A DNA stretch of 64,000 bases from Blastocatellia bacterium (GTDB lineage Bacteria; Acidobacteriota; Blastocatellia; HR10): assembly GCA_035573895.1 (NCBI GenBank), contig DATLZR010000015.1:7387-71386 (forward strand), in the 5' to 3' direction. Below are positions 1 through 64,000 of this stretch, piece after piece. How positions within the stretch are numbered: position 1 is the first letter of the stretch; every line of letters begins with the position of its first letter. A model generated the notes under the pieces. That model did not search any database. It was not told the DNA's origin and saw only the letters and a list, made by a program, of their open reading frames with translations. Position numbers and translations under genes: made by a program.

Positions 1-1066
1 CCACCGCTCCTCCCCTGGCGAGAACCCGCTCGATAGCCCGGTCGAGAAGATTGGGAGTGGCTTCGAGCGCGCCCCCGCAGTAGAGGCATGCATGAGTGGC
101 CGCGTCCAGATAGAGGGCGCCACAGGCCGTACAGACGGAGCCCTGAAGCATCGAGTTCCTCGCATACAGGAGCCGCCAGACGCGCCCCTCCGAGACCGCC
201 TGAATCGTATCCGCGGCACCGACGGTCGCATTCCCTCCTTTATGGGCCGTCGTCACCAGTTTCTCAACAAGCTCCAGCTCTCTGTTTCGCTCAGTCGCCG
301 CCTCGATTTTCTGCACCTCGGCCAGAATGTCAGATACGGACGCGGTGATGGGAACCGAGATCGTCCCCACGACGCGCGACCGCAACGCCTTCGGCAGGAC
401 TCGCTGAAGCTCGCTCACGGCTTCAACCGTCCCGCCCAGCACTAACCGATCAAAGTGATACTGAGCCGCCAGCTCGGTCAGTTTTTCGGCGACGTTCTTG
501 ACATGACCGTGAACGTGTTGATCGTGGTGCCGCTGCAGGTTCTTCTGCGACCAGAGCCGATCGGTGCTCGTGGTCACAGTTCGTCGGGGCACCTCGTCGA
601 AGACCTGATGATGTTCCTCGACGTCGCCGAGGTAGACGGTGAACAATCGCGCCCGTTCCTTATCCACCAGCACGACGCCATAGCGCTCATACTCATCGAG
701 CGCCTCGACCAGCGGCTGATAGTACGGCGCAGGAGCGAACCGCGCCACCGAGGGAAGAATGATGGGAAGATCACGATCCCACCAGAATCCCCGACGGGAA
801 TCGCTGAAGATGACCAGACTCTTCTTCCGGGGGGTGTAGTCCCGGATAAAACGGAGAACCTTTTCCCGATTCGCTTCGAATTCCGAGCGAAGATGGTTGG
901 AGATGTCCCGTTCAACCTCTTTGAGGAGCTGAGTCGCCGTTCGCTCAAATCCTCGATTGAGATTACCCGGCTTGGACTGATCCACATCAAGATAGAGGCT
1001 GAGGACGTGACCCTCGCCCTCAGGTCCGTAACGCTGGAGCATTTCCAGATCCCTGTATGAAACCAT
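1..1066 (-). CDS. baeRF/eRF1-Pelota-like protein with C-terminal CxxC..CxxC zinc ribbon. The 3' end runs off the window start.
   Basis: I translated the minus strand myself from the ATG at 1066 (MVSYRDLEMLQRYGPEGEGHVLSLYLDV...). The ORF track omits it because it is open at the edge. The central segment YGVVLVDKERARLFTVYLG resembles the eRF1/Pelota domain-2 start. The C-terminus has CTACGALYLDAATHACLYCGG. The + strand ORF 455..1060 and the - strand ORF 574..1110 are its shadows. Confidence 0.5.
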   Translation of the reverse strand, partial: MVSYRDLEMLQRYGPEGEGHVLSLYLDVDQSKPGNLNRGFERTATQLLKEVERDISNHLRSEFEANREKVLRFIRDYTPRKKSLVIFSDSRRGFWWDRDLPIILPSVARFAPAPYYQPLVEALDEYERYGVVLVDKERARLFTVYLGDVEEHHQVFDEVPRRTVTTSTDRLWSQKNLQRHHDQHVHGHVKNVAEKLTELAAQYHFDRLVLGGTVEAVSELQRVLPKALRSRVVGTISVPITASVSDILAEVQKIEAATERNRELELVEKLVTTAHKGGNATVGAADTIQAVSEGRVWRLLYARNSMLQGSVCTACGALYLDAATHACLYCGGALEATPNLLDRAIERVLARGGAV

Positions 1067-1140
1067 TGTTCCCTCCTAACGTCGGTTGCTCTGGATTCCG
1101 GAGGAGACACCGATCGGCCCGCTGGGCCGACAGGTGGTCC

Positions 1141-2679
1141 TTACTCCGATTTTTCCTTCAGCCGCTCCACCGTGAACCGCCAGTACGTCACCGGGGTGCC
1201 CGGTGGGATGCCCGCTTTGCGCAACGCCAGCTCGATCTGCCTCTCCACCGTCGTAATTCCCGGCAGATCGGGCAGGAGCAATCCCCTCCGTCCGTCGGCG
1301 CTCTCCACAATCAATCCGTAACGCGAAGGATCGAGATCGTTCGGGCCCGCGACCCGCTCCGGCGGGGACAGCACATCAACCGAAAAGACCAACCGATCGA
1401 GTTCATCAGCAGTCACCGGAGGAAATCGAGGGTCAGCCGTTGCCGCCGACACGGCATTGTGAATGACTTCCTCGACAATGGTCTTGCGCGTCGGGTGAAT
1501 CGTTCCCACGCAGCCGCGCAATTCACCGTCGCGGGTCTTGATGCTGACGAAAACGCCCGACGGGCGCGCCCATCGTCCGCTGATGGGCTCCGGAGCCGGC
1601 ATGATCTTTCCCTGAGAGAGATAATAGGCGACCGATTGCCGGGCCATAGCAGGCAGATCAATCTCCGGTTGGGCTGCTGCCGCCGGTTCAGGAGCGGGAT
1701 CCAGGCCCGGCGACGCCGCCACGTCGCTTCGTTCCGTTCGATCGCCCTCGGCGGACGGCTCCTTTGATCCATTGTCCGAAGAAGAATAGTCGGCCAGTAC
1801 GGCCGCCATGTAGCCGACGCCGAACGGACCCTCGTAGGAAAAGACCTCCGTGCGATGGAGTTTCCGGCCGATGGCGCCATAGGCGATGAGCAGCGAACGA
1901 TAGATGTCCTCGCCGGCTTCCTCCCGCAGATCGGGATCAATGGCGAGAATCTTCTCGAAATCACCTTCTCGAAGAGCGGCGACGATGGCCTCGTCATAGA
2001 GATGGGCGCGTTCGCTGAACCCTGCGGGTGCATCCGGCTTCAGCCGATGACTCATGTCTCCACTGGCACAAATGGCCAGGCGGAGGTTCAATTGTGCAGC
2101 GGCATCAGCAATCGCCTCGCCAAAGCGGACATGCTCCCTCGCGGGCAAAAAGGAGAGTCCCACCACAGCTACCTTCGATGTCCACCCCGCTTTCACCAGA
2201 TAGTAGAGTGGAACCATCGTGCCGTGATCGAGTCGCCGACCGGCGGGAATAAGCCAGAGGGGAATGTTTCGCTCCTGGCACAGAGCGGCCAGCCGAGACA
2301 GCAAGACGAGGTCATTGCTGATGGTGAACTCCACCTCCGGGGCGCCGAAATCCCAGAAGTCGCCTCGCAATCGGGGTCCACTATAGGCGCTGAATGAACG
2401 AGGATCCAGCGGTGCATGAGGACTGATGATGACGACCGTATCCGGTCCAGAAGCTACCAGCCGCTGCATCATCCGCTCAACGCCGCGGACCGTCGCCATG
2501 CACTCGGCCAACCGGTCGCCTCCGATCTCCGGGACGATAATTGGCGGATGCGGCGAGACACCGGCAAATACGACAGCCGATCTCATAGGCCTGACCTCCT
2601 TGTTGAATCTCGGCGAGCGGCCTGCACTCGAACCCCTGCACCAGCGTCGTCGGCCCCCTCCGGCGACGACCGTCCTCAT
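1141..2679 (-). CDS. Fusion protein: N-terminal LigB/Memo-like class III extradiol dioxygenase fold plus C-terminal AMMECR1 domain
   Basis: 512 aa. The N-terminal half has LigB-family motifs (VVIISPHAPL, LDHGTMVPLYYL, ICASGDMSHRL). The C-terminal part has AMMECR1 hallmarks (SGVFVSIKTRDGELRGCVGTI, DPRFPPV). Its start overlaps the ftsH stop by 4 nt. Confidence 0.65.
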   Translation of the reverse strand: MRTVVAGGGRRRWCRGSSAGRSPRFNKEVRPMRSAVVFAGVSPHPPIIVPEIGGDRLAECMATVRGVERMMQRLVASGPDTVVIISPHAPLDPRSFSAYSGPRLRGDFWDFGAPEVEFTISNDLVLLSRLAALCQERNIPLWLIPAGRRLDHGTMVPLYYLVKAGWTSKVAVVGLSFLPAREHVRFGEAIADAAAQLNLRLAICASGDMSHRLKPDAPAGFSERAHLYDEAIVAALREGDFEKILAIDPDLREEAGEDIYRSLLIAYGAIGRKLHRTEVFSYEGPFGVGYMAAVLADYSSSDNGSKEPSAEGDRTERSDVAASPGLDPAPEPAAAAQPEIDLPAMARQSVAYYLSQGKIMPAPEPISGRWARPSGVFVSIKTRDGELRGCVGTIHPTRKTIVEEVIHNAVSAATADPRFPPVTADELDRLVFSVDVLSPPERVAGPNDLDPSRYGLIVESADGRRGLLLPDLPGITTVERQIELALRKAGIPPGTPVTYWRFTVERLKEKSE

Positions 2680-4553
2680 CCCGCCGGGGGTTGTACATCC
2701 CTTTCCGAGGCGGATCCGGTCGGTTCTTCCGCCTCCTGCAGCAGTCGCATGAGTTCCGCCCGATCCAGCGTCTCCCGAACCATCAATTCCTGAGCAATTC
2801 GCACCAACGCTTTTTCTCGCTGCACAAGCAGCGACCGCGCTCGATCATACGCCTGGGCGATGAGCCGGTTCACTTCGTCGTCAATGATCTGGGCCGTCTC
2901 CTCGCTGAAATCTCGCTCCTCGGCCGCCGGCAGAGGACCGCGCAGAAACTGGCCGTCGAGCGGGCGTCCGAACGTTCGCGGTCCCAAGCGCGTGCTCATG
3001 CCGAAACGCGTCACCATCTGCCGGGCGATTTCGGTTGCCTGCTCCAAATCGTTATGCACCCCGGTGGAGGACACCCCGAAGATCAGTTCCTCCGCCGCTC
3101 GCCCGCCCAGAAGCACGGCCAGGCGATCCTCGAGTTCCGACTTGGTGTAGAGATAGCGGTCGTCCGCCGGCAGTTGCAACGTAACGCCGAGCGCTCCAAT
3201 CGAGCGAGGGATGATCGTCACCTTGTGAACCGGATCGGCATGAGGCAGCGACAGCGCCACGAGCGCATGACCAACTTCATGATAAGCGACGCGTTCTTTG
3301 ATGGCCGGAGACATGGCACGATTCTTTTTCTCCAACCCGAGCATGACGCGGTCAATCGCCTCCTCAAAGTCGCGCATCTCGACCGCCTCCGAGCCTCGTC
3401 GGGCGGCCAGAAGCGCCGCCTCATTCACGATATTGGCCAGATCGGCACCCACCATCCCCGGCGTCCGCGCCGCCAGCACGCGGAAATCCACATCGGCCCC
3501 CACGCGAACCTTTCGGGCATGGACCTTGAGGATCTCCTCACGACCGGTTATATCCGGGCGATCTACGATGATGCGGCGATCAAATCGCCCGGCCCGGAGC
3601 AAGGCCGGATCCAGGATCTCCGGTCGGTTGGTCGCCGCCATGATGATGACGCCCTTGGAGGAATCGAATCCGTCCATTTCGACGAGGAGCTGATTGAGCG
3701 TCTGTTCCCGCTCATCATGCGCTCCGATGAAGGCTCCCCCGACGGCCCGCATCTTGCCGATCGCATCGAGTTCATCAATGAAGACGATGCAGGGGGCCTT
3801 TTTCTTGGCCTGCTCGAAGAGGTCGCGGACGCGCGCCGCCCCCACGCCGACGAACATCTCGACGAACTCCGATCCCGAAATCGAGAAAAACGGAACGCCC
3901 GCTTCCCCGGCCACCGCCCGCGCGAGCAGGGTCTTCCCCGTTCCCGGAGGTCCGACGAGCAGAACGCCTTTGGGGATGCGCCCGCCCAGGCGCTGGTACC
4001 GAGCGGGACTCTTCAAAAAATCCACGATCTCGACGAGTTCAGCCTTGGCCTCATCCACGCCGGCGACGTCGGCGAATGTGACGCGCTGGTCGCTGCTGGT
4101 GTCGTAAATTTTCGCCTTGCTGCGGCCAAAGGTCAGGACGCTACTGCCCCCCTGCGCCAGCCGCCTCATGCCATAGCCCCAAATCGCTCCCAAAATCAGC
4201 AGCGGCAGCACCCAGTAGAGGAAGAACTGCTCCAGCCAGGAAGTGCGCTCAATCACCCCGGAGAATTTCACCTGCCGTTCCTGCAGTTCCTTCAGCAATG
4301 ACGTCTCTTCTATGCCGGGAAGTCGAGTGGCGACCACCAGCCGATTCCCCTCCCGGAGGCGGGCGCGAATCTCACTCTCGCCGATCCAGACCTCCGCGAC
4401 TTTGCCGCTCCGAAGGTGATCGAGAAGTTCACTGTAGGGAATCGGGTGAGGACGAGGAAAGGGGCTGAACTGCTGGAGCGAGATCAGCAGTCCCACCGTG
4501 AGGATGAGATAAAAGATGTTGAAGACCCACTTTTGTCGCGTGGTCTTATCCAT
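2676..4553 (-). CDS. ftsH: ATP-dependent zinc metalloprotease FtsH
   Basis: 625 aa. N-terminal TM helices, AAA+ Walker [31 protein letters not shown] zinc motif. Confidence 0.95.
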
Positions 4554-4715
4554 CGTTCGATTCCGACACCGAGATCGCGCCCGACAAGCACTCCCCCGGA
4601 GTCAAGGACTGCACGCCGTCACTCGAGCTAATGCGTTGCCCGAAAGCCGGTCGGAAAAGCCGCCCCGCGAGGATTCCTTTCAGCGCCACTGCCGGCCTCT
4701 CACGCGGCGTTCACC

Positions 4716-5012
4716 TTAGGCCGCCTTGCGAAACTCCGGCTGACCGAACAGCTCTTCTTCGGTGATCTCGCGTCCGGTCTCTAAATCGGGATCGGCGCTA
4801 TCAACGAGGAAATAGCGTCGGTTGCCGGGAATGCGCCGTTCGATCCATTGGCGATTGAGAACGGCCGGGACGTAAACGATCAGATCGGGATTCGAATTTT
4901 TACTCCGTCGGACTCCCAGCTCGCTATCCCAGACGGCGATATAGGTGTGGCCTCCTCGCTCGAGGGTCAGGATGTCACCGTTGGCCCGTCGCAGGATGTA
5001 ATAGGTTGCCAT
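4716..5012 (-). CDS. Hypothetical small protein (99 aa) downstream of htrA
   Basis: Internal ATG at 5012 preceded by GGAGGGGG RBS (MATYYILRRANGDILTLERGGHTYIAVWD...). The longer track ORF 4716..5201 has a low-complexity N-extension overlapping htrA. No recognisable domain. Confidence 0.4.
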   Translation of the reverse strand: MATYYILRRANGDILTLERGGHTYIAVWDSELGVRRSKNSNPDLIVYVPAVLNRQWIERRIPGNRRYFLVDSADPDLETGREITEEELFGQPEFRKAA

Positions 5013-5175
5013 CGCTTGCCCCCTCCATCGCCTGAGATAATTATGGCCATCACCGAATCGAGACTTCGCGCGGTGACGACGATCACCCGCCCGCTGTCCA
5101 ACCTCAAATCCTCGTGAGAGAGGAACCCGAGGCGTCTCGGGCTCCTCCTCCCTGATACGCGAAGCGACATATCGC

Positions 5176-6792
5176 TCAACCGCGCGGGGCGATGTCCACA
5201 TAGCCAGTGCTGCCTGAGCGCGAGAAGTAGACGCGCAGCAGGGCCCGCCGTCGCCCGACCCGCGAGACAGCCTGACGAAACGCTTCCACCGATGTCACCG
5301 GCTGCCGATTCACTTCAATGATCACGTCGCCGGGTTGCAATCCGACTTCGGCCGCGGGGCTGTCCGGGTCAATATCGCTGATGATCACACCGGTGATGCT
5401 TCGAGGAATATCAAAGCGATTGCGCAGCGAGGGCGTCAGCTCATCCACGGCGATTCCACTGAGCGTATTCCCGCTGTCATTGGATTCCGGCATGCGGCTC
5501 ACCCGCTCCGCCGGTCGCTCACCAAGCTCCACCGTCACTTTTTGTTCGCGCCCGTTACGGATGAGCGTGAGCGTCACCCGCGTTCCCGGCGGCGTCAATC
5601 CCACCATGTTTTTCAGGTGATCGGCGTCGTTGACGCGCTGTCCGTTGAACTCAATGATGACATCGCCGTTGCGGATTCCCGCGCGATCGGCCGGTCCATC
5701 CGGCACGACATTTCCCACGAGTGCTCCCCGGCGATCCTTCAACTCGAATTGCTCGACCATCCCTTCGGTCAGGTTCTGGATCTCCACTCCGAGATACCCG
5801 CGAACGACCTTGCCATACTTGAGAATGCGGTCCATCACCTCGCGGGCCATATTGATGGGAATGGCGAACCCGACGCCGGCATTGGCCTGTATGCCGCGCG
5901 TGAAGATGGCCGTGTTAATGCCGATCAACTCGCCCCGCATGTTGACCAGAGCGCCACCGGAATTCCCCGGATTGATCGCCGCGTCCGTCTGAATGAAATC
6001 GCCATACTCGGCAATTCCCAGGTTTCCGCGACCGGTCGCGCTAATGATGCCAAAGGTGACCGTTTGCTGTAACTCCCGCCGAAACGGATTCCCGATGGCG
6101 ATGACGAAATCGCCCACCTGCACCCGCGACGAATCACCCAGGGTGATGGCCGGAAGCTTCTGGGCGTCAATCTTCAGCACAGCGACATCACTTTGAGGAT
6201 CCGTTCCGACGACGCGCGCTTTGAAAACACGCTGATCGGCCAGCCGCACGGTGACCTCTGTCGCTCCCTCGACCACGTGATTGTTGGTCAGAATGTAGCC
6301 ATCCGGACTCACGATCACGCCCGATCCGAGCCCTTCCTGCGTATATTCGCGGGGTTGACGGGGAGTGCCGAAAAATCGGCGGAAGAAGGGATCGTCGAAA
6401 AAGAAATCAATCCCTTGAGATCGCACCCTTGACTTGGTCTCGATGCTGACGACGGAGTCGCGCACAGCCCGGACGACCGGGCCGAGACCTTCGGTGAGCG
6501 ATACGTTGCCCATACTGGAGCCGGAGGCCACGGGCGCACCGCTGGCGAGATAAATGGGCACGCGGGAATCGTTGCGAGGAAATGGCGCCCAGGACGTCCA
6601 CGCCGTGAGGATCGAGCCCATCACCGCACCAATGAGAAGCAGGAGAGTGACTCCCGCCCCCAGGCGCACGCGCCGATCTCTCAGCCACCATCCGGGGGAC
6701 CACCCCCGGCGACTCGAGGCAACCGTGGACCGGTCGAACTCGGCCGCAGTCGGTTGTAGCGAAGCGTCGGGTTTGACATTCATCGTTTCCAT
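5176..6792 (-). CDS. htrA: HtrA/DegP-family periplasmic serine protease with two PDZ domains
   Basis: 538 aa. TM/signal region, trypsin-like motifs GYILTNNHVVEGA and GNSGGAL, two C-terminal PDZ-like segments. Confidence 0.9.
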   Translation of the reverse strand: METMNVKPDASLQPTAAEFDRSTVASSRRGWSPGWWLRDRRVRLGAGVTLLLLIGAVMGSILTAWTSWAPFPRNDSRVPIYLASGAPVASGSSMGNVSLTEGLGPVVRAVRDSVVSIETKSRVRSQGIDFFFDDPFFRRFFGTPRQPREYTQEGLGSGVIVSPDGYILTNNHVVEGATEVTVRLADQRVFKARVVGTDPQSDVAVLKIDAQKLPAITLGDSSRVQVGDFVIAIGNPFRRELQQTVTFGIISATGRGNLGIAEYGDFIQTDAAINPGNSGGALVNMRGELIGINTAIFTRGIQANAGVGFAIPINMAREVMDRILKYGKVVRGYLGVEIQNLTEGMVEQFELKDRRGALVGNVVPDGPADRAGIRNGDVIIEFNGQRVNDADHLKNMVGLTPPGTRVTLTLIRNGREQKVTVELGERPAERVSRMPESNDSGNTLSGIAVDELTPSLRNRFDIPRSITGVIISDIDPDSPAAEVGLQPGDVIIEVNRQPVTSVEAFRQAVSRVGRRRALLRVYFSRSGSTGYVDIAPRG

Positions 6793-6892
6793 GTTTCACT
6801 CCTTCCGTCATCGAAGAATTTCGGCCAGCTCCTCCGATGCGATTGGCTGCCGGCCCTTGATGTTATGACGTTCTCCCGCACACCCGATCGGG

Positions 6893-9541
6893 CTATTCGC
6901 TGGCGACCGGAGCGGCGGCCCGCTCAGTCGAAAAGACCAATCTTCCGCCGTCATAATCCACCGTGACACGGGAATTATCGCGCACCTCTCCCTGCAAGAC
7001 CAGCTTGGCCAGAGGATTCTCCAGCTCGCGTTGAATGACCCGCTTGAGCGGACGGGCCCCGAAGACCGGATCGTACCCGACGCGCGCCAGCCACTCCCGG
7101 GCGGCATCGGTCACGTGGAGCGCGATCTGCCGGTCACTCAGCCGCTGCTGCAACCGGCGAAGCTGAATCTCGACGATCTCTTTGAGATGGTCCTCGGTCA
7201 ACGCATGAAAGACGACGATCTCGTCCACCCGGTTGAGGAACTCGGGCCGGAAGGTTCGCCGAAGTTCCGCCAGAACCGTCTCCTTCATCCGCTCGTACCG
7301 ATCGCCGCTGGCGGCGCCACGATATTCGAGGATGAGATTGCTGCCGATGTTGGAGGTCATGATGATGATGGTGTTCTTGAAATCAACCGTGCGACCGTGA
7401 CTGTCGGTCAGCCGCCCATCGTCGAGAATTTGCAAGAGCAGATTGAAGACATCCCAGTGGGCCTTCTCGATCTCGTCAAAGAGGACGACCGAATAGGGAC
7501 GCCGTCGAACCGCTTCGGTCAATTGCCCGCCCTCCTCGTAGCCGACGTAGCCGGGCGGCGCTCCGATCAGGCGAGCGACCGAATGCTTCTCCATGTACTC
7601 GGACATGTCAATGCGAATGAGCGCCCGTTCATCATCGAAGAGCGACTCGGCCAGCGCGCGGGCCAGCTCCGTTTTCCCCACGCCGGTGGGACCGAGGAAA
7701 ATGAAACTGCCGATGGGCCGATTGGGATCTTTCAATCCGGCGCGCGCCCGACGCACGGCCTCGGCCACGGCGCTCACGGCTTCGTCCTGGCCGACGATCC
7801 GGCGATGCAGTTCCTCCTCCAGGCGGAGCAACTTTTGAATCTCCCCTTCGAGGAGCTTGCTCACCGGGATGCCCGTCCAGCGACTGACGACCTCGGCGAT
7901 GTCTTCCTCATCCACTTCTTCCTTGAGTAATCGCGTTCCCCCGCGCTGCTCGACCAGCTCGGTGAGGGCTTTCTCGCTCTCTCGAATCTTCCTCTCCAGC
8001 TCGACGAGTCGTCCGTACTTCAATTCGGCCGCCCGATTCAGATCATACGCCCGCTCCGCTTGTTCGATGAGGATCTTCGTCTCCTCGACCTGCTCACGGA
8101 GCTGGCGAAGATCGGCGATGATTTTCTTCTCCTGCTCCCATTGAGTTTTGAGCCCATCGGCCTGGACGCGCAATTCGGCCAGCTCTTCTTCGAGCTTGCG
8201 CAACCGTTCCCGCGAAGCGGCATCCGTCTCCCGCTTCAATCCCTCGCGCTCGATTTCCAGTTGCATGATGCGCCGGAGGATCTCGTCCAGCTCCGACGGC
8301 ATCGAGTCAATTTCCGTACGCAGCCGCGCGGCCGCTTCATCCACCAGATCAATGGCTTTATCCGGGAGAAAACGATCGGAGATATAGCGGTTGCTCAGGA
8401 CGGCGGCCGCGACCAGAGCGGAATCCTTGATCCGCACGCCATGATGCACCTCGTAGCGTTCCTTCAGGCCGCGAAGGATCGAGATCGTATCTTCAACGCT
8501 CGGCTCCCCCACGAGGATGGGTTGGAAGCGTCGCTCTAGCGCGGCATCCTTCTCGATGTACTTGCGGTACTCGTCCAGAGTGGTCGCGCCGATGCACCGC
8601 AGCTCGCCGCGCGCCAGCATGGGCTTGAGGAGATTTCCCGCATCCATCGTGGCTCCTTCCGCCCGACCGGCTCCGACGACCGTGTGCAACTCGTCAATGA
8701 ACAGGATGATCTCTCCCTGCGACTCCTGAACCTCGCGCAAAACCGCCTTGAGCCGTTCCTCAAATTCGCCGCGATACTTGGCCCCGGCGATCAATGCGCC
8801 CATGTCGAGCTGGACGACCCGCTTGTGTTTGAGCCCTTCGGGGACATCGCCTCGAATGATGCGCTGAGCCAGTCCTTCAACAATCGCCGTTTTCCCCACG
8901 CCGGGCTCACCGATGAGGACGGGATTGTTTTTCGTCCGGCGGGAGAGAACCTGCATCACCCGACGAATCTCCTCGTCCCGTCCGATGACAGGATCGAGCT
9001 TCCCCTGACCGGCTAACTGCGTGAGATCGCGCCCGTAGCGTTCGAGCGCCTGATAGGTCGCTTCGGGCGTGGGACTGGTGACGCGCTGCGTCCCGCGAAT
9101 TTGCAGCAGGGCTTTCATCAAACGATCGCGCGTCAGACCCGCCTCAGCGAGAATACGGCCCGCCGCTGTCGCTCGCCCCTCCTCCACCATGGCGAGGAGA
9201 ACATGCTCGACGCTGATGTACTCGTCGCGGAACTTCTTCGCCTCATCCTCGGCCGCCACAAACAACCGATTGAGTCGCCCCGTGAGATAAACCTGATCCG
9301 GTCCGGCGGCCGGTCCGCTCACTTTCGGCCAGCGGGCCAGTTCCTGCTCCAACCGGGTGATCACCTGAGCCGGATCAACGCCCGCCCGTTGCAGGATCGT
9401 GGGAGCCAGACCACCTTCCTGCTGCAGCAACGCGAGCAACAGATGCTCCACGTCAATGTGCTGATGGCTATAGCGAGCGGCGATCGCTTGAGCCGCACGA
9501 ATTCCATCCTGAAGCTTTTCCGTCATTCGGTTGATGTCCAT
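6893..9541 (-). CDS. clpB: Chaperone ClpB (Hsp100 disaggregase)
   Basis: 882 aa. Clp N-domain, two AAA+ modules ([15 protein letters not shown] and [15 protein letters not shown]), long coiled-coil M-domain. Confidence 0.95.
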
Positions 9542-9544
9542 AGG

Positions 9545-10483
9545 TTACTTCACCCCATTTGATCGCGGATTGAACTTCGATTCCCGAGCCAACTGCTCGA
9601 AGAGTTTCCGTTCGGCGGCCGTTGGACGCGGCGGGACGACGATCTTCACTTCGACGTATTGGTCCCCCCGGCCTCCCCGACGACGCGTCAGACCCTGACC
9701 GCGCAGCCGGAGCTTTTGCCCCGTTTGCGCTCCCGGAGGCAGACTTACCTCCGCCATTCCATCGAGCGTCGGCACGAGAATTTTCGCTCCCAGGACAGCC
9801 TCCCAGGGCGTCACCGGCACCTCCGTGTACAGATCATCGCCGGAGACTTTGAAGATGGGATGCGGCTGGAGTTTCACCCGGAGATAAAGATCGCCCGCCA
9901 TACCTCCGGCCTGTCCGCCCTGGCCGGCAAGCCGGATGACAGAACCATCGCGGACGCCCGCCGGAATCTTCACTTCCAGCGACTTTCCCGTCGGGAGCGT
10001 TAAGCGTCGCGTCGTTCCCCGATGAGCTTCTTCGAGCGAGAGTTCAATCTCCATCTCCACGTCAGCAGCGCGACTTCCCCAGCGCGTTGTTGTTGACGGC
10101 CCCGCGTGGCGTCCTGCCGGGCGACCTCGCAACCCACCAAAGAGCGTCTCAAAGAAATCGCTGAAGCCGCCGGGCATACCGGTGAAGAAATCGAAATCGC
10201 CAAAATCGAGGCGAATCCGCTCCCACCCCGGCGGAGGCGTGAACTCGCTGCCCGCTTTCCAGTTGGGGCCGAGGCGATCATAAAGCTCCCGCTTTTTCGG
10301 ATCGCCGAGGACCTCGTAGGCTTCGTTGATCTCCTTGAACTTCTCCTCCGCCGCCTTGTCACCGGGGTTAACGTCCGGATGGTACTTCCGCGCGAGCCGA
10401 CGGTAAGCCGCTTTGATCTCTTCCTGGCTGGCTGTCCGTGGCACGCCGAGGATTTGATAGTAGTCTTTGTAGGTGACGGCCAT
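9545..10483 (-). CDS. cbpA: J-domain co-chaperone, CbpA-type (DnaJ homolog lacking the Cys-rich zinc finger)
   Basis: 312 aa. N-terminal J domain (DYYQILGV...KYHPD), then Gly/Phe-like linker and two C-terminal beta domains. No CxxCxGxG repeats. Sits 4 nt upstream of clpB. Confidence 0.75.
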
Positions 10484-10571
10484 CGCCTTCGATCACCCAG
10501 CACACCGTGGTTGAGAAAGTCAACTTGTCAACAACGCCCCTCCACGCACAGGGAGAGGATCTGGCCCTTCA

Positions 10572-11054
10572 TTATCCTCGCCAGCTCAGCATCTGGATCA
10601 ACTCCGAACGAGCCAGATTCTCCTCCCGGCGAGCGGCACTCAGCTCCGCCACCGCCCGCTGGTACTGTTCCCGCAACTTCTCCGGGACACGAGGTCCGGC
10701 ATCCCGCGCCTGACAGTTCAAATCGCGGACCCGTTCGAGCGCCTCCCGGACCCGCTCGCGAGCCGCCAACAACCGCCGCATGAGACGGGCTAACACCTCC
10801 TGCCGCGTCTCGTAGCGGTAGGCAGCCTCTTCCTCCTCTTCCTCATACCCCTCTTCAGGAAGGTAGGCGGACTCCGCAGCCACTTCCTGAGCAACGGCCT
10901 GAGGCTCCTCCTCGACGTACTCCTCGACGGCTTCCTCGCCGTAGTAGTCGGCGTCGTCGTAGGGTTCGAGCGCTTCCGTGTAATCCTCGAGCGGCGCCGG
11001 TTCGACCGGTGCGACTTCCGGTTCCTCAACCTGATTTTTCTTTCGTCGTGGCAT
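10572..11054 (-). CDS. Acidic Glu/Tyr-rich protein with basic coiled-coil C-terminus (hypothetical), between dnaK and cbpA
   Basis: I chose the internal ATG at 11054 (MPRRKKNQVEEPEV...), preceded by a GGAGGG RBS. The longer track ORF would overlap the dnaK 3' end. No GrpE-like beta domain. Confidence 0.45.
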   Translation of the reverse strand: MPRRKKNQVEEPEVAPVEPAPLEDYTEALEPYDDADYYGEEAVEEYVEEEPQAVAQEVAAESAYLPEEGYEEEEEEAAYRYETRQEVLARLMRRLLAARERVREALERVRDLNCQARDAGPRVPEKLREQYQRAVAELSAARREENLARSELIQMLSWRG

Positions 11055-11085
11055 TCGTGATTTTCCCTCCTCTCTTGTTGAAATT

Positions 11086-12975
11086 TCAGTTGCTCGGCTT
11101 AAATTCGGCATCAATGACATCATCGGACGATGTGCTGGAACCGGACGATCCCGAAGCTCCCGCACCTGCCGATGTCGCTTGACTATAGGCAGCCGCTGCA
11201 ATCGCATGAGCGACCTGCTGGAGGTCGGACGTCAGTTGACGAATTCGCTCAATTCCCGCCTCCTCTTTGATGGCCTGACGAATCTGGCTGATGAGATCTT
11301 CGGCGCGAGCGCGTTCGTGAACCGGAACCTTGTCGCCCAGGTCGCGCAAAGTCCGCTCGACCTGATAGGCCAGACTGTCGGCTTGATTGCGCGCCTCGAC
11401 CAGCTCGCGCTTCCTCTTGTCCTCTTCGGCATACATCTGAGCGTCCCGGATCATGCGCTCGATCTCTTCCTTGGAGAGCTGGGTCGAGCCGGTGATGGTG
11501 ATCTTTTGCTCCCGACCCGTCGCTTTATCCCGCGCGGTCACATTGAGAATTCCGTTGGCATCAATGTCGAAAGTCACCTCGATCTGAGGGATGCCGCGAG
11601 GAGCCGGAGCGATTCCCTCCAGCCGGAACCGACCGAGCGTGCGATTGTCCCGAGCCATCTCGCGCTCTCCCTGAAGAACGTGGATGTCCACGGCCGTTTG
11701 ATTGTCCTCAGCAGTGGTGAAGATCTCCGTGCGACGGACGGGAATCGTCGTGTTCCGCTCGATGATGCGGGTCATCACACCACCGAGGGTCTCAACGCCG
11801 AGACTGAGCGGCGTCACGTCGAGCAGCAAGACTTCCTTCACCTCTCCGGCCAGGACGCCCGCCTGAATCGCTGCGCCAACAGCGACCACCTCATCGGGAT
11901 TGACCGATTGATTCGGCTCCTTGCCCAGCAGCCGACGGACGAGTTGCTGGACGGCGGGCATGCGGGTCGCTCCTCCGACGAGGATCACCTCGTCAATCTG
12001 ATTCTCGGACAATTTCGCATCGGCCAGGGCTTGCTTGACCGGTCCCACGCATCGCTCGACGAGATCGGCCGTGAGCTGTTCGAATTTCGAGCGCGTCAGC
12101 TTCATCTCCAGGTGCTTCGGTCCGTACGCATCGGCCGTGATGAAGGGAAGACTGATGGTCGTCTCCATCACCGACGACAGCTCGATCTTCGCTTTCTCCG
12201 CCGCTTCGGTCAGCCGCTGCAGCGCCTGGCGATCCTTGCGCAGATCAATGCCGTGCTCGCGCAAAAATTCTTCGGCCATCCAGTCAACGATCCGCTTGTC
12301 AAAATCGTCCCCGCCAAGATGCGTATCGCCGCTGGTGGCCTTCACCTCGAACACCCCATCTCCCACCTCCAGGATGGAGACATCGAAGGTTCCGCCTCCC
12401 AGATCGAAGACGAGGATCGTCTCGTTCTTCTTCTTGTCCAGTCCATAGGCCAATGCCGCGGCCGTCGGTTCGTTGATGATTCGCAGCACATTCAGACCAG
12501 CGATCTTGCCCGCATCGCGCGTGGCTGAGCGCTGGGCATCATTGAAATAGGCCGGCACGGTGATGACGGCATCGGTGACCTTCTCGCCGAGGTAGCGCGA
12601 CGCCTCATCGGCCAGTTTCCGCAAGACCATGGCGGAAATCTCCTCGGGGGCGTAGAGCTTGCCCATCACCTCAAACCGAACAGCATCGTTCGGCCCGGGA
12701 ACGACCTTGTAGGGGACGTTCCGAATCTCGCTGGTGACCTCGGTGTAGCGTCGCCCGATGAACCGTTTCACCGAATAGAGGGTGTTCTCCGGGTTCAAGA
12801 TCGCCTGACGCTTGGCGAGTTGCCCGACCAACCGCTCGCCCGTCTTGGTGAAGGCGACGACCGATGGCGTCGTCCGCCCCCCCTCGCTGTTGACGATCAC
12901 GGTCGGTTTTCCTCCCTCCATGATCGCCACCACGGAGTTTGTCGTTCCTAGATCAATGCCAATTGCCTTCGCCAT
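11086..12975 (-). CDS. dnaK: Molecular chaperone DnaK (Hsp70)
   Basis: 629 aa. [27 protein letters not shown], typical Hsp70 substrate-binding and lid regions. GAGGAGG RBS. Confidence 0.97.
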
Positions 12976-13024
12976 CGTGGTTCCTCCTCACTGAGGTTGA
13001 TCTCCAAGGCCCTGACCGGAAGCC

Positions 13025-13267
13025 TCACGTCGCCCCTCGCGTCGAACGCGACTTCCGGCTCACCGGCTTCTCACTCGCGGGCCTCTCATAGGGAATTCTG
13101 TCGTGAATGAGTTCCTTGAAGGCTTGATTTATCGCCCAGGAAACTCCCGGAGCATCCTGGTGCCGCACCAACTGCTTCGCTCGCTTGGAAACGAGCGTGC
13201 AGATTAAATAGCGGCTGTCCATTTTCGCAATAGCCTCCTCGACGAGCTGTTCTCTCGTGTCAGCCAT
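13025..13267 (-). CDS. rpoZ: DNA-directed RNA polymerase omega subunit-like protein
   Basis: 80 aa. KMDSRYLICTLVSKRAKQL matches the RpoZ core (xxNRFxLVxxAAKRARQL). Strong RBS AGGAGGAG. Confidence 0.55.
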   Translation of the reverse strand: MADTREQLVEEAIAKMDSRYLICTLVSKRAKQLVRHQDAPGVSWAINQAFKELIHDRIPYERPASEKPVSRKSRSTRGAT

Positions 13268-13336
13268 AACTCACTCCTCCTACTTTCGTCCTCCGACTCG
13301 GTTATATCCCCGCGCCTTGCAGGCCACCCTGAGCCA

Positions 13337-13343
13337 TTATACA
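13337..13343 (-). promoter_or_regulatory. Consensus TATAAT (TGTATAAT) at the hsp20 stop codon: possible internal promoter for rpoZ-dnaK
   Basis: The minus strand reads CATGTATAATGG, overlapping the hsp20 TAA stop. A perfect -10 hexamer in a 65% GC background. The -35 candidate is weak (TTCGGA). Confidence 0.25.
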
Positions 13344-13780
13344 TGATTCCCCTCCCCAGTCCGAACCGGAATACGACGGCGTCGCTTGGGCACCCGCAAA
13401 AGCAAAATGCCATCGTTCAGCTCCGCGCTGATCCGGGTGGGATCAACATCTTCGGGAAGCAGAAAGGTCCGAGAAAAATCCCCATACGGCCATTCAATGT
13501 GACGCAAGCGCGCCTTCTGCCATGGCCCCACCAGACGGCGGCCGTCAATGGTTAACTTCCTCCCTTCAACCTTAACCTGAAGGGATTCCCGGTCAACTCC
13601 GGGAAGGTCAACCATAACGGCCATCTCCTCGTCCCCAATGAAGATATTGGCAGGAGGGGAAAATCCTGCAGTATCCGACTGCACCCGGCGCTGTGACACG
13701 CCGGCGAACCACTGATCAGTCCTCACAAGCCGTACGCTTGCGAGATCCTCGACCGGATGAATGCTCTGAACTTTGACCAT
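13337..13780 (-). CDS. Hsp20/alpha-crystallin family small heat shock protein
   Basis: 147 aa. Alpha-crystallin domain pattern (MVDLPGVDRESLQVKVEGRKLTIDG...AELNDGILLLRVPK). Confidence 0.85.
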   Translation of the reverse strand: MVKVQSIHPVEDLASVRLVRTDQWFAGVSQRRVQSDTAGFSPPANIFIGDEEMAVMVDLPGVDRESLQVKVEGRKLTIDGRRLVGPWQKARLRHIEWPYGDFSRTFLLPEDVDPTRISAELNDGILLLRVPKRRRRIPVRTGEGNHV

Positions 13781-13832
13781 CGCTCGGCACCTCTACACGC
13801 TGATCTACTTAAGCCGATCTGTAGAATAAAAT

Positions 13833-13851
13833 ATGAGTCCCATTTTGTCAA
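13833..13851 (-). promoter_or_regulatory. HAIR-like operator overlapping the hsp20 promoter (-35 TTGACA)
   Basis: Minus-strand reading TTGACAAAATGGGACTCAT. The TTGACA doubles as a -35, with a TATTCT-like -10 17 nt downstream. Lies in the AT-rich 217-bp intergenic region. Confidence 0.5.
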
Positions 13852-13933
13852 TATGAGGACGAAAATTTTCATCCCTCGAAGCCCAAACCAATGGAAGCTC
13901 TCCGATAAATAATGAAGCATTGCTCCGACTAAA

Positions 13934-13954
13934 CTTGACAAAAAGAGACTCACA
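13934..13954 (+). promoter_or_regulatory. HAIR-like operator (CTTGACA-N7-ACTCACA) overlapping the hspR promoter
   Basis: Matches CTTGAGT-N7-ACTCAAG at 10/14 positions. Near-identical to the inverted copy at 13833..13851 (TTGACAAAA.G.GACTCA shared). The TTGACA serves as a -35, with a TAGCAT-like -10 downstream. Confidence 0.5.
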
Positions 13955-13997
13955 TATTAGCATAAGGACGGCCTTTCGAGATGGGAGGTGCCAAACA

Positions 13998-14483
13998 ATG
14001 CGGGGCGTGAGCAAAAAGCGAAAAGAAAAAGGATACACCATTAGCGCCGTGGCCGAAGCCTATGGGATTCACCCTCAAACTCTTCGGCTCTACGAACGCC
14101 ATGGCTTGCTCAAGCCGTCCCGCTCCAAAGGGAATACCCGCTACTATTCGGAAGCCGACCTTCGCTCCCTGGAGCTGATCCTGACGTTGACCCGAGATCT
14201 GGGCGTCAATCTCGCGGGTGTGGAAGTGATTCTCAACATGCGGCGGAAGATGGATGCCTTACAGAAGGAAGTGCAGCGATTCATCGAGTACTTACGGGCG
14301 GAGGTTGGAGAACGATTGGCCAATCAGGCAGCCGCCAAGTTTGCGCTTGTCCCCCTGGGACAGACGCCGATAGTCACGATCGAGGAGGACCGGTCGGCGA
14401 TCTTCGAGGGAGATGCGACCCTAGTAGAGGAAGACAATCATACATCGAAAGGAGGTGAGATCTTATTAGCAAAGAAGACATGA
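13998..14483 (+). CDS. hspR: MerR-family heat-shock repressor, HspR-like
   Basis: I chose the ATG at 13998 ([40 protein letters not shown]...), preceded by a GGGAGG RBS. MerR HTH plus coiled-coil. The longer track ORF starts at 13920. The stop overlaps infA. Confidence 0.7.
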
Positions 14484-14689
14484 TTCCTGTTGACGCGACC
14501 GTCATCGAGGCGCTCCCCAATGCGACATTCCGGGTGAAGCTCGATGGCAATGGTCACGAAGTTTTGGCCCATCTCTCGGGCAAAATGAGGAAGAACTACA
14601 TTCGAGTCCTGCCGGGAGACCGAGTTCAAGTAGAGCTGTCACCCTACGATTTAACACGCGGACGGATCACCTACCGGTACAGCAAGTGA
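14480..14689 (+). CDS. infA: Translation initiation factor IF-1
   Basis: 69 aa with an S1-like OB fold ([50 protein letters not shown]). ATGA overlap with the hspR stop. Confidence 0.95.
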
Positions 14690-14691
14690 CG

Positions 14692-15456
14692 TCATTCCCC
14701 TGTGATGAGGTCCCACTGGGCGGCGAGGGCTGTGCAAAATTCGCTAAGCTCGATGTGAAGGACCACGTCGGCGATGTCATCGTAAGGTGTGGGCTCGCGG
14801 TTGACGATGATAATTTTGGCACCTGCCTCTCGCGCCCGGCGGGGAAGTTCCGCTGCTGGATAGACAACCAACGACGAGCCCAGAACCATTAAAAGATCAC
14901 ATTGTGCGACGACCTCGAGAGCGCGAGCCAAGACCTCTCCTGGGAGCGGATCGCCAAACAGCACGAGGTCGGGTTTGAGGATGCCGCCACAGCCACACCG
15001 TGGCGGAAGATCTTTCGGGTTTCCCCGAGCCAGCACCTCAGCCAGACCGATGCTCTGCCCGCAACGCGTGCACCGGCACTGCCGATAGGTTCCATGAAGC
15101 TCAATGACGGAAGTGGAACCGGCCGCCTGGTGAAGCCCGTCAATGTTTTGCGTGATGATCCACCGGAGTTTCCCCGCCTGTTCCAGGCGAACGAGAAGCC
15201 GATGCGTCTCCGTCGGACGGGCCGCTAGCAATGAGGGAAGAAGCGTGAGGGCTGTTTCGTAGAACTTTTTGGGGAACAACCGAAATCCCCAGGCGCTCAG
15301 ACGCGCCATCGCCTGGGGATCACTCCATAATCCCGTCGGGCTCCGGAAGTCGGGAATACCGGCATCGGTACTCACGCCCGCTCCGGTCAGAGCTGCCGTC
15401 CGGGATGACTGCCGGATCAGTTCGATGGCACGAGTGATCGTCATCGGCTCATCCAA
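14692..15456 (-). CDS. cobB: NAD-dependent protein deacylase (Sir2 family)
   Basis: 254 aa. GAGVSTDAGIPDFR, and a Zn-binding CxxC...CxxC pair (CRCTRCG...CGCGG). Confidence 0.9.
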   Translation of the reverse strand: MDEPMTITRAIELIRQSSRTAALTGAGVSTDAGIPDFRSPTGLWSDPQAMARLSAWGFRLFPKKFYETALTLLPSLLAARPTETHRLLVRLEQAGKLRWIITQNIDGLHQAAGSTSVIELHGTYRQCRCTRCGQSIGLAEVLARGNPKDLPPRCGCGGILKPDLVLFGDPLPGEVLARALEVVAQCDLLMVLGSSLVVYPAAELPRRAREAGAKIIIVNREPTPYDDIADVVLHIELSEFCTALAAQWDLITGE

Positions 15457-15483
15457 TGAGTCTCGTCCGCATCGGCCGCAACA

Positions 15484-16737
15484 TTACCCCGCGAGGCGGT
15501 TGAGAACGAGCACTCCATCATTAATCACCACGAGAATATCTTGAAGAGCTGTAATATCAGCCAGCGGATCGGCATCAACGACGACGAGATCGGCTTCGAG
15601 TCCAGGTCGGATGGTTCCGGTGCGCTGGTCTATTCCCAGACAGGCGGCGGCAACCGATGTTGCCGCTCGTATGGCTTCAAGGGGCGGCATTCCGATAGCA
15701 ACGAGTTCAATCACCTCATGAGGCATCCGTCGAATGGAGGCAGGACCGTAGCCGGTGTCGGTCCCGGCGATGACTCTCACTCCCATTTTCCAGGCACGCG
15801 CCGTCGTCTCGCGCACGCGAGGCAGCATAGCCCGTCCGCGAATGGCCAGCAGGGGATTGTCATAATCGCCCCCGGGATCGGTCAGGTCAACGACCGTTGC
15901 GATTGTCGGAACGAGGCAGGTTCCTCGCTCCTTCATCAGAGCCAGCGTTTCTGTGCTGAGATAGGTTCCATGTTCGATTGTTCGCACGCCGGCGCGAACA
16001 GCCGCCCGCGCCCCCTCATCGCCATGAGCATGTGCCGCGACAGTCCGACCGAGTCGCCGCGCCTCTTCCACAGCAGCAACGAGTTCTTCTTCTGAATAGA
16101 CGCGCTTTCTCGGATCCGTCTCCGGCAATCCCGCTCGTTCTGTGGCCATGATCTTGATGGTGTCCGCTCCCCGCTCAATCAACGCGCGAACCATACGGCG
16201 CACGTTCACTGGTCCGGTGACGCCCGACATCAGGTCATTCAGAGTGGGGAGGTCAAGGAAGAACTCATCTGCCGGTCGGGGTCGAACATGGTATCCGGAA
16301 GCAATAATGTCGGGAAGATCTGCGACGCCGGCTCGATGAAGCTCACGCAATCCGACATCCACAAAATGGCTCACTCCAAGCGATCGCGCCGTCGTCACTC
16401 CCGACCGCAGAGCTGTTCGCGCTGCCGCCATCGTCCCGATATGCACATGAGCATCAATGAAACCGGGTAGCACCCATCGTCCCTTGAGATCAATGATTGT
16501 CGCCGAGGGAGGGATCTCGACGGTCCGGGTCGCGATTTGTTCGATTCGCCCCTGACGAATGATGATCGTCGCGTCACGAATTGGCTCGCGGGACTCCCCA
16601 TCAATGATGTTGGCGTGGGTGAGAACGAGGACCGGTTGCTGTTGCGCCTGCTGGTCCGGCAACCGAGAACTCGTCACCCCGAGGATGAGACAGGCTACGA
16701 GTCCAGTGATGCTTCTACATCGACTGGTATTTTTCAT
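15484..16737 (-). CDS. Secreted metal-dependent amidohydrolase (amidohydrolase superfamily, Xaa-Pro dipeptidase/imidazolonepropionase-like)
   Basis: I chose the ATG at 16737 after a GGAGGTG RBS, giving a signal peptide MKNTSRCRSITGLVACLILGVTSS. The longer track ORF runs to 16806. Motifs LPGFIDAHVHIG and the HxH...H..D pattern. Confidence 0.75.
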   Translation of the reverse strand: MKNTSRCRSITGLVACLILGVTSSRLPDQQAQQQPVLVLTHANIIDGESREPIRDATIIIRQGRIEQIATRTVEIPPSATIIDLKGRWVLPGFIDAHVHIGTMAAARTALRSGVTTARSLGVSHFVDVGLRELHRAGVADLPDIIASGYHVRPRPADEFFLDLPTLNDLMSGVTGPVNVRRMVRALIERGADTIKIMATERAGLPETDPRKRVYSEEELVAAVEEARRLGRTVAAHAHGDEGARAAVRAGVRTIEHGTYLSTETLALMKERGTCLVPTIATVVDLTDPGGDYDNPLLAIRGRAMLPRVRETTARAWKMGVRVIAGTDTGYGPASIRRMPHEVIELVAIGMPPLEAIRAATSVAAACLGIDQRTGTIRPGLEADLVVVDADPLADITALQDILVVINDGVLVLNRLAG

Positions 16738-17094
16738 ATCCCCCACCTCCTGAATCCCGATTGCTTTTACGTCCTCGGCCATAATCGCTTCTCTCCGAGC
16801 TTTCACTCGGATGGCCGCTCATGAAGCGACAGAGGGCGGCGAGTCGAATCTTTTTCTCCACGTCCACCTATGCGAGTTGAACGGCTCTACTCGACGGCGG
16901 CCAATTCTATTTCTCATGGACGGCGCGGGTCAAGACCATTGTGTTGGAGGAGAGCCCTTTCCATCTCTTGAATTTTGAACGCGGTTCCTGGTGACCTCGC
17001 CGATACGCTAAAATACAAATTCCGGCGTGCGATGTTCCGCCGGGCGTGTCGGTCGGAAACGACACCCCGGTGCCGACGAGGAGGGGAAAAGGTC

Positions 17095-17703
17095 ATGGCG
17101 ACAAAAGCGGCACTGGTCATTGTTGATGTACAGAACGATTTCTTACCGGGAGGATCCCTCGCGGTCCCGCAAGGGGATGAAGTGATTCCAGTCCTCAATC
17201 GCTACATCTCTCTTTTCCGGCAACGGCACCTCCCGATCTACTTCACGCGTGACTGGCATCCGCCAGAAACGCGCCATTTCCGGTCCGGAGGAGGGGTGTG
17301 GCCGCCGCATTGCGTTCAGGGAACGGTGGGCGCTGAGTTTCATCCGGAACTTCATATTCCATCAGATGCAGTGATCATCTCCAAGGGAATGGACCCTGAG
17401 GAAGACAGCTACTCTGCTTTTCAAGGCAAGACGGCCGAGGGGATGGATTTCCTCGATGAGTTGAAACGGCGTGGGATTGACCATCTTTATGTCGGAGGAT
17501 TAGCCACGGATTATTGTGTACGCTTTACGGTCCTCGATGCACGACGCGCCGGTTTCGGCGTCACCGTTTTGGAGGATGGCATCCGGGGCGTGGACCTTCA
17601 GTCGGGCGATTCGCAGCGGGCGTTGGAGGAAATGAAGGGAGCGGGAGCCCAGTCGGCTCGCTTTGAGGATGTGAGCCGGGAGCTTTCACGAGATGAGGTT
17701 TAA
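17095..17703 (+). CDS. pncA: Nicotinamidase/pyrazinamidase (isochorismatase family)
   Basis: I chose the ATG at 17095 after a GAGGAGGGGAAAAGG RBS (MATKAALVIVDVQNDFLPGGSLAV...). The longer track ORF starts at 16975. Catalytic D/K/C pattern (DVQNDF, ...K..., DYCVRFT). Confidence 0.85.
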   Translation: MATKAALVIVDVQNDFLPGGSLAVPQGDEVIPVLNRYISLFRQRHLPIYFTRDWHPPETRHFRSGGGVWPPHCVQGTVGAEFHPELHIPSDAVIISKGMDPEEDSYSAFQGKTAEGMDFLDELKRRGIDHLYVGGLATDYCVRFTVLDARRAGFGVTVLEDGIRGVDLQSGDSQRALEEMKGAGAQSARFEDVSRELSRDEV

Positions 17704-17835
17704 CGCCGAATCGAGCGAGGGGGCGAGGGCTTCCCTTCTCAGTTCGGAGGACGATCGAAAAAACTTCAGGGACGTGGGGACGGTTCCCCTCTTCGAGGCC
17801 TCATTGTGATAAAAGGTGAGCGGTTTCACCGTTGC

Positions 17836-17865
17836 TTGACAATCGAGAAACCGAGGTTGTACATT
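17836..17865 (+). promoter_or_regulatory. Putative sigma70-type promoter for rpsA (TTGACA-18-TACATT)
   Basis: TTGACA at 17836..17841, an 18-nt spacer, TACATT at 17860..17865, about 90 nt upstream of the rpsA start. Confidence 0.4.
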
Positions 17866-17954
17866 TGGCGCCTGCAATAAGGTGGGTTTGAGTGAGAAAA
17901 CCTGAGACAATCCACCTTAAACGCGAAAAATTGAACGAACGAGGGATTTCGGGA

Positions 17955-19700
17955 ATGGATGTCAATAATATGGAGCACGCCGCAGGAGATGCGCAGACGC
18001 TTGTTTCCTCTCCTGCTCCCACGGAATCTGACTCTCCCGCTTCAGCCGAGACCTTCGGGGCCCTTCTGGGAGCCTATGAAGAGCAGGTGACGCTGACTGT
18101 CGGTCAGCTTCTCACCGGCAAGGTGATCACCATCAACGAGGACATCGCGGTCATTGACATCGGGTACAAGACCGAAGGAACGGTCCCCGCTGAGGAGCTA
18201 AAGCAAGCCGTTCAGGAAATCGGCGTGGGCGATGAGATCCCCGTCCTGGTCAAACAGGTCGAAAGTCCCGATGGCTACGTCAAGCTCTCCTACGTGGAAG
18301 CTCTCCGCAAAGTCGCCTGGGAGATGGTAGAGGAAGCGGCGAAGACGGGGACTCCGGTCAAGGGTCGAATCACCGAACGCATCAAGGGCGGTCTGAGGGT
18401 CAACCTCGGTGGATTGGACGCCTTCTTGCCGGCCAGTCAGGTTGACCTTCGTCAGGTGCGCAACTTTGAATCCTGGCTTGGTAAGAATATTGAAGCCAAG
18501 GTCATCAAGATCAACAAGCGCCAGAGGAATGTGGTGCTGTCCCGCCGCGCGATTCTCGAGGAGGAACAGAATCGTCGCAAAGCGGAGATCCTCTCCGAAC
18601 TCGAAGAAGGTTACATCGTCGAAGGGAAGATCAAAAGCTTCGCCGATTATGGGGCGTTTGTGGATCTCGGCGGGGTGGACGGACTGCTCCACATCACCGA
18701 CATCTCCTGGAAGAAAATCAGCCACCCGAAGGACGTTTTCACGGTGGGAGAAGTCGTCCAGGTCAAGATCCTCAAGCTGGACCGGGAATCGGGGCGCATC
18801 AATTTAGGCTACAAACAGCTCATGCCGGATCCCTGGGATACGGTGGCCGAGCGATTCCCGCCCGGATCGCGAGTCGCGGGCAAGGTGACGCGCCTGACCA
18901 ACTACGGCGCCTTTGTGGAAATCGAGGATGGAATTGAGGGTCTCATCCACATCTCTGAGATGACCTGGGACAAACGCCCTAAGCACCCCTCCAAGTATGT
19001 CAAAGTCGGCCAGGAGGTGGTGGTCGAAGTGCTGCAGGTGGATACGCCCAACCGGCGACTCAGTTTGAGCCTGCGGCAACTGGAACCCGACCCCTGGAAG
19101 CTTTTTGCTGAAACCCATTCGGAAGGCGCCCGGGTTCGGGGCCGCGTCCGAGGATTGGTTGATTTCGGAGTTTTCGTCGAGGTCGAAAGAGGGATTCAGG
19201 GATTGGTTCACATCACGGACCTCTCCCGACGGCGCGTCAAGCACCCGTCGGAAATCGTGAAGAAGGGTCAAGAAGTTGAAGCAATCGTCAAAGAGATTGA
19301 TCTGAACGCCCGACGGCTCAGCCTCTCGATGAAGGAGCTGGAACCGGATCCGTGGCAGGAGTTTTTTGAACAGCATCGCACCGGTGACATCGTCAAAGGC
19401 CGGGTGGTGCGGTTCGCCACCTTTGGTGCCTTCATTGATCTGGGCAACGGTGTGGAAGGACTCTGTCACATCTCGGAGCTTGCCGACGAGCATATCGCCA
19501 AGCCCGAAGAGGCCGTCAATATCGGGGATGAGCTGGAGTTTCGCATCCTCAAACTCGATCCCGCGCAAAAGCGCATCGGCCTCTCGGCACGAGCGGCCCG
19601 CAAAGGAAGCGAGCCGACATTCGTCTTGGGTGAAGATACGGGTCGCATCGCCAGCCTCGGTGAGCTGACGCAACTGGGCAAAGAGAAAATCGAAGAGTGA
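17955..19700 (+). CDS. rpsA: 30S ribosomal protein S1
   Basis: Six tandem S1 domains (repeated GxV.GxVxxxxxFGAFVxl motifs). Start is uncertain: 17955 (MDVNNMEHA, GAGGGA RBS) or the upstream track ATG at 17892. Confidence 0.9.
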   Translation: MDVNNMEHAAGDAQTLVSSPAPTESDSPASAETFGALLGAYEEQVTLTVGQLLTGKVITINEDIAVIDIGYKTEGTVPAEELKQAVQEIGVGDEIPVLVKQVESPDGYVKLSYVEALRKVAWEMVEEAAKTGTPVKGRITERIKGGLRVNLGGLDAFLPASQVDLRQVRNFESWLGKNIEAKVIKINKRQRNVVLSRRAILEEEQNRRKAEILSELEEGYIVEGKIKSFADYGAFVDLGGVDGLLHITDISWKKISHPKDVFTVGEVVQVKILKLDRESGRINLGYKQLMPDPWDTVAERFPPGSRVAGKVTRLTNYGAFVEIEDGIEGLIHISEMTWDKRPKHPSKYVKVGQEVVVEVLQVDTPNRRLSLSLRQLEPDPWKLFAETHSEGARVRGRVRGLVDFGVFVEVERGIQGLVHITDLSRRRVKHPSEIVKKGQEVEAIVKEIDLNARRLSLSMKELEPDPWQEFFEQHRTGDIVKGRVVRFATFGAFIDLGNGVEGLCHISELADEHIAKPEEAVNIGDELEFRILKLDPAQKRIGLSARAARKGSEPTFVLGEDTGRIASLGELTQLGKEKIEE

Positions 19701-19949
19701 GCAGCTCTTGATCGAGGGCCTTCGCCTAGGACCAATCGCACCTGCGGTTGCGGACGAGCGGGATTCTTGGCATTCCATCTGGATTCTTCACGGAGCAGGG
19801 GCGGCGGAAAAAAGTTAGCGGGGCTTTCGACTCGGCGAAGCTGGCCCTACGCTTTTTGAAAAAATTTTTCCGCTCAGGCAACCAACCAACCGGGCAGGGA
19901 ATCCAAGCAGGCGACCACGTACCACCACGAATACCTCCTTAGTTTGGGT

Positions 19950-19993
19950 GGGGTGAGCCAAGCGACCTGAAAGCGGCTCACCCTTTTTTCTTT
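19950..19993. terminator. Rho-independent terminator between convergent rpsA and the aminotransferase gene
   Basis: GGGTGAGCC ... GGCTCACCC 9-bp stem followed by TTTTTTCTTTTT on the + strand. An A-run on the other strand could act bidirectionally. Confidence 0.6.
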
Positions 19994-20097
19994 TTCATCG
20001 GCGAGGATCCTCTTCATAAAATCGTAGGGGATCGAGAAAATTTTGCGTCAGACCGTCCACGTGCCGGCCTGATGCTTCGCTCAACTGCCCCGCCCGG

Positions 20098-21396
20098 TCA
20101 GCTTCCCTCAGCGACGATATGGAAGGCGGCGGTTAGAGCCGCAACCAGCTCATCAATGTGATCTCGCGTGGCCGTCAAAGGGGGGCCGATCCGAATGACG
20201 TTTCCATACAGACCGCCCCGGCCAATGAGGACGCCTCGTTTTTTCGTTTCCTCAAAAACACGGCGCAGGGCCTCGGGATTGGGCTCCTTTGTCTTAGGAT
20301 CTTTGACCAGCTCGATAGCCTGCATGAGTCCCATCCCGCGCACATCCCCGATGACCTGGGGGTAGGCCTCCCGCAAAGCCTCCAGTTGCTCGCGCAGGTA
20401 GTCGCCAACGATACGGGCATTACGGGGAAGATCCTCCCGCTCGATCACTTCAATGGTGGCCAATGCCGCCCGACACGAGACGGGATTTCCACCGAAGGTT
20501 GAAAAGGTGAGCGTGGGATAGGCATCTGCGATCTCCGGCGTGGCAATAGTGACTCCGATGGGAGCGCCGTTGGCCAGTCCTTTGGCGAAGGTCATGATGT
20601 CAGGCTGCACGTCCCAATGCTCGATGCCAAACATCTTATCGCCCGTTCGGCCCCATCCCGTCTGCACTTCATCGCAGATAAAAATCCCCCCATATCGGCG
20701 GATGATGTCCACGACGACCTTGAAGTATTCTTTCGGCGGGACGATGAATCCGCCAACTCCCATGATGGGCTCGGCGATCAGAGCAGCGATCTTTCCCGAG
20801 GTCGTCGTTTGAATCAACTCTTCGACATCTCGTGCGCAGGCGATGTCGCAGGAGGGATAGGTGAGTTTGAGGGGACATCGGTAGCAATAGGGAGCCAGCG
20901 CGTGCACGACACCGGCAATGTACGGTGTACCCACCCGCCAGGGCGATTGACCCGCGACGCTCATCGTCAGTGCCGACCGCCCGCTGTAGCCATGACGGAG
21001 GGCGATGATCTCCTGCCGTCCGGTGTAGAGGCGGGCGAGAACCAGGGCTGTCTCGTCGGCCTCGGTGCCGCTGTTGGTGAAGAAACTTTTTTGCAACCGT
21101 CCGGGAGTAAGCTGGGCGAGCTTTTCGGCGAGGTCCGCCTGGGGACGGTTGATGTACAATGTCGAGGTATGGGAGATTTTTGCCACCTGATCCTGGACGG
21201 CGGCGACGACGGTCGGGTGAGCATGTCCGACACTCACGGTCAACACGCCACCGAAGCAATCGAGGTAGCGATTCCCCTGATCATCCCACACGTACATCCC
21301 CTCGCCCCGTTCGAGGATCAGAGGCTCCTCGTAGTAGAGACTGACGCAGGGAAACAGGTAGTCCTTTTGTTTTCTCCGAAGCTCGTGATCGGTCAT
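20098..21396 (-). CDS. Class III (PLP-dependent) aminotransferase, AGXT2/beta-alanine-pyruvate transaminase-like
   Basis: 432 aa with class-III fold signatures (GMYVWDDQGNRYLDCFGG, FICDEVQTGWGRTG, TFAKGLANG). Confidence 0.8.
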   Translation of the reverse strand: MTDHELRRKQKDYLFPCVSLYYEEPLILERGEGMYVWDDQGNRYLDCFGGVLTVSVGHAHPTVVAAVQDQVAKISHTSTLYINRPQADLAEKLAQLTPGRLQKSFFTNSGTEADETALVLARLYTGRQEIIALRHGYSGRSALTMSVAGQSPWRVGTPYIAGVVHALAPYCYRCPLKLTYPSCDIACARDVEELIQTTTSGKIAALIAEPIMGVGGFIVPPKEYFKVVVDIIRRYGGIFICDEVQTGWGRTGDKMFGIEHWDVQPDIMTFAKGLANGAPIGVTIATPEIADAYPTLTFSTFGGNPVSCRAALATIEVIEREDLPRNARIVGDYLREQLEALREAYPQVIGDVRGMGLMQAIELVKDPKTKEPNPEALRRVFEETKKRGVLIGRGGLYGNVIRIGPPLTATRDHIDELVAALTAAFHIVAEGS

Positions 21397-21399
21397 CGT

Positions 21400-22236
21400 C
21401 TACCTCCGGGGGCGTTTCTGCCCGGCCATCATTCCGTAGACCAAGGTACCGTGGAGAAATGCCGATTGGATCGTGGCAAATGATTCAACGAACCGACGGA
21501 TGGAAGGGCTGGCCCACGGAAGAAGCCATCGAACCAGGGGATGTTCTGTCCGCCGCCGACAGATCTCCCAGGTTTTGACGATGCGGTCGGTTGCGTTTTC
21601 GGTGACGAGGATCTCGATTCCCGCTTCGCCAAGCCACTCGCCATACTCCGACATTGTGGCGAGTGAGGGGCAGAGGAACCCTCGACAAACCGGCTCGATG
21701 AAGTTTCGCTCATCCTCAGCCGTGAGATTTTCCCCTTTCATCCAAGCGCACAAGGCCAAAATTCCCCCAGGAGCCAACCAGCGGCTACAGCTCTGGAAGA
21801 ACCGGCGCTTGTCTTCCAGGTGTTCGCTGCACTCGATGATCCAGATGACATCGAAGGACGCGTCGGGCCATGTCTGCTTTTGCACATCGCCCCGGTGGAT
21901 AGTCACCTGGCGATGGAGGTTTTTCCGTCGTGCGCGATGACGAGCCCACCAGGCCTGAATCGGGCTGAGCGTGATGCCCGTGACCTGACAGTGATAATTT
22001 TCGGCGAGCCACAAGGCGGCTCCCCCAAAGCCGCAGCCGACATCGAGGACGCGGGCCCCATCAGGAATCCGGGCCAGCGCAGCGAGTCTCTCGATAAGTT
22101 TCACCTGAGCCTGCGATTCGGACTCCCCATCCTCCCAGTAGCCGTGATGAATATGTTCGCCCCAGAGAAGCCAGTAGAAGAGGGCGAGCTGGTCGTAGTG
22201 GGCCTGAATATCCCGTGCTGTCAGGCGGTCACTCAT
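21400..22236 (-). CDS. Class I SAM-dependent methyltransferase (gamma-tocopherol MT / sarcosine-dimethylglycine MT / RebM-like subfamily)
   Basis: 278 aa. YDQLALFYWLLWGEHIHHGYW motif, SAM-binding VLDVGCGFGG. Sits 4 nt upstream of the aminotransferase. Confidence 0.75.
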   Translation of the reverse strand: MSDRLTARDIQAHYDQLALFYWLLWGEHIHHGYWEDGESESQAQVKLIERLAALARIPDGARVLDVGCGFGGAALWLAENYHCQVTGITLSPIQAWWARHRARRKNLHRQVTIHRGDVQKQTWPDASFDVIWIIECSEHLEDKRRFFQSCSRWLAPGGILALCAWMKGENLTAEDERNFIEPVCRGFLCPSLATMSEYGEWLGEAGIEILVTENATDRIVKTWEICRRRTEHPLVRWLLPWASPSIRRFVESFATIQSAFLHGTLVYGMMAGQKRPRR

Positions 22237-22330
22237 GGTGACGCGCTATTGTATCTGAGATCAGGATAGACAACAACCGGAGCCGGTGTGCTAGAATATG
22301 CCCGCCTTTTATGGAGGGAAGGAACGGTCT

Positions 22331-22828
22331 ATGAACTGGGCTCCCTACCTCTGGTTCATCGCCGGGGCGCTTTTCATCGTGGCCGAGCTTTTCACGTCGG
22401 GATTTGTTCTCGTCTGGTTCGGCATTGGTTCCCTTGTCGCCGGTCTGATGGCGGTCCTTCATCTGGGGATTGGCGCGCAGATGATGGCCTTTTTGGTCGT
22501 TTCCTCGTCACTGACGATTGCCTCGCGGACCATCTTCGAGAGATTCTTCATGCGACGGGCTCCCGGCAAGAACCTTCGGACGGGGGTCGAAGCCCTTCCG
22601 GGGCAGATCGGAGTCGTCGTCGAGCCCAGTCGCGGCGCACTGAACGAAGCCGCGGTGAAAGTCTTCGGGGCGATCTGGACGGCTTATCCGGCGGCCGGGG
22701 AACTGCCCTTGGATGTCGGAGAGCAGGTGGAGGTGGAGCGGGTCGAGGGAGCCACGCTCTATGTGCGAAGGGTCTCCCGCGAGCTGCCCTGGCGGCAGGA
22801 AACATCGAACCGTCACCTCTCATCCTGA
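22331..22828 (+). CDS. NfeD-family membrane protein (short form, partner of SPFH protein)
   Basis: I chose the ATG at 22331 after a GGAGGGAAGGAACGG RBS (MNWAPYLWFIAGALFIVAELF...). The longer track ORF starts at 22298. Two TM helices then a C-terminal OB-like beta domain. Confidence 0.7.
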   Translation: MNWAPYLWFIAGALFIVAELFTSGFVLVWFGIGSLVAGLMAVLHLGIGAQMMAFLVVSSSLTIASRTIFERFFMRRAPGKNLRTGVEALPGQIGVVVEPSRGALNEAAVKVFGAIWTAYPAAGELPLDVGEQVEVERVEGATLYVRRVSRELPWRQETSNRHLSS

Positions 22829-22857
22829 CCATTTCTGGGGGAAAGGAGAAACAGCTT

Positions 22858-23868
22858 ATGGACATTCTTCCGGGACTTGACACGTTTGTGCTGGCGATCT
22901 TCATCTTCCTGGTTTTCATCATTGCTCTTCGAGCGATCCGGATCGTTCCTCAAGCGACGGTGATGGTGATCGAGCGGCTCGGAAAGTTTCATGGTCTGGC
23001 GACGAGTGGGTTGAACGTGATCGTCCCCCTCATTGACAAACCGCGAGGGGTTTACTGGACGAGGATGAAGCCGGGCCTGACGACGATTGATCTGCGCGAG
23101 CAGTTCATTGATCTCCCTCTCCAGCCGGTGATCACCCGTGATAACGTGACGGTCAATGTTGACTCCATCGTCTATTTTCAGATCACCGATCCAATCAAGG
23201 CCGTCTATGAAGTGGCGGATCTCACCGGCAGCATCATCCAGCTCACAATCACGGCGATGCGCAATGTCATGGGAGAGATGGATCTCGACCATACCCTCAG
23301 CTCACGGGAGATCATCAATTCGAAGCTGCGCGTGATCCTGGACGAAGCCACGACCAAGTGGGGAGTGAAAATCACGCGCATTGAGGTGAAGAACATCAAC
23401 CCGCCCGAAGACATCCGTGTTACCATGGAGAAGCAGATGACGGCGGAACGAAACCGGCGGGCGCTTGTGCTTCAGGCGGAGGGAGAGAAACAAGCGGCCA
23501 TCGCTCGCGCCGAGGGCGAAAAGATGGCAGCCATCACCAAGGCGGAAGGAGAAAAGGAGGCGGCGATCCTGCGTGCTGAAGGCGCGGCCCAGGCCCGATT
23601 GCGAGCCGCAGAAGCGGAGGCGGAAGCGATCCGGCGGATCACCGAAGCGCTCGGTCATCTCGGCGATCCGGCCCACTACCTCATCACGCTGCGGTACGTG
23701 GACTCGCTGAAAGAAATGGCCGCCAGCCCGAACAGTAAGGTCATCTTCATGCCGGTGGAGACTTCCAGCGTCATGGCCAGCGTCGGCGCCCTCAAGGAAA
23801 TTCTCAGCGAAAAAGCCGAGAAAGAGCCGCTTCCTTCGTCCCCCGCGCCCCTTCGGTCGCCAGCATGA
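22858..23868 (+). CDS. SPFH/Band-7 (stomatin/flotillin-like) membrane protein
   Basis: Start at ATG 22858 after an AAAGGAGA RBS (MDILPGLDTFVLAIFIFLVFII...). The 526-aa track ORF 22288.. is an upstream in-frame extension with no coding character. Band-7 core plus a C-terminal A/E-rich repeat region. Confidence 0.85.
   Translation: MDILPGLDTFVLAIFIFLVFIIALRAIRIVPQATVMVIERLGKFHGLATSGLNVIVPLIDKPRGVYWTRMKPGLTTIDLREQFIDLPLQPVITRDNVTVNVDSIVYFQITDPIKAVYEVADLTGSIIQLTITAMRNVMGEMDLDHTLSSREIINSKLRVILDEATTKWGVKITRIEVKNINPPEDIRVTMEKQMTAERNRRALVLQAEGEKQAAIARAEGEKMAAITKAEGEKEAAILRAEGAAQARLRAAEAEAEAIRRITEALGHLGDPAHYLITLRYVDSLKEMAASPNSKVIFMPVETSSVMASVGALKEILSEKAEKEPLPSSPAPLRSPA
23475..23583 (+). repeat. Three imperfect 33-nt tandem units inside the SPFH gene encoding AEGEKxAAIxRA
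   Basis: EGEKQAAIARA / EGEKMAAITKA / EGEKEAAILRA: flotillin-like EA-repeat coiled-coil. Confidence 0.5.
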
Positions 23869-24191
23869 TAACGACCGGAGACTGCCACGGGAGGCTACTT
23901 TAGGAGGAGTTCGATACATCGTGTGTCACCTTTGCGGAGGCAGGGTCGAAGCCGGGACTTGCGCGCAGGAGGAGAAATTTCACCGCGCCGCTCGACTGGC
24001 ATCGAGAACTTTACGGAATGTCCTCGCGTGACGTACATTCCAGGAGTTCCGGCGACTTTCTCCATGCGCAGGGGGTCGTTATCCTCCCGGAAGGATCCGC
24101 GCACGTGTTTGACGACCCTTCACTCTATATGGTAGCCTGCTTTTGAACATGGACAGACCGGATGCAGAAGGACCATCCGACACGAGGTAAC

Positions 24192-24575
24192 ATGTCGGCG
24201 CGAATCACAGTGATTCTCTATATCCTCGTCTACTTCGAACTTGGAGCTGTGCTGATCATCTCTCCCTGGACGCCCTACTGGAACGACAATCTCTTTCTCG
24301 CCTATCTCGTTCAGCGAACGGGATCGCCGCAGCTTCTGGTGACAATGAACAGCGTCTGGCTGCGGGCCTGTGTGAGTGCTCTCGGCGTGCTCAACATCAT
24401 TCTCGGACTGATCGAGGCGTTTCGCTATCGAGACCTTGTCCGCTTGATCGAGCAAGGAAAAACCAAGCCCTCCCGATCCGCCGAACGGCCTTCGGCATCC
24501 TCCCGAGCCGTCACCGATGACCAAGCGACCGACAGTCCCCTGGATTTACCTGATCACCGACCGGAAGGCGTGTAA
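24192..24575 (+). CDS. Small integral membrane protein (hypothetical)
   Basis: I chose the ATG at 24192 after a GAGGT RBS. The longer track ORF starts at 24162. Two to three hydrophobic helices. The 3' end overlaps thiE by 59 nt. Confidence 0.4.
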   Translation: MSARITVILYILVYFELGAVLIISPWTPYWNDNLFLAYLVQRTGSPQLLVTMNSVWLRACVSALGVLNIILGLIEAFRYRDLVRLIEQGKTKPSRSAERPSASSRAVTDDQATDSPLDLPDHRPEGV

Positions 24576-25152
24576 GAATCAGGACCTGCTCGCACTCCTC
24601 GAGCAGGCGGGCGAAGCGGGCGTTGATCTCATTCAGATTCGAGAGAAAGACCTGTCAGCCCGCGCCCTCGCTGACCTTGTTCAGGCGGTGCGCCAGCGGT
24701 TGGCGTCGTCCCCGACGCGCGTGCTGGTGAATGATCGCGTGGACGTTGCGCTCGCCTGCGGAGCCGATGGCGTGCACCTGACGACGCGATCCCTGCCCAC
24801 AGCCGTTGTGCGGAGGCTCGTCGGTCGGGATTTTCTCATCGGCGTCTCCACTCACTCGCTGGAAGAGGCAGAGCGAGCCGAGAACGAAGGAGCCGACTTC
24901 ATCGTCCTCGGACCGGTTTTCTCCACGCCGTCAAAGCAGGATTTCGGTCCCCCGCTTGGACTCGCGGCATTTGAAGAGATTGCCCGCCGAATCACCATTC
25001 CCGTCCTGGCCATTGGAGGGATCACGCTCGACAGGGCGCCCGAGGTCATAGCCCGTGGGGCATCCGGAATCGCCGCCATTCGCCTCTTCGCTCAGGCGGA
25101 CTCGGTCGCCGGAGTCGTCGCCGCACTCAAATCATCCCGGCCCTCACTCTGA
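24517..25152 (+). CDS. thiE: Thiamine-phosphate synthase
   Basis: 211 aa. WIYLITDR, HLTTRS, GADFIVLGPVFSTPSK, AIGGIT motifs of ThiE. Confidence 0.9.
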   Translation: MTKRPTVPWIYLITDRKACKNQDLLALLEQAGEAGVDLIQIREKDLSARALADLVQAVRQRLASSPTRVLVNDRVDVALACGADGVHLTTRSLPTAVVRRLVGRDFLIGVSTHSLEEAERAENEGADFIVLGPVFSTPSKQDFGPPLGLAAFEEIARRITIPVLAIGGITLDRAPEVIARGASGIAAIRLFAQADSVAGVVAALKSSRPSL

Positions 25153-25281
25153 GGGCAATACCAATCGCCTTTTGAAAAGCCCTCAGGCGGATACCCGGTC
25201 ACGGGATCAGTCCCCAATCCGCTCCTGCCCGGTCCGCAAGGGGTAGAAGAACCGATACGGGAATTGCCCGGTGTCACTGAG

Positions 25282-26445
25282 TTATCTTTGAGATCGGCCC
25301 ATTTCGCTCGGCGTGGGCGTTGGTTGACGAAGTTCCGGGCTGGTGAGGGATTTCAAAAACTCGATGAGGTCGCGTTGTTCGTTCTCGGTGAGGCTGATCG
25401 GATGAAGATCCCAATCACGGTAAGGATTATCCCGCCCACCTTGCATGTAGAACCGAATCACCTCCTCGAGAGTGGCGGCGCTGCCGTCATGAAAGTAGGG
25501 AGCCGTCAGTTCGACGTTTCGTAAGGAAGGAGTTTTGAACGCCCCGATGTCCAGCGGATGACCGGTGACGAGGAATCGCCCGAGCGACGATCCGCCGGGT
25601 TCTCCCTCCAGACTCTTCAGGTCAGCGGGGGAGAGGGGTTTCCCCAGCATCCGACGCACTCGCTCCACCAGAGGAAGAAAGGCGGGATCATTCACTGCCA
25701 CTCCGGTGTTGTGATAAAGCTGGTCGGTGAAAAAAGGAAAGGCTGTATTCACGAGATGACAGGTTGCGCAGCGTGCCTTGCCTCGAAAGAGAGCCAATCC
25801 ACGACGGGCCGCCTCGCTCAGAGCGTCGGTCTCTCCCGCCATGAATCGGTCAAATGCCGAATTCCCCGCGATCAGCGTTCGCTCATAAGCAGCGATGGCG
25901 CGAGCAATTCCCTCGCTCGTCACTGTCGAGCCGAACGCCTCGCGAAATTGTCGGACATACTCGGGCACGGCTCGCAGTCGAGCGACGACATCGTCCACAG
26001 ACGCATTCCCCATCTCATCGGGATGAACGAGCGGAAGCAGCGCCTGCGCTTCGAGCGAAGGAGCCCGTCCATCCCACAACTGACCGGCGTGAAACATCGC
26101 GTTGATGAGCGAGGGCGTATGACGCTTTCCCGTCCGCCCGCCGATCCCCACAGCTCGGGGTCTTCCATCGGTGAACGCGCGGGCCGGATCGTGGCACGTT
26201 GCGCAACTGATCGTTCCGTCGGCAGACAATCGAGGATCGAAGAAGAGCTGCCGACCCAGCTCCACTTTCTCCGGCGTCACCGGATTATCCCGCGGGATGA
26301 AATAGGCCCACACCTCCAACGGGATACCCAGGGGAGCCTTCTCAGCACGTAACGGTCGAGCCAGCAAATGAGGGATCAGAACCAGGAGACAGAGGGCACC
26401 CATGGCGATCCCCGGACGACCGACGCTTCGTTCGTTCCCCTTCAT
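25282..26445 (-). CDS. Di-heme cytochrome c peroxidase (CcpA/MauG family)
   Basis: 387 aa. Two CxxCH heme sites (CATCHDP, CATCHLVN), signal peptide. The start may alternatively be the internal ATG at 26403. Its ATG overlaps the stop of the upstream ORF. Confidence 0.85.
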   Translation of the reverse strand: MKGNERSVGRPGIAMGALCLLVLIPHLLARPLRAEKAPLGIPLEVWAYFIPRDNPVTPEKVELGRQLFFDPRLSADGTISCATCHDPARAFTDGRPRAVGIGGRTGKRHTPSLINAMFHAGQLWDGRAPSLEAQALLPLVHPDEMGNASVDDVVARLRAVPEYVRQFREAFGSTVTSEGIARAIAAYERTLIAGNSAFDRFMAGETDALSEAARRGLALFRGKARCATCHLVNTAFPFFTDQLYHNTGVAVNDPAFLPLVERVRRMLGKPLSPADLKSLEGEPGGSSLGRFLVTGHPLDIGAFKTPSLRNVELTAPYFHDGSAATLEEVIRFYMQGGRDNPYRDWDLHPISLTENEQRDLIEFLKSLTSPELRQPTPTPSEMGRSQR

Positions 26446-27164
26446 TGCTCAGCGATCCCCTTGACGATCAAGGCAACGAGACGATCCGCTCCAGAGGTCG
26501 TTTTCAACCTGACGGCAACAATCACACGATCCGCTTCGCCAACGGTCACCGAGGGAAACTCCTTCTGTCCCTCCGCCGAAGTGAGGCTGAGGGAGGCGGG
26601 ATGGTTCGTCCCGGCAGCACGGGCGCTCATCTTCACCAATTGCTCGAAGGGAATTTTGGCTGAGGCATCCCGGTCATCGGCTACCGGGACGAGCAGAAGA
26701 AAATCACGGTAAGGGGAGATCCCCATGTGATTTCCGTCGGCCGGATGAAGCGCGTAGCGCAGCGTGTAGATGCCCGACTTGATGGCCTGTCCGCGAAAAT
26801 CGTTCGTCGCCTGAGCAAAGGAAATAACGCCGATCAAGGTTGATTCAGCCCATTCCGTGTACAAGGTTCCGGGAATGTCGGCCTTCGCTTGTACGGGCAC
26901 CTCCCGGCGAAACCAGATATCGCAATAGACGCTCCCGTCGGCGAGTCGAATGCGGTACCCGCGCTCGTCAAGCACAGCGCGAACGGATTCCGACACGCTC
27001 GGATCGGTGAGAGGACCGAGAGGTTCCAGCTTGACGGTCTGTGCCGGAAAGCCGGGGGCGAGAAGCACCAGCAGGAGAATGCACGTTCCGGGCCATCTCT
27101 TCCACAGAGCTGACAGGAAGGAAGGCCCGGGCAAGCTGCGGGAAGCCGATCTTTTTTGTTTCAT
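26442..27164 (-). CDS. Secreted hypothetical protein co-transcribed with the cytochrome c peroxidase
   Basis: 240 aa. Signal peptide (WPGTCILLLVLLAPGFPAQT). No recognised domain. 4-nt overlap with the CCP start. Confidence 0.55.
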   Translation of the reverse strand: MKQKRSASRSLPGPSFLSALWKRWPGTCILLLVLLAPGFPAQTVKLEPLGPLTDPSVSESVRAVLDERGYRIRLADGSVYCDIWFRREVPVQAKADIPGTLYTEWAESTLIGVISFAQATNDFRGQAIKSGIYTLRYALHPADGNHMGISPYRDFLLLVPVADDRDASAKIPFEQLVKMSARAAGTNHPASLSLTSAEGQKEFPSVTVGEADRVIVAVRLKTTSGADRLVALIVKGIAEQ

Positions 27165-27336
27165 CCCTCGTTCAATCCCAGGTTCGCGTGCCGCCTCATC
27201 TGCAATCCACCCGCGCCGCAGCGGCAGTGGTCAGACGCACCCACACGATTTTTCCAGAAGGGACCCGGCTGCCCCTGTTATCTGAGTCCCTTCATCTTTC
27301 CCCAGAGAAGAGAGCCCGCATCGAGCCCGGCCCCGA

Positions 27337-28012
27337 TTATCGGGCAAAACTTCCGACAAAAGCGCTTCGCTTCTCGTGGCGTAACCAGACGACGCCCAAA
27401 TCTGGTCCCTGATAGCGATCCACTGTTGCGACGGCGGGCATCGCGTGAGACATTGGAGCGAGCGGAGGATAGTAGATCACTTCGTTTCCGCAGAGATGAT
27501 CCTTGTCGCTGAGCGCGCGCGTTTCCACCACAGCTCGCGATCCTGCCCGAAGGACGACTTTGCCGTAGTGACCTCCTTCGTGATCAACGAAGAAGGTGAT
27601 GGGTGCCGTCTCGACCCGAAGGATGTCGCCGAGCAAGGGGCCGGCCATCGCCTGAGCGAAGCGAACGAGGGCCGTCTGTTGCTGCGGACGCGCGCGTTCG
27701 TCCACGATGACGACGGCCTTGGCGGGATAGGGGGTCGTCGTCGGATCACCGAGCGTGGCGCTCGCTTTGACGACGCCCACAACGGTGAGTCCGTCCAACG
27801 GAATGCCCTCCCACTGTCCGCGCTCGACGTGCCAGGCTAAAATGGCGTGATCGCCCGAGAGTCCCATTTCCGCATTGGCATAGCAGGGACCGGTCCACAC
27901 GTCGGCGCTGCGCGTCTCGACATAATCGCCGCGAATCTGCTGGCCATAGACAGCAGTTCCGCCCAGAAAGAGGAGAAGGGTGACGATGCTTCCCCTGAGA
28001 CCTCGCCGCATG
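27337..28012 (-). CDS. Secreted hypothetical protein at the distal end of the Mo-hydroxylase operon
   Basis: I chose the ATG at 28012 after an AAGGAGGG RBS. The longer track ORF runs to 28110. Signal peptide MRRGLRGSIVTLLLFLGGTAVYGQQ. No recognised domain. Confidence 0.5.
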
Positions 28013-28082
28013 GATTTCCCTCCTTTCCAGCCTCCGTGAAGGTCGGGAGCCCGTAGAAACAGGCCCCGCCGGATGCCGGAGG

Positions 28083-28313
28083 CTAGCTGATTTTGCCTGT
28101 TCCAAAGCATGGCCTTTCCCGTGACGAGCAGCTTACCGGATCAACCGCTTGCCCGTCAGGACCTATCACCGTCTGGGTAAAGATACACCAGTAGAGACCA
28201 TCCCGGCTAGGGAACGTCACTTCGCCGGGAGCCGGTTGGACGAAGCGGTCCTTCCAGCAGAGATGAGGACACAGGTCCTCCAGCGTGACCGTTGCGAAGA
28301 GTGGATCACTCAT
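28083..28313 (-). CDS. Small Cys-containing hypothetical protein (76 aa)
   Basis: ATGA overlap with the stop of the FAD-subunit gene. Cys pattern CPHLCW...C...C...C. No homology assignable. Confidence 0.35.
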   Translation of the reverse strand: MSDPLFATVTLEDLCPHLCWKDRFVQPAPGEVTFPSRDGLYWCIFTQTVIGPDGQAVDPVSCSSRERPCFGTGKIS

Positions 28314-29299
28314 CGTGCACCTCCTCGGGCCGCCTGCACGAGGGCCCGTTTGACGGCAACGCGGGCGAGTTGAATCTTGTAGGCATTTTGGCTCAGAGGC
28401 TTAGCCGGAGCGACCGCTGCCCGCGCGGCTTCATCGGCCAGCGCATCGCTCATCGTCTTGCCCACGAGAACACGCTCGGCCTCAGCCGATCGCCAGGGAA
28501 CCGGCGCGACGTGCCCCAGAACGACGCGCGCCGACTCAATGCGCTGACCGCTCATTCGGAGAGCAACCGAGGCCGTTGCCAGCGGCCAGTCGAGAGCCTC
28601 CCGTTGACGCACCTCATAGGTGGCACTCACCAGATTGGTCGGCGGCGGGATGAGGACCTCGGTGACCAACTCGTTGGATCGAAGATCGTATTCGCGTTCG
28701 GTCTCGGATCGCGGCGCACGATAAAACGCCTCCAGGGGAACTTCTCGCGCCCCGCGCGGGCCGAAGATACGAACCCGCGCGCCGTAGGCGATGAGCGCCG
28801 GGGCTAAGCTGGAGGGATTGACGAAGTAGGCAGGGCCGTCGGTGCCCAGGATGGCGTGATAGCGATTATCTCCCTCGAGCACCAGCGAACGGCCGGATTC
28901 ATCGCGCGCCAAAAGTCCGAAGCCAGCGCGAAAATACCAGCAGCGGGGCCGTTGACAGAGGTCTCCGCCGACGGTGCCCCTGTTTCGGATCTGTGGACTC
29001 CGTACGCCCTCGGCTGCCGCTACCAAGGCGGGATACCGGCGGGCTTCAGGGTGATCAAGCAATTCCTGGAGCGTGACCAGTGCGCCGATGCGCAGTCCCC
29101 GGCTGGCGCTGTAACTGATCCCTTGCAGCTCCTTGATCCCCTTGATGTCAACCACTCTCTTCGGCCGCACGATATCATCCTTCATGAGCGCGAGCAGATC
29201 GGTTCCACCGGCGAGAATTTCCGTATCGCCCCAGGCGCTCGCCAGCAGGGCGACGGCTTGTTCCTTCGTTGTCGGATGGGCATACTCGAATGGACGCAT
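28310..29299 (-). CDS. Molybdenum hydroxylase FAD-binding subunit (CoxM/XdhB-like)
   Basis: 329 aa. ILAGGTDLL, GTVGGDLCQRPRCWYFR FAD-binding signatures. Confidence 0.85.
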   Translation of the reverse strand: MRPFEYAHPTTKEQAVALLASAWGDTEILAGGTDLLALMKDDIVRPKRVVDIKGIKELQGISYSASRGLRIGALVTLQELLDHPEARRYPALVAAAEGVRSPQIRNRGTVGGDLCQRPRCWYFRAGFGLLARDESGRSLVLEGDNRYHAILGTDGPAYFVNPSSLAPALIAYGARVRIFGPRGAREVPLEAFYRAPRSETEREYDLRSNELVTEVLIPPPTNLVSATYEVRQREALDWPLATASVALRMSGQRIESARVVLGHVAPVPWRSAEAERVLVGKTMSDALADEAARAAVAPAKPLSQNAYKIQLARVAVKRALVQAARGGAR

Positions 29300-29301
29300 G
29301 G

Positions 29302-31440
29302 TTAACCTCCCTTCTTCTCCAGCGCCTGGAGAACGCGATCCGGCGTCATGGGCAGGTAGGGGACGCGCACGCCGATGGCATTGGCCACAGCGTTGGACAG
29401 GGCCGCTCCCGGCGAAATCACCGGCGGCTCTCCCAAACCGATGACGCCACGTTCGTCGTACCCTTTGCCCGTCATCATGTGAACGACCAGTTCACCGATG
29501 TCGCCAATGCCGGCCAGCTTGTAAAACTCCATGTTGGGATTGAGCATCCGTCCGGTGATGCGATCCATGATCTTCTCCTCGTAAAGCGAGTAGCAGATGC
29601 CCTGGATCATCGCGCCGTAGCACTGGCTTTCGGCAGCTTTCATATTGATGATGAGGCCACAATCCTGGACGCAGACCATCTTGTTGACCTTGATGATGCC
29701 GGTCTCGATATCCACCGACACATCGGCCATCATCACGCCGCCCACACCGCCTGAGGTCAGCGTCCCCGGTCCTGGATTCCGACCGCGCACCGACAAGGGC
29801 ATGCCTCCGAGTCGGGCGCAGGCCTGCTGCCAGGGGAGCGAACGGGAGGGATTATTCTTCACGCGAATCGTTCCTCCCACCGCTTCGAGATCTGCCGGTG
29901 CAGCCCCCAGCACCGGAGCCACTTTCTCGAAGATTTGGTCGAGTGCATCGAGGGCGGCCCGTCGGGCAGCCGAGCACACACCGCCGACGGTCGTACTTCC
30001 TCCGGATGGGCCGGATGCCGGGAAGCGATTATCGCCGATCTCGACGGTGACGGCCGACAGGGGCAGTCCCAGCGTATCCGCGATGACAACGCCGATTGCC
30101 GTGCGGGTTCCCGTCCCCAGATCCTGCGAGCCAAGTTGCACCCGAACCGATCCATCCGGCTGGATCGTCAGATCGCATTCGCTGGCATGACCGAGACCTC
30201 CCCACGTGTGGATCGAGAGACCCAGGCCGCGCTTGATCGGTCCGGAGGTTTTATCTCCGCGTGGGTGCCAGTTCTTCTTCCAGCCGATCAAATCGGCAGC
30301 GATGCGCAACTCCTCACGATAAATCTCGGCCCGCTGGCCGGTCAACGCGATATTTTTGAGAAACAGATCCAGCGGATCCATCTGAAGCGCCGCCGCCAGA
30401 TCATCCAGGGCTGCCATGGTAAGAAGACATGCCTGCGGGTGATTCGGTGCACGCCAGGCGCGCGCCGGGCCAATATGGTTGAGAATGAGGGTGTGCTTTT
30501 TGCGGAAGTTGGGAATGGCGAAGATGTAGGGGATCTGCTGCAGCGGTGACGCGCCGGCGGTAGGCCCCGCCGTTCCCCAGGATTCGGATTCCCAGGCCAG
30601 AATTGTGCCATCGCGCTTGGCGCCCACTTTGACGCGACCGTAAACCGACGGACGCGCGCCCGCGACCATTAACTCGGCGTCTCGTTCGAGCATAATCTTG
30701 ACCGGCTTGCCCCCGGCTAATTTCGACAGACGGGCACCCTCGATGCCCCAGCGATCGGGGCCGAACTTGCTTCCGAATCCTCCACCGATATGATCCTGGC
30801 GCACGCGGATGTTTCCCGCCGGTATCTCCAGAGGCGCCGCCATCTGAGCGGCAATCCCCGATACGTTTTGCGTCGAGATGTGGACGAGCAGATTATTTTC
30901 CCCCTCCCACTCAGCAATGGAGCCGTGAGGTTCCAGGCAGCAATGGGTGATGACGGCCATCCCGTAGGTGCCCTCGGTCACAACATCGGCCTCGGCGAAG
31001 GCCGCATCAGGGTTACCTCTGGTTTCTTCCCCGGCGGGCCGAACTTGATCACCGGCCGCCTTCAGGTCGTGATCAACAACGAAATGTGGCAGCTTTTCAT
31101 AGACGACTTTGATGGCCCGGATAGCATCTTCGGCGGTGGGTTCGTCCACAGCCGCCACGGCGACGACTTCGTCTCCCGCCCAGAGAATCTCCTTGCCGGG
31201 TTCCTGAATGATCTTCACGGCCTTGACGCCCGGCATCTTCTCGGCGGCGCTGGTATCAATGCTGACGATTCGGGCATGCGCATAGGGACACCGGAGGATC
31301 TTCCCGTAGAGCATCCCCGGACGATTCACATCGTAGGTGTATTTCGCTCGGCCCGTGACTTTGTCCGGCCCGTCGAGGCGGTTGTGGCGTTTGCCGATGA
31401 GACTGCGTTTTTCCGGTTCAGGCCATTTATACTCCGCCAT
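29302..31440 (-). CDS. Molybdenum hydroxylase large (molybdopterin-binding) subunit, xanthine dehydrogenase/aldehyde oxidase family
   Basis: 712 aa. N-terminal GKRHNRLDGPDKVTGRAKYTYD, Ald_Xan_dh_C2-type core. Confidence 0.85.
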   Translation of the reverse strand: MAEYKWPEPEKRSLIGKRHNRLDGPDKVTGRAKYTYDVNRPGMLYGKILRCPYAHARIVSIDTSAAEKMPGVKAVKIIQEPGKEILWAGDEVVAVAAVDEPTAEDAIRAIKVVYEKLPHFVVDHDLKAAGDQVRPAGEETRGNPDAAFAEADVVTEGTYGMAVITHCCLEPHGSIAEWEGENNLLVHISTQNVSGIAAQMAAPLEIPAGNIRVRQDHIGGGFGSKFGPDRWGIEGARLSKLAGGKPVKIMLERDAELMVAGARPSVYGRVKVGAKRDGTILAWESESWGTAGPTAGASPLQQIPYIFAIPNFRKKHTLILNHIGPARAWRAPNHPQACLLTMAALDDLAAALQMDPLDLFLKNIALTGQRAEIYREELRIAADLIGWKKNWHPRGDKTSGPIKRGLGLSIHTWGGLGHASECDLTIQPDGSVRVQLGSQDLGTGTRTAIGVVIADTLGLPLSAVTVEIGDNRFPASGPSGGSTTVGGVCSAARRAALDALDQIFEKVAPVLGAAPADLEAVGGTIRVKNNPSRSLPWQQACARLGGMPLSVRGRNPGPGTLTSGGVGGVMMADVSVDIETGIIKVNKMVCVQDCGLIINMKAAESQCYGAMIQGICYSLYEEKIMDRITGRMLNPNMEFYKLAGIGDIGELVVHMMTGKGYDERGVIGLGEPPVISPGAALSNAVANAIGVRVPYLPMTPDRVLQALEKKGG

Positions 31441-31443
31441 GGC

Positions 31444-32067
31444 TCATCCTCCTTTCTGCATCCGCGCCGCCTGCATCACCGCGGCTTGAATGCCCACGTA
31501 TGTACCGCAGCGACAGAGATTGCCGCCGAGTCCCTTCCGAATCTCCTCCGGCGTCGGATTGGGGTGCCGGTCGAGAAATGCTTTGCAGGCGACGACAAAC
31601 CCCGGCGTGCAGAAGCCACATTGCAGGGCGTCATTATCCACGAAGGCCTGCTGAATCGGATGCAAGCTGCCGGCTGCTGCCAATCCCTCGACGGTGGTGA
31701 TGGCGTGGCTCTGAGCTTCGATGGCCAGGATGGAACACGCATAAACCGCCTTGCCGTCGAGCAGCACCGTGCAGGCTCCGCAGGTCCCCCGATCGCATAC
31801 CCGTTTGGCCCCGGTCAGATCGAACTCCTGACGCAAGGCATCGAGCAAGGTCACCCGTGGTTCCAACTCCGCCGTGAATTTTTTACCGTTAATGGTGAAC
31901 GTCATCGGGACCTTCCCCGGTCCCTGAAGGGCAACGGGAGCGCCCGCGACGCGGATAATGCGGGTCCCCATCACCAGAGGAACCGAGAAGGAAATTCCCG
32001 ACACCTTCAAGAAATCGCGTCGAGAGATCCCGACGCTCTCCTTGCGAATCCGATCATCGTCGCGCAT
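31444..32067 (-). CDS. Molybdenum hydroxylase (2Fe-2S)-binding small subunit with Tat signal peptide
   Basis: 207 aa. SRRDFLK twin-arginine motif. Plant-type ferredoxin Cys (CDRGTCGACTV) and second cluster (CGFCTPG, CRCGTY). Confidence 0.85.
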   Translation of the reverse strand: MRDDDRIRKESVGISRRDFLKVSGISFSVPLVMGTRIIRVAGAPVALQGPGKVPMTFTINGKKFTAELEPRVTLLDALRQEFDLTGAKRVCDRGTCGACTVLLDGKAVYACSILAIEAQSHAITTVEGLAAAGSLHPIQQAFVDNDALQCGFCTPGFVVACKAFLDRHPNPTPEEIRKGLGGNLCRCGTYVGIQAAVMQAARMQKGG

Positions 32068-32103
32068 CGTCCACTCCTTTCCGCCAAGTGGCCCGCGAAA
32101 CCT

Positions 32104-32532
32104 TTAGCGGTCCGGCACCGCCACTTCGCGCAACTCAAGTGGAGCCCCGCAGCAGGGACAGCGTCCGGGAACCGGTTCCGTGATGCTGCAGGTCTCACAC
32201 ACGTAGGACAACTCAAACTTCCGTCCGTCGCGCAGCCAAAAAACGCGAATGAGTTCCAACTCTCCCGCGGGATGCTGGACTGCCAAAATCTCCAGCTCTC
32301 GCCGACGTATCCTCTCATCGCGGAAGAGGGCGACCGCACGATCCCCCGAACGAAACCCATAGACGCGCCCCTCGGTCGTCCTGAAAATAAACTGATGAGG
32401 GGCAGACGCACCGGGCTTTTCCTCCACATGCCCTCGAACGATGATGCGTCCGCTCGAGGGAGAGGTCATCTGAGTCATGAAACCGGGAGTCGAAAAGACA
32501 CTCAGGATGAGGAGTACGATCCCCCAGGACAT
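32104..32532 (-). CDS. Membrane-anchored hypothetical protein with C-terminal CxxC...CxxC zinc ribbon
   Basis: I chose the ATG at 32532 (MSWGIVLLILSVF... TM helix). The longer track ORF runs to 32634. The C-terminus has CETCSITEPVPGRCPCCG. Confidence 0.4.
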   Translation of the reverse strand: MSWGIVLLILSVFSTPGFMTQMTSPSSGRIIVRGHVEEKPGASAPHQFIFRTTEGRVYGFRSGDRAVALFRDERIRRRELEILAVQHPAGELELIRVFWLRDGRKFELSYVCETCSITEPVPGRCPCCGAPLELREVAVPDR

Positions 32533-32659
32533 TAGCCAGCGGAAGGGCCATACCGATCCGGCCGTCCCGTTGGTCCTTTCGCTCGCTAAACGCACGATAT
32601 CCTCTCCCCGGTGCGTGTCAGAGTGCGGGGCCAATACTATCAGAGGCCCGAAAGATATG

Positions 32660-33781
32660 TCAACGCATCACCTTTCGGATGTCGCCGAGCGTGAGATAGC
32701 CGATGATGAATCCCTGATCATCGAGAACGGCCGCTGACCCGATGCCGTTCTCGCTGAGAGTGAGATGGGCTGTCACCAGTGACGTGTGAGGGAAAAGGAA
32801 GAGTCGCGGATTGACCGGCTGCATCACATCCCAGACTTTCAGCGTCGGCCAGCGATCGCGGGAAATGCTTTCGAGTCTCTTCAGCGCCAGGATGCCATGA
32901 AGCCGACCGTCCGGGGACACGGGAAAGGTCAGGCTGCGACAGTGGGGGAGAATATGATCCACCACCTCCTGAACTGTTAAATCCGGTCGGAGCCGGGTCG
33001 GCGGTTCAGTCATCACATCGGCCACAGTCAGTTGCTGAAGCGATTGCATGGCGCGCAGATGGCTCAGGCTCTGGGCGGCGGCGTCCTTGAGAAAGATCCC
33101 GATGAGAATGGCCCACGATCCGGCGAAAATATCGGCGCCGGTCTCGGCCCGCAAGCACCAGTAGATTCCTAATACCAGCAGCGTGTAGGCAATGGCCTGC
33201 CCCGACCGAACCGCCCAACGACTGGCCTCCCAGGGGTCACCGCGAAGATGCCACATCAGCGCGCGGAACACGCGCCCTCCATCCAGCGGAAATCCCGGAA
33301 GCAAATTAAAGAGGGCCAGGATGAGATTGGACAACGCCAGATAGTTGGTAATAAGCGCCCCCGGACGCGAGTCGAAGACGTAGATGCTCATCTGATTGAG
33401 AACGAAGAAGAGAACGGCGTAGAGGAAACTCGTTCCCGGTCCCGCGATGGCAATGCGCAATTCGGCTCCCGGCGACGTGACATCCCGCTCGAATCGCGCC
33501 AGGCCCCCAAACAGATGCAACGTGATGTCACGAATCCGAATCCCTTCGGCTCGCGCCACCAGCGCATGACCGATTTCATGTCCGAGAACGGACAGAAACA
33601 GGAGAATCGTGGCTGCCGAACCGAGAATCCAGTATTCGACCGGACGAAGATGATGAAGATGGCGCGGCAGATAAAGCGCCGACATCGCAAACAAATGGAG
33701 GATGAAGATCGGGAACCAGCCGTAGCTCAGCCGGATGGGAATATCGAAGAGTCGCGCCACTGTGATCGGTTTGAGCCGCAC
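32660..33781 (-). CDS. Site-2 protease family (M50) zinc metalloprotease with C-terminal CBS domain pair
   Basis: 373 aa. HEIGHAL HExxH motif, PLDGGRV, multiple TM helices, C-terminal tandem CBS. Confidence 0.85.
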   Translation of the reverse strand: MRLKPITVARLFDIPIRLSYGWFPIFILHLFAMSALYLPRHLHHLRPVEYWILGSAATILLFLSVLGHEIGHALVARAEGIRIRDITLHLFGGLARFERDVTSPGAELRIAIAGPGTSFLYAVLFFVLNQMSIYVFDSRPGALITNYLALSNLILALFNLLPGFPLDGGRVFRALMWHLRGDPWEASRWAVRSGQAIAYTLLVLGIYWCLRAETGADIFAGSWAILIGIFLKDAAAQSLSHLRAMQSLQQLTVADVMTEPPTRLRPDLTVQEVVDHILPHCRSLTFPVSPDGRLHGILALKRLESISRDRWPTLKVWDVMQPVNPRLFLFPHTSLVTAHLTLSENGIGSAAVLDDQGFIIGYLTLGDIRKVMR

Positions 33782-33864
33782 GGTTGACGTTCGATCTTAC
33801 ACCGAGCCGCTTGCCGGAGGGGAAGTCCTCCGCCGTTATGTTCCGGCGGCGGTCGCGACCACCA

Positions 33865-34353
33865 TCACGGAGTCCGCACGCGGCCGTTGCCCGGCGGTCG
33901 CGCGGGGATCGCTTCTCCGGAGTCAGCGGCCGAAGCCGATCCGTTTGGTCCCGGCTTGAGCCCCAGCCGGCGGAGCGCGAGAGCCGTGGGATAGCCCGTG
34001 ATATCGAGATTCTCCGCCTGTTGAAAGCGTTTCATCGCGTTCACCGTTTCGGCGTCATAAACTCCTGAGGGCGGGCCTTCGAGGTAGCCTCGCGCAATTA
34101 GCGCATTCTGAATCTCCAGCACCCTCTCGCGGGGAATTCGCGCTCCCGGCACAATCGCCACCCGACGCGCGCGACGACTACGCGCGGACCGAGGCGATGA
34201 TCGGGACGATTTTCCCTTCGGCGTCGCCACACGACGCAGGGTTGACTTCTTGGCCTTTTGTGACGACGGAAGGGGTCGAGACTCCATAACCGGTACCAGA
34301 AGAGCGAGCACAAGCATCACACCTATCACCCTGGCGAGCGTTCTTCTTCTCAT
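33865..34353 (-). CDS. Secreted protein with peptidoglycan-binding (PG_binding_1-like) domain
   Basis: I chose the ATG at 34353 after a GGGAGGTG RBS. The longer track ORF runs to 34368. Signal peptide, basic S/R-rich linker. LEIQNALIARGYLEGPPSGVYDAETVNAMKRFQQAENLDITG matches the PG-binding fold. Confidence 0.65.
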   Translation of the reverse strand: MRRRTLARVIGVMLVLALLVPVMESRPLPSSQKAKKSTLRRVATPKGKSSRSSPRSARSRRARRVAIVPGARIPRERVLEIQNALIARGYLEGPPSGVYDAETVNAMKRFQQAENLDITGYPTALALRRLGLKPGPNGSASAADSGEAIPARPPGNGRVRTP

Positions 34354-34421
34354 CGCACCACCTCCCACCGACCAATGCGTTTCCTCCCGCCGCGGCGCAA
34401 TCAGGACGACGAACGAATCGG

Positions 34422-35993
34422 TTAGGGCACCGTGCCGGAGAGAATATCCCGGGATGGTCCCCGGGACCGACTCGGACGAGCGATGACGATCACCACATCA
34501 TCGCCCGATTTCAACCCGTCAAATGCACGCTTGAACTCATCGGGTCCGGTGATCTCCCGACGATTCATCGTGAGAATGACATCACCGGGAAGCAGGCCGA
34601 TTTCTTCGGCGAAACTTCCCTCCTCGACTTCGGAGACGAGCGCCCCTTTCGCTTCCTGAAGGTTGAGAGATCGAGCGACGTGCGGAGTGACCGATTCCAG
34701 TCGCGCCCCGAAGCTGGGCTTGACCCTGGGTTCATCCTTTCCTCGTCCCCCTTCCTCTCCGGGCGCTGGGGGAGTCGTGCCGGATTCCCCTCGTTGAGCG
34801 ATGGAGGGGCGCATCCCCAGCTTCACGCTGGTGACGTATTCCTTGCCGTCTCGAATGTAGGTGAGCCGAACGGTGCGCCCGGCCTCCGTGCCGGCGACCC
34901 GTCGGGTGAGATCCCGACTATCCTGAACGGGTTGGCCTTCAAAGGCGATGATGATGTCGCCGGTGCGCAGGCCCGCTTGCCCCGCCGGACTGTCATCGCC
35001 GATGACATTCTGAACGAGAGCGCCTCGAGGCTCCTTCATCCCGTTGAGTCGCGCCACCTGCGGCGTCACCGGCTTGAGCCACACACCGAGATAGCCGCGT
35101 GTGACCCGCCCGGTGCTGACCAATTGATTGTAAATCTCTACGGCCAGAGTTGACGGAAGAGCGAAGCCCACGCCGTTAAACGTTCCCGTGTTGGTGGGGA
35201 TTTGCGTGTTAATTCCCACGACCTCGCCAAAGAGATTGATCAGCGGTCCGCCGGAATTTCCCGGATTAATCGCCGCGTCCGTCTGCAAGAATTTCTGGAA
35301 CTGACTCAGCGGCCCATCGGTCACCCGATCTTTTGCGCTGATGATTCCCGCCGTCACCGTCTGTTCTAATCCGAAGGGGCTGCCAATGGCCAGGACCCAA
35401 TCGCCCACTCGCAATCGGTCGGAATCGCCAAGCTTAGCGGCGGGCAACGGCTCGCTGGCAGAGATCTTGATGACGGCCAGATCCGTTTCGGGATCCGTCC
35501 CCACGACCTCGGGGATGAAAGTTCGACCGTCTCGCAGCTTGACGCGAATGGTCGTGGCTCCTTCAATGACGTGGTTATTGGTGAGAATATAGCCCGATGG
35601 ATCAACGATGACGCCCGAACCGGTCCCGCGCCGTATCCCATGAGGAGGCCGACCGAAGAAATCGAACACGTCACGACGACCTGAGCGACCGGATTCCGTC
35701 TCGATGTGAACGACCGCCGGTTCGACCATTCGAGCGACCTGGGCGAAAGCTTCTGACAGGGCCATGGCCGTGGCAATCGGTCCCGTGGCGACAGCTTCCG
35801 AACTGCTCACCTTGATGAGATGACCGCTCTGGCCGGCTGATGCTCCACCCGATACAACGACTCCGATGCCGATGCCCACGAGCAAAGTGACGACCAGAGC
35901 CACCGGCATCACCCAGGATCGCAAGCGCACTGCCGACGGCGTCTCCATCGGCACAACGACCGAACGCTCAGACATTCCCTCTTGTTCGTCCAT
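34422..35993 (-). CDS. Second HtrA/DegP-family serine protease (two PDZ domains)
   Basis: 523 aa. TM anchor, GYILTNNHVIEGA, GNSGGPL, two PDZ segments. Confidence 0.9.
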   Translation of the reverse strand: MDEQEGMSERSVVVPMETPSAVRLRSWVMPVALVVTLLVGIGIGVVVSGGASAGQSGHLIKVSSSEAVATGPIATAMALSEAFAQVARMVEPAVVHIETESGRSGRRDVFDFFGRPPHGIRRGTGSGVIVDPSGYILTNNHVIEGATTIRVKLRDGRTFIPEVVGTDPETDLAVIKISASEPLPAAKLGDSDRLRVGDWVLAIGSPFGLEQTVTAGIISAKDRVTDGPLSQFQKFLQTDAAINPGNSGGPLINLFGEVVGINTQIPTNTGTFNGVGFALPSTLAVEIYNQLVSTGRVTRGYLGVWLKPVTPQVARLNGMKEPRGALVQNVIGDDSPAGQAGLRTGDIIIAFEGQPVQDSRDLTRRVAGTEAGRTVRLTYIRDGKEYVTSVKLGMRPSIAQRGESGTTPPAPGEEGGRGKDEPRVKPSFGARLESVTPHVARSLNLQEAKGALVSEVEEGSFAEEIGLLPGDVILTMNRREITGPDEFKRAFDGLKSGDDVVIVIARPSRSRGPSRDILSGTVP

Positions 35994-36578
35994 GTCACCC
36001 TCCTACTCAGTGCTCCAGACGGCCATCATTATAACAGAACCCGCGCACGACCGGCACGCAATCCCTACGGACAATAAGGCGCCATCAGCAGCGCTCACCT
36101 CGCAAGAGAGGTCAAGGGTCGGAGCGAAGAAATTTCTCCCGCAATGCTTCCCCTCCCCCGCTTGCCCACCCGATCCTCACGGGCCTTTTTATGGATTAGC
36201 GAGTGATGGCAGGCGCGGCAGTAAAAATGAGAAATTGGCCGATTATCTGGGTGATCCGTAAGAAGGCATTATTCGCCCGGACTACCTCCCAACCGCTGCT
36301 TTTGAGAGCGAGGCGAAGGCTCGCCCGGCCACGAGTCGGTTCGGCTCGCGCTCCGTCGCTTCGATAGCTTGCCCCAGCCCCGCGAGTCCGGGAAAAACAG
36401 TTCGTTTGACGCTATCGCACATTTTCATCCACAATCACGCGGTGATGACAGGGGAATCGCCCATGAACGGGATATTCGCCACAAACGAGAAAAATCTGGC
36501 AGCGCCCGCCTGTCGCCAGCTCAAGCGGGCACGCTGGAAGCGTGCGCTCCCAGGGTATTTTCAGGGGAGGTCACGGTC

Positions 36579-37355
36579 ATGAAAATCTCGGTCACGGTGA
36601 TCACATTCAACGAGGAGGATCGCATCGCCGATGCTCTCGAATCGGTCAGTTGGGCCGATGAGATCGTCGTGGTGGATGCCGGTAGCACCGATCGCACGAG
36701 GGAGATCGCGCGCCGGTATACGGATCGCGTTCTCATTCACCCCTGGTCGGGATATGCGGCCCAGAAACAGTACGCCGATTCTCAAGCGTCGCATGAGTGG
36801 ATCTTCTCCCTCGATGCCGATGAGCGCGTGTCACCGGCGCTGCGCCGTTCGATCGAGGCGGTGAAGCGCGAGGGCCCCCAGCATGATGGTTATCGGGTGG
36901 CTCGCCGCGCCTGGTATCTGGGGCGCTGGATCGCACATGGCGGCTGGTATCCCGACTATCAACTGCGGCTTTATCGGCGAGATCGCGCCCGGTGGGTCGG
37001 AGACTTCGTCCACGAATCGGTGCGCGTCGAGGGCCGCGTCGGACGGCTCGACGGTGATCTCTGGCACCTCACCCGCCGCAGCCTCAGCGAACATCACGAA
37101 GTCCTCGGACGTTACACCACGCTCGCGGCAGAGCAGGACGCACAACGTGGCGTTCGCGTCGGCCTCGCACGACTGCTTTTTCAACCGGCGCTGACCTTCA
37201 TCCGCAGCTATCTTCTCCGGCAGGGCTTTCGTGATGGTGTTCCCGGATTGATCATCGCCGGGTTTGCCGCCTACTACGTCTTTCTCAAATATGCCAAGCT
37301 CTGGGAGAAGCAAAATCTTCCTCAAGGATGGGGAACGCCTCCACCGCCTGAGTAA
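36579..37355 (+). CDS. Family 2 glycosyltransferase (LPS-core/KdtX-WaaE-like)
   Basis: I chose the ATG at 36579 after a GGGGAGG RBS (MKISVTVITFNEEDRIADALESV...DEIVVVDAGSTDRT...). The longer track ORF starts at 36369. GT-A DxD motif (SLDADE). Confidence 0.8.
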   Translation: MKISVTVITFNEEDRIADALESVSWADEIVVVDAGSTDRTREIARRYTDRVLIHPWSGYAAQKQYADSQASHEWIFSLDADERVSPALRRSIEAVKREGPQHDGYRVARRAWYLGRWIAHGGWYPDYQLRLYRRDRARWVGDFVHESVRVEGRVGRLDGDLWHLTRRSLSEHHEVLGRYTTLAAEQDAQRGVRVGLARLLFQPALTFIRSYLLRQGFRDGVPGLIIAGFAAYYVFLKYAKLWEKQNLPQGWGTPPPPE

Positions 37356-37413
37356 CTTCCGAGCGCCGCCGCCCGCCCGGGCCCGCGCGAAGACGGATCG
37401 GTCCGGTCCGATC

Positions 37414-38229
37414 TCACATCGGGTGCTGCCGAGAGACGTCGGAGATAAAATCGGCCACTGCTCGATTGAACGCCTCAGCTCGTTCGATGAAAAAGGCGTG
37501 GCCGCCCCGCTCGAAGATCGTCAGGCGGGCTCCGGGAATACGCGCGGCCAGACGTCGTGAATTCTCCGGGGGGATCAAAACATCTTCGGCGGCCGTGATG
37601 ACGAGCGTGGGAGCTGTAATACGCGCCACGCGATCCTCCGCATTGAAGCTCATCACGGCCTGAACCTGACGCCGGAATGTTTCTTCCGACACGGGATGGG
37701 TGAGCCGCAACTGAATGACCATCTCAACGACATCGGGATGGGCAGCGATGAACTCGCGGGTGAAAGCGATCTCCTGCCCCTGGCGGATGCGCTCTTCACT
37801 GTTGATGTCGGCCGGGGAGAGGAAAAACTTCAACACCTCTGGCGACGCGGGAACATGATTGGGGCCGCCAAAACTCGTACAGGCCAGCACCAGCGATCGC
37901 ACGCACGCCGGATGTCGCAAGGCGAGTTCCTGAGCGATGAACCCACCCATGGAAGCCCCGACGATGTGAGCCGACCCATAACCGAGGCCTTCAATCAAGG
38001 CAGCCGCATCGTCAGCGAGCATCTCGATGGTATAAGGAGCCTGACTGTCACCGGACGAACCGATCCCCCGGTTGTCGAAGACAATTGTCCGAAACTGCTG
38101 GGACAACGACGGAACCTGACGGAACCACACCCAGTGTCCCACGCCAAAACCGGCAATAAACAAAAGCGGTTCGCCCTTTCCCTGAACGTCATAGTAGATT
38201 TCCACATCGTTGACGGATATTCTCGGCAT
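37414..38229 (-). CDS. Alpha/beta-fold hydrolase
   Basis: 271 aa. GASMGG nucleophile elbow, HGxP-like N-terminal region. Confidence 0.8.
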   Translation of the reverse strand: MPRISVNDVEIYYDVQGKGEPLLFIAGFGVGHWVWFRQVPSLSQQFRTIVFDNRGIGSSGDSQAPYTIEMLADDAAALIEGLGYGSAHIVGASMGGFIAQELALRHPACVRSLVLACTSFGGPNHVPASPEVLKFFLSPADINSEERIRQGQEIAFTREFIAAHPDVVEMVIQLRLTHPVSEETFRRQVQAVMSFNAEDRVARITAPTLVITAAEDVLIPPENSRRLAARIPGARLTIFERGGHAFFIERAEAFNRAVADFISDVSRQHPM

Positions 38230-38421
38230 CAGTTTTTCCTCCGGGTCATCAGCATGGACTCATGGGCTCCTTTATCGGAGTCGGTCGGGGAGCGAGGACG
38301 GCTCCCGAGAGATGCTGGAGAAGGGAGCGCAAACCCTCCCCCCGTCGTCCGACGGCTGAAAGGTCCGCGCCACATTTTTTTCAAAGATCCCGGACCACAC
38401 GGTGAGAGCAACTCGGTCCGA

Positions 38422-40590
38422 TCAGTTGGAGGGTGGCGGTGTCGGTGGCTGTGGCGTCAGCTTGCGAATTCGATGATTGAAGGTATCGGCCAGGATGAGG
38501 TTCCCCTGAGGATCGAGCGCGAGCGCCGTGGGGAAATTGATCGTCGCGAGAGCCGCTCCCAACCCATCGCCACCGAATCCTGGCGTCCCCGAGCCGACGA
38601 ACGTCGAGATATTGCCCGTCGCGTCCACCCGGCGAACGCGATGATTGGCCGAATCGGCGATGAAGACGTTCCCCTTTGCATCAGCGATGAGACCGAACGG
38701 GGTGTTGAGTTCCGCCGCTCCTGCCGCCCCGCCATCTCCGCTGAAAGCCGGAGTTCCCTTCCCCGCGAAGGTCGAGATCTTCATCGTGGAGAAATCAATC
38801 TTCCGAATTTTGTGATTGCCCGTGTCGGCGATGAGGAGATTTCCATCCTTATCGAAGGCCAGCGCCGCCGGCGTATGCAGTTGTGCTTTGTCCGCCGTAT
38901 CGTCATCGCCGCCGGACCCCCGCTCGCCCGTTCCGGCCACAGTCGTGATGATTCCCGATGCATCAACCCGACGGACTCGATTGTTTCCCGCATCGGCAAT
39001 ATAGAGGGTGCCCATCGCGTCCACCGCCACGGCCAGGGGAAACCGGAGTTGCGCCCGCACCGCCGGTTGACCATCGCCGGAAAATCCCGGCGTGCCGTTG
39101 CCAGCGACCGTCGTGATTCGACCCCAGGGATCAATGCGCCGAATGCGATGATTATTGGTATCGGCGATGTAAAGGTTTCCCTGCGGGTCAAGCGCCAGTC
39201 CCCGAGGAAAATTCAATCGAGCTTCAATCGCAGGTCCTCCATCTCCACTGAAACCGGATTGCCCCGTCCCCGCAATGGTCGTGATCGTGAGAGTCGTTCC
39301 ATCGGAGCCCTGCGACGCGACCACCTTCCGAATCCGATGATTGTTGGTATCGGCGATGTAGAGCGTTCCGGCGGAATCGCTGACGAGGCCGTAGGGGAGA
39401 TTGAGAAGCGCTGCCGTGGCCGGCCCACCGTCGCCGAGCCCGCCGCCGGCTTCGGTGCGCACGATGGCGCTGGCATCGAGCGAGCGAATTCTCTGATTGC
39501 CTAAATCGGCGATCAGGAGCTTTCCGTCAGGCGCAAGGGCGAGCGCCGCCGGAGCGTTGAACTGTGCGGCGAGGGCCGGTTGGCCGTCTCCCCCCATGCC
39601 GCGAATACCGCTGCCGGCAACCGTTGTGATGATCCCCGAAGCATCAATCCGGCGAATGCGATTATTGCCCGTATCGGCGATGAGCAGGTTACCCAGGGTA
39701 TCGAACAAAAGACCCAGCGGCGCATTCAACCCGGCAGCCGTCGCCGGTCCACCGTCTCCGGAGAAGATGGGGAAGCCCGTCCCGGCGACCGTCGTGATTT
39801 TTCCCGCCGAGACCCGGCGAATGCGATTGTTGCCCGTATCGGCGATGTAGAGATCACCGGTGCTCGACACGGCGACGGCAATGGGTGTGTTGAGCCGCGC
39901 TTTGGTCGCATCTTCGCCATCGCCGGCAAATCCTTTGATTCCGTCACCGGCGATCGTCGTAATTCTCAGCGTCCCATCAATCTGACGAATGCGGTGATTG
40001 CCCGTATCGGCGATGTAGATGTTGCCCGAGGCATCAACGGCGATTCCGCGCGGACCGTTCAACTGCGCATCTTTGGCCGGCCCTCCATCCCCGGCAAAAC
40101 CGGACGGCCCTGATCCGGCGAGAGTGTTGATGACGACTTTGTCTTCCATCTTCTCCAGCCGGCGAATGCGATTGTTGCCCGTATCGGCGATGAGGAGATT
40201 GCCGTCCTTATCAAAGGCCAGCCCGCGCGGAAAGCGGAGCTGCGCCAGCTCGGGCGGGCCGCCATCACCGGAGAATCCCTCAACGCCCGTTCCCACCACC
40301 GTGGTGATGGTGCCGTTCGGATCAATCTTTCGCACGCGATGATTTTCGGTATCGGCGATGAAGATATTTCCCATCGCATCAACGGCGAGGGCCGACGGTC
40401 CGGCCAGACTCGCCACCCGCGCCGGAAGGCCATCCCCGATGCCTCCCCCCACGATCGTCGTGATGTTGAAGGTGGTCGGTTGCTCTTCCTGAGCCGAAAT
40501 CGGACGCCGTCCCGACGCGAACACGATGAGACAAAAAATCACCGTCGTCGTCAGACTCGTTCTCACGAGTGATGCTCGATCACTCCTCAT
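38422..40590 (-). CDS. Secreted NHL-repeat beta-propeller protein (about 14 repeats)
   Basis: 722 aa. Signal peptide. Many tandem units of the form GxxGFSGDGGPA..A.LxxPxGLAxDxxGNLYIADTGNHRIRKI. Confidence 0.85.
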   Translation of the reverse strand: MRSDRASLVRTSLTTTVIFCLIVFASGRRPISAQEEQPTTFNITTIVGGGIGDGLPARVASLAGPSALAVDAMGNIFIADTENHRVRKIDPNGTITTVVGTGVEGFSGDGGPPELAQLRFPRGLAFDKDGNLLIADTGNNRIRRLEKMEDKVVINTLAGSGPSGFAGDGGPAKDAQLNGPRGIAVDASGNIYIADTGNHRIRQIDGTLRITTIAGDGIKGFAGDGEDATKARLNTPIAVAVSSTGDLYIADTGNNRIRRVSAGKITTVAGTGFPIFSGDGGPATAAGLNAPLGLLFDTLGNLLIADTGNNRIRRIDASGIITTVAGSGIRGMGGDGQPALAAQFNAPAALALAPDGKLLIADLGNQRIRSLDASAIVRTEAGGGLGDGGPATAALLNLPYGLVSDSAGTLYIADTNNHRIRKVVASQGSDGTTLTITTIAGTGQSGFSGDGGPAIEARLNFPRGLALDPQGNLYIADTNNHRIRRIDPWGRITTVAGNGTPGFSGDGQPAVRAQLRFPLAVAVDAMGTLYIADAGNNRVRRVDASGIITTVAGTGERGSGGDDDTADKAQLHTPAALAFDKDGNLLIADTGNHKIRKIDFSTMKISTFAGKGTPAFSGDGGAAGAAELNTPFGLIADAKGNVFIADSANHRVRRVDATGNISTFVGSGTPGFGGDGLGAALATINFPTALALDPQGNLILADTFNHRIRKLTPQPPTPPPSN

Positions 40591-40607
40591 TGCTCACCCC
40601 TCCCCGT

Positions 40608-42293
40608 TCAGAGGCGAAATCCGAAGAGCACAAACACCGCTCCGTTATTGAATTTCGTGGCGGCGCTGGCATTGGGCGCACTGAGCAATAAATCCACACG
40701 GCCATCGGCATCCACGTCCCCGAAGGCGACGAAGGCCCCCAATTGATCGCTGGCGGCAGCGCCCAGGATAAAAGCATCCGGTTGAACCATCGCCTCACCG
40801 CCGACGTCGAGCGTCGTGCCGCTTGTGCGAAGACGCCCATCGAGGAAGATGTAGACCTCACCGGATTCAGCGCGTTCGTTCTTGTCACCATCAGCGGTGG
40901 GAGCACCGATGAGCAAATCCGGGAGCTGATTTCCGTTGACATCACCGACGGCGAGCGCCGTTCCCATTTCGTCTCCCGCTTCGGCGCCGAAGATGCGGAC
41001 ATCGGCCGCCGGACCCGCCTGACCGAGGACATCGCGGACCGCACCGGTCTTCATCTCCGCGCCGCCGAAAAAGATATAGACCTCGCCGGCGCTCGCCCGC
41101 TTGGCTTCCGGACCGTCGGCTTGAACGGCACCGACGATGACATCATCCGCGCCATCGCCGGTGACATCGGCCACCAGAAGGGTGAAGCCGAAGAGATCTT
41201 CCTTGACTCCTCCATAGAGGATGACATCCGCGCCCTGGGGTGTCGCCGATGCGAGGTCGCGCACGCCGCCGCGCCGAAGATCAGGACTGCCGAGAACGAT
41301 GTAGACTTCGCCCGCATTCGTGCGTTCGGTGTTGGGCCCGTCACCCAGAGGGGCGCTGACGACGATGTCGGGGAGCCGATCTCCATTGACATCTCCGACG
41401 GCAACCTGAAATCCGAAGAATCCGAGAACGCTCGGCCCCAGGATCACCAGATCGGCGCCTTGAGGGGGACTTGCCGCCAGATCACGAAACTGGCCGCTGG
41501 TCATCGTGCGCCCGCCAAAGAGCGCATAGATGGTGCCTGCCAGAAAGCGCGTCCCCTGGGGGGAAGCATTGGCCGAGGCCGCCACGATATCCTGAATGCC
41601 GTCGCCGGTGAGATCGGTCAGAGCCAGCGAGGAACCGAGATGATCTTCGGTTTCTGCGCCGAAGATGATGAGGTCGGCGCCGGGAGCCACGATACCGGCC
41701 ATATCGCGGCGCGTTCCCGGCACGAGATGCGGCCCGCCATAAATGACGTAGATGCGCCCGGCGTGCGTCCGCGCATCCGGCAACCCCGCTGCTCGTGGGG
41801 CCCCGATAATGATGTCGGCAATTCCATCCCCCGTGACATCACCCGTCGCCAGAGATACGCCAAACCGATCATCGCTCTCCGCACCCACAATCACCACGTC
41901 GGCTCGCGCTGCCAGATCAACCGTACGACTGGTCGCCAGATCAATTCCTCCGAAGACGACGTAGACCGCCCCCACATCGAACCGGACGTTCACCGCATCG
42001 TTGGCCAGAGGCGCGGCAGCCACCACATCGGGCAACCCATCGCCGTTGACATCGGCGATGGAGACCCGAGCGAGTTGATCGCTGCTTATGGCCCCGGCAA
42101 TCGTCAGGCTGACGGTGCCCGCCGTGGACAGGTCAATCTTTTTGGGCTGCGGCGCTTCCTGAGCCCGAACCGACAAAAACCGTGGTCCAGGCGAAAGGAG
42201 AACCAATAAAAACATCACCGGCAGCGTCCGAGCGACTCTCGCTCGACGCAGCTCCCGCAGGGGGAAGAGAGGGGTTACGTCTTGTCGTGGCAT
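40608..42293 (-). CDS. Secreted FG-GAP/integrin-alpha-like repeat protein
   Basis: 561 aa. Signal peptide. Repeated VGDVNGDGxxDxxVGAP...GxVYVxFG units. Confidence 0.8.
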
Positions 42294-42760
42294 CTGACAA
42301 AATCTCCCGATCGTCCACCGGTCTTCTTCTCCAGTTGAAGATCGGTGATGGTCATGGTCTTATCAATCGCCTTACACATATCGTAGACGGTCAAGGCCGC
42401 GACGGCAGCGGCCATGAGGGCTTCCATCTCCACGCCGGTTGGCCCGGTCGTCGTCACCGACGAGAGGATGGCCACGCCATCATCCCGGAGCTGAAGCTCC
42501 ACATCAACGTGCGTGAGCAGGAGCGGATGGCACAGAGGTATCAATTCGGCCGTCCGCTTGGCCGCCATGATTCCCGCCAGCCGGGCCGTTTCCAGGGGAT
42601 CGCCTTTTGGTGTTCGGCCAGTGCGAATAGCCTGCACGGCCTCCGAAGACATGTGCACGAAGCCGCTGGCCTGCGCCGTGCGCACGGTGGGCGGTTTGGT
42701 CGTCACATCCACCATGCGGGCGCGACCTTCGGCATCAACGTGTGTCAGCTCACGGCGCAT
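42275..42760 (-). CDS. moaC: Cyclic pyranopterin monophosphate synthase MoaC
   Basis: 161 aa. [39 protein letters not shown]. Confidence 0.92.
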
Positions 42761-43974
42761 GATGTCCCCGGCAAAAGAAGCGTCCGGCAGATCGTCCCCT
42801 GTGAGAGCATCATGACCTCCTCCGGCACAACGATCAATGCATTGGCCGAGACGAAGGCGACGAAATCCGAGCTACCGCCCCAGCGCAGCGGGTGCACGCG
42901 GACCTCACCGGATTCAATCGTGAGCCGCCCCGGCAGATAACTCCGCCGATCAGGGGCGCGTCGCACATCGCCGAGGAGCCGGGCCTGGACAACGGGCAGA
43001 AATCGCTCACGCGCTCCCATCATCTGCCGCAGCGCCGGATAAACGAAGAGCAAAAACGTCACCGCCACCGACACCGGGTTCCCCGGCAACGCGAAAACGG
43101 GTTTGCCTTCCAGAAGGGCAAACACCGTCGGCTTCCCCGGATGCACGCACACTTTCTCGAAGAAAATCGTCGCCCCCAGCCGACCCAGTGCCGCTTTCAC
43201 CAGGTCATAATTGCCCATCGAAACGCCGCCGGTGAGGACGAGAACATCTACTTCTCGGAGAGCACGGGCGATGATTTCCGCCGTAATTCTCTCATCGTCA
43301 ACGACCATGCCGAAGCATCGCGGGCACGCTCCGGCGAGTTGAACATACGCGGCGACGGAGAAACTGTTACTGTCACGAATCTGGGAGGGGGAGGGCACGA
43401 CATCAACGGGAACAAGTTCGGATCCCGTCGAGATGATGCCCACCACCGGGCGACGAGCCACCGTGACGCGAGCGCAGCCGAAGGAAGCGAGCACGGCCAT
43501 CTCGGGCGGGCCGATCACCGTTCCCGATCGGAGAACGACATCACCCCGCCGCGCTTCGCTGCCCCGCGAGGTCACATTCTCACCGACGCGCACGGGCTGC
43601 CGAATCGTCACCCAGGATTCATTGGCGTCGCACGCTTCGATCTTTTGCACGGCATCGGCTCCAGCAGGCAGAGGAGCACCCGTCATGATCCGCACGGCCT
43701 CGCCGGAATTGACCGTCCCGGTGAAGGATGAACCCGCCGCCACTTCGCCGATGATGCGCAATCGAGCGGGAACCGTGGTCGCGTCAGCAGCCCGAAGGGC
43801 AAAACCATCCATCCGCGCGCGATCAAACGGCGGCATGTCAATATCTGCGACGACATCCTGAGCGAGCACCCGGCCCGAGGCCTCGCCAAGCGGAATTTCC
43901 TCGAGCGAGTGCGTCATGATCTTCTCCGAGATGATCGCCTGCGCCGCCTCAACGGAGATCATGGCCGAAACCAT
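42745..43974 (-). CDS. moeA: Molybdopterin molybdotransferase MoeA
   Basis: 409 aa. MoeA N, MoCF-binding (GGVSMG) and C-terminal domains. Confidence 0.9.
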
Positions 43975-44071
43975 AGCAAATCAAGCGGGTCACAGCAAGT
44001 CAGACGGCCGTGCCCGCTTCCCCTGCCGTTGCGCCGATCGCGCTCATCGTGTCTCCGTTTCAGCACTCGCG

Positions 44072-45451
44072 TCATCCGAAGCCCGCCCGGGATAAGAGCT
44101 GACGGGCTTTCTTTCGATGGGCCTGGACGATCAGGGGGAGATCAATTGTCAGAAGTTGCCCTTCGGAAACGACGCGACGTCCGTTGATGATGAGCGTCTC
44201 CACCGGAGTGGGATGACACAGGACCAATGCCGCCACCGGATCGGCCGCTCCCGAATACTCCAGGCGATTGAGGGAGAAAACCGCCACATCCGCGACGTTG
44301 CCCGGCACGAGCCGCCCGATGTCGTCACGGCCGAGGCAGCGCGCGCCACCCACCGTGGCCAGCCAGAGGGCCTCGTGGATGGTCATGGCTTTGGCTCCAT
44401 AACCCAGACGGGCGAGCAACACGGCCTGCCGGACTTCGGCCAGCATGTTCGAGGAATCATTCGAGGCGCTGCCGTCCACACCGAGCCCGACGGGACATCC
44501 CGCGTGACGAAGCTCCTTCACACGGCAGAGCCCGGAGCCAAGACGCATGTTCGACGTCGGACAGTGGGCAATGCCCACGCCCGCCCGGCCTAATCGGAGA
44601 ACCTCTTCATCGGTGAAGTGAATCCCATGCGCCAGCCACACGTCCTCGCCCATCCACTCCAGCTTTTCCAGATAGTCGAGTGGTCGGCAGCCGAATCGTT
44701 TTTGGCAGTAGGTCTCTTCATCTTTGGTCTCGGCCAGGTGAGTGTGAAGACGAACCCCCAGGGCGCGGGCCAGTCGGGCGGTCTCGCGCATCAGCTGCGG
44801 GCTCACGTTAAACGGAGCACACGGAGCCAGAGCGACGCGCGTCATCGCCCCCGGGCGCGGATCGTGATAGGTCTCAACCACCCGCTGACAGTCCGCCAGA
44901 ATGGTATCGTCATCTTCGACCACGGAATCGGGAGGAAGCCCGCCATCCTTCTGACCGAGACTCATCGAACCGCGCGTGGCGTGAAAGCGCATGCCGATCT
45001 CCCGCGCTGCTTCGATCTCCACATCAATGAGGCGCGTCCGCCCGCGCGGAAAGAGATAATGATGATCCGATGTCGTCGTGCATCCCGAGAGCAAGAGTTC
45101 GGCCATCGCCACAAGGGCGCTCAGACGAACGGCCTCCTCATCAATGTGAGCCCAGACGGGATACTGGCTCACCAGCCACTCGAATAAGCCCGCATTGAGC
45201 GCCGGAGGAAAGGCTCGCGTCAGCGTTTGGAAGAAATGGTGATGGACATTGATCAATCCTGGCGTAACGACCCTGTCCCGGGCGTCAATCACCTCGTCAT
45301 CCTCGGTCAGGGCGACGTCTCCCTGGCCAACCGCGCGAATCCACCCCTCCTCGATGACCAGGTAGCCATCGTGAATCACCTCGCGCCCCGGTTCCATTGT
45401 CACCAGAGCCTGCGCGTGGCGAATCACAAGCCTGCGATGTCCGCCGGGCAT
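44072..45451 (-). CDS. Amidohydrolase, ATZ/TRZ-SsnA/guanine-8-oxoguanine deaminase-like
   Basis: 459 aa. PGLINVHHHFFQTL metal-binding HxH, conserved distal His/Asp. Confidence 0.75.
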   Translation of the reverse strand: MPGGHRRLVIRHAQALVTMEPGREVIHDGYLVIEEGWIRAVGQGDVALTEDDEVIDARDRVVTPGLINVHHHFFQTLTRAFPPALNAGLFEWLVSQYPVWAHIDEEAVRLSALVAMAELLLSGCTTTSDHHYLFPRGRTRLIDVEIEAAREIGMRFHATRGSMSLGQKDGGLPPDSVVEDDDTILADCQRVVETYHDPRPGAMTRVALAPCAPFNVSPQLMRETARLARALGVRLHTHLAETKDEETYCQKRFGCRPLDYLEKLEWMGEDVWLAHGIHFTDEEVLRLGRAGVGIAHCPTSNMRLGSGLCRVKELRHAGCPVGLGVDGSASNDSSNMLAEVRQAVLLARLGYGAKAMTIHEALWLATVGGARCLGRDDIGRLVPGNVADVAVFSLNRLEYSGAADPVAALVLCHPTPVETLIINGRRVVSEGQLLTIDLPLIVQAHRKKARQLLSRAGFG

Positions 45452-45773
45452 CGTGTCACCTCAGGAAATACTCAAGAGCCACCATACCAAGAAAAACCCT
45501 GACGCGCCACCAGCGGAGCCGGAATTTCCCGCCGCGCTGGTATCAGCGCCCTCCCATCGCGGCAGATCCCCCCACCAGCAATGGAGCCCGTGCTGCGAAA
45601 AACGAGGGCAAAGGCGCAGCGCATAACCCCGGCGATGGCACGGCCTTTCTTCGCCTCTTTCGAGGCACGAAGATGGGCTGGGGCCGACTCTCTTCGGCCC
45701 GCCGTTTCGGGTGTCTGAGAGCAACATCGAGATTCTGGAAGATCAACATCGGAGCGAGCGATGGAGCGGGTGG

Positions 45774-47165
45774 CTATTGCTTGAGCGCCGCTCCCACAGC
45801 AATCAGGATCGGATCCCAGACGGGAGCGAAGGGAGGAGCGTAACTCAGATCGAGATAGGCCATCTGTTCCAGCGTCAAGCGCGCGTGAAGGGCGGTGGCG
45901 AAAACATCAATGCGCTTGGCCGCTCCCTCCCGACCGACGATCTGCGCCCCCAAAACCCGATGGCTCTCTTCATCAAAGACAAGCGCGATCGTCAGCGGCG
46001 CGGCTCCGGGATAATATCCGGCGCGCGAGGACGCCGTCACCGTGACGGACCTCGCCTTGAAGCCGCTTTTTTGTGCCTCGGCCAGAGACAATCCCGTTCG
46101 CGCCACTTCCAGATCGAAGACCTTCACCACGGCCGTTCCCACGACGCCGGGAAACGTCGCTCGCCGACCGGCGACATTGTCCCCCGCGACCTTCCCCTGC
46201 TTATTTGCCGCCGGACCGAGAGGTATCCAGGTGGGCCGTCCCGTCACCAGATGTTTTGTCTCCGAGCAATCGCCGACGGCGTAGACGCCGATGACGTTTG
46301 TCTCCTGGCGGTCATCAACGGCGATGGCTCCCGTCGGCCCCAGCGCGATTCCCGCCTCGCGGGCGAGATCCACATTGGGACGAATTCCGACACCAATCAC
46401 CACAAGATCGGTTTCGATGCGCTCTCCCTGTGAGGTGATAACCTGTCGCACACGTTGCGCGGCATCGCCGTCGAAAGCGAGCGCTTTCGTCGCTAACAGT
46501 AACCGCACCCCTTTGGCCGCCAGCTCCTCCTCGATGAGTCGGCTCACGTCCGGTTCCGTCAACCCGCCGAGCACGCGGTCGAGCGCCTCGATGAGCGTCA
46601 CCCGAAGACCTCGCGCCACCAGCGCCTCGGCCATTTCCAGGCCGATATATCCCGCTCCCAGAATCACCGCTCGCCGGGGCTGCTCCCGAACGAGCATCTC
46701 CTGAAGGCGCAGGCCATCGGTCAGACTGCGGAGCACGAAAATATTTTGCAGCTCGATGCCGGGCAGCGGCGGACGGAGGGGAACGGCCCCCGTCGCAATG
46801 ACGAGGCGATCATAGCCAATTTTGCTCGTCTCACCCGTCTCCCGGTCACGCGCGATCACCACACGTTCGCCCGGGCGAATCTCGACGGCTTCCGTGCGGG
46901 TGCGCACGTCAATGCCACGCTGCTGGCGAAAATAGTCCGGCGTGTAGACGATGAGTTGTTGATAATCGGGAACCACGCCGGCGATCCAGTACGGCAGGCC
47001 GCAGGCTCCGTAGGAAACGAAGCGATCCCGTTCCAGCACGATGACGTCGAGATCGGGATTCACTCGCTTCGCTCGCGTCGCCGCCGACATGCCTCCGGCG
47101 ACGCCGCCGATGACCAGAATCCGCCCATCTGATCGGGATCTCGTCATAGGGAGAGATGTCCTCAC
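45774..47165 (-). CDS. FAD-dependent pyridine nucleotide-disulfide oxidoreductase, CoA-disulfide reductase/NADH oxidase-peroxidase class
   Basis: 463 aa. ILVIGGVAGG FAD motif, single redox Cys in SYGACGLPY, second Rossmann fold. The start could be the internal ATG at 47147. Confidence 0.75.
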   Translation of the reverse strand: MRTSLPMTRSRSDGRILVIGGVAGGMSAATRAKRVNPDLDVIVLERDRFVSYGACGLPYWIAGVVPDYQQLIVYTPDYFRQQRGIDVRTRTEAVEIRPGERVVIARDRETGETSKIGYDRLVIATGAVPLRPPLPGIELQNIFVLRSLTDGLRLQEMLVREQPRRAVILGAGYIGLEMAEALVARGLRVTLIEALDRVLGGLTEPDVSRLIEEELAAKGVRLLLATKALAFDGDAAQRVRQVITSQGERIETDLVVIGVGIRPNVDLAREAGIALGPTGAIAVDDRQETNVIGVYAVGDCSETKHLVTGRPTWIPLGPAANKQGKVAGDNVAGRRATFPGVVGTAVVKVFDLEVARTGLSLAEAQKSGFKARSVTVTASSRAGYYPGAAPLTIALVFDEESHRVLGAQIVGREGAAKRIDVFATALHARLTLEQMAYLDLSYAPPFAPVWDPILIAVGAALKQ

Positions 47166-47569
47166 TCGCGACCGGGTTCTCCCAGCAGGTGGCGATCGAA
47201 GGGTGCGGGCAGGAGGTCACGGAGGAGGTGCGTCTGCCGCTCGCCTCGCAAATTGGCGACGATCACCACCAGATCGGGGGAGAATTCCCACAGCACCTGG
47301 CGACAGGCTCCGCAGGGAAACGTCAGCTCACCGGTGTCGGTGACGACGGCGAGTTTGCGAAAGTCGCGGATCCCTTCCGAGAGGGCCTTGAAGAGAGCGA
47401 CGCGCTCGGCGCAGATAGTCAGGCCGTAACTGGCATTCTCGACGTTGCAGCCGGTGATGACACGCCCCGACGCCGCCAGCACCGCTGCTCCCACGGCAAA
47501 CCCGGAGTAGGGCGCATAGGCTCTCTGCCGGGCGTGCATGGCCTGTTCGATCAGTTCGTCATCAGTCAT
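47162..47569 (-). CDS. cdd: Cytidine deaminase
   Basis: I chose the ATG at 47569. The longer track ORF runs to 47635. Zinc motifs CAERVALF and PCGACRQVL. Confidence 0.85.
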   Translation of the reverse strand: MTDDELIEQAMHARQRAYAPYSGFAVGAAVLAASGRVITGCNVENASYGLTICAERVALFKALSEGIRDFRKLAVVTDTGELTFPCGACRQVLWEFSPDLVVIVANLRGERQTHLLRDLLPAPFDRHLLGEPGRE

Positions 47570-47631
47570 CGGTTTGCCTTCGCACTCCCTCGCCACCGAA
47601 TGCTTCGGCCGTCGCCTCCCCATGGTTTTTC

Positions 47632-48276
47632 TCATCGCCGCGCGTCCTCGACCAGATGCCCCGCGCTCACCGCTGCCAGGTGAGACTTGATTTTCTCGAT
47701 GATGAGATCAATGCCCACCTCGTTGTAACCGCCTTCGGGGATGATGATGTCAGCATAGCGTTTGCTCGGCTCGACGAATTCCAAGTGCATGGGGCGCACG
47801 GTGCTGAGATATTGCTCGATGACTGACTCCACTGTGCGACCGCGCTCTTGAATATCGCGCACGAGCCGCCGAATGAACCGGATGTCGTCGGCTGTATCCA
47901 CGTAAATCTTCAGGTCCATGAGCGAGCGCAACCGGGGATTTTCAAAAACGAGAATGCCTTCAACGAGGATGATCGGCCTGGGTTCGATGCGTCGGCGCTC
48001 GGGCGTGCGCGTATGGACGGTGAAGTCATAGACGGGTTGTTCGATGGGTCGTCCGGCCCGCAACTCCTCAATATGCGCGATGAGCAAATCGTTATCCAAC
48101 GCATCGGGGTGATCGAAATTCATCCGATGGCGCTCAGCCAGCGGCAGATGGCTCAAATCCTTGTAATAGGAGTCCTGCTGGAGATAGACGACCTTATCCC
48201 GACCGACGGCATCGAGAATGCGCAGGGCGACGGTCGTTTTCCCCGAACCGGTACCACCACAGATTCCGATGATCAT
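47632..48276 (-). CDS. udk: Uridine kinase
   Basis: 214 aa. P-loop [12 protein letters not shown]. Matches Udk throughout. Confidence 0.9.
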
Positions 48277-49130
48277 GCGAGTCTCACGACGATGCGCCGG
48301 AGCAATTCCGTCAGCATCGGCCCCACGCGTTCGGCGGCTTCCAGAACCTCCTCGTGATGGAGCGGGCGGTCCAGCACACCCGCTGCTGGATTTGTAATCA
48401 CCGAGAGGCCGAGCACCTCAAGCCCCATCTGGCGGGCGACAATGACTTCGGGAACCGTTGACATTCCGACGGCGTCCGCGCCCAGCGTGCGGAGCATCCG
48501 AATCTCGGCAGGCGTTTCGTAGCTCGGTCCGCTCACTGCCACATAGACGCCTTCCTCCAGAGCGATTCCCGCCTCCTGCGCCGCTTCCCGCGCGATCTCA
48601 CCGAGCGCCGCCGAATACGCAGAGGTCATATCGGGGAAGCGCGGCCCGAACCGCTCGTCGTTCGGTCCCCGGAGCGGATTGACTCCCATCAAATTGATAT
48701 GGTCGCGGATCAACATGAGCGAGCCGGGCCGAAACTGCCGATTGATCCCCCCAGCCGCATTCGTCACGATCAATCGGCGCACCCCCAGCAGTCCCAGAAC
48801 GCGCACGGGAAAGGTGACCTCGTTCAGATCGTACCCCTCGTAATAATGAAACCGGCCCTGCATCACTACCACCGGAACCCGGTCGAGAACGCCGAGGGCC
48901 AGTTGCCCGGCATGACCGATGACGGTCGCGCGCGGGAAATGAGGGATCTCACGGTAGGGGATGATCACGCGCTCGGCCAGACTATCGGCGAATGCGCCCA
49001 AGCCCGATCCCAGGATCACCGCCACCTTCACCTCCCGGTGACCCGATCGCTCCTTAATGACCCTGGCGGCTTCGCTCGCGCGCTCGTAAAGAGGAGCCGA
49101 TGTGATGCTCTCGTGCGACATCTCCGGCAT
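48273..49130 (-). CDS. Purine nucleoside phosphorylase (PNP/MTAP trimeric family)
   Basis: 285 aa. [38 protein letters not shown]. Confidence 0.85.
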
Positions 49131-49315
49131 GCAGTCTTCTCAGCGATTGAACGGCAAAAGATACCTTATCGCAGCCGCCGGAGCCGGTCAATGAGGACTC
49201 CCCTGCCCGACTCACGTCCACGCGGCGTGATCGCGGTCACCTCCGGCTCGTACCAGCGGCAGGAACGTCGTCTCGCCCTCGGATGACGTTGGCCGCGCAA
49301 GAGGACGGCGCGTGA

Positions 49316-49786
49316 TCAGCCCTGAAGCTGCGATAAATCCCTTAACACTTCCTCCGCGTGTTGATCCGGCTTGACCGAATCATAGACCCTGGCGATTGTT
49401 CCATCAGGGGCGATGAGGAAGGAGATCCGGTGCGTTCCCTGATATTGCCGCCCCATGAATTTCTTCGTTCCCCACGCGCCGTAGGCTTTCACGACCTCTT
49501 TCTTCTCATCGGCCAGAAGGGGGAATGGAAGTTTGTACTTGGTGGCGAATTTCTCATGGCTTTTGACGGAATCCACGCTCACGCCGAGGACCTCGGCGTT
49601 GCGAGCGCGGATCTCGGAGTAGACATCGCGGAAGGCGCAAGCTTCTTTGGTGCAGCCCGGCGTATCGTCTTTGGGATAGAAGTAGAGCAGCAGCCATCGC
49701 CCGCGATAGTCCGTCAGAGAGTGGATTTTTCCCGTTTGATCGGGCAGTGCGAAATTGGGTGCGGGGTCTCCGGGTTTCGGTTTCAT
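49316..49786 (-). CDS. bcp: Thiol peroxidase Bcp (AhpC/TSA peroxiredoxin family)
   Basis: I chose the ATG at 49786 after a GGGAGGGAGG RBS. The longer track ORF runs to 49840. YFYPKDDTPGCTKEACAF peroxidatic/resolving Cys. Confidence 0.88.
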   Translation of the reverse strand: MKPKPGDPAPNFALPDQTGKIHSLTDYRGRWLLLYFYPKDDTPGCTKEACAFRDVYSEIRARNAEVLGVSVDSVKSHEKFATKYKLPFPLLADEKKEVVKAYGAWGTKKFMGRQYQGTHRISFLIAPDGTIARVYDSVKPDQHAEEVLRDLSQLQG

Positions 49787-50053
49787 CCTCCCTCCCTTGA
49801 AAGATGATCTCTCAACGGATGAAGGGCTCCAACGGATCACTCATCCGTTGGCACCTTTCATCCGCTGGCAAACGTATTTTCGTCGTGGCATGGGTGAGCA
49901 CATGGACGATTCCTCGGAAAATGACCACGCATGGGCAGGGATCGTCTTATCCCTCCGCGCCCATCCGTGTTCATCCGTGGTGGGATTTGGAGTGCAGGCT
50001 CGTGCTCCCGCTGCGCCCTCGCAGGGGAGACATCTCTTCGACCGTCATGATGT

Positions 50054-52951
50054 TCATCGAACCAGAGCATCATAGCTAGCCCGAATTTCGCGTCGGTGCC
50101 GATCGTGGGTCTGTTCCAGTTCCAACGGCGAGGCGTATCCGAGGAACGTCGCCAGATCGGTCAGTGCCGAGCGGTTTGCCGGAAGCGTTTCCGTCGGGCG
50201 GTCGAACAACAGCCGCAGGGCATGATCGAGGCGGCGCAAAAACAAGTAGCCCGCGTAGAGCGCGCCATGATGGGCCTCCGAGAGGACCCCACGCGCCCGA
50301 AGATGATCCAGAAGGGGGAGCGTGCCGCGCTCGTCGGGTTCGCGGATTTGGTGGCGCAATTGCAGGTAGCGCGTGGCGAAGTAGACATCCATCATCCCGC
50401 CGGGACCGAACTTAAAATTCCGGATGGGCTGGGGTCCCCCTTTTTCCCGCTGGAGGCGGTCGCGCATCTCCCGAACATCGGCGACAAGTGACGTCGCGTC
50501 CGTCGGGCGCGGACGCAGGATGAGATCCTGCATTTCTTCATGCACCTGGCGGCCAAAGGCGGCATCTCCCGCCACGGGGAAGGCTTTGACGTAGGCGAGT
50601 CGTTCCCAGGTGGCCGCCCGCGCCTCCAGGTACTGGCGAAACGATGAGAGGGGATGAGCCAGAGGACTGCTCGTGCCGCCCGGCCGCAACCGAAGATCCA
50701 CGCGATAGAGATACCCATCCTGCGTGATCGTCGAGAGAATGTGAATCACCAGAGCTACCAGCCGCGCGTAGGCTTCCTGTGGCTGGAGATCAGGAAATGG
50801 GCTGGCGCAGCTATCATCGTAGACGACGATCACATCCAGGTCCGACCCGTAATCAACTCCATGATGTCCGAGTCGTCCGAGACCGAGCACGGTGAAGACC
50901 GGCGCGTGTCCGCTTCGACCATAGCGCCGCCAGAGGTCCTCCCGGGCGATCTCGAAAGCGATCTCCAGAGCCGCCGACGCCAGAGCCGATTGCTCCCGAT
51001 TCACCTGCCGCAGCGTGGCCTGACCGGTGATGTCACGATAACCGATCGCCAGGATCTCCCGATACCATCGGCGACGGAGCACGCGCATGCACGCGGCCAG
51101 ATCCGTCGGTCCCCCGGTCAGATCGTCCCGGAACCGACCAAGATAATAATCCCGGTCCCCCGGCGTGCTCTCGCTTTGCGTCGGCAAATGCTCGATGAGC
51201 ATCGGGTTGGCGATGAGAATCTGCGAGAAGAAGTGACTGACGCCGAAAACCTGGAGCAAAGCGGGAAGCAGCGTCGGGATCTCCTCGGCCAGTCGCCGCC
51301 TGGTGTCGGGCAGAACCGTTGCGGCCAACGACTCTGCATAAGCGCTGAGGGTATTCACCGCCCGTTGAGGATTGAGTGCTCGCTCCAATCCCGTCGCAAT
51401 GGCAGTGCGCCAGCGGTCGTGCTGCTTGTGGTGCCGCGGGAAGACAACGGCCAGGGCGTCCAGTGCCCGACGGATCAGCGCCTCTTCTGGTTTCTCCTCC
51501 TCCGTCGGCCCGGGTGGGAGATCATGCGGTTGAAACGAGGTCGGAATTCCTGCCCGTGCATCGCGCGCCGACAGGACTTTCTCCTGAAAGACGGCATCGA
51601 AGATCGCCGCCACGTTCTGCCGATGCCGTTGAAGATCATCGAGAAATCGAGTCGCTTCATCCCCACCATTGTATCCCATGCGACGGGCCAGCAGCCGAAC
51701 CTTCTCCGCTTCGGAAGGAACGGTATGGGTTCTCACCCCGTGCTCCATCTGAAGACGGTGCTCGACCGTGCGCAAGAAGGTATAGGCTTCGGACAGCAGC
51801 ACGCGATCAGTATCGCTGAGAATCCCTTTATCGGCCAGCCGTTGAAGACCGATGAGGATCTGCGGATGACGGACCCAGGGATCGGCCGCTCCATAGAAGA
51901 GCTGAAGGGCCTGGACGATGAATTCAATCTCACGAATGCCGCCGCGACCGAGCTTGACGTCAATGCCCTTGCCCGAGGCTTCGACCTCGTGATCAATTTT
52001 CTCCTTGGACCAACGGATGGCATCGAGGATCTGGTCGAGGGGTTCGGCGCGATAGATCGCATGGCGCACCGCTTCGAGGAAGCGCGCGACGAGCGCGTGG
52101 CTGCCCGCCGCCGCCCGCGCGCGAATGAGCGCCTGTCGCTCCCAGAGATGGGCCTGTCGGTGATAGTACGCGACGGCTTCGTCGAGCGAGACTACGAGAT
52201 CGCCTTCTCGCCCGCGTGGCCGCAGGCGCAGATCAATCCGATAGACAGCGCCGTCGTCGCCCACACCGCTCACGGTTCGCGTGATGCGTTCGGCCAGCTT
52301 GGTGAAGAACTCCTTGTTGGTGATCTCCCCACCGGATGTGACCCCGTTGTGAGAATAGAGGTAGAGCAGATCAATATCGGAGGCATAGTTCAGCTCCTGA
52401 CTCCCCAGTTTCCCCAGGGCGACAATGGCGAAATCGGCCTCGTTGATCCGCCCGCGAGAATCACGAACCTGAGGTCGGCCATAACGGTTCAGCAAATCGC
52501 GCACGCTGTACCAGAGCGCGTGCTGTAGGATCACATCGGCCAGATTGGACAGCTCCAGCGTCGTCTCCGTCAGCGTAGCCAGCCGCAAACAATCGCGCAA
52601 ATAAATGCGCAGCCACTCGCGCCGTTTGAATCCGGCCAGCACGCTCTGCTCGTTCATTTCCGAGTGAACGGCTGCGAACCGGGCAAGCTCTTCAAACAGC
52701 TCTTCCTTCGACTTGATGCGTTCGATGTCCTTCTCGCGCTCGAGCCAGGCGATGTAGTCCCGGCGGGTCAGTATGGTCTCCCCGAGAAAAGGGCTGTGCG
52801 TCGCCAGCACGAGAAGATGCGCCAGGAGCGAGGGATTTTTTCGATATCGGGCGACATCCTCCGGGTGCGCTGCCCTCAGGCGCTCCAGAAAAGCGCGAGC
52901 GCCTTCCGGCGAGGGCAGCCCGGCGATGAAATTCTCCGACAGACGAGGCAT
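50054..52951 (-). CDS. glnE: Bifunctional glutamine synthetase adenylyltransferase/adenylyl-removing enzyme
   Basis: 965 aa. Two nucleotidyltransferase modules (GSQELNYASDIDLLYL... and LGRLGHHGVDYGSDLDVIVVY). Confidence 0.9.
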   Translation of the reverse strand: MPRLSENFIAGLPSPEGARAFLERLRAAHPEDVARYRKNPSLLAHLLVLATHSPFLGETILTRRDYIAWLEREKDIERIKSKEELFEELARFAAVHSEMNEQSVLAGFKRREWLRIYLRDCLRLATLTETTLELSNLADVILQHALWYSVRDLLNRYGRPQVRDSRGRINEADFAIVALGKLGSQELNYASDIDLLYLYSHNGVTSGGEITNKEFFTKLAERITRTVSGVGDDGAVYRIDLRLRPRGREGDLVVSLDEAVAYYHRQAHLWERQALIRARAAAGSHALVARFLEAVRHAIYRAEPLDQILDAIRWSKEKIDHEVEASGKGIDVKLGRGGIREIEFIVQALQLFYGAADPWVRHPQILIGLQRLADKGILSDTDRVLLSEAYTFLRTVEHRLQMEHGVRTHTVPSEAEKVRLLARRMGYNGGDEATRFLDDLQRHRQNVAAIFDAVFQEKVLSARDARAGIPTSFQPHDLPPGPTEEEKPEEALIRRALDALAVVFPRHHKQHDRWRTAIATGLERALNPQRAVNTLSAYAESLAATVLPDTRRRLAEEIPTLLPALLQVFGVSHFFSQILIANPMLIEHLPTQSESTPGDRDYYLGRFRDDLTGGPTDLAACMRVLRRRWYREILAIGYRDITGQATLRQVNREQSALASAALEIAFEIAREDLWRRYGRSGHAPVFTVLGLGRLGHHGVDYGSDLDVIVVYDDSCASPFPDLQPQEAYARLVALVIHILSTITQDGYLYRVDLRLRPGGTSSPLAHPLSSFRQYLEARAATWERLAYVKAFPVAGDAAFGRQVHEEMQDLILRPRPTDATSLVADVREMRDRLQREKGGPQPIRNFKFGPGGMMDVYFATRYLQLRHQIREPDERGTLPLLDHLRARGVLSEAHHGALYAGYLFLRRLDHALRLLFDRPTETLPANRSALTDLATFLGYASPLELEQTHDRHRREIRASYDALVR

Positions 52952-53113
52952 CGCTGTCTCTCAGGGGAACCAAACTATCACACTTTTGGCGGCCCTTTCA
53001 AATCGCCGCTGCTCCAGCCATTGTCGGTCTCCGGAACGAGGGTCCGGGCGCTCCCCTGCTACCGATATCGGTCGCTTCCCAAATGACAACAATCGGTGTA
53101 GTCTGTTGCTGTC

Positions 53114-54115
53114 ATGACCGAAGATGTTCGGGTGATCACCGTCAATGCCACGGAGGTCGGCGAGCGGCTCGATCAGTATCTCGCGCGAAAAGTCCTCACG
53201 CTCAGCCGCACGCGCCTGAAAAACCTCATCGCTGACCAGAGCGTGCTGGTGAACGATCAGCCGGTGAAACCGAGCTATCGCGTTCGTTCGGGAGACATCA
53301 TTGAAATCGAGCTTCCGCCGCCTCCCGTCCTGGAGTTGATTCCGGAGCCGCTACCTCTGGACATCGTTTACGAAGACGATGACCTGATCGTCATCAACAA
53401 GCCAGCGGGCATGGTTGTTCATCCGGGCGCGGGTGTGAACCGGGGGACGCTGGCCAATGCTCTCGCTTACTACTTCCAACAGCTTCCCCGGGCCGGCGGG
53501 GGAATCCGTCCGGGAATCGTTCACCGGCTCGATAAAGAGACATCGGGGTTGATGGTCGTCGCGAAAAGCGATCTCGCTCACGAGCGATTAGCCGAACAGT
53601 TGCAGCACCGTCAGGTTCAGAAGCTCTATCAGGCTCTGGTCATCGGCCAGGTGGGACCCGTCGGGCATCGGGGGCGGGTGGATCAACCCATTGGCCGTCA
53701 TCCCAGACACCGCACGATGATGGCCGTGCGACCCCGGGGAAAAGGTCGTGAGGCTCTCACCCTTTATCGGGTGGTGGAGCTGATCGGCGAGTTCTCCCTG
53801 CTGGAGATCGAGATCAAGACCGGGCGCACCCATCAGATTCGCGTGCATATGGCCTGGTTGGGATTCCCCGTCGTCGGCGATGCCGTCTATGGACGAGATC
53901 GGCTGACCCGAATCAAGTCGCCGGAGGTGCGACGAGCCGTTGACGCTCTTGGCCGCCATTTTCTTCACGCGACCCGACTGCACTTCGCTCATCCCCGCAC
54001 TGGCGCTCCCCTCGAATTCGCATCTCCTTTGCCGAGAGAGCTGGAAACCTTTCTCGCTTATCTTCGAGAACACGCCTGCTCACGGCCTCAGGTCGTACCG
54101 GGCATGAGGACCTGA
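53114..54115 (+). CDS. rluD: 23S rRNA pseudouridine synthase, RluA family with N-terminal S4 domain (RluD-like)
   Basis: 333 aa. S4 RNA-binding N-terminus, catalytic HRLDKETSGLMVVAKS. Confidence 0.8.
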   Translation: MTEDVRVITVNATEVGERLDQYLARKVLTLSRTRLKNLIADQSVLVNDQPVKPSYRVRSGDIIEIELPPPPVLELIPEPLPLDIVYEDDDLIVINKPAGMVVHPGAGVNRGTLANALAYYFQQLPRAGGGIRPGIVHRLDKETSGLMVVAKSDLAHERLAEQLQHRQVQKLYQALVIGQVGPVGHRGRVDQPIGRHPRHRTMMAVRPRGKGREALTLYRVVELIGEFSLLEIEIKTGRTHQIRVHMAWLGFPVVGDAVYGRDRLTRIKSPEVRRAVDALGRHFLHATRLHFAHPRTGAPLEFASPLPRELETFLAYLREHACSRPQVVPGMRT

Positions 54116-54151
54116 TCCGACCAGAGGAGCACCTCGCTCGATCTGCACTCC

Positions 54152-55762
54152 TTAATATCGCACGCTCCCCAGCACGAGGAAAACATAGAGGTAGAAAAAG
54201 ACGACGATGAAAATCCAGGTAACAAGATCAAGAGCGATCCCCGCCTTCAACATATCGCGCAGACTCACCCGGTGAGTGGCGTACACCAGGGCATTCGGCG
54301 GAGTGGCCACCGGGAGCATGAAGGCCATTGAAGCCGCAAAGGTAGCGGGAATCGCCAGCGATGCGGCATCAACGCCCAGGCCCGACGAGATGGAGATCAA
54401 AATCGGCACCATCATTGTGGTGACGGCTGTATTGGAGGTCACTTCGGTCAACAACTCCATGAAGATCACGACGATGATGACGAGCACCAGAGGTGAAGGC
54501 CATCCGAAGAGATTGATGAATCCGGACGCGAGAACCTGCGCCAGCCCGGTCTTAAACATCGCATCCGAAAGCGCAAGTCCTCCGCCAAAAAGAAGGAGCG
54601 TTCCCCAATCAACGTATCGGGCGTCGCTCCAATCGAGGACGAACTGTCGCTTCGACCAGTCCACCGGACTGAGAAAGAGAATCAAAGCCGCGAACAACGC
54701 AATGATGTATTCGTCGAACCAGGCCAGCCGCTGCCCCAGGCCAGGAACGTAGGGCCATAGGGGATTCGTCGTCCAGAGAATGACGGCCACGAGGAATCCC
54801 GCGAGCGTCAACTTCTCCCCTCGGGACAACGGTCCCAGCTCTCGCTTCTCTCGTTCCAGAAGAGACCGAACATCCGGCCCGAGCGTGATATCGAAGGGGA
54901 AAACGAGACGCAGTACCAACCAGGCCAGCGGGAGGCAGAGAAAAACGAAAGGCGCACCAAAAGCCATCCAGCGAAGAAAGCTGATGTCGGCAAGTCCTGC
55001 GGCCCGTAAAATCGAAACGGCGATTCCGTTGGGCGGCGTTCCGATGATCGTTCCCACCCCTCCAATGGATGCGGCGTAGGCGATGCCGAGCAGTAACGCC
55101 CGAGCAAACGACGATCGGTGATGACCGACATTGAGCCGCGCGAGAATCCCCAATCCGATGGGGAGCATCATCGCCGTGGTGGCCGTGTTGGAGACCCACA
55201 TCGAGACGAGGGCCGAGGCCAGCATCATCCCCGCGAGAATGCGACCCGGACTTTCGGCCACCCCGGGCCGGGTCAAGACCCAGAGGGCGATGCGCCTGTC
55301 CAGCCCCCATTTCTGCATCCCACCGGCAATCAAAAACCCGGCGAAGAAAAGGAAGATCACCGGATTGGCATAGTGGGCCAGCACATTCCTCCCGTTCAGC
55401 TCAACGAAACGCCCGTCCTGAAATCCATAGGTGTGGAAAAGCGGCAGGAGAATTCCGGGCAGAAGCGACGTCACCGGAATGGGAACAGCTTCGCTGATCC
55501 ACCAGATGATCATCAACAACATCAGCGCCAGCGTCACCTTGAGACTGAACACAAGCTGCATGACCTCCGGCGTCACCTGCGACACACCGAGCTGTGCCTG
55601 AGCGAATTGCACAAAAGCTCCCGGTGGGGGAAGCACAATCACGAGAAGAAAAACCAACGGTCCGAGAAAGAATCCCAGACCCGACCGTATGCGCTCAAAC
55701 CGCATTTCGCTCGCTGATTTCTCCGGCTCCAGGACCGGTGTCGGATTCTCCTTTGGCAACAT
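54152..55762 (-). CDS. DASS/SLC13-family anion (di/tricarboxylate or sulfate):Na+ symporter
   Basis: 536 aa, polytopic. Duplicated hairpin-loop SNT/ATTAMM-type motifs typical of the CitT/NadC/ArsB superfamily. Confidence 0.7.
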   Translation of the reverse strand: MLPKENPTPVLEPEKSASEMRFERIRSGLGFFLGPLVFLLVIVLPPPGAFVQFAQAQLGVSQVTPEVMQLVFSLKVTLALMLLMIIWWISEAVPIPVTSLLPGILLPLFHTYGFQDGRFVELNGRNVLAHYANPVIFLFFAGFLIAGGMQKWGLDRRIALWVLTRPGVAESPGRILAGMMLASALVSMWVSNTATTAMMLPIGLGILARLNVGHHRSSFARALLLGIAYAASIGGVGTIIGTPPNGIAVSILRAAGLADISFLRWMAFGAPFVFLCLPLAWLVLRLVFPFDITLGPDVRSLLEREKRELGPLSRGEKLTLAGFLVAVILWTTNPLWPYVPGLGQRLAWFDEYIIALFAALILFLSPVDWSKRQFVLDWSDARYVDWGTLLLFGGGLALSDAMFKTGLAQVLASGFINLFGWPSPLVLVIIVVIFMELLTEVTSNTAVTTMMVPILISISSGLGVDAASLAIPATFAASMAFMLPVATPPNALVYATHRVSLRDMLKAGIALDLVTWIFIVVFFYLYVFLVLGSVRY

Positions 55763-55996
55763 GGCGGCAAATTGTATGAATCCCTTCCGGTCAAGTCAAA
55801 ACAATGACGGCCGTTCACCCTAAGGGAGATGCGCTATAGCCCCGGTCAAGGAGAGGGCAGCGATGAAAAACGGCAGAATGAATCAGACCGGCAAAACGAG
55901 TCCAGGCAATGAATCCGTAGCGCCGGAGGAGGTCGTCTGAGGTCCTCCGCCATCCCGGTGTGCGTCTTTGGCCGTACTCGCCCCACAGGAACCGCA

Positions 55997-58705
55997 TCAT
56001 CGAGAGTTCGCCTGATCCAGAGCGCGTAGTGCAAAAGGCAACCCGTATGCATGAGTCCAGCCGAACACGCGGAGCCCATTGGTCAAACTCCAGAGGGGAC
56101 GGCTGCCGTCCGGATTCCGGGGGAGATGACTGACTCTCTCCAGGGCCTGAAACAGCTCCCGTTGAGTCCACGAACCGGTGATGGGTCGAGGCAGCTCATC
56201 GGTCTTCATCACTTCGATTCGCCTCTTGATCTCGTCGAGAAAGCTCGCGTCGCCGGTCAGATCGTAGCCGATAACAAGACTGTGAAGCGAAGCGAGATAT
56301 GATTCCAGGCGGTGGCCGAGCACCGGAACATCGCGCACCCGGCGGGCGTGACGAATGAGCGCCGCCCGAACTCTCCTGTCGCCCGTCAGTTCCAGATATT
56401 TAGCCAGTCCGAGACTGACGTAGACCTGGGCATAGCCGTAGCGATCCATGACAAGGCTATCGCCCTGCTCCCGTTGTTGCAGCCGCAGCATCCGATCAAT
56501 TCGATCGTCGAGTTCTCGCCGGTAGCGATCGTCCTTAGTGGCATCCCAGACTTCGACCAGATTCCACACCGACAGATAGAGTCGGCGTCCGGTCAGATCG
56601 TGTTCCCCCCAGATGCGCTTGAGATAGGTTTCCGCCGTTTGAATGGCGACCTCTAAGCCCCGGTGATCCGCCGTCAGGTAATAGTCGGCCAGCCAGCCGG
56701 CCACCCAGACATGAGCGCTCAGCGCCCGCGACCAATGCTGCATGCCATGACGCCGACCGATGCCCAGATAGGGTGTGCCGCGCGGCAGGGTGAGCGTTTT
56801 CCAGTAGTCAATGGCCAGATTGGTATCACCATAGTATTTCGGATCCGTGGGCCAGTGAGTGTTGTCCACATCCATCGAATGGTGGCTCATCGCTTCCGCC
56901 GCCAGGGCGTAGCGACGATCCCCCGTGCGCAGGAACTGAAGCCAGACCATGAAATCAACAGCCGGTTCGTTGCACACCCAGAGGTCCCACTTCTCGCCGT
57001 CGAAGTTATATTTCCCATCGCCGAAATCGAACATGCCATACCAGGGCACCCAGCGCTGATTGAACAACCACCACTCGTACTTATAATCGAGCGCCCGTTC
57101 CCATGGCAGGAATTTCTCCGAGCGGGGGGCGAAACGGCCATAGACCAGACTCTCCGCATACCAGGAGGGATCGGCATGAACCACGGGAGGATCGAGGACG
57201 TAGCTCATGATGCCGGCGATCTCCTGGGGCGAGACGGTGGCCCGATGGAAGGAGAAAATCAACTCGCTCGTCTTCGCCGTTCCCTGCGCCCAATTTTCCA
57301 CCGTGCCTTCAGCCCCGTCCTCGTACTCCAGATCGCTCGACCAGCGAGCAAAACTCATCGGCTCGACGCGAGGCGACCACAAGAACGCCGTGACGCGATG
57401 GGACGGGGGCTCCAGGCGAATTTCCTTGGGATACTCTTCCAGGAAATGACGGATGCCGACGGCCATGCCCCAACGGTCATCAGAGACGGTGAACCAGCCC
57501 TCCGCCCGCTCCGCGGTTACGAGAGGGTGATCATCGGCCAGAAGATGGGCGAAGAATCCTTCGAGCCGTTGGTCGGGAGAGGATTGGGGCACCGGGGGCA
57601 GGCGCGTCGGTTTCGGCCCCGATTGCACGAGGGAGATGCTTCGCTCATCGGCCACGTCACGCGTCACAGGACGAGATCGCCCTTCTTCCCACCAGCGACC
57701 TTCGCGATACGCGGTGAGGACGCGCCGTCGCCCCATCAGTCTCAGATCGAGCGCCAGTCCTGCCGCAGCAATACGGTCGTTCGGCTGCATCCAGCCGGGG
57801 TCACCCGCTTCCTCGGCGGCGATCTTCTCGGCCTGTGTCGCGATGTGTGCGTGCTCGCCCTCACGCCGCCGATGCTTGTCCGGAACGCCGGTGTAAATGA
57901 ATGTGTGACGCACGCGAAGGTAGGATTTCCCGGCAAAAGCATCAATCCGCGTCACAAACGGAGCCGGATTGTTATCGGCGCGACCGTAGCGATACTCGCC
58001 CTCAATGCGGAGGATGGCATGCAGGGGTCCCGATCCCTTCTCCACTACCGTGCGCGTCACCACCGCCCGCGAGGGATCGAGTCCGGCGTCATCGAGCAGA
58101 TCGAGGAACGATCCTCGCCCCGTCGGACTCTCCGCCACCACATCCGAGGCCTCGAATCCGTCACCCTCAAGGTCCAGTTCCACACGATTCAGGAATCCGC
58201 CCTCCCCCTTCCTGATGACGAAATGCAGCGGCCCCGTCGTCACATCAACGAAACCACGTTCACCCTGGTTATTGATGACGGTCAGCCGTTGAGCAGGAGC
58301 GACCGACCGACGAACCCCTGCACCGTATTCCACCGTGTAGCGAGTGGATGATCCGGCGAAAAAGAAAATCCACAACCACTTGATGCTCGGATCGGCAGGC
58401 TCCCAGGTCGTGACTTCAGTCGTTTGACAGGGAATCTCCTGACCCTCCGGTGTCAGCAGGCGAACCTGATCGGGCGAGTGAAGCACTCCTCGGGGAAACG
58501 GAATTCCAAAAACAAGAGGCGCCCCCTCGCGCGAATGCTCGACATGGATGGTCAGACGGTGCACCTCTTGAGGGCGTGCACCGACAAGCGACAGCGACAG
58601 CTCTACAGCGAGGACTCCCGCACACCACACCTTGATGCTTGACAGCTTTGAAAACATGGAAAGATTATGCACAGGCTGACACGGGGCGTCAAAAATTCGC
58701 CCCAT
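55997..58705 (-). CDS. Large secreted hypothetical protein (902 aa), possibly a carbohydrate-active alpha/alpha-toroid enzyme
   Basis: Long uninterrupted ORF with a signal-like N-terminus (MFSKLSSIKVWCAGVLAVELSLSLVGA, from the ATG at 58657). Trp/Tyr-rich acidic patches (WYGMFDFGDGKYNFDGEKWDLWVCNEP). I do not recognise the family. Confidence 0.5.
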   Translation of the reverse strand: MGRIFDAPCQPVHNLSMFSKLSSIKVWCAGVLAVELSLSLVGARPQEVHRLTIHVEHSREGAPLVFGIPFPRGVLHSPDQVRLLTPEGQEIPCQTTEVTTWEPADPSIKWLWIFFFAGSSTRYTVEYGAGVRRSVAPAQRLTVINNQGERGFVDVTTGPLHFVIRKGEGGFLNRVELDLEGDGFEASDVVAESPTGRGSFLDLLDDAGLDPSRAVVTRTVVEKGSGPLHAILRIEGEYRYGRADNNPAPFVTRIDAFAGKSYLRVRHTFIYTGVPDKHRRREGEHAHIATQAEKIAAEEAGDPGWMQPNDRIAAAGLALDLRLMGRRRVLTAYREGRWWEEGRSRPVTRDVADERSISLVQSGPKPTRLPPVPQSSPDQRLEGFFAHLLADDHPLVTAERAEGWFTVSDDRWGMAVGIRHFLEEYPKEIRLEPPSHRVTAFLWSPRVEPMSFARWSSDLEYEDGAEGTVENWAQGTAKTSELIFSFHRATVSPQEIAGIMSYVLDPPVVHADPSWYAESLVYGRFAPRSEKFLPWERALDYKYEWWLFNQRWVPWYGMFDFGDGKYNFDGEKWDLWVCNEPAVDFMVWLQFLRTGDRRYALAAEAMSHHSMDVDNTHWPTDPKYYGDTNLAIDYWKTLTLPRGTPYLGIGRRHGMQHWSRALSAHVWVAGWLADYYLTADHRGLEVAIQTAETYLKRIWGEHDLTGRRLYLSVWNLVEVWDATKDDRYRRELDDRIDRMLRLQQREQGDSLVMDRYGYAQVYVSLGLAKYLELTGDRRVRAALIRHARRVRDVPVLGHRLESYLASLHSLVIGYDLTGDASFLDEIKRRIEVMKTDELPRPITGSWTQRELFQALERVSHLPRNPDGSRPLWSLTNGLRVFGWTHAYGLPFALRALDQANSR

Positions 58706-59092
58706 CAGAATCCACGCTTTGCGAAAGAATAACTCGCCGCAGGGCTTTTCGGCCCGCCGCCGATGGAGGACCTCCTGGACGGGACTCGTGCAGAGAGTGG
58801 CTTAAGTCCCTTCCTTTGATCCACTACATCGCTGCGTGTATCATAAGCCCTTGTGGCGCAGGGAATCACATCACGGCAGCGGGTGGCTCTGCTTTGACCT
58901 CTCACTTGTGATCGTGCTCAGAGTCGTTTGTTCTCCAGATGGAGATCTTCAAAAGCCCCCGATGATGGGAGTCGGACGGAGTATCCCGCAGCCCTACAAA
59001 GCGATATACCGGTCGGCCGGATGGGCTACACGGGTCTTTAACTGATCGGCAGAAAAAAGGAAGCGATCCGAAACACGCCTTCCAGGGACTCC

Positions 59093-59797
59093 GTGAGAGC
59101 GGCATTGAGCGCCTTCACCGAACGATTGGTGTCCAGCCCGCTCGGCAAGCAGGTCATGAAGATCGTTCTTTTTGGGAGCCACGCTAAGGGAACAGCCCGG
59201 CAATACAGCGATCTCGATGTCTTGATCGTCGCCAATAACGGGCAAGAGCTGTCAGATTTGATTGCCGACCTCGCCTTTGAGATTCAGATGGAGTATCAGG
59301 TCGGTCTCGAACCTATAACCATCTCTCTTGACGATCTGTTCCCTGTGCGATCGTACTTTGTCTTTAATGCCCTACGCCATGGACGGGAGGTGTACGCAGT
59401 GGCTCATGAAGAGCCGAAGAAAGAGGAGCGGAAGAACCTCATTGCTCTGACCGAGGAATATCTGACTGCCGCCGAACACGCGGCAGCCAGTGGGTATTGG
59501 AGACTGGCCGTAGATGCTGCTTATAATGCAGCGGAACTTGCCCTTAAGCCTCTCATCTTAAAACGGGGTGACGACTTTCCCGGTCCTCACGGGGGGCTTG
59601 TCAGCAGGTTTGGTGAGCTATACGTCAAACCGGGAATCTCTGAGAAAACGCTCGGGCCCAAGTTAAATCAAGCCCCGGAGAAACGAAACCAGGCGAGGTA
59701 TAAATACCAGGCCATCATCAACCAGGATGATGCTCGCACCGTAATCGAGCTGGCCTGGAAATTGAAAGAGCTGGCGGAAAAAGAGCTTTCCGATTGA
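59093..59797 (+). CDS. Fused minimal nucleotidyltransferase (MNT)-HEPN domain protein
   Basis: 234 aa. LFGSHAKGTARQYSDLDVLIV is the GSx9-13Dx[DE] NTase signature. The C-terminal helical region resembles HEPN. The gene sits in a lower-GC (about 50%) segment. Confidence 0.7.
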   Translation: MRAALSAFTERLVSSPLGKQVMKIVLFGSHAKGTARQYSDLDVLIVANNGQELSDLIADLAFEIQMEYQVGLEPITISLDDLFPVRSYFVFNALRHGREVYAVAHEEPKKEERKNLIALTEEYLTAAEHAAASGYWRLAVDAAYNAAELALKPLILKRGDDFPGPHGGLVSRFGELYVKPGISEKTLGPKLNQAPEKRNQARYKYQAIINQDDARTVIELAWKLKELAEKELSD

Positions 59798-60073
59798 GAG
59801 CAGAGCAAGCCCTCCAAAGTCAGCACCCCGTTGCAAGCAGGGTCCCGGTTAGTAATCCCGTGTGACTACCGTTGCCCGGCTTTATCCCTAGAATCCATCT
59901 CAAATGGTGGGCCGTTCTCTCCAGAGGGGCTCCGAAAAGCGCGCAAGCAGCGCCCGATGGTAGCCGCACGATTTCAGCCTCGACTATGGGGAGAGAATAC
60001 GGCCCAGTTTTAAAACGATCGCGGATTCTTTCCCCTTTGACCGGTTCAGGAGACATTTCTAAAATCACACATC

Positions 60074-60844
60074 GTGGCCGGACGAACTTGGGAACCAAGC
60101 GAGATCGAGCGCCCTCGATTCACCGTAATTGCGGGCAGCGGTTTTCGCCCGGAATTTTTCGATTTTGATCGAGGGATCCGGGTGGGAAATCTCGAACCCC
60201 ATGAGCGCATCACCCAGATTCTCAAACGGGCCCTCGAATCGGCTTTCGGCCAAACCTTCACCACCGTGCGTTGGGGACGGGGCGTCTACTGGCAATGGAT
60301 CGGATTCTTTCCTCAGGCCAATCGCTTGGCCAAACCTCTGTCACACCACGTCAGCTTTGGCTGCGCTAAATACTTCATCTCCCTGGAACGAGACGACAAC
60401 TGTGTCAAAGCCGGAATGCAGGTTGAACGGGGATACCTTCGGGCCCCGCGCCAATACCCGGAATGCAGACTCCGTGAGGATTGGGATTGGCACCGGCTCC
60501 TCGCTCAGTTGAGATCGGGAAGCGAATTAGATCATCTCCTCCGTCAGCTCGTCACCGTGGATGGATTCCACATTTACGCCGGGGGCTGGCCCGACGGTGA
60601 GGAACTGACGGCTGCCCGATTCACCGGAGCGACGCAGGTGCGCCGATTACTTCTGTCAGCCCCTTCCACCCAATGGGGTGGATTTCAACTCTACTATCCA
60701 ATGACCCAGAATGACGTTCGTTCGATGACCGGATACGAGATCGTCGAGTCCATCCTGGCTATCTTTGGTGAAGTCACTCCGGTTTTGAATCGCTGCATGC
60801 AAATTCGCCTCCAGCCGTGCTCCCGGCACGGAGGAGGCGACTGA
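60074..60844 (+). CDS. Hypothetical protein (256 aa), no recognisable domain
   Basis: Clean ORF downstream of the MNT-HEPN gene, about 55% GC. Confidence 0.45.
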   Translation: MAGRTWEPSEIERPRFTVIAGSGFRPEFFDFDRGIRVGNLEPHERITQILKRALESAFGQTFTTVRWGRGVYWQWIGFFPQANRLAKPLSHHVSFGCAKYFISLERDDNCVKAGMQVERGYLRAPRQYPECRLREDWDWHRLLAQLRSGSELDHLLRQLVTVDGFHIYAGGWPDGEELTAARFTGATQVRRLLLSAPSTQWGGFQLYYPMTQNDVRSMTGYEIVESILAIFGEVTPVLNRCMQIRLQPCSRHGGGD

Positions 60845-60890
60845 ACGCCATCCCAGGTTTCCAACCGTGTTGAGGACAGACGAAAGGATC

Positions 60891-60924
60891 CCCTTCCTCG
60901 CGCCTGGTTTGAGGCGAGGAAGGG
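60891..60924. terminator. Strong GC-rich hairpin between convergent genes (likely bidirectional terminator, no clear U-tract)
   Basis: CCCTTCCTCGCGCC ... GGCGAGGAAGGG 11-12-bp stem. A second weaker GGGAGAAGAG/CTCTCTCCC hairpin follows. Confidence 0.35.
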
Positions 60925-60973
60925 AGAAGAGATAGCCCTCTCTCCCTCCTCGGGGAAACTTCGTCAAACCTCG

Positions 60974-61534
60974 CTATTCGACATCCGCCACAACCGTCTT
61001 GGCAGCTTGCACAACCGGAGCGAAGGCGTCCGGACTTACATTGGTGGCCGCGTAGACTGCCTTTTTCTTCCGGTAGACAATGACGGTGTTGGCGGCATTG
61101 AGGTCAACCTTGTATTTCTGGAGAGCGGGATCCTCGAGGCCTTTGGGGAGAACTGTGAGCGGAATGGTGATGTTTCGCTGAGCGGCCAGGGCTTCTAACC
61201 TCTCTTTCTTCTCCGGCCCGGCCACGAACACGACAAATCCACGAAGCCCACGATCCTGATGCTCCTTGACGAGACGATCAATTTGTTCGACCAACCTGGT
61301 CGAGGCCTCACTGTCGTCCTTGATGAAGGCCATGACGACAGGAGCCATGGCGTACCGTCAGACATAGCACAATTGTTTCCCCTTATTGGGGCCAGTGACG
61401 TCGAGAACATCGAAGGCCGGGGTCGAGTCCCCAACCTGGAAGGATGTCTTCGAATCCTGAGCGTGGCTGCGATAAGCAACATACCCCGCTCCAAGCAGCC
61501 CCACGCCCAGAGCAAAAGCGACAACCCTCTTCAT
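60974..61534 (-). CDS. Secreted thioredoxin-fold protein interrupted by one in-frame TGA at 61358..61360 in a C-Y-V-[TGA] context: candidate selenoprotein (CxxU) or pseudogene
   Basis: ATG at 61534 with a GGGAGGAG RBS. Signal peptide MKRVVAFALGVGLLGAGYVAYRSHAQ. The track splits it into ORFs 61358..61624 and 60974..61348, which are in the same frame. The downstream part has a Trx/Prx-like beta-alpha-beta topology. Confidence 0.5.
61304..61357 (-). other. Stable hairpin(s) immediately 3' of the in-frame UGA: candidate bacterial SECIS element
   Basis: mRNA: UGA CGGUACG CCAUGGC-UCCUGUC-GUCAUGG (7-bp stem, GU in loop, loop G about +20 from UGA). Alternative longer stem GGCUCCUGUCGUC...GACGACAGUGAGGCC. 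Confidence 0.35.
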
Positions 61535-61861
61535 AATTTTCTCTCCTCCCTGTCGAAAGTACTCACCGCCAGACGACGGTGGCGTTCCCACATAGAACCT
61601 CGCCCTTAATAGACGCAGGGACAATGATAGCGGTTACAGTCACATCTGTGAAGGCGCATTAAAGCCGTTGAGAGTTGCTCCGCTCAGGCTCTCTCGCAGA
61701 ACCATCCGGGGAGCCATCCATTCAGGGGTGCCAGCATCCAGAGGGCAGGGGTAAAGCGATAAGGGAAATACGGCTCAATCTACCCTTTCGCTTCGGGCTA
61801 CTCGCTATGGTCCATAGGATCTGTGGTTCTCCTAGAACCACTGCTTTACTCCAACCTGTGC

Positions 61862-63682
61862 ATGATAAAATGGCCAAGGATGATCGGACGACAACAATGG
61901 GGCGCACTTATCCTCGCGGTCTTTCTTGCGCCGTATTTCCTGCACCTGGGGACTTCGGCGCTGTGGGATGCTAACGAAGCCTTTTACGTCGAGGGTCCCC
62001 GCGAAATGCTGGAATCAGGGGATTTACTCTCGCCCCGATTCAATTTCAGCCTCAAGCTCAACAAGCCGATTCTTCCCTATTGGGTGGTCCTGCCCACCTT
62101 TGCACTGTTCGGCGTCAGCGAATGGTCGGAAAGAGTTGTCATTGCAACCTGCATGGTCGTAACTATTCTGCTAACCTACGCCCTTGGCCGTCGTTTGTAC
62201 GGTCACGGGGTGGGGCTGCTTGGAGCCATTGTGCTGGCATCAAGCGTCAAATTCCTGATTGTCGGTCGCCGCTCACTCATTGATGCTCTGCTGACGACAC
62301 TACTTGTGGCGGCGCTCTATCTCCTCGTTCGTGGAGCGACGGAGCGGAAATTTTCCGCCGGAGCCTATATCATGATGGGGCTTGCTGTCCTCACCAAGGG
62401 GTTGGTGGGAATCGTGATCCCCCTTGGAGTTGTCCTGACTTTTCTCCTCTGGCAGGGGATGCGACAAGCCTATCCTCGGTCATCGAGGGGTTCGGTACTG
62501 TCGTTCATCCTCCATCAGAGTCTGCGCGGGTTGAATGTCCTTCGGTTTCCTCTCGGTCTCTTCATCATCCTGGCGGTGGCGACGCCCTGGTATGCCGCCA
62601 TGATCCATCGTCATGGATGGGGGTTTCTCAGCGCTTTCATCATCGGCGACCACGTTAAGCGATTCCTTTACGGAACCTCTGGAATGTCACGTCCCTGGTG
62701 GTACTATGGGCCCGTGCTGATGAGCGAGTTCTTCCCCTGGTCCCTTTTTCTGCCCGCTGCCATAGCGGCGACAGTCCTGCGTCTTCGGTCATCCGGCGAA
62801 GCCTCCTGGGCAACAGGTACGCCGACCGACACGTTCGCGTCGTCCGCCATCTGCCGTTCACTTCCGGCAAACAGTGCCACAGGTCCCGCTTCTGGGCATC
62901 AGGGGTCAGCTCCATCGGAATGGGCTGATTGTTTTCTGCTCGCCTGGATGGGCTTCATCCTGATTTTTTTCAGCCTCTCGGTAGCCAAGCAAAACGAGTA
63001 CCTGCTACCGCTTTATCCGGCTGCCGCGCTCGTTGTCGGTCGGTTTTTCTCCGAGGCTCGGCCCTTTTCCTCCCGACTCATCAAAGGTCTGTTCGCGTTG
63101 TCTATCGCCTTGCTTGCCGGAGGGTTCATTGGCGGGGCCTGGGTTGCCGCGAGTCGGGCCCCGATGCTCTTTGACTCCCATCGGCTGCTGACGACGACCT
63201 CGGTGACTCTGCTCACAGCCGCTTTACTTCTTGCAGGCGCTTATCTGCTTGGGACCCTCCGTCAGGTCTTCGCTCTGACAGCCCTGACGATGCTCGTTCT
63301 CACCGGAGTCCTGCTCTCCCTTCTGCCGAAGCTTGAAGCCTACCGCCCGGTTCGGCACCTGGCTGAGCGCATCACCCGGGAGGCAGCCCCTGATGATCTC
63401 GTGGGATATTATCGGTTCACCGCTCCCAGCCTCTGCTACTATACCCGGAGAAAAATCTTCGAGGTCTTCACCCCCGATGAGATCAAAGAGATTCTTCGCT
63501 CCACCCGCCGCGCCTTCTGCCTCATGTATGAACGCGACATCATCGCCCTCGGCGCGGATTCCGGATGGCCTTTGCGAGTTATAGAATGTCGCCCATCGCT
63601 CTTTCCGATGACAATGAAACGATTCCTCCGCCTGCGAGGTCCCGACGATCTCGAACGTATCTGTCTGGTCACCAATCACTAG
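61862..63682 (+). CDS. GT39/ArnT-like membrane glycosyltransferase (dolichyl-phosphate-mannose protein mannosyltransferase / 4-amino-4-deoxy-L-arabinose transferase family)
   Basis: About 600 aa, polytopic. N-terminal LWDANEAFYVEGPREMLESGDLLSP (DE-containing first periplasmic loop motif). Start at 61862 or 61880; the track ORF starts at 61823. Confidence 0.75.
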   Translation: MIKWPRMIGRQQWGALILAVFLAPYFLHLGTSALWDANEAFYVEGPREMLESGDLLSPRFNFSLKLNKPILPYWVVLPTFALFGVSEWSERVVIATCMVVTILLTYALGRRLYGHGVGLLGAIVLASSVKFLIVGRRSLIDALLTTLLVAALYLLVRGATERKFSAGAYIMMGLAVLTKGLVGIVIPLGVVLTFLLWQGMRQAYPRSSRGSVLSFILHQSLRGLNVLRFPLGLFIILAVATPWYAAMIHRHGWGFLSAFIIGDHVKRFLYGTSGMSRPWWYYGPVLMSEFFPWSLFLPAAIAATVLRLRSSGEASWATGTPTDTFASSAICRSLPANSATGPASGHQGSAPSEWADCFLLAWMGFILIFFSLSVAKQNEYLLPLYPAAALVVGRFFSEARPFSSRLIKGLFALSIALLAGGFIGGAWVAASRAPMLFDSHRLLTTTSVTLLTAALLLAGAYLLGTLRQVFALTALTMLVLTGVLLSLLPKLEAYRPVRHLAERITREAAPDDLVGYYRFTAPSLCYYTRRKIFEVFTPDEIKEILRSTRRAFCLMYERDIIALGADSGWPLRVIECRPSLFPMTMKRFLRLRGPDDLERICLVTNH

Positions 63683-63960
63683 AGGCGGAAATCCCCTTCT
63701 GAAGCTCTGCGTTCCTGCGGGCGCGTCTTCAACGCGCTGTTCGTCTGGTAGTGACTCCCGGCTCCTCCGACCCCACAGCAGGACGTTCACTCCCACGGGA
63801 TAGAAGATTGTCCGCTGGGTGAGCGACACGAGTCGCTCCACATCAGGCCATCTGTCATCGCCCAATAATAAGAGACTCGCGGGCATGGCCAACGGCACGG
63901 AATCTTGACAATGAGAGGTGGGGAGAATCAGGCTTGTGAGGAGAAAAGGAGAAGAACGGT

Positions 63961-64000
63961 ATGCGTATTGCTGGCGCTTTCCTTTTAATCTCCGGGCTGA
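63961..64000 (+). CDS. 5' end of a gene running off the window (MRIAGAFLLISGL...)
   Basis: ATG preceded by an AAAGGAGAAG RBS. Only 13 codons visible. Confidence 0.3.
   Translation, partial: MRIAGAFLLISGL

What the first reader, a model, noticed from the sequence alone, without database searches (positions are those of the whole stretch)
1..13780. 13.8-kb single-strand proteostasis supercluster
All on the minus strand, in order: hsp20, rpoZ-like, dnaK, acidic ORF, cbpA-type J-protein, clpB, htrA, ORF99, ftsH, LigB-AMMECR1 fusion, baeRF-like. Several junctions show 4-nt overlaps (cbpA/clpB, ftsH/fusion). This is an unusually complete co-localisation of chaperones and quality-control proteases with two uncharacterised partners.
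Basis: seen in the sequence. Interest (0 to 1): 0.5.

Follow-up and report, generated by a model that had tools for sequence, protein, structure and literature searches.

The report
HspR heat-shock super-operon with Balon-like factor
The eleven genes are real and kept together in related hot-spring acidobacteria, and they most likely form one long heat-shock operon under an HspR-type repressor that combines chaperones, proteases and a Balon-like ribosome-silencing factor; this is a richer version of known operons, not a new kind of system.

Summary
The gene list and order are correct. All eleven genes lie on the minus strand and their family assignments hold. The two claimed 4-nt overlaps do not hold. 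The last gene runs off the window edge (378 aa in full), and five more same-strand genes follow it in the source contig.

An HspR-like MerR gene, fused 4 nt to infA, lies divergent from hsp20. Between them are two back-to-back sigma-70-type promoters, each overlapped by a HAIR-like site (cTTGACA-N7-ACTCATAT).

The order omega–dnaK–acidic ORF–J-protein–clpB–htrA–ORF98–(ftsH)–fusion–baeRF10 is kept in at least 12 related contigs, including bacterium HR10 and Blastocatellia MAGs. The same operator heads J-protein–clpB–ORF98–baeRF10 operons in distant soil loci.

The "baeRF-like" gene is baeRF family 10. Its best match by sequence and by fold is the mycobacterial hibernation factor Balon. Balon genes in Hsp20/DnaK/DnaJ operons are already published.

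The LigB–AMMECR1 fusion is an AmmeMemoRadiSam A/B protein. It is linked to chaperones only in this lineage.

Verdict: a real, conserved, unusually large HspR-type heat-shock operon, and a new variant of a known kind. ORF98 as a baeRF10 partner and the AMMECR1 link are the new leads.

The parts
2..1066 (-). baeRF family-10 (Balon-like aeRF1 homologue). The 3' end is cut by the window edge; the full protein is 378 aa.
   Evidence: PF18854, 140 bits. Full gene seen in L001/L002. The family profile hits Balon MSMEG_1130 (8v9j) at E=1e-28 over its full length. The AF2 model has pLDDT 87; its best Foldseek hit is 8v9l_z Balon at E=4e-25. There is no NIKS motif and no loop GGQ; a Zn-ribbon is formed by C312, C315, C327 and C330.
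1141..2586 (-). LigB/Memo-like + AMMECR1 fusion (AmmeMemoRadiSam protein A/B), 481 aa.
   Evidence: PF02900, 142 bits, and PF01871, 148 bits. TIGR04335, 127 bits, above the cutoff of 99. The start at 2586 is supported by the Shine-Dalgarno site, gene callers and homologues. The RGCxG and DxRF motifs are invariant (PMC2034487).
2676..4553 (-). ftsH membrane AAA+ Zn protease.
   Evidence: TIGR01241, 800 bits, above the cutoff of 600. Present in most relatives but absent in L083, L086, L088, L089 and L095.
4716..5012 (-). ORF98, a small conserved protein of unknown function that partners with baeRF10.
5176..6792 (-). htrA/DegP-type serine protease with two PDZ domains and an N-terminal membrane anchor or signal.
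   Evidence: TIGR02037, 501 bits, above the cutoff of 416. Pfam Trypsin_2 plus two PDZ domains.
6893..9541 (-). clpB disaggregase (canonical type).
   Evidence: TIGR03346, 1410 bits, above the cutoff of 1232. The ClpG/ClpK models score 836 bits against a cutoff of 1900.
9545..10483 (-). CbpA-type (class II, no zinc finger) J-domain co-chaperone.
   Evidence: PF00226 plus PF01556. The best NCBIfam models are DnaJ and curved-DNA-binding protein, all below their cutoffs.
10572..11054 (-). Acidic ORF (160 aa): basic tip MPRRKK, a variable acidic tract, and a conserved ~80-aa helical C-terminus.
   Evidence: No family or PDB hit. It is always directly upstream of the J-protein in lineage relatives, even where dnaK is missing. 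It is not GrpE.
11086..12975 (-). dnaK (Hsp70).
   Evidence: TIGR02350, 1015 bits, above the cutoff of 823.
13025..13267 (-). RNA polymerase omega-like protein (80 aa).
   Evidence: PF01192, 31.7 bits, above the cutoff of 26. The PDB hits are all RNAP omega subunits, E=0.01-0.05. It is the first gene after the promoters in L083, L086, L089 and L095.
13336..13343 (-). Extended -10 element TGTATAAT overlapping the hsp20 stop codon; a candidate second promoter for omega-dnaK.
   Evidence: Read from the sequence. An equivalent TGTGTATAAT is conserved upstream of omega in L086, L089 and L095. Function is inferred.
13337..13780 (-). hsp20 small heat-shock protein, first gene of the run.
   Evidence: PF00011, 67 bits.
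13823..13851 (-). Promoter TTGACA-17-TATTCT for hsp20, overlapped by the HAIR-like operator TTGACAAAATGGGACTCATAT (13831-13851).
   Evidence: The motif is conserved in relatives and in soil loci.
13935..13963 (+). Promoter TTGACA-17-TAGCAT for hspR-infA, overlapped by the HAIR-like operator TTGACAAAAAGAGACTCACAT (13935-13955).
   Evidence: The same divergent pair of sites occurs in L086, L089 and L095.
13998..14483 (+). hspR-like MerR-family regulator (161 aa from the ATG with a GGGAGGTG Shine-Dalgarno site).
   Evidence: PF13411, 66.6 bits. NF047375 HspR, 100.9 bits against a cutoff of 105. It is divergent from the chaperone run here and in L086, L089 and L095.
14480..14689 (+). infA (IF-1), overlapping the hspR stop codon by 4 nt.
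   Evidence: PF01176, 95.9 bits. The hspR-infA pairing, or a divergent infA, is conserved in 15 loci.

Best explanation
The region is one large heat-shock (proteostasis) operon of a Blastocatellia-type acidobacterium, controlled by an HspR-type repressor.

Control. hspR, co-transcribed with infA, lies divergent from hsp20. Two back-to-back sigma-70-type promoters are each overlapped by a HAIR-like site (cTTGACA-N7-ACTCATAT). By analogy with Streptomyces and Helicobacter HspR, the repressor occupies these sites at normal temperature, probably helped by DnaK. It leaves them when unfolded proteins titrate DnaK. That de-represses both hspR-infA and the long transcript starting at hsp20.

Content of the transcript. 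It supplies holdase (Hsp20), refolding and disaggregation (DnaK, a CbpA-type J-protein, ClpB), envelope and membrane proteolysis (HtrA, FtsH), and a Balon-like aeRF1 homologue (baeRF10). I infer that baeRF10 occupies the ribosomal A site to pause and protect ribosomes during proteotoxic stress.

Other members. ORF98 is a dedicated small partner of baeRF10; it has a small alpha/beta fold with weak Tic22-like similarity. Omega, the acidic ORF, ftsH and the Memo/LigB-AMMECR1 fusion were added in this lineage only.

Shown: gene identities, conserved order, the conserved operator, and the baeRF10-Balon relationship.
Inferred: HspR binding, heat induction, a single transcript, ribosome binding by baeRF10, and the roles of ORF98 and the fusion.
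For: Gene families.

Operon-like packing. Gaps in the window are 3-163 nt. Terminator-like hits are no more frequent than in shuffled sequence and are not placed in intergenic regions. In relative L084, fifteen consecutive genes have gaps of 65 nt or less.

Conserved order. The order holds in L003, L083-L086 and L088-L096, with fusion identity of 50-79%.

Independent recurrence. Of 43 distant baeRF10 loci (<50% identity) with at least 1.5 kb of upstream sequence, 28 carry a chaperone or protease homologue on the same strand within 8 kb: clpB 21, J-protein 18, ORF98 13, htrA 5, hsp20 4. For example, L138 reads infA | dnaJ-clpB-ORF108-baeRF10-clpP-hsp20-lon.

Operator. TTGAC-N9-CTCATAT has 20 exact sites in 2.13 Mb of loci against 0.25 expected. 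Every site lies 32-98 nt upstream of hspR or the first chaperone gene, or about 300-365 nt upstream of omega across a leader. None occurs in the 79 fusion-anchored loci. It matches the published HAIR consensus CTTGAGT-N7-ACTCAAG at CTTGA..N7..CTCA (PMC6102357). The HspR model scores 100.9 bits against a cutoff of 105.

baeRF10. It is closest to Balon by sequence (E=1e-28) and by fold (E=4e-25), and lacks NIKS and a loop GGQ. In L102 an HPF/S30AE gene sits directly upstream of baeRF10. Published work places Balon genes in stress operons with Hsp20, DnaK and DnaJ (PMC10901736).
Against: - There are no expression data. Co-transcription and heat induction are inferred from sequence only.
- The 100-163-nt gaps around htrA, ORF98 and ftsH could hide internal promoters. 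An extended -10 element upstream of omega suggests at least one more start site.
- The HspR score is just below the curated cutoff. The operator matches HAIR at only 9-10 of 14 positions, and part of it is simply a -35 box.
- baeRF10 is far below the cutoffs of the curated Balon-type models: 84-101 bits against 320-480.
- baeRF10 keeps a Zn-ribbon where Balon has its EF-Tu-binding hairpin. It also keeps a conserved Ser-Gln that Burroughs and Aravind took as a sign of possible hydrolase activity in family 10 (PMC6514570).
- The run continues into apparently unrelated genes (PIG-L, CutA1, HU, HIT, TPR). Co-linearity alone therefore does not prove a shared function.
Confidence: 0.65

Rival explanations
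1. The run is inherited gene order only. It consists of several independent transcription units (for example hsp20; omega-dnaK-acidic-J-clpB; htrA; ORF98-ftsH; fusion-baeRF10-PIG-L...) that happen to be neighbours in one lineage. Only the first units are heat-regulated.
For: The window has gaps of 100, 163 and 162 nt before htrA, ORF98 and ftsH. These intergenic sequences are not conserved among relatives, and some contain GC-rich hairpins. A second promoter-like element lies upstream of omega. The run continues into housekeeping-type genes. ftsH, dnaK, clpB and hsp20 come and go between relatives.
Against: In relatives the same junctions shrink to 19-65 nt. No intrinsic terminators are found at gene ends. 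Distant acidobacterial loci rebuild similar same-strand units (J-clpB-ORF98-baeRF10-clpP-hsp20-lon) behind a single operator, with gaps from -4 to 122 nt. That pattern argues for selection on co-expression of baeRF10 with chaperones.
Confidence: 0.2
2. baeRF10 is not a passive hibernation factor but an active release or rescue factor. Under this reading it is a heat-shock-induced peptidyl-tRNA hydrolase (Vms1/aeRF1-like) that frees nascent chains from stalled ribosomes, handing them to DnaK/ClpB or to proteases. ORF98 would act as an adaptor.
For: Family 10 was singled out as keeping a conserved glutamine and a constrained catalytic loop (PMC6514570). S173/Q174, D169, R179, H184 and H188 are invariant or nearly so. 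It keeps the ancestral Zn-ribbon of aeRF1. Archaeal aRF1 is its third-best fold hit, after two Msmeg1130 Balon entries. NCBI names some members Vms1/Ankzf1-family hydrolases. It is tightly linked to ClpB, the J-protein and proteases.
Against: No GGQ occupies the loop position; that position reads T-G/S-x-D. The conserved Gln aligns with a Gln of M. smegmatis Balon, which is described as a non-catalytic hibernation factor. In the AF2 model Q174 sits at the start of a helix, not at the loop tip. The best sequence and fold matches are Balon.
Confidence: 0.13
3. The cluster is a horizontally acquired stress-tolerance island of the tLST / locus-of-heat-resistance type: a MerR-like regulator with sHsp20, a Clp disaggregase, FtsH and DegP.
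For: The size (~14 kb) and functional mix resemble tLST: a MerR-like gene, sHsp20, a Clp ATPase, FtsH and DegP (PMC8290217). Soil variant L112 also carries HdeD-like, Usp and thioredoxin-type genes.
Against: ClpB is canonical, not ClpG/ClpK. DnaK and a J-protein are present, while YfdX, KefB, Trx and PsiE are absent from the window cluster. GC content matches the rest of the window. No mobile-element genes were seen. The essential gene infA is a conserved divergent neighbour across distant loci, which indicates old chromosomal synteny.
Confidence: 0.02

Closest known systems
HspR/HAIR heat-shock regulons (Streptomyces dnaK-grpE-dnaJ-hspR, clpB and lon; Helicobacter cbpA-hspR-rarA)
   Same: A MerR-family HspR-like repressor lies next to a dnaK/J-protein operon and appears autoregulated. 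An inverted-repeat operator overlaps the promoter and matches HAIR at CTTGA-N..-CTCA. ClpB, the J-protein and, in soil variants, Lon are targets.
   Different: hspR is divergent and fused to infA instead of being the last operon gene. There is no grpE in the operon. One unit carries 11 to 16 genes, including HtrA, FtsH, omega, a Balon-like factor and a Memo-AMMECR1 enzyme. The operator arms are degenerate (…GACA / …CATA). Binding is untested.
Balon ribosome hibernation factors (Psychrobacter Balon, Msmeg1130, Rv2629) and their stress operons
   Same: An aeRF1-like three-domain protein without NIKS or GGQ. Its best sequence and fold match is Msmeg1130 Balon. It is encoded in stress operons with Hsp20/DnaK/DnaJ, and in one relative next to an HPF/RaiA-type gene.
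   Different: It belongs to a separate family (baeRF_family10) and is far below the curated Balon-type model cutoffs. It has an intact Zn-ribbon in place of the EF-Tu beta-hairpin, no evident HP motif, and a dedicated small partner, ORF98. The tight link to ClpB is not mentioned in the Balon paper.
[quoted passage not shown]
   Same: A roughly 14-19-kb block that unites a MerR-like regulator, sHsp20, a Clp disaggregase, FtsH and DegP for protein quality control.
   Different: The window cluster is chromosomal and syntenic with infA. It has canonical ClpB plus DnaK/J rather than stand-alone ClpG/K. It has no YfdX/KefB/Trx/PsiE modules and no mobility genes, and it carries extra translation-related genes.
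AmmeMemoRadiSam system (AMMECR1 + Memo/LigB-like + radical SAM)
   Same: The AMMECR1 domain passes TIGR04335, and the catalytic RGCxG/DxRF motifs are kept. It is fused to a LigB-superfamily domain, as noted in 2007. Homologues are followed by the TIGR04337 radical SAM gene in 24-29 of 79 genomes.
   Different: No radical SAM partner lies in the 64-kb window or in the lineage loci. The N-terminal half of the window protein does not reach TIGR04336. In this lineage only, the gene sits between ORF98/ftsH and baeRF10 in a heat-shock operon.
Thermus thermophilus dnaK-grpE-dnaJ-dafA-clpB operon (from my own knowledge, not checked here)
   Same: A thermophile operon that joins DnaK, a J-protein, a small lineage-specific assembly factor and ClpB.
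   Different: No homology between DafA and the acidic ORF or ORF98 was tested or found. The Thermus operon has no proteases and no Balon-like gene.

Membership tests
HspR regulon (HspR repressor + HAIR operator) | MerR-type HTH protein matching the HspR equivalog model | tested here: inconclusive
   NF047375 scores 100.9 bits against a cutoff of 105. PF13411, PF13591 and PF00376 are all above their cutoffs.
HspR regulon (HspR repressor + HAIR operator) | HAIR inverted repeat CTTGAGT-N7-ACTCAAG in target promoters | tested here: inconclusive
   The strict consensus with up to 3 mismatches gave no relevant hit. A degenerate form, cTTGACA-N7-(A/G)CTCATA, is strongly conserved at the promoters: 20 sites against 0.25 expected.
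HspR regulon (HspR repressor + HAIR operator) | Regulator linked to, and autoregulated with, dnaK/cbpA/clpB heat-shock genes | tested here: met
   hspR is divergent from the chaperone run with its own copy of the site, here and in L086, L089 and L095.
HspR regulon (HspR repressor + HAIR operator) | Repressor binds the operator; de-repression on heat shock; DnaK feedback | not testable with these tools
   Needs EMSA or footprinting and expression data.
Balon-type ribosome hibernation factor | aeRF1-like three-domain fold, closest to solved Balon structures | tested here: met
   The profile hits 8v9j_z at E=1e-28 over residues 4-377. The AF2 model hits 8v9l_z at E=3.9e-25 with TM 0.58, and also P. 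urativorans Balon and Rv2629.
Balon-type ribosome hibernation factor | Absence of the NIKS and GGQ motifs | tested here: met
   None of the 22 family members has NIKS, and none has GGQ in the loop. The four GGQ strings are in the C-terminal domain.
Balon-type ribosome hibernation factor | [quoted passage not shown] | tested here: not met
   A CxxC...CxxC Zn-ribbon occupies the insertion site, while Msmeg1130 has no Cys there. No conserved His-Pro is present; the conserved N-domain motif is DxDQSK..NLNRGF.
Balon-type ribosome hibernation factor | Passes a curated family model (MSMEG_1130, Rv2629 or AOC03_06830 families) | tested here: not met
   Scores are 83.8, 59.5 and 37 bits against cutoffs of 480, 320 and 330, and 101 bits for the soil homologue. 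It belongs to Pfam baeRF_family10 instead.
Balon-type ribosome hibernation factor | Binds the ribosomal A site and inhibits translation under stress | not testable with these tools
   Needs ribosome binding assays or cryo-EM.
AmmeMemoRadiSam system | Protein A (AMMECR1 domain, TIGR04335) | tested here: met
   127 bits against a cutoff of 99. The RGCxG and DxRF motifs are invariant.
AmmeMemoRadiSam system | Protein B (Memo-like, TIGR04336) | tested here: inconclusive
   The window protein shows only LigB (PF02900, 142 bits) and no TIGR04336 hit at E<=0.01. Homologue P0024 (48% identical) passes with 31.7 bits against a cutoff of 26.
AmmeMemoRadiSam system | Associated radical SAM enzyme (TIGR04337) | tested here: not met
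   There is no homologue in the 64-kb window or in the lineage loci. It is present next to the fusion in other phyla. The rest of the genome could not be searched.
tLST / locus of heat resistance | ClpG/ClpK-type stand-alone disaggregase | tested here: not met
   NF033606 and NF033607 score 836 bits against a cutoff of 1900. Canonical ClpB TIGR03346 passes.
tLST / locus of heat resistance | YfdX, HdeD, Trx, KefB and PsiE-like modules, and a mobile-island context | tested here: not met
   None of these is among the cluster genes. GC content is uniform. A conserved infA neighbour is present.

The most novel reading that the evidence does not exclude
ORF98 and baeRF10, joined in the hot-spring lineage by the Memo/LigB-AMMECR1 enzyme, form a heat-shock-induced module that acts on the ribosome and is mechanistically coupled to ClpB/DnaK-J and the proteases. 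In this reading baeRF10, which keeps a Zn-ribbon and a conserved Ser-Gln, acts as an active rescue or release factor on heat-stalled ribosomes, a bacterial counterpart of Vms1-type ribosome quality control. ORF98 acts as its adaptor. AMMECR1 modifies or repairs rRNA or tRNA. That would give the first functional context for the AMMECR1 family.
Probability: 0.12. Interest if true: 0.7.

Novelty: new variant of a known kind. Interest (0 to 1): 0.4.

Why it matters
If correct, one repressor-controlled transcript in these thermophilic acidobacteria coordinates four things: protein holding and refolding, disaggregation, envelope and membrane proteolysis, and shutdown of translation. This is a compact natural example of coupling proteostasis to ribosome hibernation.

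It also yields three concrete, testable leads.
1. A phylum-wide acidobacterial heat-shock operator.
2. A small unannotated protein family (ORF98) that travels with family-10 Balon-like factors and ClpB.
3. A rare genomic hint that the enigmatic AMMECR1/Memo enzymes (AMMECR1 is a human disease gene) may act in stress or ribosome biology.

None of this overturns current views. Balon in stress operons and HspR regulons are both established.

Tried and rejected
- A strict HAIR search with up to 3 mismatches found only two irrelevant sites at chance level. The real sites have four mismatches and were found by eye and then by pattern.
- My first regex for the operator had the wrong spacing and gave only noise. 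It was corrected.
- Rfam found nothing in the window or in the long leader of relative L086.
- The acidic ORF is not a divergent GrpE: BLASTP E=0.14 against a real GrpE from L088. It has no Pfam, NCBIfam or PDB match.
- A radical SAM partner of the fusion was searched for in the window and not found.
- tLST/LHR membership was rejected.
- ORF98 has no PDB sequence match. The afdb50 fold library was unavailable. No literature mentions the top fold hit TTHA0547. The Balon paper's held supplements mention neither Thermus, Acidobacteria nor ClpB.
- A more distant ORF98-family member, P0283, is not next to a baeRF gene, so the pairing is not universal for the family.
- One 1600-aa 'hit' to the ORF98 profile is an EF-hand repeat protein and is spurious.
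- I looked for internal promoters conserved across relatives in the cbpA, htrA, ORF98 and fusion upstream regions. None was evident.

Full report
**What is there.**
- hsp20, 13337-13780
- an Rpb6/omega-like 80-aa protein, 13025-13267
- dnaK, 11086-12975
- a 160-aa acidic ORF, 10572-11054
- a class-II (CbpA-type) J-protein, 9545-10483
- canonical clpB, 6893-9541
- htrA/DegP, 5176-6792
- a 98-aa ORF, 4716-5012
- ftsH, 2676-4553
- a LigB+AMMECR1 fusion, 1141-2586
- a baeRF_family10 gene, 2-1066, that runs off the window

**Corrections to the observation.** Two details are wrong. cbpA and clpB are separated by 3 nt rather than overlapping. The ftsH/fusion ATGA overlap depends on an upstream ATG that is unlikely to be the start. 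The ATG at 2586 has an AAGGAGG Shine-Dalgarno site, is the start called on two independent assemblies, and is where homologues begin.

Source contigs recovered by exact protein look-up show that baeRF10 is 378 aa. The same strand continues with PIG-L, CutA1, HU, HIT and a TPR protein.

Upstream of hsp20 on the other strand lies a MerR-family gene (13998-14483). It scores 100.9 bits on the HspR equivalog model, whose cutoff is 105. Its stop codon overlaps infA (IF-1, 14480-14689) by 4 nt.

The 217-nt spacer holds the only two strong sigma-70-type promoters of the first 15 kb. They point outward: TTGACA-17-TATTCT toward hsp20 and TTGACA-17-TAGCAT toward hspR. Each is overlapped by TTGACA-N7-ACTCA(T/C)AT. 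The published HAIR consensus is CTTGAGT-N7-ACTCAAG (PMC6102357). The sites here agree at CTTGA…N7…CTCA.

An extended -10 element (TGTATAAT, 13336-13343) overlaps the hsp20 stop codon. It has a conserved counterpart upstream of omega in relatives. A second start site is therefore likely.

No intrinsic terminators stand out. GC content is uniform across the window.

**Synteny, anchored on the fusion.** The fusion has more than 5,700 homologues. In 78 species genomes where it is 39-48% identical, no homologue of any cluster gene lies within 10 kb on either side. These genomes include Pyrinomonadaceae, other Blastocatellia, Bacillota, Chloroflexota and Verrucomicrobia. There the usual neighbours are gyrB/recF or the AmmeMemoRadiSam radical SAM gene, which scores 341 bits on TIGR04337.

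In the closer lineage (50-79% identity) the whole order is kept. This lineage includes bacterium HR10/HR08 and MAGs named Blastocatellia or Acidobacteria. The order is hspR (divergent) | omega–dnaK–acidic–J–clpB–htrA–ORF98–(ftsH)–fusion–baeRF10.

The variants are informative:
- L083 lacks ftsH.
- L086 and L095 lack dnaK, clpB, ftsH and hsp20, yet keep omega–acidic–J–htrA–ORF98–fusion–baeRF10.
- L088 lacks ORF98 and ftsH.

In L084, fifteen consecutive genes have gaps of 65 nt or less.

**Synteny, anchored on baeRF10.** A profile scan of metagenomes returned 80 loci, mostly from soil and only 38-47% identical. Of the 43 distant loci with at least 1.5 kb of upstream sequence, 28 have a chaperone or protease homologue on the same strand within 8 kb: clpB 21, J-protein 18, ORF98 13, htrA 5, hsp20 4. 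The fusion never appears.

A local profile search finds an ORF98-like gene directly upstream of baeRF10 in 18 of 61 such loci, and nowhere else in them. Examples:
- L138: infA | dnaJ–clpB–ORF108–baeRF10–clpP–hsp20–lon.
- L102: hsp20–ClpP-like protease–ftsH–HPF(S30AE)–baeRF10 … clpB–hsp20.
- L112: DsbA–clpB–TrxR–Usp–Hsp20–HdeD–htrA–baeRF10.

The widely conserved core is therefore J-protein/ClpB/(HtrA)/ORF98/baeRF10. Omega, the acidic ORF, ftsH and the fusion are additions specific to this lineage.

**The operator is conserved far beyond the lineage.** TTGAC-N9-CTCATAT occurs 20 times in the 2.13 Mb of fetched loci, against 0.25 expected. In L086, L089 and L095 it appears as divergent pairs between hspR and the cluster. 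In 14 soil loci it appears as a single site 46-98 nt upstream of the first chaperone gene. It is absent from the 79 fusion-anchored loci.

infA is the divergent neighbour in 15 loci. That argues for old chromosomal synteny and against a mobile island.

**Identity of the unknowns.**

*baeRF10.* The family profile matches M. smegmatis Balon (8v9j) at E=1e-28 over its full length, ahead of eRF1 at about 1e-9. An AF2 model (pLDDT 87) finds Balon structures first: 8v9l_z at E=3.9e-25, along with P. urativorans Balon and Rv2629. aRF1/eRF1 and Pelota follow.

Like Balon, it lacks NIKS and a loop GGQ. Unlike Balon, it keeps a CxxC…CxxC Zn-ribbon where Balon has its EF-Tu hairpin, and it fails the curated Balon-family models by a wide margin. 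Burroughs and Aravind flagged family 10 as possibly catalytic. However, the conserved Gln aligns with a Gln of the non-catalytic Msmeg Balon, and the model places it at the start of a helix.

*Acidic ORF.* It has a conserved helical C-terminus, always precedes the J-protein, and is not GrpE.

*Fusion.* It keeps the predicted AMMECR1 active-site motifs RGCxG and DxRF (PMC2034487). It has no radical SAM partner in the window.

**Interpretation.** The best-supported reading is an HspR-type, autoregulated heat-shock super-operon that adds a Balon-like ribosome factor and its small partner to chaperones and proteases. The gene identities, the conserved order, the operator and the Balon relationship are shown. 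Repressor binding, heat induction, single-transcript status and ribosome binding are inferred.

The rivals are:
- inherited neighbourhood with several separate transcription units;
- a catalytically active rescue factor instead of a hibernation factor;
- a tLST-like island, which is rejected because ClpB is canonical and not ClpG/K, infA synteny is conserved and tLST modules are absent.

**Novelty.** Balon genes in Hsp20/DnaK/DnaJ stress operons (PMC10901736), baeRF–HPF linkage (PMC6514570), HspR/HAIR control of dnaK, clpB, lon and cbpA, and AMMECR1–dioxygenase fusions are all published.

Four things appear new:
- the size and completeness of the unit;
- a conserved acidobacterial operator;
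- the tight ClpB–ORF98–baeRF10 linkage, given that ClpB is not mentioned in the Balon paper;
- the lineage-specific recruitment of omega and Memo–AMMECR1, together with the hspR–infA fusion.

I rate it a new variant of a known kind, of moderate interest.

Noticed in passing
window 14480-14689 (+); L086, L089, L095, L107-L110, L115, L118, L124, L127, L136, L138, L147: infA (IF-1) overlaps the hspR stop codon by 4 nt, so it is probably co-transcribed from the operator-bearing promoter. In soil loci infA alone lies divergently 230-450 nt upstream of the chaperone-baeRF10 operon. Both IF-1 and Balon-like factors act at the ribosomal A site; whether this pairing has functional meaning is unknown.
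   Followed up: partly
L086:5764-6065, L095:4182-4557, L089:928-1251: In relatives without hsp20, a non-coding leader of about 300-365 nt separates the operator-bearing promoter from omega. It ends in a conserved hairpin and a second, extended -10 promoter (TGTGTATAAT). Rfam finds no known RNA family there.
   Followed up: partly
window 34422-35993 (-): A second HtrA/DegP paralogue (523 aa, 41% identical to the cluster copy) lies elsewhere in the window. The cluster copy may therefore be a stress-specific duplicate.
   Followed up: no
window 17892-19700 (+): Ribosomal protein S1 (six S1 domains) lies about 3 kb beyond hspR-infA. This is another translation gene close to the cluster.
   Followed up: no
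L102:5440-6516: An ORF that fuses an HPF/RaiA-type S30AE domain to a sigma-70 region-4 domain sits directly upstream of baeRF10, in a soil-type stress cluster headed by the same operator.
   Followed up: no
L089 intergenic regions (7844-7982, 9490-9626, 9919-10004): The intergenic spacers of this relative's operon are filled with short repeated CTGAC(N)ACTGAC-like units (REP-like elements) that are absent from the window.
   Followed up: no
L088:9745-17344 (- strand): In one relative a second, convergent stress cluster lies just downstream of baeRF10: M48 peptidase-GrpE-GroEL-ClpC-like ATPase ... Smr.
   Followed up: no
window 2-1066 (-), residues 29-40 of baeRF10: The most conserved N-domain motif of family 10 is DxDQSK..N-L-N/K-R-G-F. 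The N-L-K/N-R stretch looks superficially like the aeRF1 NIKS stop-codon motif. I could not align the N-domains to test whether it occupies the same loop.
   Followed up: no
window 14692-15456 (-): A SIR2-family deacetylase next to hspR-infA is also found beside the MerR/infA pair in relative L086. This extends the conserved synteny beyond the operon.
   Followed up: no

Follow-up and report, generated by a model that had tools for sequence, protein, structure and literature searches.

The 64-kb stretch of DNA analysed here (the window) opens within a gene on the minus strand, and the question raised by this locus is what a protein related to archaeal release factors and Pelota does in a bacterium, at the end of a string of heat-shock genes. 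The first-pass annotation had postulated an unannotated gene that is open at the window start, and this was confirmed by a 355-codon open frame, a ribosome-binding site and the existence of homologues. The gene covers positions 1-1066 (-), with an ATG codon at 1064-1066 and an AGGAGG ribosome-binding site at 1072-1077, 5 nt upstream. Translation of the minus strand of positions 2-1066 gives a protein with the N-terminus MVSYRDLEML, the segment YGVVLVDKERARLFTVYLG at residues 129-147, VLGG at residues 209-212, and CTAC...CLYC, which provides C312, C315, C327 and C330. Database searches yielded 355 homologues at E<=1e-5, the best with 92% identity (E 2e-218), and a wider set comprised 2991 clusters at 50% identity (E<=1e-3). 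In view of these many homologues the gene is not a chance open reading frame, and since they share M1 and the N-terminal motif with it, the ATG at 1064-1066 is the correct start. Because full-length homologues have 376-381 amino acids, some 23 C-terminal residues of a protein of about 378 codons are expected to lie beyond the window; the tail can be predicted from the 92% identical homologue (P0001), which ends in EELRGPAAEKLAALGCMGAFLRF. The open reading frames listed at 88-348 (+), 92-445 (+), 455-1060 (+) and 574-1110 (-) all overlap this minus-strand frame and are its shadows. No paralogue of the protein was found in the window by tblastn.

The assignment to the eRF1/Pelota-like proteins of the baeRF type, already made in the first-pass annotation, proved right in every detail. 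The protein matches Pfam baeRF_family10 (PF18854) with 140.1 bits (E 7.7e-41) over 141 of the 143 model positions, the gathering threshold being 27.1 bits. The other Pfam families that had been named as expected matches were found as well, Host_attach just above its cut-off of 26.7 with 26.9 bits and eRF1_2 weakly, next to other baeRF families and a weak match to zf-ChsH2 that fits the zinc ribbon described below, while acVLRF1 (PF18859) stays below its gathering threshold of 27.1 with 23 bits. The best NCBIfam match is the MSMEG_1130-family ribosome hibernation factor, and the scores with the three hibernation-factor models NF052288, NF052289 and NF052287 are 83.8, 59.5 and 37 bits, to be compared to equivalog cut-offs of 480, 320 and 330; for the archaeal and eukaryotic model TIGR03676 (aRF1_eRF1) the score is 40.1 bits with an equivalog cut-off of 234.7. 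Judged by these sequence scores, the protein is only distantly related to the characterised Balons and is an equivalog of none of them.

Structure-based comparisons agree with this assignment. An AF2 model of the protein (pLDDT 87.6) retrieved Balon, aRF1, eRF1 and Pelota in a fold search, over 390-420 aligned columns and with E values of 1e-25 to 1e-8. The closest structural match is the ribosome-bound Msmeg1130 (MSMEG_1130; PDB 8v9j/8v9l), the Balon homologue of Mycobacterium smegmatis (E 1e-25, TM 0.61), followed by aRF1 and the Balon of Psychrobacter urativorans. A family profile searched against the PDB matched 24 distinct sequences, which are Balon, aRF1/eRF1 and Pelota chains; it aligned with Msmeg1130 from end to end (E 1.8e-28), and with aRF1 from the middle domain onward only (E 3.4e-10). 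The sequence of Msmeg1130, rebuilt from the PDB alignment, itself belongs to PF18854 (124.5 bits). In a phmmer search of the PDB, Msmeg1130 returned only itself, and the P. urativorans chain was not retrieved. All parts of the aeRF1-superfamily build are present: an N-domain, an RNase-H-like middle domain with an extended loop preceding a basic helix, and a Pelota-type C-domain. The protein is thus a bacterial aeRF1-like protein with three domains that falls into Pfam baeRF family 10, and its gene adds one more member to a known family rather than a system of a new kind. Its annotation should read baeRF family 10 / Balon-like protein instead of 'peptide chain release factor subunit 1', the JGI name for homologues. 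A full-text literature search for PF18854 or baeRF_family10 found no paper.

The N-terminal domain, delimited from alignments, the profile and the secondary structure of the model, comprises residues 1-113 (positions 728-1066, -). It is aligned by the family profile to Msmeg1130 but not to aRF1/eRF1, and holds the segment that the homologue alignments show to be the best conserved of all, LSxYLDVDQSKxxNLNRGFE at residues 22-41. The central RNase-H-like eRF1 domain 2, which is the baeRF_family10 region of Pfam (residues 114-254; 305-727, -), aligns with domain 2 of eRF1/aRF1, including YGVVLVDKERARLF and RLVLGG, in agreement with the earlier suggestion that a central segment and the VLGG stretch resemble the eRF1/Pelota central domain. 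The equivalent of the GGQ loop in this domain, VPRRTVTTSTDRLWSQKNLQR, spans residues 159-179 (530-592, -) according to the model, column counts and alignment. It lacks a Gly-Gly pair, has conserved D169, S173, Q174 and R179, and is disordered in the AF2 model (pLDDT <50 for residues 159-174). In the profile alignment it reads STDRLWSQ where aRF1 has KGGQS and Msmeg1130 has AGQ. Ser-Gln (S173-Q174) is present in 113-114 of 120 close homologues, and Q174 was counted in 113/120 close homologues and in 80/126 of the diverse set; within the close subfamily the loop has a constant length of 20-21 residues, and short-loop family-10 relatives carry an aRF1/VLRF-like KH..GGxSQ..QR motif. The basic helix following the loop (R179, H184, H188) and the tip of the N-domain are the most conserved parts. 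Neither of the strings NIKS and GGQ occurs in the 355 translated residues.

The C-terminal domain, an eRF1 domain 3 or Pelota-type domain recognised from the model, fold search and profile alignment, is truncated by the window edge (residues 255-355; 2-304, -). The first-pass annotation had described a C-terminal CxxC...CxxC ribbon. The motif is indeed there, in 119/120 close and 104/129 diverse sequences, and its four cysteines are invariant in 120/120 close homologues and kept in 103-110 of 126 diverse representatives; however, column counts and alignment place the Cys4 zinc ribbon (residues 309-333; 68-142, -) as an insertion into the C-terminal domain, which goes on for about 50 residues beyond it, and not as a terminal appendage. 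In the profile alignment the insert coincides with the CPNDH...CSDC ribbon of aRF1 from Halobacterium salinarum (4af1).

The gene is the last of a same-strand series in the order hsp20, dnaK, dnaJ, clpB, htrA, a small ORF, ftsH, a LigB-AMMECR1 fusion and the edge gene. The string starts with hsp20 (13337-13780, -), recognised as an ORF with homology to the Hsp20 genes of related loci. By Pfam matches, it continues with dnaK (11086-12975, -), a dnaJ/cbpA-like gene (9545-10483, -), clpB (6893-9541, -) and htrA/degP (5176-6792, -). These are followed by a conserved ORF of about 98 amino acids (4716-5012, -), noted for its conservation with baeRF10 genes, and by ftsH (2676-4553, -; Peptidase_M41, AAA and FtsH_ext). 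The adjoining fusion of a LigB (Memo-like) and an AMMECR1 domain (1141-2679, -; Pfam 142 and 148 bits, and 126.8 bits with the NCBIfam model AmmeMemoRadiSam protein A) has a start that overlaps the ftsH stop by 4 nt. The proposed neighbourhood of the edge gene with this fusion and ftsH was correct. The spacer that separates the fusion gene from the edge gene (1067-1140, -; 74 nt) holds the AGGAGG sequence, and neither an intrinsic terminator nor a sigma-70-like promoter was called in it. Since the number of terminator-like sequences over 14.5 kb equals chance level, the operon structure is deduced from spacing and synteny.

Upstream of hsp20, a motif search revealed a promoter/operator motif, TTGACAAAATGGGACTCATATTT, at 13829-13851 (-), which heads the whole string from hsp20 to the baeRF10 gene and where the promoter reads TTGACA-N6-GACTCATATTT. 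A second, divergent copy (13935-13957, +) precedes a gene for an HspR-like regulator of the MerR family (13998-14483, +; NCBIfam HspR 100.9 bits, just under the cut-off of 105), which probably starts at ATG 13998, downstream of the promoter, rather than at TTG 13920. By chance, 0 matches to the motif are expected in the window. It recurs ahead of dnaJ-clpB-ORF-baeRF10-clpP-hsp20 clusters; 30 related loci had enough upstream sequence for a scan, and 9 of them have the motif upstream of dnaJ. Across the window, the HrcA operator CIRCE gave no match, and the canonical HAIR (HspR) inverted repeat gave two matches at 3 mismatches, which does not exceed chance and is far from the cluster.

Comparison of loci from related species shows which of these neighbours are general. 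In 58 of 77 species loci, stress genes occur on the strand of the baeRF10 homologue within 6 kb, and the widely conserved neighbours are genes for Hsp20 (34 loci), ClpB (32), ClpP (29), DnaJ (27), Usp (15), the ORF of about 100 amino acids, and a fusion of HPF (S30AE) to an ECF sigma factor (4). The HPF-domain and Usp genes adjoin paralogous baeRF10 copies. The adjacency to ftsH and AMMECR1 is clade-specific, being present in 8/77 species loci. Beyond the window start, on the downstream side of the edge gene, PIG-L, CutA, HU and HIT genes are predicted from the related loci. The small ORF travels with baeRF10 genes across the family and its product is Tic22/TTHA0547-like; the copy in the window has no Pfam or NCBIfam match, and a word-index search returned only 15 close relatives. 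An Ala-Ala end resembling an ssrA degron was considered for this product and dropped, because it is confined to the window's own clade (9/39 homologues).

Among characterised proteins, Msmeg1130 is the nearest. It shares membership of baeRF_family10 and a full-length profile alignment, the absence of GGQ and NIKS, a Gln aligned to Q174, an equivalent of R179, and a C-terminal ending ...AVLRW/F, and its expression is stress-regulated (PMC10901736), as is predicted for the edge gene. On the other hand, identity is about 20%, the loop of Msmeg1130 is six residues shorter and lacks the TDxxWS segment, its ribbon site has no cysteines and only a degenerate hairpin, and the tip of its N-domain reads DPTQ where the edge protein has DQSKxxNLNRGFE. 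The P. urativorans Balon (PDB 8rd8/8rdv/8rdw) and Rv2629 belong to the same superfamily, likewise have an aeRF1-like fold of three domains (Foldseek E 9e-20 and 5e-17) and a similar stress-operon neighbourhood (PMC10901736), but their sequence similarity to the edge protein is much weaker (NCBIfam: 37 bits for AOC03_06830, 59.5 bits for the Rv2629 family). Balon is defined by an HP motif at the decoding centre, a lasso loop around A2602 and a bL27 trap (PMC10901736), and a beta-hairpin of its C-domain contacts EF-Tu(GDP) where the edge protein has an intact Cys4 zinc ribbon at the same insertion site. The ribbon is at the same insertion point in archaeal aRF1, which also has a basic helix after the catalytic loop and aligns over the middle and C-terminal domains (Foldseek E 8e-20 for 4af1). 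Pelota/Dom34 has the same fold and superfamily (Foldseek E 5e-10 to 1e-8) and would, if our interpretation holds, share with the edge protein an action without stop codon, but its N-domain is Sm-like, its loop lacks the Gln, and it clearly resembles the edge protein less than Balon or aRF1 do. The middle domain is further shared with Vms1/ANKZF1 and the VLRF-1 clade (acVLRF1), both linked to protein quality control. The Ser-Gln of the edge protein is in register with the GGxSQ of aVLRF-1/acVLRF-1 (PMC6514570), although a Gly-Gly pair, or indeed any Gly within the GGxSQ or GxuQ loop motif of that clade, is missing, as are the VLRF-specific extensions.

The best explanation, to which we assign a probability of roughly 0.55, is that the protein acts like Balon and fills the ribosomal A site when the cell is under heat or proteotoxic stress. 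The gene would be expressed together with the heat-shock chaperone and protease cluster, heat induction being predicted from this context, and the protein would enter the A site, as Msmeg1130 does, with no need for a stop codon. Its N-domain tip (DQSKxxNLNRGFE) may then be located at the decoding centre and the middle-domain loop with the basic helix (S173-Q174, R179, H184, H188) beside the peptidyl-transferase centre, whereas the C-domain, with a zinc ribbon where Balon has its hairpin, would face the factor-binding site and probably EF-Tu. Occupation of the A site, presumably unaccompanied by peptide release, would halt elongation and shield the ribosome until the stress has passed. The Pfam family shared with Msmeg1130, the end-to-end profile alignment, the best NCBIfam match and the best fold match speak for such a role. 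So do the lack of GGQ and NIKS, a lack also reported for Balon (PMC10901736), and the placing among stress genes, which holds for the gene in the window, with the HspR-like regulator and the duplicated promoter/operator motif beside the string, and for its homologues in 58/77 loci; Balon genes adjoin those for Hsp20, DnaK, DnaJ, sigma factors and RaiA (PMC10901736), and an association of baeRF with HPF was reported (PMC6514570). Msmeg1130, which was shown to bind in the A site and to inhibit in vitro translation, was described as a ribosome hibernation factor without a functional GGQ, and not as a rescue factor (PMC10901736). Against it are the missed cut-offs of all three hibernation-factor equivalog models and the low identity to Msmeg1130, the replacement of the EF-Tu-binding hairpin by the ribbon, the strong conservation of Ser-Gln together with the GGxSQ of short-loop relatives, and the immediate neighbours in the window, which handle proteins rather than ribosomes; a tblastn search of the 64 kb with an HPF-sigma fusion found no HPF gene.

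The conserved loop is what keeps an active role in the discussion. Burroughs and Aravind (2019) singled out family 10 as possibly catalytic because of its well-conserved catalytic-loop Gln, and named it a candidate peptidyl hydrolase (PMC6514570). It is possible, though in our opinion unlikely, that under heat or proteotoxic stress the protein goes into the A site on stalled ribosomes or obstructed 50S subunits, where Gln174 would hydrolyse peptidyl-tRNA or the tRNA would be cut as by Vms1/ANKZF1, after which nascent chains would be delivered to the co-encoded ClpB/DnaK/DnaJ, ClpP, FtsH and HtrA. The conservation of S173-Q174 and R179, the fixed loop length, the occurrence in related family-10 proteins of the GGxSQ motif of aVLRF-1/acVLRF-1 (PMC6514570), the disaggregases and proteases among the conserved neighbours, and the retention of an archaeal-type ribbon in a full three-domain build would fit with this. 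However, the loop has no glycine, position 167 being Ser in the motif STDRLWSQ, and in the profile alignment its Gln lies two positions past the site of the aRF1 GGQ Gln. Moreover, since the Gln in the AGQ of Msmeg1130 aligns with Q174 and this protein is nevertheless reported as a hibernation factor (PMC10901736), conservation of the Gln does not discriminate between the two roles, and paralogous copies have genes typical of dormancy as neighbours, namely HPF-domain and Usp genes. The first-pass annotation had deduced ribosome rescue or nascent-chain quality control from the proximity of ftsH and AMMECR1. This deduction needs revision, because that adjacency is clade-specific and the closest characterised relative hibernates ribosomes, but rescue or nascent-chain release stays a live, if not leading, alternative because of the conserved Ser-Gln. 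A bolder and rather doubtful version is that the zinc-ribbon, long-loop (TDxxWSQ) branch of family 10, instead of hibernating ribosomes passively, is a release or rescue enzyme of the heat-shock regulon, a bacterial counterpart of Vms1/Pelota in which Gln174 frees nascent chains from heat-stalled ribosomes; the Tic22/TTHA0547-like protein may then be a partner, and, with the same doubt, substrates would be passed to ClpB/DnaK, ClpP and FtsH.

Two further roles are very improbable. An aRF1-like, stop-codon-dependent alternative termination factor used under stress would be in line with the three-domain architecture and the aRF1-type ribbon, and the possibility was raised for full-length baeRF proteins (PMC6514570), but the N-domain has no detectable aRF1/eRF1 similarity, profile alignments starting only at residue ~113, the motifs NIKS, YxCxxxF and GGQ are absent, and the TIGR03676 score is far from its cut-off; different from aRF1, the edge protein comes from a bacterium, where termination of the RF1/RF2 type operates alongside it (PMC6514570). 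Equally hard to accept is a protein that lost its ribosomal role and now serves the chaperones and proteases encoded nearby as an adaptor or regulator that senses zinc or redox state. The invariant Cys4 site and the close linkage of the gene with those for ClpB, ClpP and FtsH and with the Tic22-like small ORF are circumstantial indications for it, whereas the most conserved parts, the basic helix and the N-domain tip, are those by which aeRF1-type proteins contact the ribosome, and binding to the ribosomal A site is common to all members of the superfamily that have been characterised.

All that experiments have taught about Balon-type factors was learned from three proteins, each of which has lost the zinc ribbon. 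The gene described here belongs to the larger and uncharacterised branch, in which two archaeal features are retained, a Cys4 ribbon at the site that presumably faces EF-Tu and a conserved Ser-Gln loop, and in Acidobacteriota this zinc-ribbon branch forms part of a heat-shock cluster of the HspR type. From this placement it is predicted that blockade of the A site or release of nascent chains is a regular arm of the heat-shock response. Whether the Gln of family 10 is catalytic is a question that dates from 2019 and was not settled by the Balon structures, and the protein, which is probably thermostable, would be a tractable candidate for addressing it.

The minus-strand gene at the window edge (1-1066), proposed in the first-pass annotation as an eRF1/Pelota-like protein, is a real gene. 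Positions 2-1066 form a single open frame of 355 codons without a stop up to base 1, and 355 homologues were found at E ≤ 1e-5, the best with 92% identity (E 2e-218). An exhaustive HMMER scan yielded 2991 clusters (50% identity) at E ≤ 1e-3 and 351 at E ≤ 1e-30. The ORFs 88-348(+), 92-445(+), 455-1060(+) and 574-1110(-) are indeed shadows of this frame, and the segments quoted earlier are all present in the protein (YGVVLVDKERARLFTVYLG, residues 129-147; VLGG, 209-212; CTAC...CLYC, 312-330). Translation starts at the ATG at 1064-1066 (N-terminus MVSYRDLEML), with AGGAGG at 1072-1077, 5 nt 5' of the start. Homologues of 376-381 aa share this start, which confirms the start codon and implies that some 23 residues lie beyond the window edge; in P0001, the full-length homologue with 92% identity, this tail reads EELRGPAAEKLAALGCMGAFLRF.

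The anticipated kinship with baeRF-type proteins was borne out by Pfam, in which baeRF_family10 (PF18854) matched strongly (140.1 bits, E 8e-41), followed at lower scores by baeRF families 2, 12, 3 and 5, Host_attach and acVLRF1, while eRF1_2 reached only E 0.027. The top NCBIfam match was the MSMEG_1130-family ribosome hibernation factor (83.8 bits, cut-off 480), and the Rv2629, aRF1_eRF1 and AOC03_06830 (Psychrobacter Balon) families followed, also below cut-off. With scores so far under these cut-offs, the protein does not qualify as an equivalog of any Balon characterised so far. Used alone against PDB sequences, it found the hibernation factors Balon/Msmeg1130 at E 4e-9, and a profile built from 115 family members aligned Msmeg1130, the Mycobacterium smegmatis Balon homologue, end to end (E 1.8e-28), with further matches to aRF1 (4af1; 3.4e-10), eRF1 (about 1e-9), Pelota (3e-8) and Rv2629 (1e-5). 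An AlphaFold2 model was built for the full-length 92% homologue, whose residue numbers are identical and which shows no indels; it gave a pLDDT of 87.6 with disorder confined to residues 159-174. Its top Foldseek match in the PDB was ribosome-bound Msmeg1130 (E 1e-25, TM 0.61), followed by aRF1 (E 8e-20), P. urativorans Balon (E 9e-20), eRF1 and Pelota/Dom34, each match spanning some 390-420 aligned columns. Msmeg1130, its sequence reconstructed from a printed alignment and verified against the PDB chain, scores 124.5 bits with the baeRF_family10 model, which places the window protein and a characterised Balon homologue in one Pfam family. Together with EF-Tu(GDP), Msmeg1130 binds the ribosomal A site, and translation is inhibited in vitro (PMC10901736). 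The window protein belongs to the aeRF1 superfamily and, within Pfam, to baeRF_family10; it is not aRF1/eRF1, Pelota or VLRF-1.

The zinc ribbon noted earlier is present, but inserted within the C-domain and not at the C-terminus. Its cysteines (C312, C315, C327 and C330) are invariant in 120/120 close homologues, and 104 of 129 diverse representatives have a CxxC...CxxC motif. In the alignments the four residues coincide with the CPNDH...CSDC ribbon of H. salinarum aRF1 and, in Msmeg1130, with a hairpin free of cysteines; the insert is therefore the ancestral aRF1-type ribbon. The degenerate two-strand insert at the same site in many baeRF families is consistent with this reading (Burroughs and Aravind, PMC6514570). 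In Balon, the hairpin at this site contacts EF-Tu (PMC10901736).

The baeRF10 gene closes an unbroken string of minus-strand genes: hsp20 (13337-13780), an 80-aa ORF (13025-13267), dnaK (11086-12975), an acidic ORF (10484-11085, within ORF 10572-11207), a dnaJ/cbpA-like gene (9545-10483), clpB (6893-9541), htrA (5176-6792), an ORF of about 98 aa (4716-5012), ftsH (2676-4553) and a LigB+AMMECR1 fusion (1141-2679; 512 aa with a LigB/Memo-like domain), whose first 4 nt overlap the 3' end of ftsH and which is followed by baeRF10 after a 74-nt spacer. The 80-aa ORF shows sub-threshold weak similarity to RNA polymerase omega (RpoZ) and is conserved beside hspR in two related loci (L014, L015). The acidic ORF (roughly 160 aa, probable start MPRRKKNQ..., coiled-coil-like C-terminus) has no Pfam match and occupies the place where grpE might be expected. 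In NCBIfam, the fusion matches AmmeMemoRadiSam system protein A at 126.8 bits and gives only a faint signal for protein B.

Divergent from hsp20 lies a gene for an HspR-like MerR regulator (100.9 bits, cut-off 105). The intergenic region (13781-13997) holds two divergent sigma-70-like promoters, both containing the 23-nt motif TTGACAAAANNNGACTCAYATWT (chance expectation 0 matches), as TTGACA-N6-GACTCATATTT at 13829-13851 (-) and 13935-13957 (+). Neither CIRCE nor a canonical HAIR repeat was found in the window. Among the 30 loci with long enough sequence upstream of dnaJ, nine, all from Blastocatellia, carry TTGACA-N6-GACTCATATTTTAT about 90-155 nt upstream of this gene, at the head of dnaJ-clpB-ORF-baeRF10-clpP-hsp20 clusters, and two additional loci have the same motif at hspR (L005:3630-3647, L021, L023, L029, L032, L034, L049, L062, L067, L014 and L015). 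The HspR-like repressor probably uses this motif as its operator, which differs from the canonical HAIR repeat.

In the closest relatives, Acidobacteriota hot-spring MAGs such as HR10 and HR08, the order dnaJ-clpB-htrA-ORF-ftsH-LigB/AMMECR1-baeRF10-PIG-L-CutA-HU-HIT is kept; the clpP-hsp20 type of cluster occurs in about 30 Blastocatellia species, and baeRF10-Usp and baeRF10-Hsp20 are further arrangements. A count of same-strand neighbours up to 6 kb away, made in 77 species-representative loci, gave a small ORF (34), Hsp20 (34), ClpB (32), ClpP (29), DnaJ (27), Usp (15), FtsH, LigB-AMMECR1 and HtrA (8 each) and an HPF-sigma fusion (4), with at least one stress gene in 58. The adjacency to ftsH and AMMECR1, taken earlier as a clue to function, exists in the window, but according to these counts it is confined to a single clade; more widely, baeRF10 is associated with the heat-shock and general stress regulon, in agreement with Balon genes, which neighbour Hsp20, DnaK, DnaJ, alternative sigma factors and RaiA (PMC10901736), and with the reported baeRF-HPF linkage (PMC6514570). 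In one arrangement an HPF(S30AE)-ECF-sigma fusion and a zf-HC2 anti-sigma gene lie directly upstream of baeRF10. The fusion (L006:6724-8004, L016:4657-5888, L018:5506-6763, L057:8899-9882) has about 330 aa, with an N-terminal Ribosomal_S30AE domain above the Pfam threshold and an ECF sigma factor, an uncommon tie of a hibernation-factor domain to transcription control; in at least three of the four loci the anti-sigma gene comes next and a zinc-ribbon baeRF10 gene immediately downstream. Two MAGs, J050 (L014, L016) and 356-308 (L015, L018), each have two such paralogues, one in an hspR-dnaJ-htrA-ORF-LigB/AMMECR1 cluster and the other in an ftsH/HPF-sigma/anti-sigma cluster.

On the observed family, fold, motifs and gene context, we consider it somewhat probable (about 0.55) that the gene encodes a Balon-type factor, produced alongside the heat-shock proteins, which pauses translation and shields the ribosome; by analogy, it would work most like Msmeg1130 and Balon. 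Upon heat induction it would enter the ribosomal A site without needing a stop codon, with the tip of the N-domain at the decoding centre, the loop and basic helix next to the peptidyl-transferase centre, presumably without hydrolysis, and the zinc-ribbon face of the C-domain toward the factor-binding site and EF-Tu. The N-domain (residues 1-113) aligns with Msmeg1130 and not with aRF1/eRF1, whose alignments begin at about residue 113. Conservation within the protein peaks here, in the segment LSxYLDVDQSKxxNLNRGFE, where S23, Y25 and N35 do not vary and Q30, R38 and F40 hardly do. This N-domain, without NIKS, and the absence of GGQ make a stop-codon-dependent termination factor very improbable, and equally little is to be expected of a role as non-ribosomal adaptor.

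An active release or rescue enzyme is the less likely main alternative. The middle domain has the eRF1 domain-2 fold with VPRRTVTTSTDRLWSQKNLQR at the GGQ site. A Ser-Gln pair is conserved in this loop (S173 in 114/120 close homologues and 87/126 diverse representatives; Q174 in 113/120 and 80/126), R179, aligned with the conserved Arg of the helix after the loop in aRF1, is kept in nearly all homologues, and loop length is fixed at 20-21 residues in the close set and bimodal (15-16 vs 19-21) in the diverse one. Many short-loop relatives carry KH..GGxSQ..QR, resembling aRF1 and VLRF-1 motifs, so that family 10 includes both release-factor-like and Balon-like loops; carriers of KH..GG(x)SQ..QR include the representatives P0177, P0206, P0212, P0241 and P0259 (compare aRF1 PGKQRKGGQS and VLRF-1 GGxSQ). 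Release activity would also fit the 2019 prediction made for family 10 and the neighbouring protein-quality-control genes. However, the loop of the window protein has no glycine (position 167 is Ser), and the GGQS of aRF1 aligns with its xxWS, which puts Q174 two positions past the canonical Gln. Furthermore, the short loop of Msmeg1130, reported as non-releasing, has this Gln as well, its AGQ aligning with S-Q174.

What sets the protein apart is its intact zinc ribbon and its conserved Gln. For the family as a whole, both were reported in 2019 (PMC6514570), and the setting in stress operons followed in 2024 (PMC10901736). A full-text search of the literature found no mention of PF18854 by name. 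To our knowledge, no zinc-ribbon member of baeRF family 10 has been studied experimentally. The interest of the protein lies in the question whether its Gln is catalytic and in how tightly the gene is integrated into an HspR-type heat-shock cluster.

Follow-up and report, generated by a model that had tools for sequence, protein, structure and literature searches.

A LigB-AMMECR1 fusion gene located between heat-shock genes and a Balon-like baeRF10 gene in one clade of Acidobacteriota

Conservation of both AMMECR1 and Memo extends from archaea to humans, and each has been linked to disease in humans. To our knowledge, neither has an agreed biochemical function, and a robust genomic-context clue therefore has some value. 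In a 2019 JBC study of the PCAD-Memo superfamily, Burroughs et al. are said to have linked Memo to the modification of nucleotide bases and isoprenoids. With regard to AMMECR1, Balaji and Aravind defined the RGChG cysteine and DxRa motifs of the family, predicted its active site, and already reported both the LigB-AMMECR1 fusion itself and its neighborhood of radical SAM and dioxygenase genes (PMC2034487, 2007). Archaeal and human AMMECR1 proteins are stand-alone, and the archaeal genes adjoin NFACT and Mut7-C genes rather than chaperone genes (PMC4075521).

The closest described relatives of the protein analyzed here are fusions that carry the annotation "AmmeMemoRadiSam system protein A/B," examples being those of Desulfofundulus thermosubterraneus DSM 16057 (locus L074) and of many Bacillota, Chloroflexota, and Verrucomicrobiota. 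They have the same architecture and length, are 39-45% identical to our protein, have the invariant residues in common with it, and likewise pass the TIGR04335 model. In contrast to our locus, the fused genes of these other phyla adjoin a TIGR04337 gene, and the N-terminal half of their product passes TIGR04336 (38.7 bits).

Such fusions are very common. All of the best 120 matches in our homologue search (120/120) carried both domains; at E<=1e-30 we obtained 997 clusters, of which the best 150 representatives were nearly all full-length fusions, every full-length protein among those 150 being a fusion, and at least 600 species genomes contain the LigB-AMMECR1 fusion. The premise of an earlier sequence-only reading, namely, that the two folds normally occur as separate proteins, is thus misleading, and given these counts and the 2007 report we dropped the idea that the fusion is rare. 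Its architecture is a known protein kind, and what the locus tells about the fusion as such is ordinary; the locus yields neither a new architecture nor a new coupling mechanism. What is new here is the lineage-specific position of the fusion in a predicted heat-shock operon beside a Balon-like ribosome factor, without a nearby radical SAM gene.

Gene model and two-domain architecture

The fusion lies on the minus strand near one end of the window, by which we mean the whole 64-kb stretch of DNA that was analyzed. The longest open reading frame there (1141..2679) encodes 512 aa, the length given by the sequence-only reading, which also had the ATG overlapping the ftsH stop codon as ATGA and, on that basis, the fusion translationally coupled to ftsH. 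The ATGA letters are indeed present (2676-2679), but they do not serve as the start. More specifically, the start in use, defined by a Shine-Dalgarno motif and a conserved N-terminus, is the ATG at 2584-2586, 93 nt downstream of the ATGA, so that the gene spans 1141..2586 (minus strand; stop codon at 1141-1143) and encodes 481 aa. The motif, AAGGAGG (2595..2601, minus strand), is located 8 nt 5' of this ATG and is kept in L001, the DNA of a 95%-identical relative; all homologues aligned with the fusion (34/34) begin at the position of ATG 2586, and P0001, a homologue with 95% identity, likewise has a length of 481 aa. The 31-codon "extension" of the longest frame, which includes the ATGA overlap, is a non-coding spacer between ftsH and the fusion (2587..2679, minus strand). 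Conservation of this stretch was absent in comparisons with L003 and L008, and in L001 and L003 the ftsH and fusion genes as called by gene finders are separated by 76-90 nt. Since in L001 the frame running from the ATGA reaches a TGA after only 7 codons, we conclude that the fusion is not translationally coupled to ftsH, and the suggested coupling was set aside as a longest-ORF artefact.

Domain searches confirmed that both folds reside in one protein, with PF02900 followed by PF01871 and the TIGR04335 cut-off passed. The N-terminal half is a class III extradiol-dioxygenase-like domain of the LigB / TK2203 type (aa 11-260; 1807..2556, minus strand; PF02900, E 1.8e-41; on the 512-aa frame, aa 42-291, E 2.2e-41). 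Its best sequence-profile match (E 1e-28) and top Foldseek structure (TM 0.83) is 5hee, i.e., TK2203 of Thermococcus kodakarensis, a stand-alone, single-domain protein that is a putative class III extradiol dioxygenase and whose identity to this half is only about 20%; solved dioxygenases scored TM 0.72-0.83, and by sequence and fold the nearest groups are HpaD, aminophenol dioxygenases, and DOPA dioxygenases. MEMO1 / Memo (3bcz, 7l5c; TIGR04336) has the superfamily fold in common with this half but is distant from it (TM only 0.54-0.56, Foldseek E about 1e-8, 12% identity), and a search for Pfam Memo in the fusion protein gave no match even at E<=1. On TIGR04336 (cut-off 26), the N-terminal half reached 14.9 bits and its clade relatives P0003, P0011, and P0019 a similarly insufficient 11-17 bits, whereas the fusions L074, L005, and P0121 passed with 32-39 bits. 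Within the superfamily, the N-terminal half is nearer to the dioxygenases (PCAD/LigB) than to Memo, and the label "A/B" is loose for this fusion, whose N-terminal half falls below the TIGR04336 cut-off.

Within the LigB half, residues H13, H57, D177, H180, and Y251 are invariant, and E226 is invariant within the set of acidobacterial fusions. By their spacing, H13, H57, H180, and E226 may be the equivalents of LigB H12, H61, H195, and E242, and would then form a putative 2-His-1-carboxylate metal site plus a catalytic His.

The C-terminal half is an AMMECR1 domain (aa 314-475; 1162..1647, minus strand; PF01871, E 2.5e-43; on the 512-aa frame, aa 345-506, E 2.7e-43) that passes TIGR04335 (127 bits; cut-off 99). 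It aligns end to end with stand-alone AMMECR1, exemplified by PDB 1vaj (PH0010; E 3.5e-19, 35% identity, TM 0.77). Its LRGCVG (with C359) and DPRF (385-388) sequences match both the RGChG and the DxRa motif as defined in PMC2034487, and it has the RGCxG and DxRF motifs in common with PH0010, MM0484 (1zq7), ST0229 (1wsc), and human AMMECR1. Across 35 fusions, with identities down to 36%, R357, G358, and C359 are invariant together with H13, H57, D177, and H180, and D385, R387, and F388 are at least 90% conserved; the window protein aligns end to end with the other 34, having 32 invariant columns in common with them. The two halves are joined by a poorly conserved linker that is predicted to be disordered (aa 271-305; 1672..1776, minus strand; AlphaFold2 pLDDT below 50, compared with a mean of 90.6 for the model of the fusion). 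In our alignment of the fusions (A1), the linker is of variable length and rich in gaps, and in four relatives the coding sequence is divided at this point between two genes.

Heat-shock cluster and baeRF10 gene

Upstream of the fusion, and on the same minus strand, lie ftsH (2676..4553; AAA and Peptidase_M41 by Pfam), a gene for a conserved 98-aa protein (4716..5012) with no Pfam match but with phmmer matches at the equivalent position in related and distant loci, and genes for HtrA (5176-6792), ClpB (6893-9541), a DnaJ-like protein (9545-10483), an acidic 160-aa protein (10572-11054), DnaK (11086-12975), an omega-like protein (13025-13267), and Hsp20 (13337-13780). These assignments come from the open reading frames and Pfam, except that DnaK and ClpB were identified through phmmer matches to Pfam-annotated genes of related loci rather than by scanning the window frames themselves with Pfam. 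From DnaJ to baeRF10, neighboring genes are separated by no more than about 160 nt, whereas between Hsp20 and DnaK the gaps reach about 360 nt. At the head of the cluster, a consensus scan gave one promoter-like site (TTGACA-17-TATTCT; 13851-13823, minus strand), beyond which a MerR-family regulator gene (13920-14483, plus strand; MerR_1, E 2e-18) diverges from the cluster; a MerR gene occupies the equivalent place in L089 and L091. Scans for CIRCE and HAIR heat-shock operators gave no matches above chance, and a terminator scan, in which the number of sites did not exceed that in shuffled sequence, was uninformative on the limits of the operon. Strand and spacing suggest that the fusion is co-transcribed with the heat-shock genes.

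The gene order of the window cluster is also seen in L002, L003, L007, and L091, and the clade as a whole (about 17 loci, 51-95% identity) has a constant order of Hsp20/DnaK/DnaJ/ClpB/HtrA, small protein, (FtsH), fusion, and baeRF10. Although flanking genes vary, all of these loci retain the fusion in the slot that follows the small protein (or FtsH) and precedes baeRF10. Placement in Acidobacteriota follows the naming of relatives by the sources, the nearest genome, "bacterium HR10," being unclassified in NCBI.

Immediately downstream, the gene described by the sequence-only reading as eRF1/Pelota-like proved to be a member of baeRF family 10, within the aeRF1/Balon superfamily (1..1066, minus strand; PF18854, E 7.7e-41); it lies at the window edge, where about 23 C-terminal codons are cut off. 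Its product has an invariant glutamine in DRLWSQKNLQRHH and a CxxC...CxxC zinc ribbon (alignment A2), consistent with the published observation that the catalytic-loop glutamine is kept in baeRF family 10 (PMC6514570); Balon lacks this glutamine. Homologues of Balon are typically found within stress operons with Hsp20, DnaK, and DnaJ (PMC10901736), and the window gene resembles Balon / Rv2629 / MSMEG_1130 in this setting as well as in superfamily. In contrast, it scores far below the cut-offs of the Balon / Rv2629 / MSMEG_1130 equivalogs (83.8 vs 480, 59.5 vs 320) and, with 37 vs 330 as the third pair, reached none of the hibernation-factor equivalogs NF052287-89. A reverse search starting from distant baeRF10 loci found these in stress clusters, with a fusion beside 0/47 of them; the fusion is therefore a lineage-specific insertion, and the notion of baeRF10 as its obligate partner was dropped.

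Radical SAM linkage and candidate roles

We consider it rather probable that the protein is a two-domain enzyme set in the heat-shock cluster of this clade. The 481-aa protein consists of a TK2203-like, putative metal-binding domain, a disordered linker of ~35 residues, and an AMMECR1 domain retaining the predicted catalytic RGCxG cysteine and the DPRF motif, and it belongs to the widespread fused form annotated as "A/B." In most phyla, the fusion shares an operon with a radical SAM enzyme of family TIGR04337, a relative of PFL activase; in Acidobacteriota this linkage has gone, and in the window clade the gene has been inserted into a same-strand heat-shock cluster immediately upstream of the Balon-like baeRF10 gene. 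In the most likely working model, the fusion would be transcribed along with the chaperone and protease genes upon heat or proteotoxic stress. The two domains would then perform consecutive steps on one substrate, with oxidative chemistry at the metal center and a transfer or covalent step by the AMMECR1 cysteine. That the genes are co-transcribed, that stress induces them, and that the fusion is active as an enzyme are all inferred, and we know of no member of its protein family with a demonstrated biochemical activity. Our leading guess for the substrate, a nucleotide base in tRNA or rRNA, draws on earlier AMMECR1 predictions and the Balon-like neighbor and is rather unlikely to be right. 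Only in one clade is the fusion placed among heat-shock genes, so this placement could be inherited gene order without functional meaning, and the genome could encode a radical SAM partner at another location. The clade offers an experimental handle on the fusion.

In the first alternative, which we regard as a serious, though minority, possibility, the fusion would be a canonical AmmeMemoRadiSam component doing the same job as in other phyla, with a TIGR04337 partner and possibly a separate Memo encoded elsewhere, and its heat-shock position would be a historical accident. The C-terminal half passes TIGR04335, and outside Acidobacteriota a radical SAM frame adjoins the fusion in 32/37 loci, four of these frames scoring 291-583 bits on TIGR04337 (cut-off 220). 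Furthermore, catalytic residues are identical in linked and unlinked forms, and the copies of Pyrinomonadaceae are unlinked and in an unrelated context, where the fusion adjoins gyrB and dnaA without stress genes; gene position in Acidobacteriota is therefore free to drift. Against this alternative, the slot before baeRF10 has been kept throughout the clade despite changing flanks, and no radical SAM gene was found beside the fusion in any of about 46 acidobacterial loci (flanks up to 10 kb on each side), including L001-L008 within 10 kb. Likewise, none of the non-overlapping frames of at least 100 aa in the window carries CX3CX2C. A fused protein without an adjoining radical SAM gene is thus a trait of the sampled Acidobacteriota loci. 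The sequence-only reading, which had noted that the next gene is not a radical SAM gene, was borne out on this point and its proposed look beyond the window was carried out through six relatives: past baeRF10, their next 10 kb carry PIG-L, CutA1, HU, and HIT, and a radical SAM gene just past the window edge was accordingly dropped as a candidate.

The preferred explanation, a two-domain enzyme in a heat-shock cluster, is also to be weighed against the proposal that the fusion, coupled translationally to ftsH, cooperates with FtsH and the eRF1-like protein in the quality control of proteins or ribosomes. We judge this proposal improbable. In its favor are the ATGA at the ftsH stop, the constant presence of baeRF10 beside the fusion within the clade, the catalytic-loop glutamine kept in that family, and the NFACT genes adjoining archaeal AMMECR1 genes; the NFACT (NEMF/Tae2) family has since been connected with the quality control of ribosomes. 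On the other hand, the ATGA start is not used, and FtsH is patchy even among near relatives, being absent beside the fusion in six related loci (L002, which is 79% identical, L007, L088, L089, L091, and L098), and a specific tie to ftsH is not supported. Nor does the pairing with baeRF10 extend beyond the clade, where, in addition to the reverse search, baeRF10 was found beside 0/about 80 fusion loci. Of the claimed quality-control role, what stands is the baeRF10 synteny in one acidobacterial clade, which points weakly to a possible ribosome link, and what falls is the ftsH tie together with any pairing outside the clade.

A bolder version, which seems to us similarly doubtful, is that the fusion of this clade is independent of radical SAM enzymes and, under heat stress, targets the translation apparatus by modification or repair of a tRNA or rRNA base, or of peptidyl-tRNA, on ribosomes occupied by the glutamine-bearing baeRF10. 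If this were true, the ribosome would, taken together with the archaeal AMMECR1-NFACT neighborhood, be the long-sought target of the AMMECR1 family.

Finally, we regard it as very unlikely that the protein is an extradiol dioxygenase that cleaves the ring of free catechol or aminophenol for catabolism or detoxification, with AMMECR1 as an accessory domain only. Sequence and fold lie nearest to such dioxygenases, and two conserved histidines and a glutamate, plus H180, may fit a LigB-type metal triad. However, none of the characterized dioxygenase equivalogs (HpaD, MhpB, gallate dioxygenase, and others) was reached (the best, HpaD, at 39-42 bits, with a top score of 41.6, vs 316), the neighborhoods of the window clade contain no aromatic-degradation genes, and AMMECR1 is invariant as a partner, as is the radical SAM enzyme in other phyla.

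One further sequence difference was considered. The window fusion has AGEDI where fusions of other phyla have AGECG, and we had regarded the loss of this cysteine, together with failure on TIGR04336, as a possible sign of radical SAM independence. This idea was dropped: the Pyrinomonadaceae copies keep the AGECG cysteine, yet have no adjoining radical SAM gene, and the Cys-less variants P0139 and P0169 still adjoin one.

Gene start, domains, and conserved residues

Pfam searches placed a LigB domain (PF02900, E 2.2e-41) and, C-terminal to it, an AMMECR1 domain (PF01871, E 2.7e-43) in one minus-strand ORF, the longest form of which spans window positions 1141..2679. Its C-terminal half passes the NCBIfam model TIGR04335, "AmmeMemoRadiSam system protein A" (127 bits versus a cut-off of 99). 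The upstream neighbor in the window is an FtsH gene, and the downstream neighbor is a baeRF10 gene (1..1066, minus strand; Pfam baeRF_family10, E 7.7e-41) truncated by the window edge. These matches therefore bear out the domain and neighbor calls of the sequence-only reading, i.e., one LigB/Memo-AMMECR1 polypeptide between FtsH and an eRF1/Pelota-like protein.

That reading also proposed a 512-aa protein translationally coupled to ftsH through an ATGA overlap. The ATGA letters are present at the junction, but the evidence points to a start at ATG 2586 and a protein of 481 aa: AAGGAGG lies 8 nt 5' of this ATG, its methionine is the start in 34/34 aligned homologues, and 481 aa is also the length of P0001, a homologue with 95% identity. 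On the P0001 contig (L001), the ATGA-initiated frame ends in TGA after seven codons, the Shine-Dalgarno site and downstream ATG are kept, and gene-caller annotation leaves ftsH-to-fusion gaps of 76-90 nt in L001 and the related locus L003. Thus, the 512-aa length was not upheld, and we rejected the coupling as an ORF-calling artefact.

An AlphaFold2 model built on a 42-sequence alignment contained two confident domains (mean pLDDT 90.6), with a disordered linker at residues 271-305. The best Foldseek match of the N-terminal half was TK2203 (5hee; TM 0.83), followed by aminophenol, homoprotocatechuate, and DOPA dioxygenases, whereas MEMO1 was much farther away (TM 0.54-0.56, 12% identity). The C-terminal half matched PH0010 (1vaj; TM 0.77), also at the sequence level. 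Across 35 fusions, with identity down to 36%, residues H13, H57, D177, H180, Y251, R357, G358, and C359 were invariant, and D385, R387, and F388 were ≥90% conserved. The last six of these make up the RGCxG and DxRF motifs, the proposed AMMECR1 active site (Balaji and Aravind, PMC2034487). Judged by sequence, the gene product is a complete member of a known fused family of two-domain enzymes, with no sign of catalytic decay in either half; H13/H57/E226/H180 form a putative LigB-type metal site.

The N-terminal half in the window's clade falls below the cut-off of the Memo (protein B) model TIGR04336 (11-17 bits versus 26), which other fusions pass with 32-39 bits, and the clade carries AGEDI where most aligned fusions have AGECG. 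Fusion variants lacking the AGECG Cys (AAED, AGQD; L174:827-3339 and L175:8001-10475) are directly followed by a radical SAM gene, so this Cys does not track radical SAM linkage.

Distribution of the fusion and its radical SAM linkage

The LigB-AMMECR1 fusion as such is already known and common, and its description as an unusual architecture did not hold. In a 5.8-billion-protein set, each of the 120 best matches combined PF02900 with PF01871, and for many of them the existing name is "AmmeMemoRadiSam system protein A" or "A/B." In a library clustered at 50% identity, 997 clusters matched at E<=1e-30, and nearly all of the 150 top-ranked representatives were full-length fusions. Scanning one genome per species gave at least 600 matches (599 confirmed among the 600 listed), and the best 80 came from Acidobacteriota, Bacillota, Chloroflexota, Verrucomicrobiota, Armatimonadota, and Actinobacteria. 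Acidobacteriota show fission as well as fusion. Two adjacent genes encode the halves in four Blastocatellia/Pyrinomonadaceae genomes (L014:10823-10888, L044:10802-10810, L047:10835-10846, and L051:6657-6665), where an in-frame stop within the linker is followed by a new ATG 1-20 codons on.

ORFs were called in all fetched loci, which were then searched with the window proteins and for CX3CX2C motifs. A ~330-aa ORF with GCNxxCxFCQNW directly adjoins the fusion in 32 of 37 non-acidobacterial loci, and four of these ORFs score 291-583 bits on the radical SAM model TIGR04337 (cut-off 220). By the CX3CX2C search, no radical SAM ORF lies within up to 10 kb of the fusion in ~46 acidobacterial loci; this linkage was lost across Acidobacteriota. 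Pyrinomonadaceae copies are flanked by gyrB and dnaA. In the closest relatives, PIG-L, CutA1, HU, and HIT genes, and no radical SAM gene, lie past baeRF10, which argues against a partner just beyond the window, the arrangement that the sequence-only reading had named as counting against it, and the canonical three-gene system was not found at the fusion locus. A Verrucomicrobiae contig (L066) carries two full-length fusions in opposite orientation, ~3 kb apart (10007-11368, plus; 14114-15475, minus), and no radical SAM ORF was detected on it.

Heat-shock cluster, baeRF10, and possible role of the fusion

In the window's clade (51-95% identity; the window, L001-L004, L007, L008, L088-L092, L093-L096, and L098-L100), the fusion holds a stable place in a same-strand chaperone and protease cluster ordered Hsp20/MerR, omega-like, DnaK, acidic protein, DnaJ, ClpB, HtrA, 98-aa protein, (FtsH), fusion, baeRF10. 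FtsH adjoins the fusion in the window, L001, L003/L004, L008, L093-L096, L099, and L100, and is not beside it in L002 (79% identical), L007, L088, L089, L091, and L098. A divergent MerR-family regulator and a promoter-like site, TTGACA-17-TATTCT, head the cluster (window 13823-14483), and an 80-aa Rpb6/omega-like gene separates Hsp20 from DnaK (13025-13267, minus strand); CIRCE and HAIR operators were not found for the window's cluster.

A reverse search with a baeRF10 protein alignment returned 80 metagenome loci. In eight close loci (59-64% identity), the window arrangement recurs wherever upstream sequence is present. The other 72 loci are distant (38-47% identity), and upstream sequence of 1.2 kb or more is available for 47 of them; the fusion occurs in 0/47, and ClpB, HtrA, DnaJ, or the 98-aa protein lies immediately upstream of baeRF10 in 27/47. 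Thus, baeRF10 is the regular cluster member; the fusion was inserted in a single clade, as was FtsH in those loci that have it. These neighborhoods agree with those published for Balon homologues, typically stress operons with Hsp20, DnaK, and DnaJ (PMC10901736). The window baeRF10 scored weakly, below threshold, on the NCBIfam ribosome-hibernation-factor models (Balon, Rv2629, and MSMEG_1130). In its family, a Gln in DRLWSQKNLQRHH is invariant and lies no more than one residue from the position of the eRF1 GGQ, and a CxxC...CxxC zinc ribbon is likewise invariant (alignment A2); on these sequences, baeRF10 proteins might, unlike Balon, be active peptidyl-tRNA hydrolases. About 10 other distant loci (L118, L119, L123, L142, L144, L146, L147, L149, L162, and L166; e.g., L147:300-7053) show a second stress context, in which a cNMP-binding thioredoxin-reductase-like gene and the genes for thioredoxin 2 and PsiE precede baeRF10, and one or two fusions of phosphoglycerate kinase with universal stress protein (PGK-Usp; 545-580 aa) follow it.

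The fusion would be co-transcribed with chaperone and protease genes and may be heat-induced; its metal domain, then the AMMECR1 cysteine, could act in sequence on one substrate. Earlier AMMECR1 predictions favored RNA base modification (PMC4075521, PMC2034487). The main rival explanation is a normal AmmeMemoRadiSam component with its radical SAM partner encoded elsewhere in the genome, in which case the fusion's position would be uninformative. A ribosome-linked role is improbable, and we keep it open because the archaeal AMMECR1-NFACT neighborhood links AMMECR1 to RNA and rRNA by context (PMC4075521) and the fusion adjoins a glutamine-bearing aeRF1 homologue. The original observation was confirmed in part, and its interpretation is partly supported: the eRF1-like neighbor and the lack of a nearby radical SAM gene were borne out, the ftsH coupling was not. 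Synteny within one lineage suggests a variant context that is, as far as searched, new and modest in scope: radical SAM linkage lost (Acidobacteriota), heat-shock operon insertion beside a Balon-like gene (one clade), and an N-terminal half below the Memo cut-off.

Acidic and 98-aa proteins of the cluster

A strongly acidic 160-aa protein without a Pfam match is encoded between DnaK and the DnaJ-like gene (window 10572-11054, minus strand), and a similar-sized gene, also without a Pfam match, takes its place in L002, L003, L007, and L091. A conserved ~98-aa protein, likewise without a Pfam match, follows HtrA and precedes FtsH or the fusion in the window's clade (window 4716-5012, minus strand), and lies between ClpB and baeRF10 in many distant soil-metagenome loci (further loci with it are L107, L111, L114, L116, L122, L126, L129, L130, L136, and L138); it is a candidate for a regular baeRF10 partner.

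Follow-up and report, generated by a model that had tools for sequence, protein, structure and literature searches.

The 217-bp region between hsp20 and hspR (13781..13997) lies in the window, the whole 64-kb stretch of DNA that was analysed, and has a GC content of 39-42% against about 60% in its flanks, so that the AT-rich promoter region described in the original prediction is present. It separates a leftward unit, which begins with hsp20, from a rightward one, which begins with hspR, and the genes on both sides of it are the following.

13998..14483, plus strand: hspR, MerR-family regulator of 161 aa (Pfam MerR_1, 67 bits; NCBIfam HspR equivalog, 101.2 bits)
14480..14689, plus strand: infA, encoding IF-1 (Pfam eIF-1a, 95.9 bits), with its start overlapping the hspR stop (ATGA)
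13337..13780, minus strand: hsp20, first gene of the leftward unit (Pfam HSP20, 67.2 bits)
13025..13267, minus strand: rpoZ-like gene of the omega/Rpb6 family, 80 aa (Pfam RNA_pol_Rpb6, 31.7 bits, cutoff 26)
11086..12975, minus strand: dnaK (from the list of open reading frames; called as a gene with Pfam HSP70 in assembly L081)
10572..11054, minus strand: acidic 160-aa open reading frame between dnaK and cbpA (a gene call of 160 aa in L081)
9545..10483, minus strand: cbpA/dnaJ-like co-chaperone gene, product without a zinc-finger domain (Pfam DnaJ and DnaJ_C)
6893..9541, minus strand: clpB (from its translation), beginning 3 nt after cbpA
5176..6792, minus strand: gene for an HtrA/DegP-like protease, beyond clpB
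4716..5201, minus strand: 161-aa open reading frame without a family, beyond clpB
2676..4553, minus strand: gene for FtsH, beyond clpB
1141..2679, minus strand: gene for a LigB+AMMECR1 fusion, beyond clpB

The gene to the right of the region had been predicted to encode an HspR-like regulator of the MerR family, and the family searches agree with this. Its product scores 101.2 bits against the NCBIfam equivalog NF047375, just under the cutoff of 105, while the next non-HspR NCBIfam family reaches 44 bits, and the Pfam models MerR_1, MerR_2 and MerR give 67, 53 and 48.7 bits, respectively. Six acidobacterial orthologs score between 93.1 and 112.6 bits against the same HspR model, two of the six being above the cutoff of 105, and a model of fused-homodimer HspR proteins gives 107 bits with the window protein, far under its cutoff of 300. 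With HspR as by far the best family, the window regulator appears to be of the HspR type. The same 161-aa hspR is called as a gene in the public, SRA-derived assembly L081, where the intergenic region is identical, and no database record holds the exact protein sequence. The closest solved structures are those of MerR, GlnR, TipA and CueR, and none of the solved structures is of an HspR protein.

A genome scan with the window HspR protein yielded 80 loci, nearly all titled Acidobacteriota and a few carrying other MAG labels, with the best matches in Blastocatellia MAGs at 72% identity. Most of these loci have hspR at the end of a dnaK-(hsp20)-dnaJ-hspR operon, and it is divergent, as in the window, in the nearest relatives L001-L004 and in L011. 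The infA gene stands directly 3' of hspR in 6/6 loci with the divergent layout (L001 8473-8679, L002 1157-1363, L003 8468-8671, L004 8466-8669 and L011 8470-8667 in the relatives) and in none of the loci of the dnaK-operon type, and in the window it is probably co-transcribed with hspR. Since infA is an essential gene, its position behind a repressible hspR promoter would require leaky repression or an unseen internal promoter.

On the other strand, the leftward unit reads hsp20-rpoZ-like-dnaK-orf-cbpA-clpB, with gaps of 3-90 nt. The promoter scan found no promoter-like sites between the genes from hsp20 to clpB, and the one terminator-like match on their strand, a weak stem of 5 bp, falls within the coding sequence of cbpA; the short distances between the genes and the lack of terminator-like sites suggest a single transcription unit that would extend from hsp20 through clpB. 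The window clpB is 86% identical to its homolog in L001, where the gene order is the same. The rpoZ-like gene scores under the NCBIfam rpoZ cutoffs, and its homologs lie downstream of the leftward-type promoter in four relatives (L001 7467-7661, L002 146-340, L003 7276-7464 and L004 7226-7402), in which it is the nearest recognisable gene after the HAIR-like promoter, so that it may represent an RNA polymerase omega subunit, or a paralog of it, under HspR control. The product of the 160-aa open reading frame matches no Pfam or NCBIfam family; it is very acidic, has a predicted coiled-coil-like C-terminus, and its gene occupies the place that grpE has in actinobacterial operons. Beyond clpB, no promoter- or terminator-like sites were found among the htrA, 161-aa, ftsH and LigB/AMMECR1 genes (1141..6792), nor was a separate HAIR-like site found before htrA or ftsH. 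The genes on this side may be a cluster for proteostasis that spans about 12 kb; in Deinococcus, ftsH is an HspR target.

Within the intergenic region, two near-identical sites had been reported, and both are present. They coincide with two promoters, and the elements are as follows.

13833..13851, minus strand: core of site 1, TTGACAAAATGGGACTCAT (read directly)
13935..13953, plus strand: core of site 2, TTGACAAAAAGAGACTCAC (read directly)
13832..13852, minus strand: candidate HAIR-like operator 1, ATTGACA-AAATGGG-ACTCATA, merged with the leftward promoter (direct read)
13934..13954, plus strand: candidate HAIR-like operator 2, CTTGACA-AAAAGAG-ACTCACA, merged with the rightward hspR promoter (direct read)
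13846..13851, minus strand: -35 hexamer TTGACA of the leftward hsp20-operon promoter, which is the left arm of operator 1 (promoter scan)
13823..13828, minus strand: -10 hexamer TATTCT of the leftward promoter (promoter scan)
13935..13940, plus strand: -35 hexamer TTGACA of the hspR promoter (promoter scan)
13958..13963, plus strand: -10 hexamer TAGCAT of the hspR promoter (promoter scan)

The minus-strand copy lies exactly where it had been placed, and the plus-strand copy starts at 13935, one position later than predicted, 13934 taking in the preceding C. The two cores agree in 16 of their 19 positions (15 in the original prediction) and in 21 of 25 when extended; a repeat search likewise gave arms of 25 nt (13827-13851 and 13935-13959) that are 84% complementary and have 83 nt between them. 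The pattern TTGACAAAANGNGACTCA has no further match in the 64-kb window, even with 3 mismatches.

Both sites are the top sigma70-like matches of the promoter scan in the 8.5 kb from 6500 to 15000, each at 10/12 with a 17-nt spacer, and the proposal that TTGACA serves as the -35 hexamer of the respective divergent promoter therefore holds for both copies. The pair had also been described as head-to-head, which is right for the -35 hexamers, since these face each other; the promoters themselves are back-to-back, because transcription diverges. The predicted transcription starts are near 13816 for the leftward unit and near 13970 for hspR, which leaves about 36 and 28 nt, respectively, to the ATG of hsp20 and of hspR. 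The -10 hexamer on the hspR side (TAGCAT or TACGAT) is weaker than that on the chaperone side (TATTCT or TATTAT), which fits a low, homeostatic output of the regulator. The hspR ATG lies 45-64 nt downstream of site 2, which overlaps the -35 hexamer of this gene. Each 21-bp site spans -36 to -16, that is, the -35 hexamer and the spacer, with the right arm ACTCA inside the 17-nt spacer; of the overlap with -35 and -10 that had been proposed for the repressor, the part concerning the -35 and the spacer stands, and the -10 lies outside the site, barring protection of flanking DNA. Two short repeats were also seen in the region: the 8-mer GAGGTGCC makes up the ribosome-binding region of both hsp20 and hspR (13786-13793 and 13985-13992, on opposite strands), and a second copy of AATATGAG at 13850-13857, just upstream of the leftward -35, occurs in the window only and is probably due to chance.

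Several other kinds of heat-shock control element were sought in the same DNA. A scan of the region against Rfam gave a sub-threshold snoRNA chance match only and no known RNA thermometer. The CIRCE element (TTAGCACTC-N9-GAGTGCTAA) was not found in the window, even when up to 3 mismatches were allowed, and the TTAGCA within site 2 is part of the -10 region only, not of a CIRCE element. The CtsR box (tandem GGTCAAA-N3-GGTCAAA) has no match near 13781-13997, and its 5 matches elsewhere in the window are at chance level. An operator of an activator in the style of MerR, CueR or SoxR was also considered. Activators of the MerR type bind a dyad centred in an over-long spacer of 19-20 bp and activate through DNA distortion; here, unlike in that geometry, the centre of the dyad is near -26 and the dyad takes in the -35 hexamer, and the optimal 17-nt spacer at both promoters rules such an operator out. 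A 17-nt spacer is also found at 30 ACTCA sites of relatives, in a search whose pattern fixed the spacer at 17 nt.

The conservation of the sites was followed in the 80 loci. The pattern TTGA[CG][AT]-N7-ACTCA occurs 46 times in 1.07 Mb (the 80 loci plus the window), with 1.15 occurrences expected, and 44 of the 46 matches share the layout cTTGACAA-N6-ACTCA-n-a-T-tt-TATAnT, in which 43/44 sites keep the T at -15 and the -10 is preceded by a conserved A/T-rich stretch. In nearly every locus that includes the upstream region of dnaK, the top or only match of a position weight matrix (PWM) lies 54-182 bp upstream of that gene in dnaK-(hsp20)-dnaJ-hspR operons, and the module stands before such operons in most of the 80 loci; matches also stand before cbpA-hspR-clpB in L056, before clpB in L011, and before both divergent units in L001-L004. 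When the window is aligned with L001-L004, whose HspR proteins are 60-72% identical to that of the window, only the two promoter/operator blocks are invariant, and the DNA between them varies in length and sequence. At site 2 the invariant block reads AAACTTGACAAA....GACTCA.ATATTA..AT, and the -10 hexamer of hspR is either TAGCAT or TACGAT in the relatives. The centre-to-centre distances of the two operators, 82, 82, 102, 122 and 123 bp, seemed to rise in steps of 20 bp, but the distance in L011 is 107 bp and a helical phasing of the operators is unsupported.

For an independent PWM, 33 sites at dnaK promoters of other acidobacterial loci were used, and neither the window nor its close relatives contributed to it. 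It gives 35.7 bits for site 1 and 31.8 bits for site 2, and 1.6 bits for the next best position of the window, the maximum over ten block-shuffled windows being 9.6 bits. These values bear on the simplest account of the two 19-mers, which is that their likeness arose by chance or by a recent local duplication and has no function. Shuffling lends this account something, in that 4 of 100 shuffles contained at least 2 matches to TTGACAAAANGNGACTCA when 3 mismatches were allowed; nevertheless, each copy is conserved in relatives with HspR proteins 60-72% identical and each exceeds 30 bits with a matrix made from unrelated loci, which effectively refutes it and leaves it a negligible probability.

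Other conserved elements were seen in these loci. Those of the Thermoanaerobaculia type (L025, L042, L050, L061, L066, L067, L070 and L074-L076) have a back-to-back pair of another kind, located 70-130 bp upstream of dnaK and formed by TTGACn-N7-ACTAAGGTTnTAnACT on the dnaK side and by the leftward TTGACAAA-N5-ACGCAGATTTATTCC, with the -35 boxes about 18 bp apart. The long 5' leader of the leftward promoter contains a conserved stem-loop, GGCTAAAAGC...GCTTTTAGCC, in L001 (about 7745-7785, minus strand) and L002 (about 435-475, minus strand); the window, in which the promoter is followed by hsp20 instead, does not have it. At dnaK promoters (L009, L015, L018, L037 and others) a conserved gcACTAA is found 7-10 nt after the -10, in the predicted start region, with a second copy, tgcACTAAtg, about 35 nt beyond it; this conserved sequence may be an RNA element of the leader or an added protein site. 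An unrelated promoter-like sequence, TTGACAAGnCCGGnGTAyTCTGTTAGATT, lies on the plus strand 4-5 kb downstream of hspR in several loci (L010 12991, L013 9381, L018 13282, L032 7696 and L069 10213).

The reach of the element beyond the 80 loci was assessed in metagenomes. An exact-pattern scan with the left-hand variant AATAAAATATGAGT-N8-GTCAA gave at least 122 matches in at least 120 contigs, and 108 of the matches listed had the 450 nt or more of downstream DNA that made them testable. A homolog of hsp20, clpB or dnaK lies within 1 kb downstream in 104 of these 108 (hsp20 then clpB in 66, hsp20 in 24, clpB in 11, hsp20 then dnaK in 2, and dnaK in 1). Among the 122 matches listed, the sixth base of the -35, which the pattern left unspecified, is A in 121 and the -10 is TATTAT in 116; no further divergent site pairs were added by the matches listed. 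Both surveys bear out the expectation that the motif would be non-random and would stand before other heat-shock genes. Known HspR targets are dnaK, clpB and lon in Streptomyces coelicolor, hsp70, clpB and acr2 in Mycobacterium tuberculosis, and hsp20, ftsH, dnaK, dnaJ, lonB and clpB in Deinococcus (PMC2687793). The gene set downstream of the element is that of the known HspR regulons.

The region could also be read as two strong promoters of the housekeeping type, in which the spacer and the T at -15 would be intrinsic to the promoter, through polymerase contacts or DNA shape, with no repressor involved. The perfect -35 hexamers and 17-nt spacers, together with the retention of the T at -15 in 43 of 44 sites and the conserved A/T-rich stretch before the -10, are in line with such a reading. 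It is nonetheless very unlikely, because ACTCA is lacking from about 24 further TTGACA-N17-TAnnnT sites of these loci, so that promoter spacers in these genomes do not generally contain it, and because the element is confined to chaperone and hspR promoters (the 104 of 108 among the metagenome matches listed). Moreover, a pentamer fixed at spacer positions 8-12 is not known to be a sigma70 contact.

The original prediction had likened the sites to the canonical HAIR, CTTGAGT-N7-ACTCAAG (PMC6102357). What the sites share with it is the N7 spacing of the arms and the arm cores CTTGA and ACTCA; the left arm keeps CTTGA, and its last two bases are changed to CA, which makes the perfect -35 hexamer. 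The rest of the likeness is weaker than had been suggested, as the two sites match the canonical element at 10/14 and 9/14 positions, a level equalled by 146 other 21-mers in the window, and a search of the window for the canonical HAIR with up to 3 mismatches missed both sites. The self-complementary part within each site is TGA/TCA only (3/7 arm positions), and dyad symmetry this low is unusual for a homodimeric protein of the MerR type. With matches of 9-10/14 frequent by chance, the likeness to HAIR was dropped as stand-alone evidence, and the sites exceed chance because they are conserved elsewhere, not because of their HAIR match. Five relatives have CTTGACA-N7-ACTCAAG, which agrees with HAIR at 12/14 positions.

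These values also matter for another reading, namely that the ACTCA element is the operator of a different heat-shock regulator and that HspR acts elsewhere, or not at these promoters. The link between HspR and the sites rests on association and on HAIR likeness, the canonical match is not significant alone, and there is no co-variation between protein and site: the recognition helix (11 residues) is invariant in 80/80 loci, and the right-arm variants GCTCA, ACTAA and ACGCA occur with the helix unchanged. On the other hand, the site lies in the promoter of the hspR-encoding operon in dozens of loci of several classes, and an hspR gene that stands apart from the operon has a copy of the site to itself. 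Its arm spacing and right arm equal those of experimentally defined HspR operators, the content of the regulon equals that of known HspR regulons, and neither CIRCE nor a CtsR box is present. A different regulator is consequently considered unlikely.

The interpretation that is preferred, and judged quite probable, is that the 217-bp region holds two divergent sigma70-type promoters, each with a putative HspR operator of the form (C/A)TTGACA-N7-ACTCA(C/T)A, a HAIR variant, at which HspR would repress transcription. Most likely these modules let HspR turn off its own gene and the neighbouring chaperone operon. Across Acidobacteriota, TTGACA-N7-ACTCA is found at the promoters of dnaK operons that include hspR and at those of hsp20-clpB operons, as would be expected if HspR controlled a regulon that includes its own gene, and in this respect the autoregulated switch put forward in the original prediction gains support. 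HspR would be the protein that binds both sites, and, by analogy with characterised systems, repression would occur by occlusion, with DnaK as a putative co-repressor.

At normal temperature, an HspR dimer would occupy -36 to -16 of both promoters, probably aided by DnaK as co-repressor as in actinobacteria, and the bound HspR would bar sigma region 4 and RNA polymerase from them. This would repress both hsp20-rpoZ-like-dnaK-orf-cbpA-clpB and, in the other direction, hspR(-infA). Under heat or proteotoxic stress, HspR would leave the DNA and both units would be derepressed, and fresh HspR and DnaK would then close a negative feedback loop, with the hspR(-infA) promoter subject to negative autoregulation. 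A more far-reaching version of the switch is doubtful. It would have the operator fully fused to the core promoter, with one arm serving as the -35, HspR and sigma region 4 competing for one set of six base pairs and any gain in operator symmetry costing promoter strength; the module would have been duplicated in the window lineage into a divergent switch that places an omega-like subunit and IF-1 under heat-shock control, possibly with cooperation between HspR bound about 100 bp apart.

The arrangement would be a known kind of switch, autoregulated repression by HspR at HAIR, here in the phylum Acidobacteriota; no literature on HspR operators in Acidobacteria was found in a limited search, which leaves the absence of a published description unproven. 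Acidobacteriota are very abundant in soil and hard to culture, and almost no promoters or regulators have been defined experimentally in them. The analysis offers an operator and promoter consensus for their heat-shock regulon, cTTGACA-N7-ACTCA-N5-TATAAT, which is usable for annotating heat-shock regulons in MAGs and from which genetic tools could take a strong promoter that probably responds to temperature. It would also be a clear example of an operator merged with a -35 element, and the general picture of HspR biology is unchanged by it.

Among known systems, that of Streptomyces coelicolor and S. albus (dnaK-grpE-dnaJ-hspR, clpB and lon) also has an HspR of the MerR family, and hspR is tied there to the dnaK operon, as it is in most acidobacterial relatives, where it is likewise the last gene. 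The S. coelicolor operator consensus is TTGAGY-N7-ACTCAA or TKGARTNNNYNNRAYTCA, with the right arm RAYTCA/ACTCAA (PMC2687793), which the right arm GACTCA of the sites described here fits. Arms 7 nt apart, a right arm (R)ACTCA(A), and dnaK and clpB as targets, putative ones in the window, are therefore common to both. The acidobacterial left arm differs in being TTGACA, a perfect -35, and not TTGAGT, which makes the site strongly asymmetric. Moreover, the window has a single site per promoter, hspR has been split off in the window lineage and is divergently transcribed with its own copy of the site, and there is no grpE in the window operon.

In M. tuberculosis, the HAIR probe of the hsp70 operon that HspR binds in vitro is CTTGAGC-N7-ACTCATC (PMC10415612). 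This bound element is imperfect too, and it shares the right arm ACTCAT with window site 1 and with L001-L004. The regulon of M. tuberculosis includes the alpha-crystallin/hsp20 gene acr2 and clpB, and the window unit contains hsp20 and clpB; the model of DnaK co-repression and negative feedback from that organism is the template for the mechanism proposed here. The differences lie in the phylum, in the promoter context and in positions 6-7 of the left arm. HspR turnover mediated by Bpa and the proteasome is specific to actinobacteria.

In Helicobacter pylori and Campylobacter jejuni, an imperfect HAIR-like repeat overlaps the core promoter of the autoregulated operon of cbpA and hspR (Pcbp), and in C. 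jejuni clpB (Pclp) is likewise repressed by HspR. The footprint of HspR in these bacteria measures 45-80 bp, and additional dimers are recruited to weak sites on its flanks, whereas no conserved flanking sites are seen here except the A/T-rich stretch by the -10, and the window region has no partner site for HrcA (CIRCE). Lastly, in Deinococcus radiodurans HspR controls hsp20, dnaK, dnaJ, clpB and ftsH, and the window resembles this set in its hsp20, dnaK, dnaJ-like and clpB genes, with htrA and ftsH further along the same strand.
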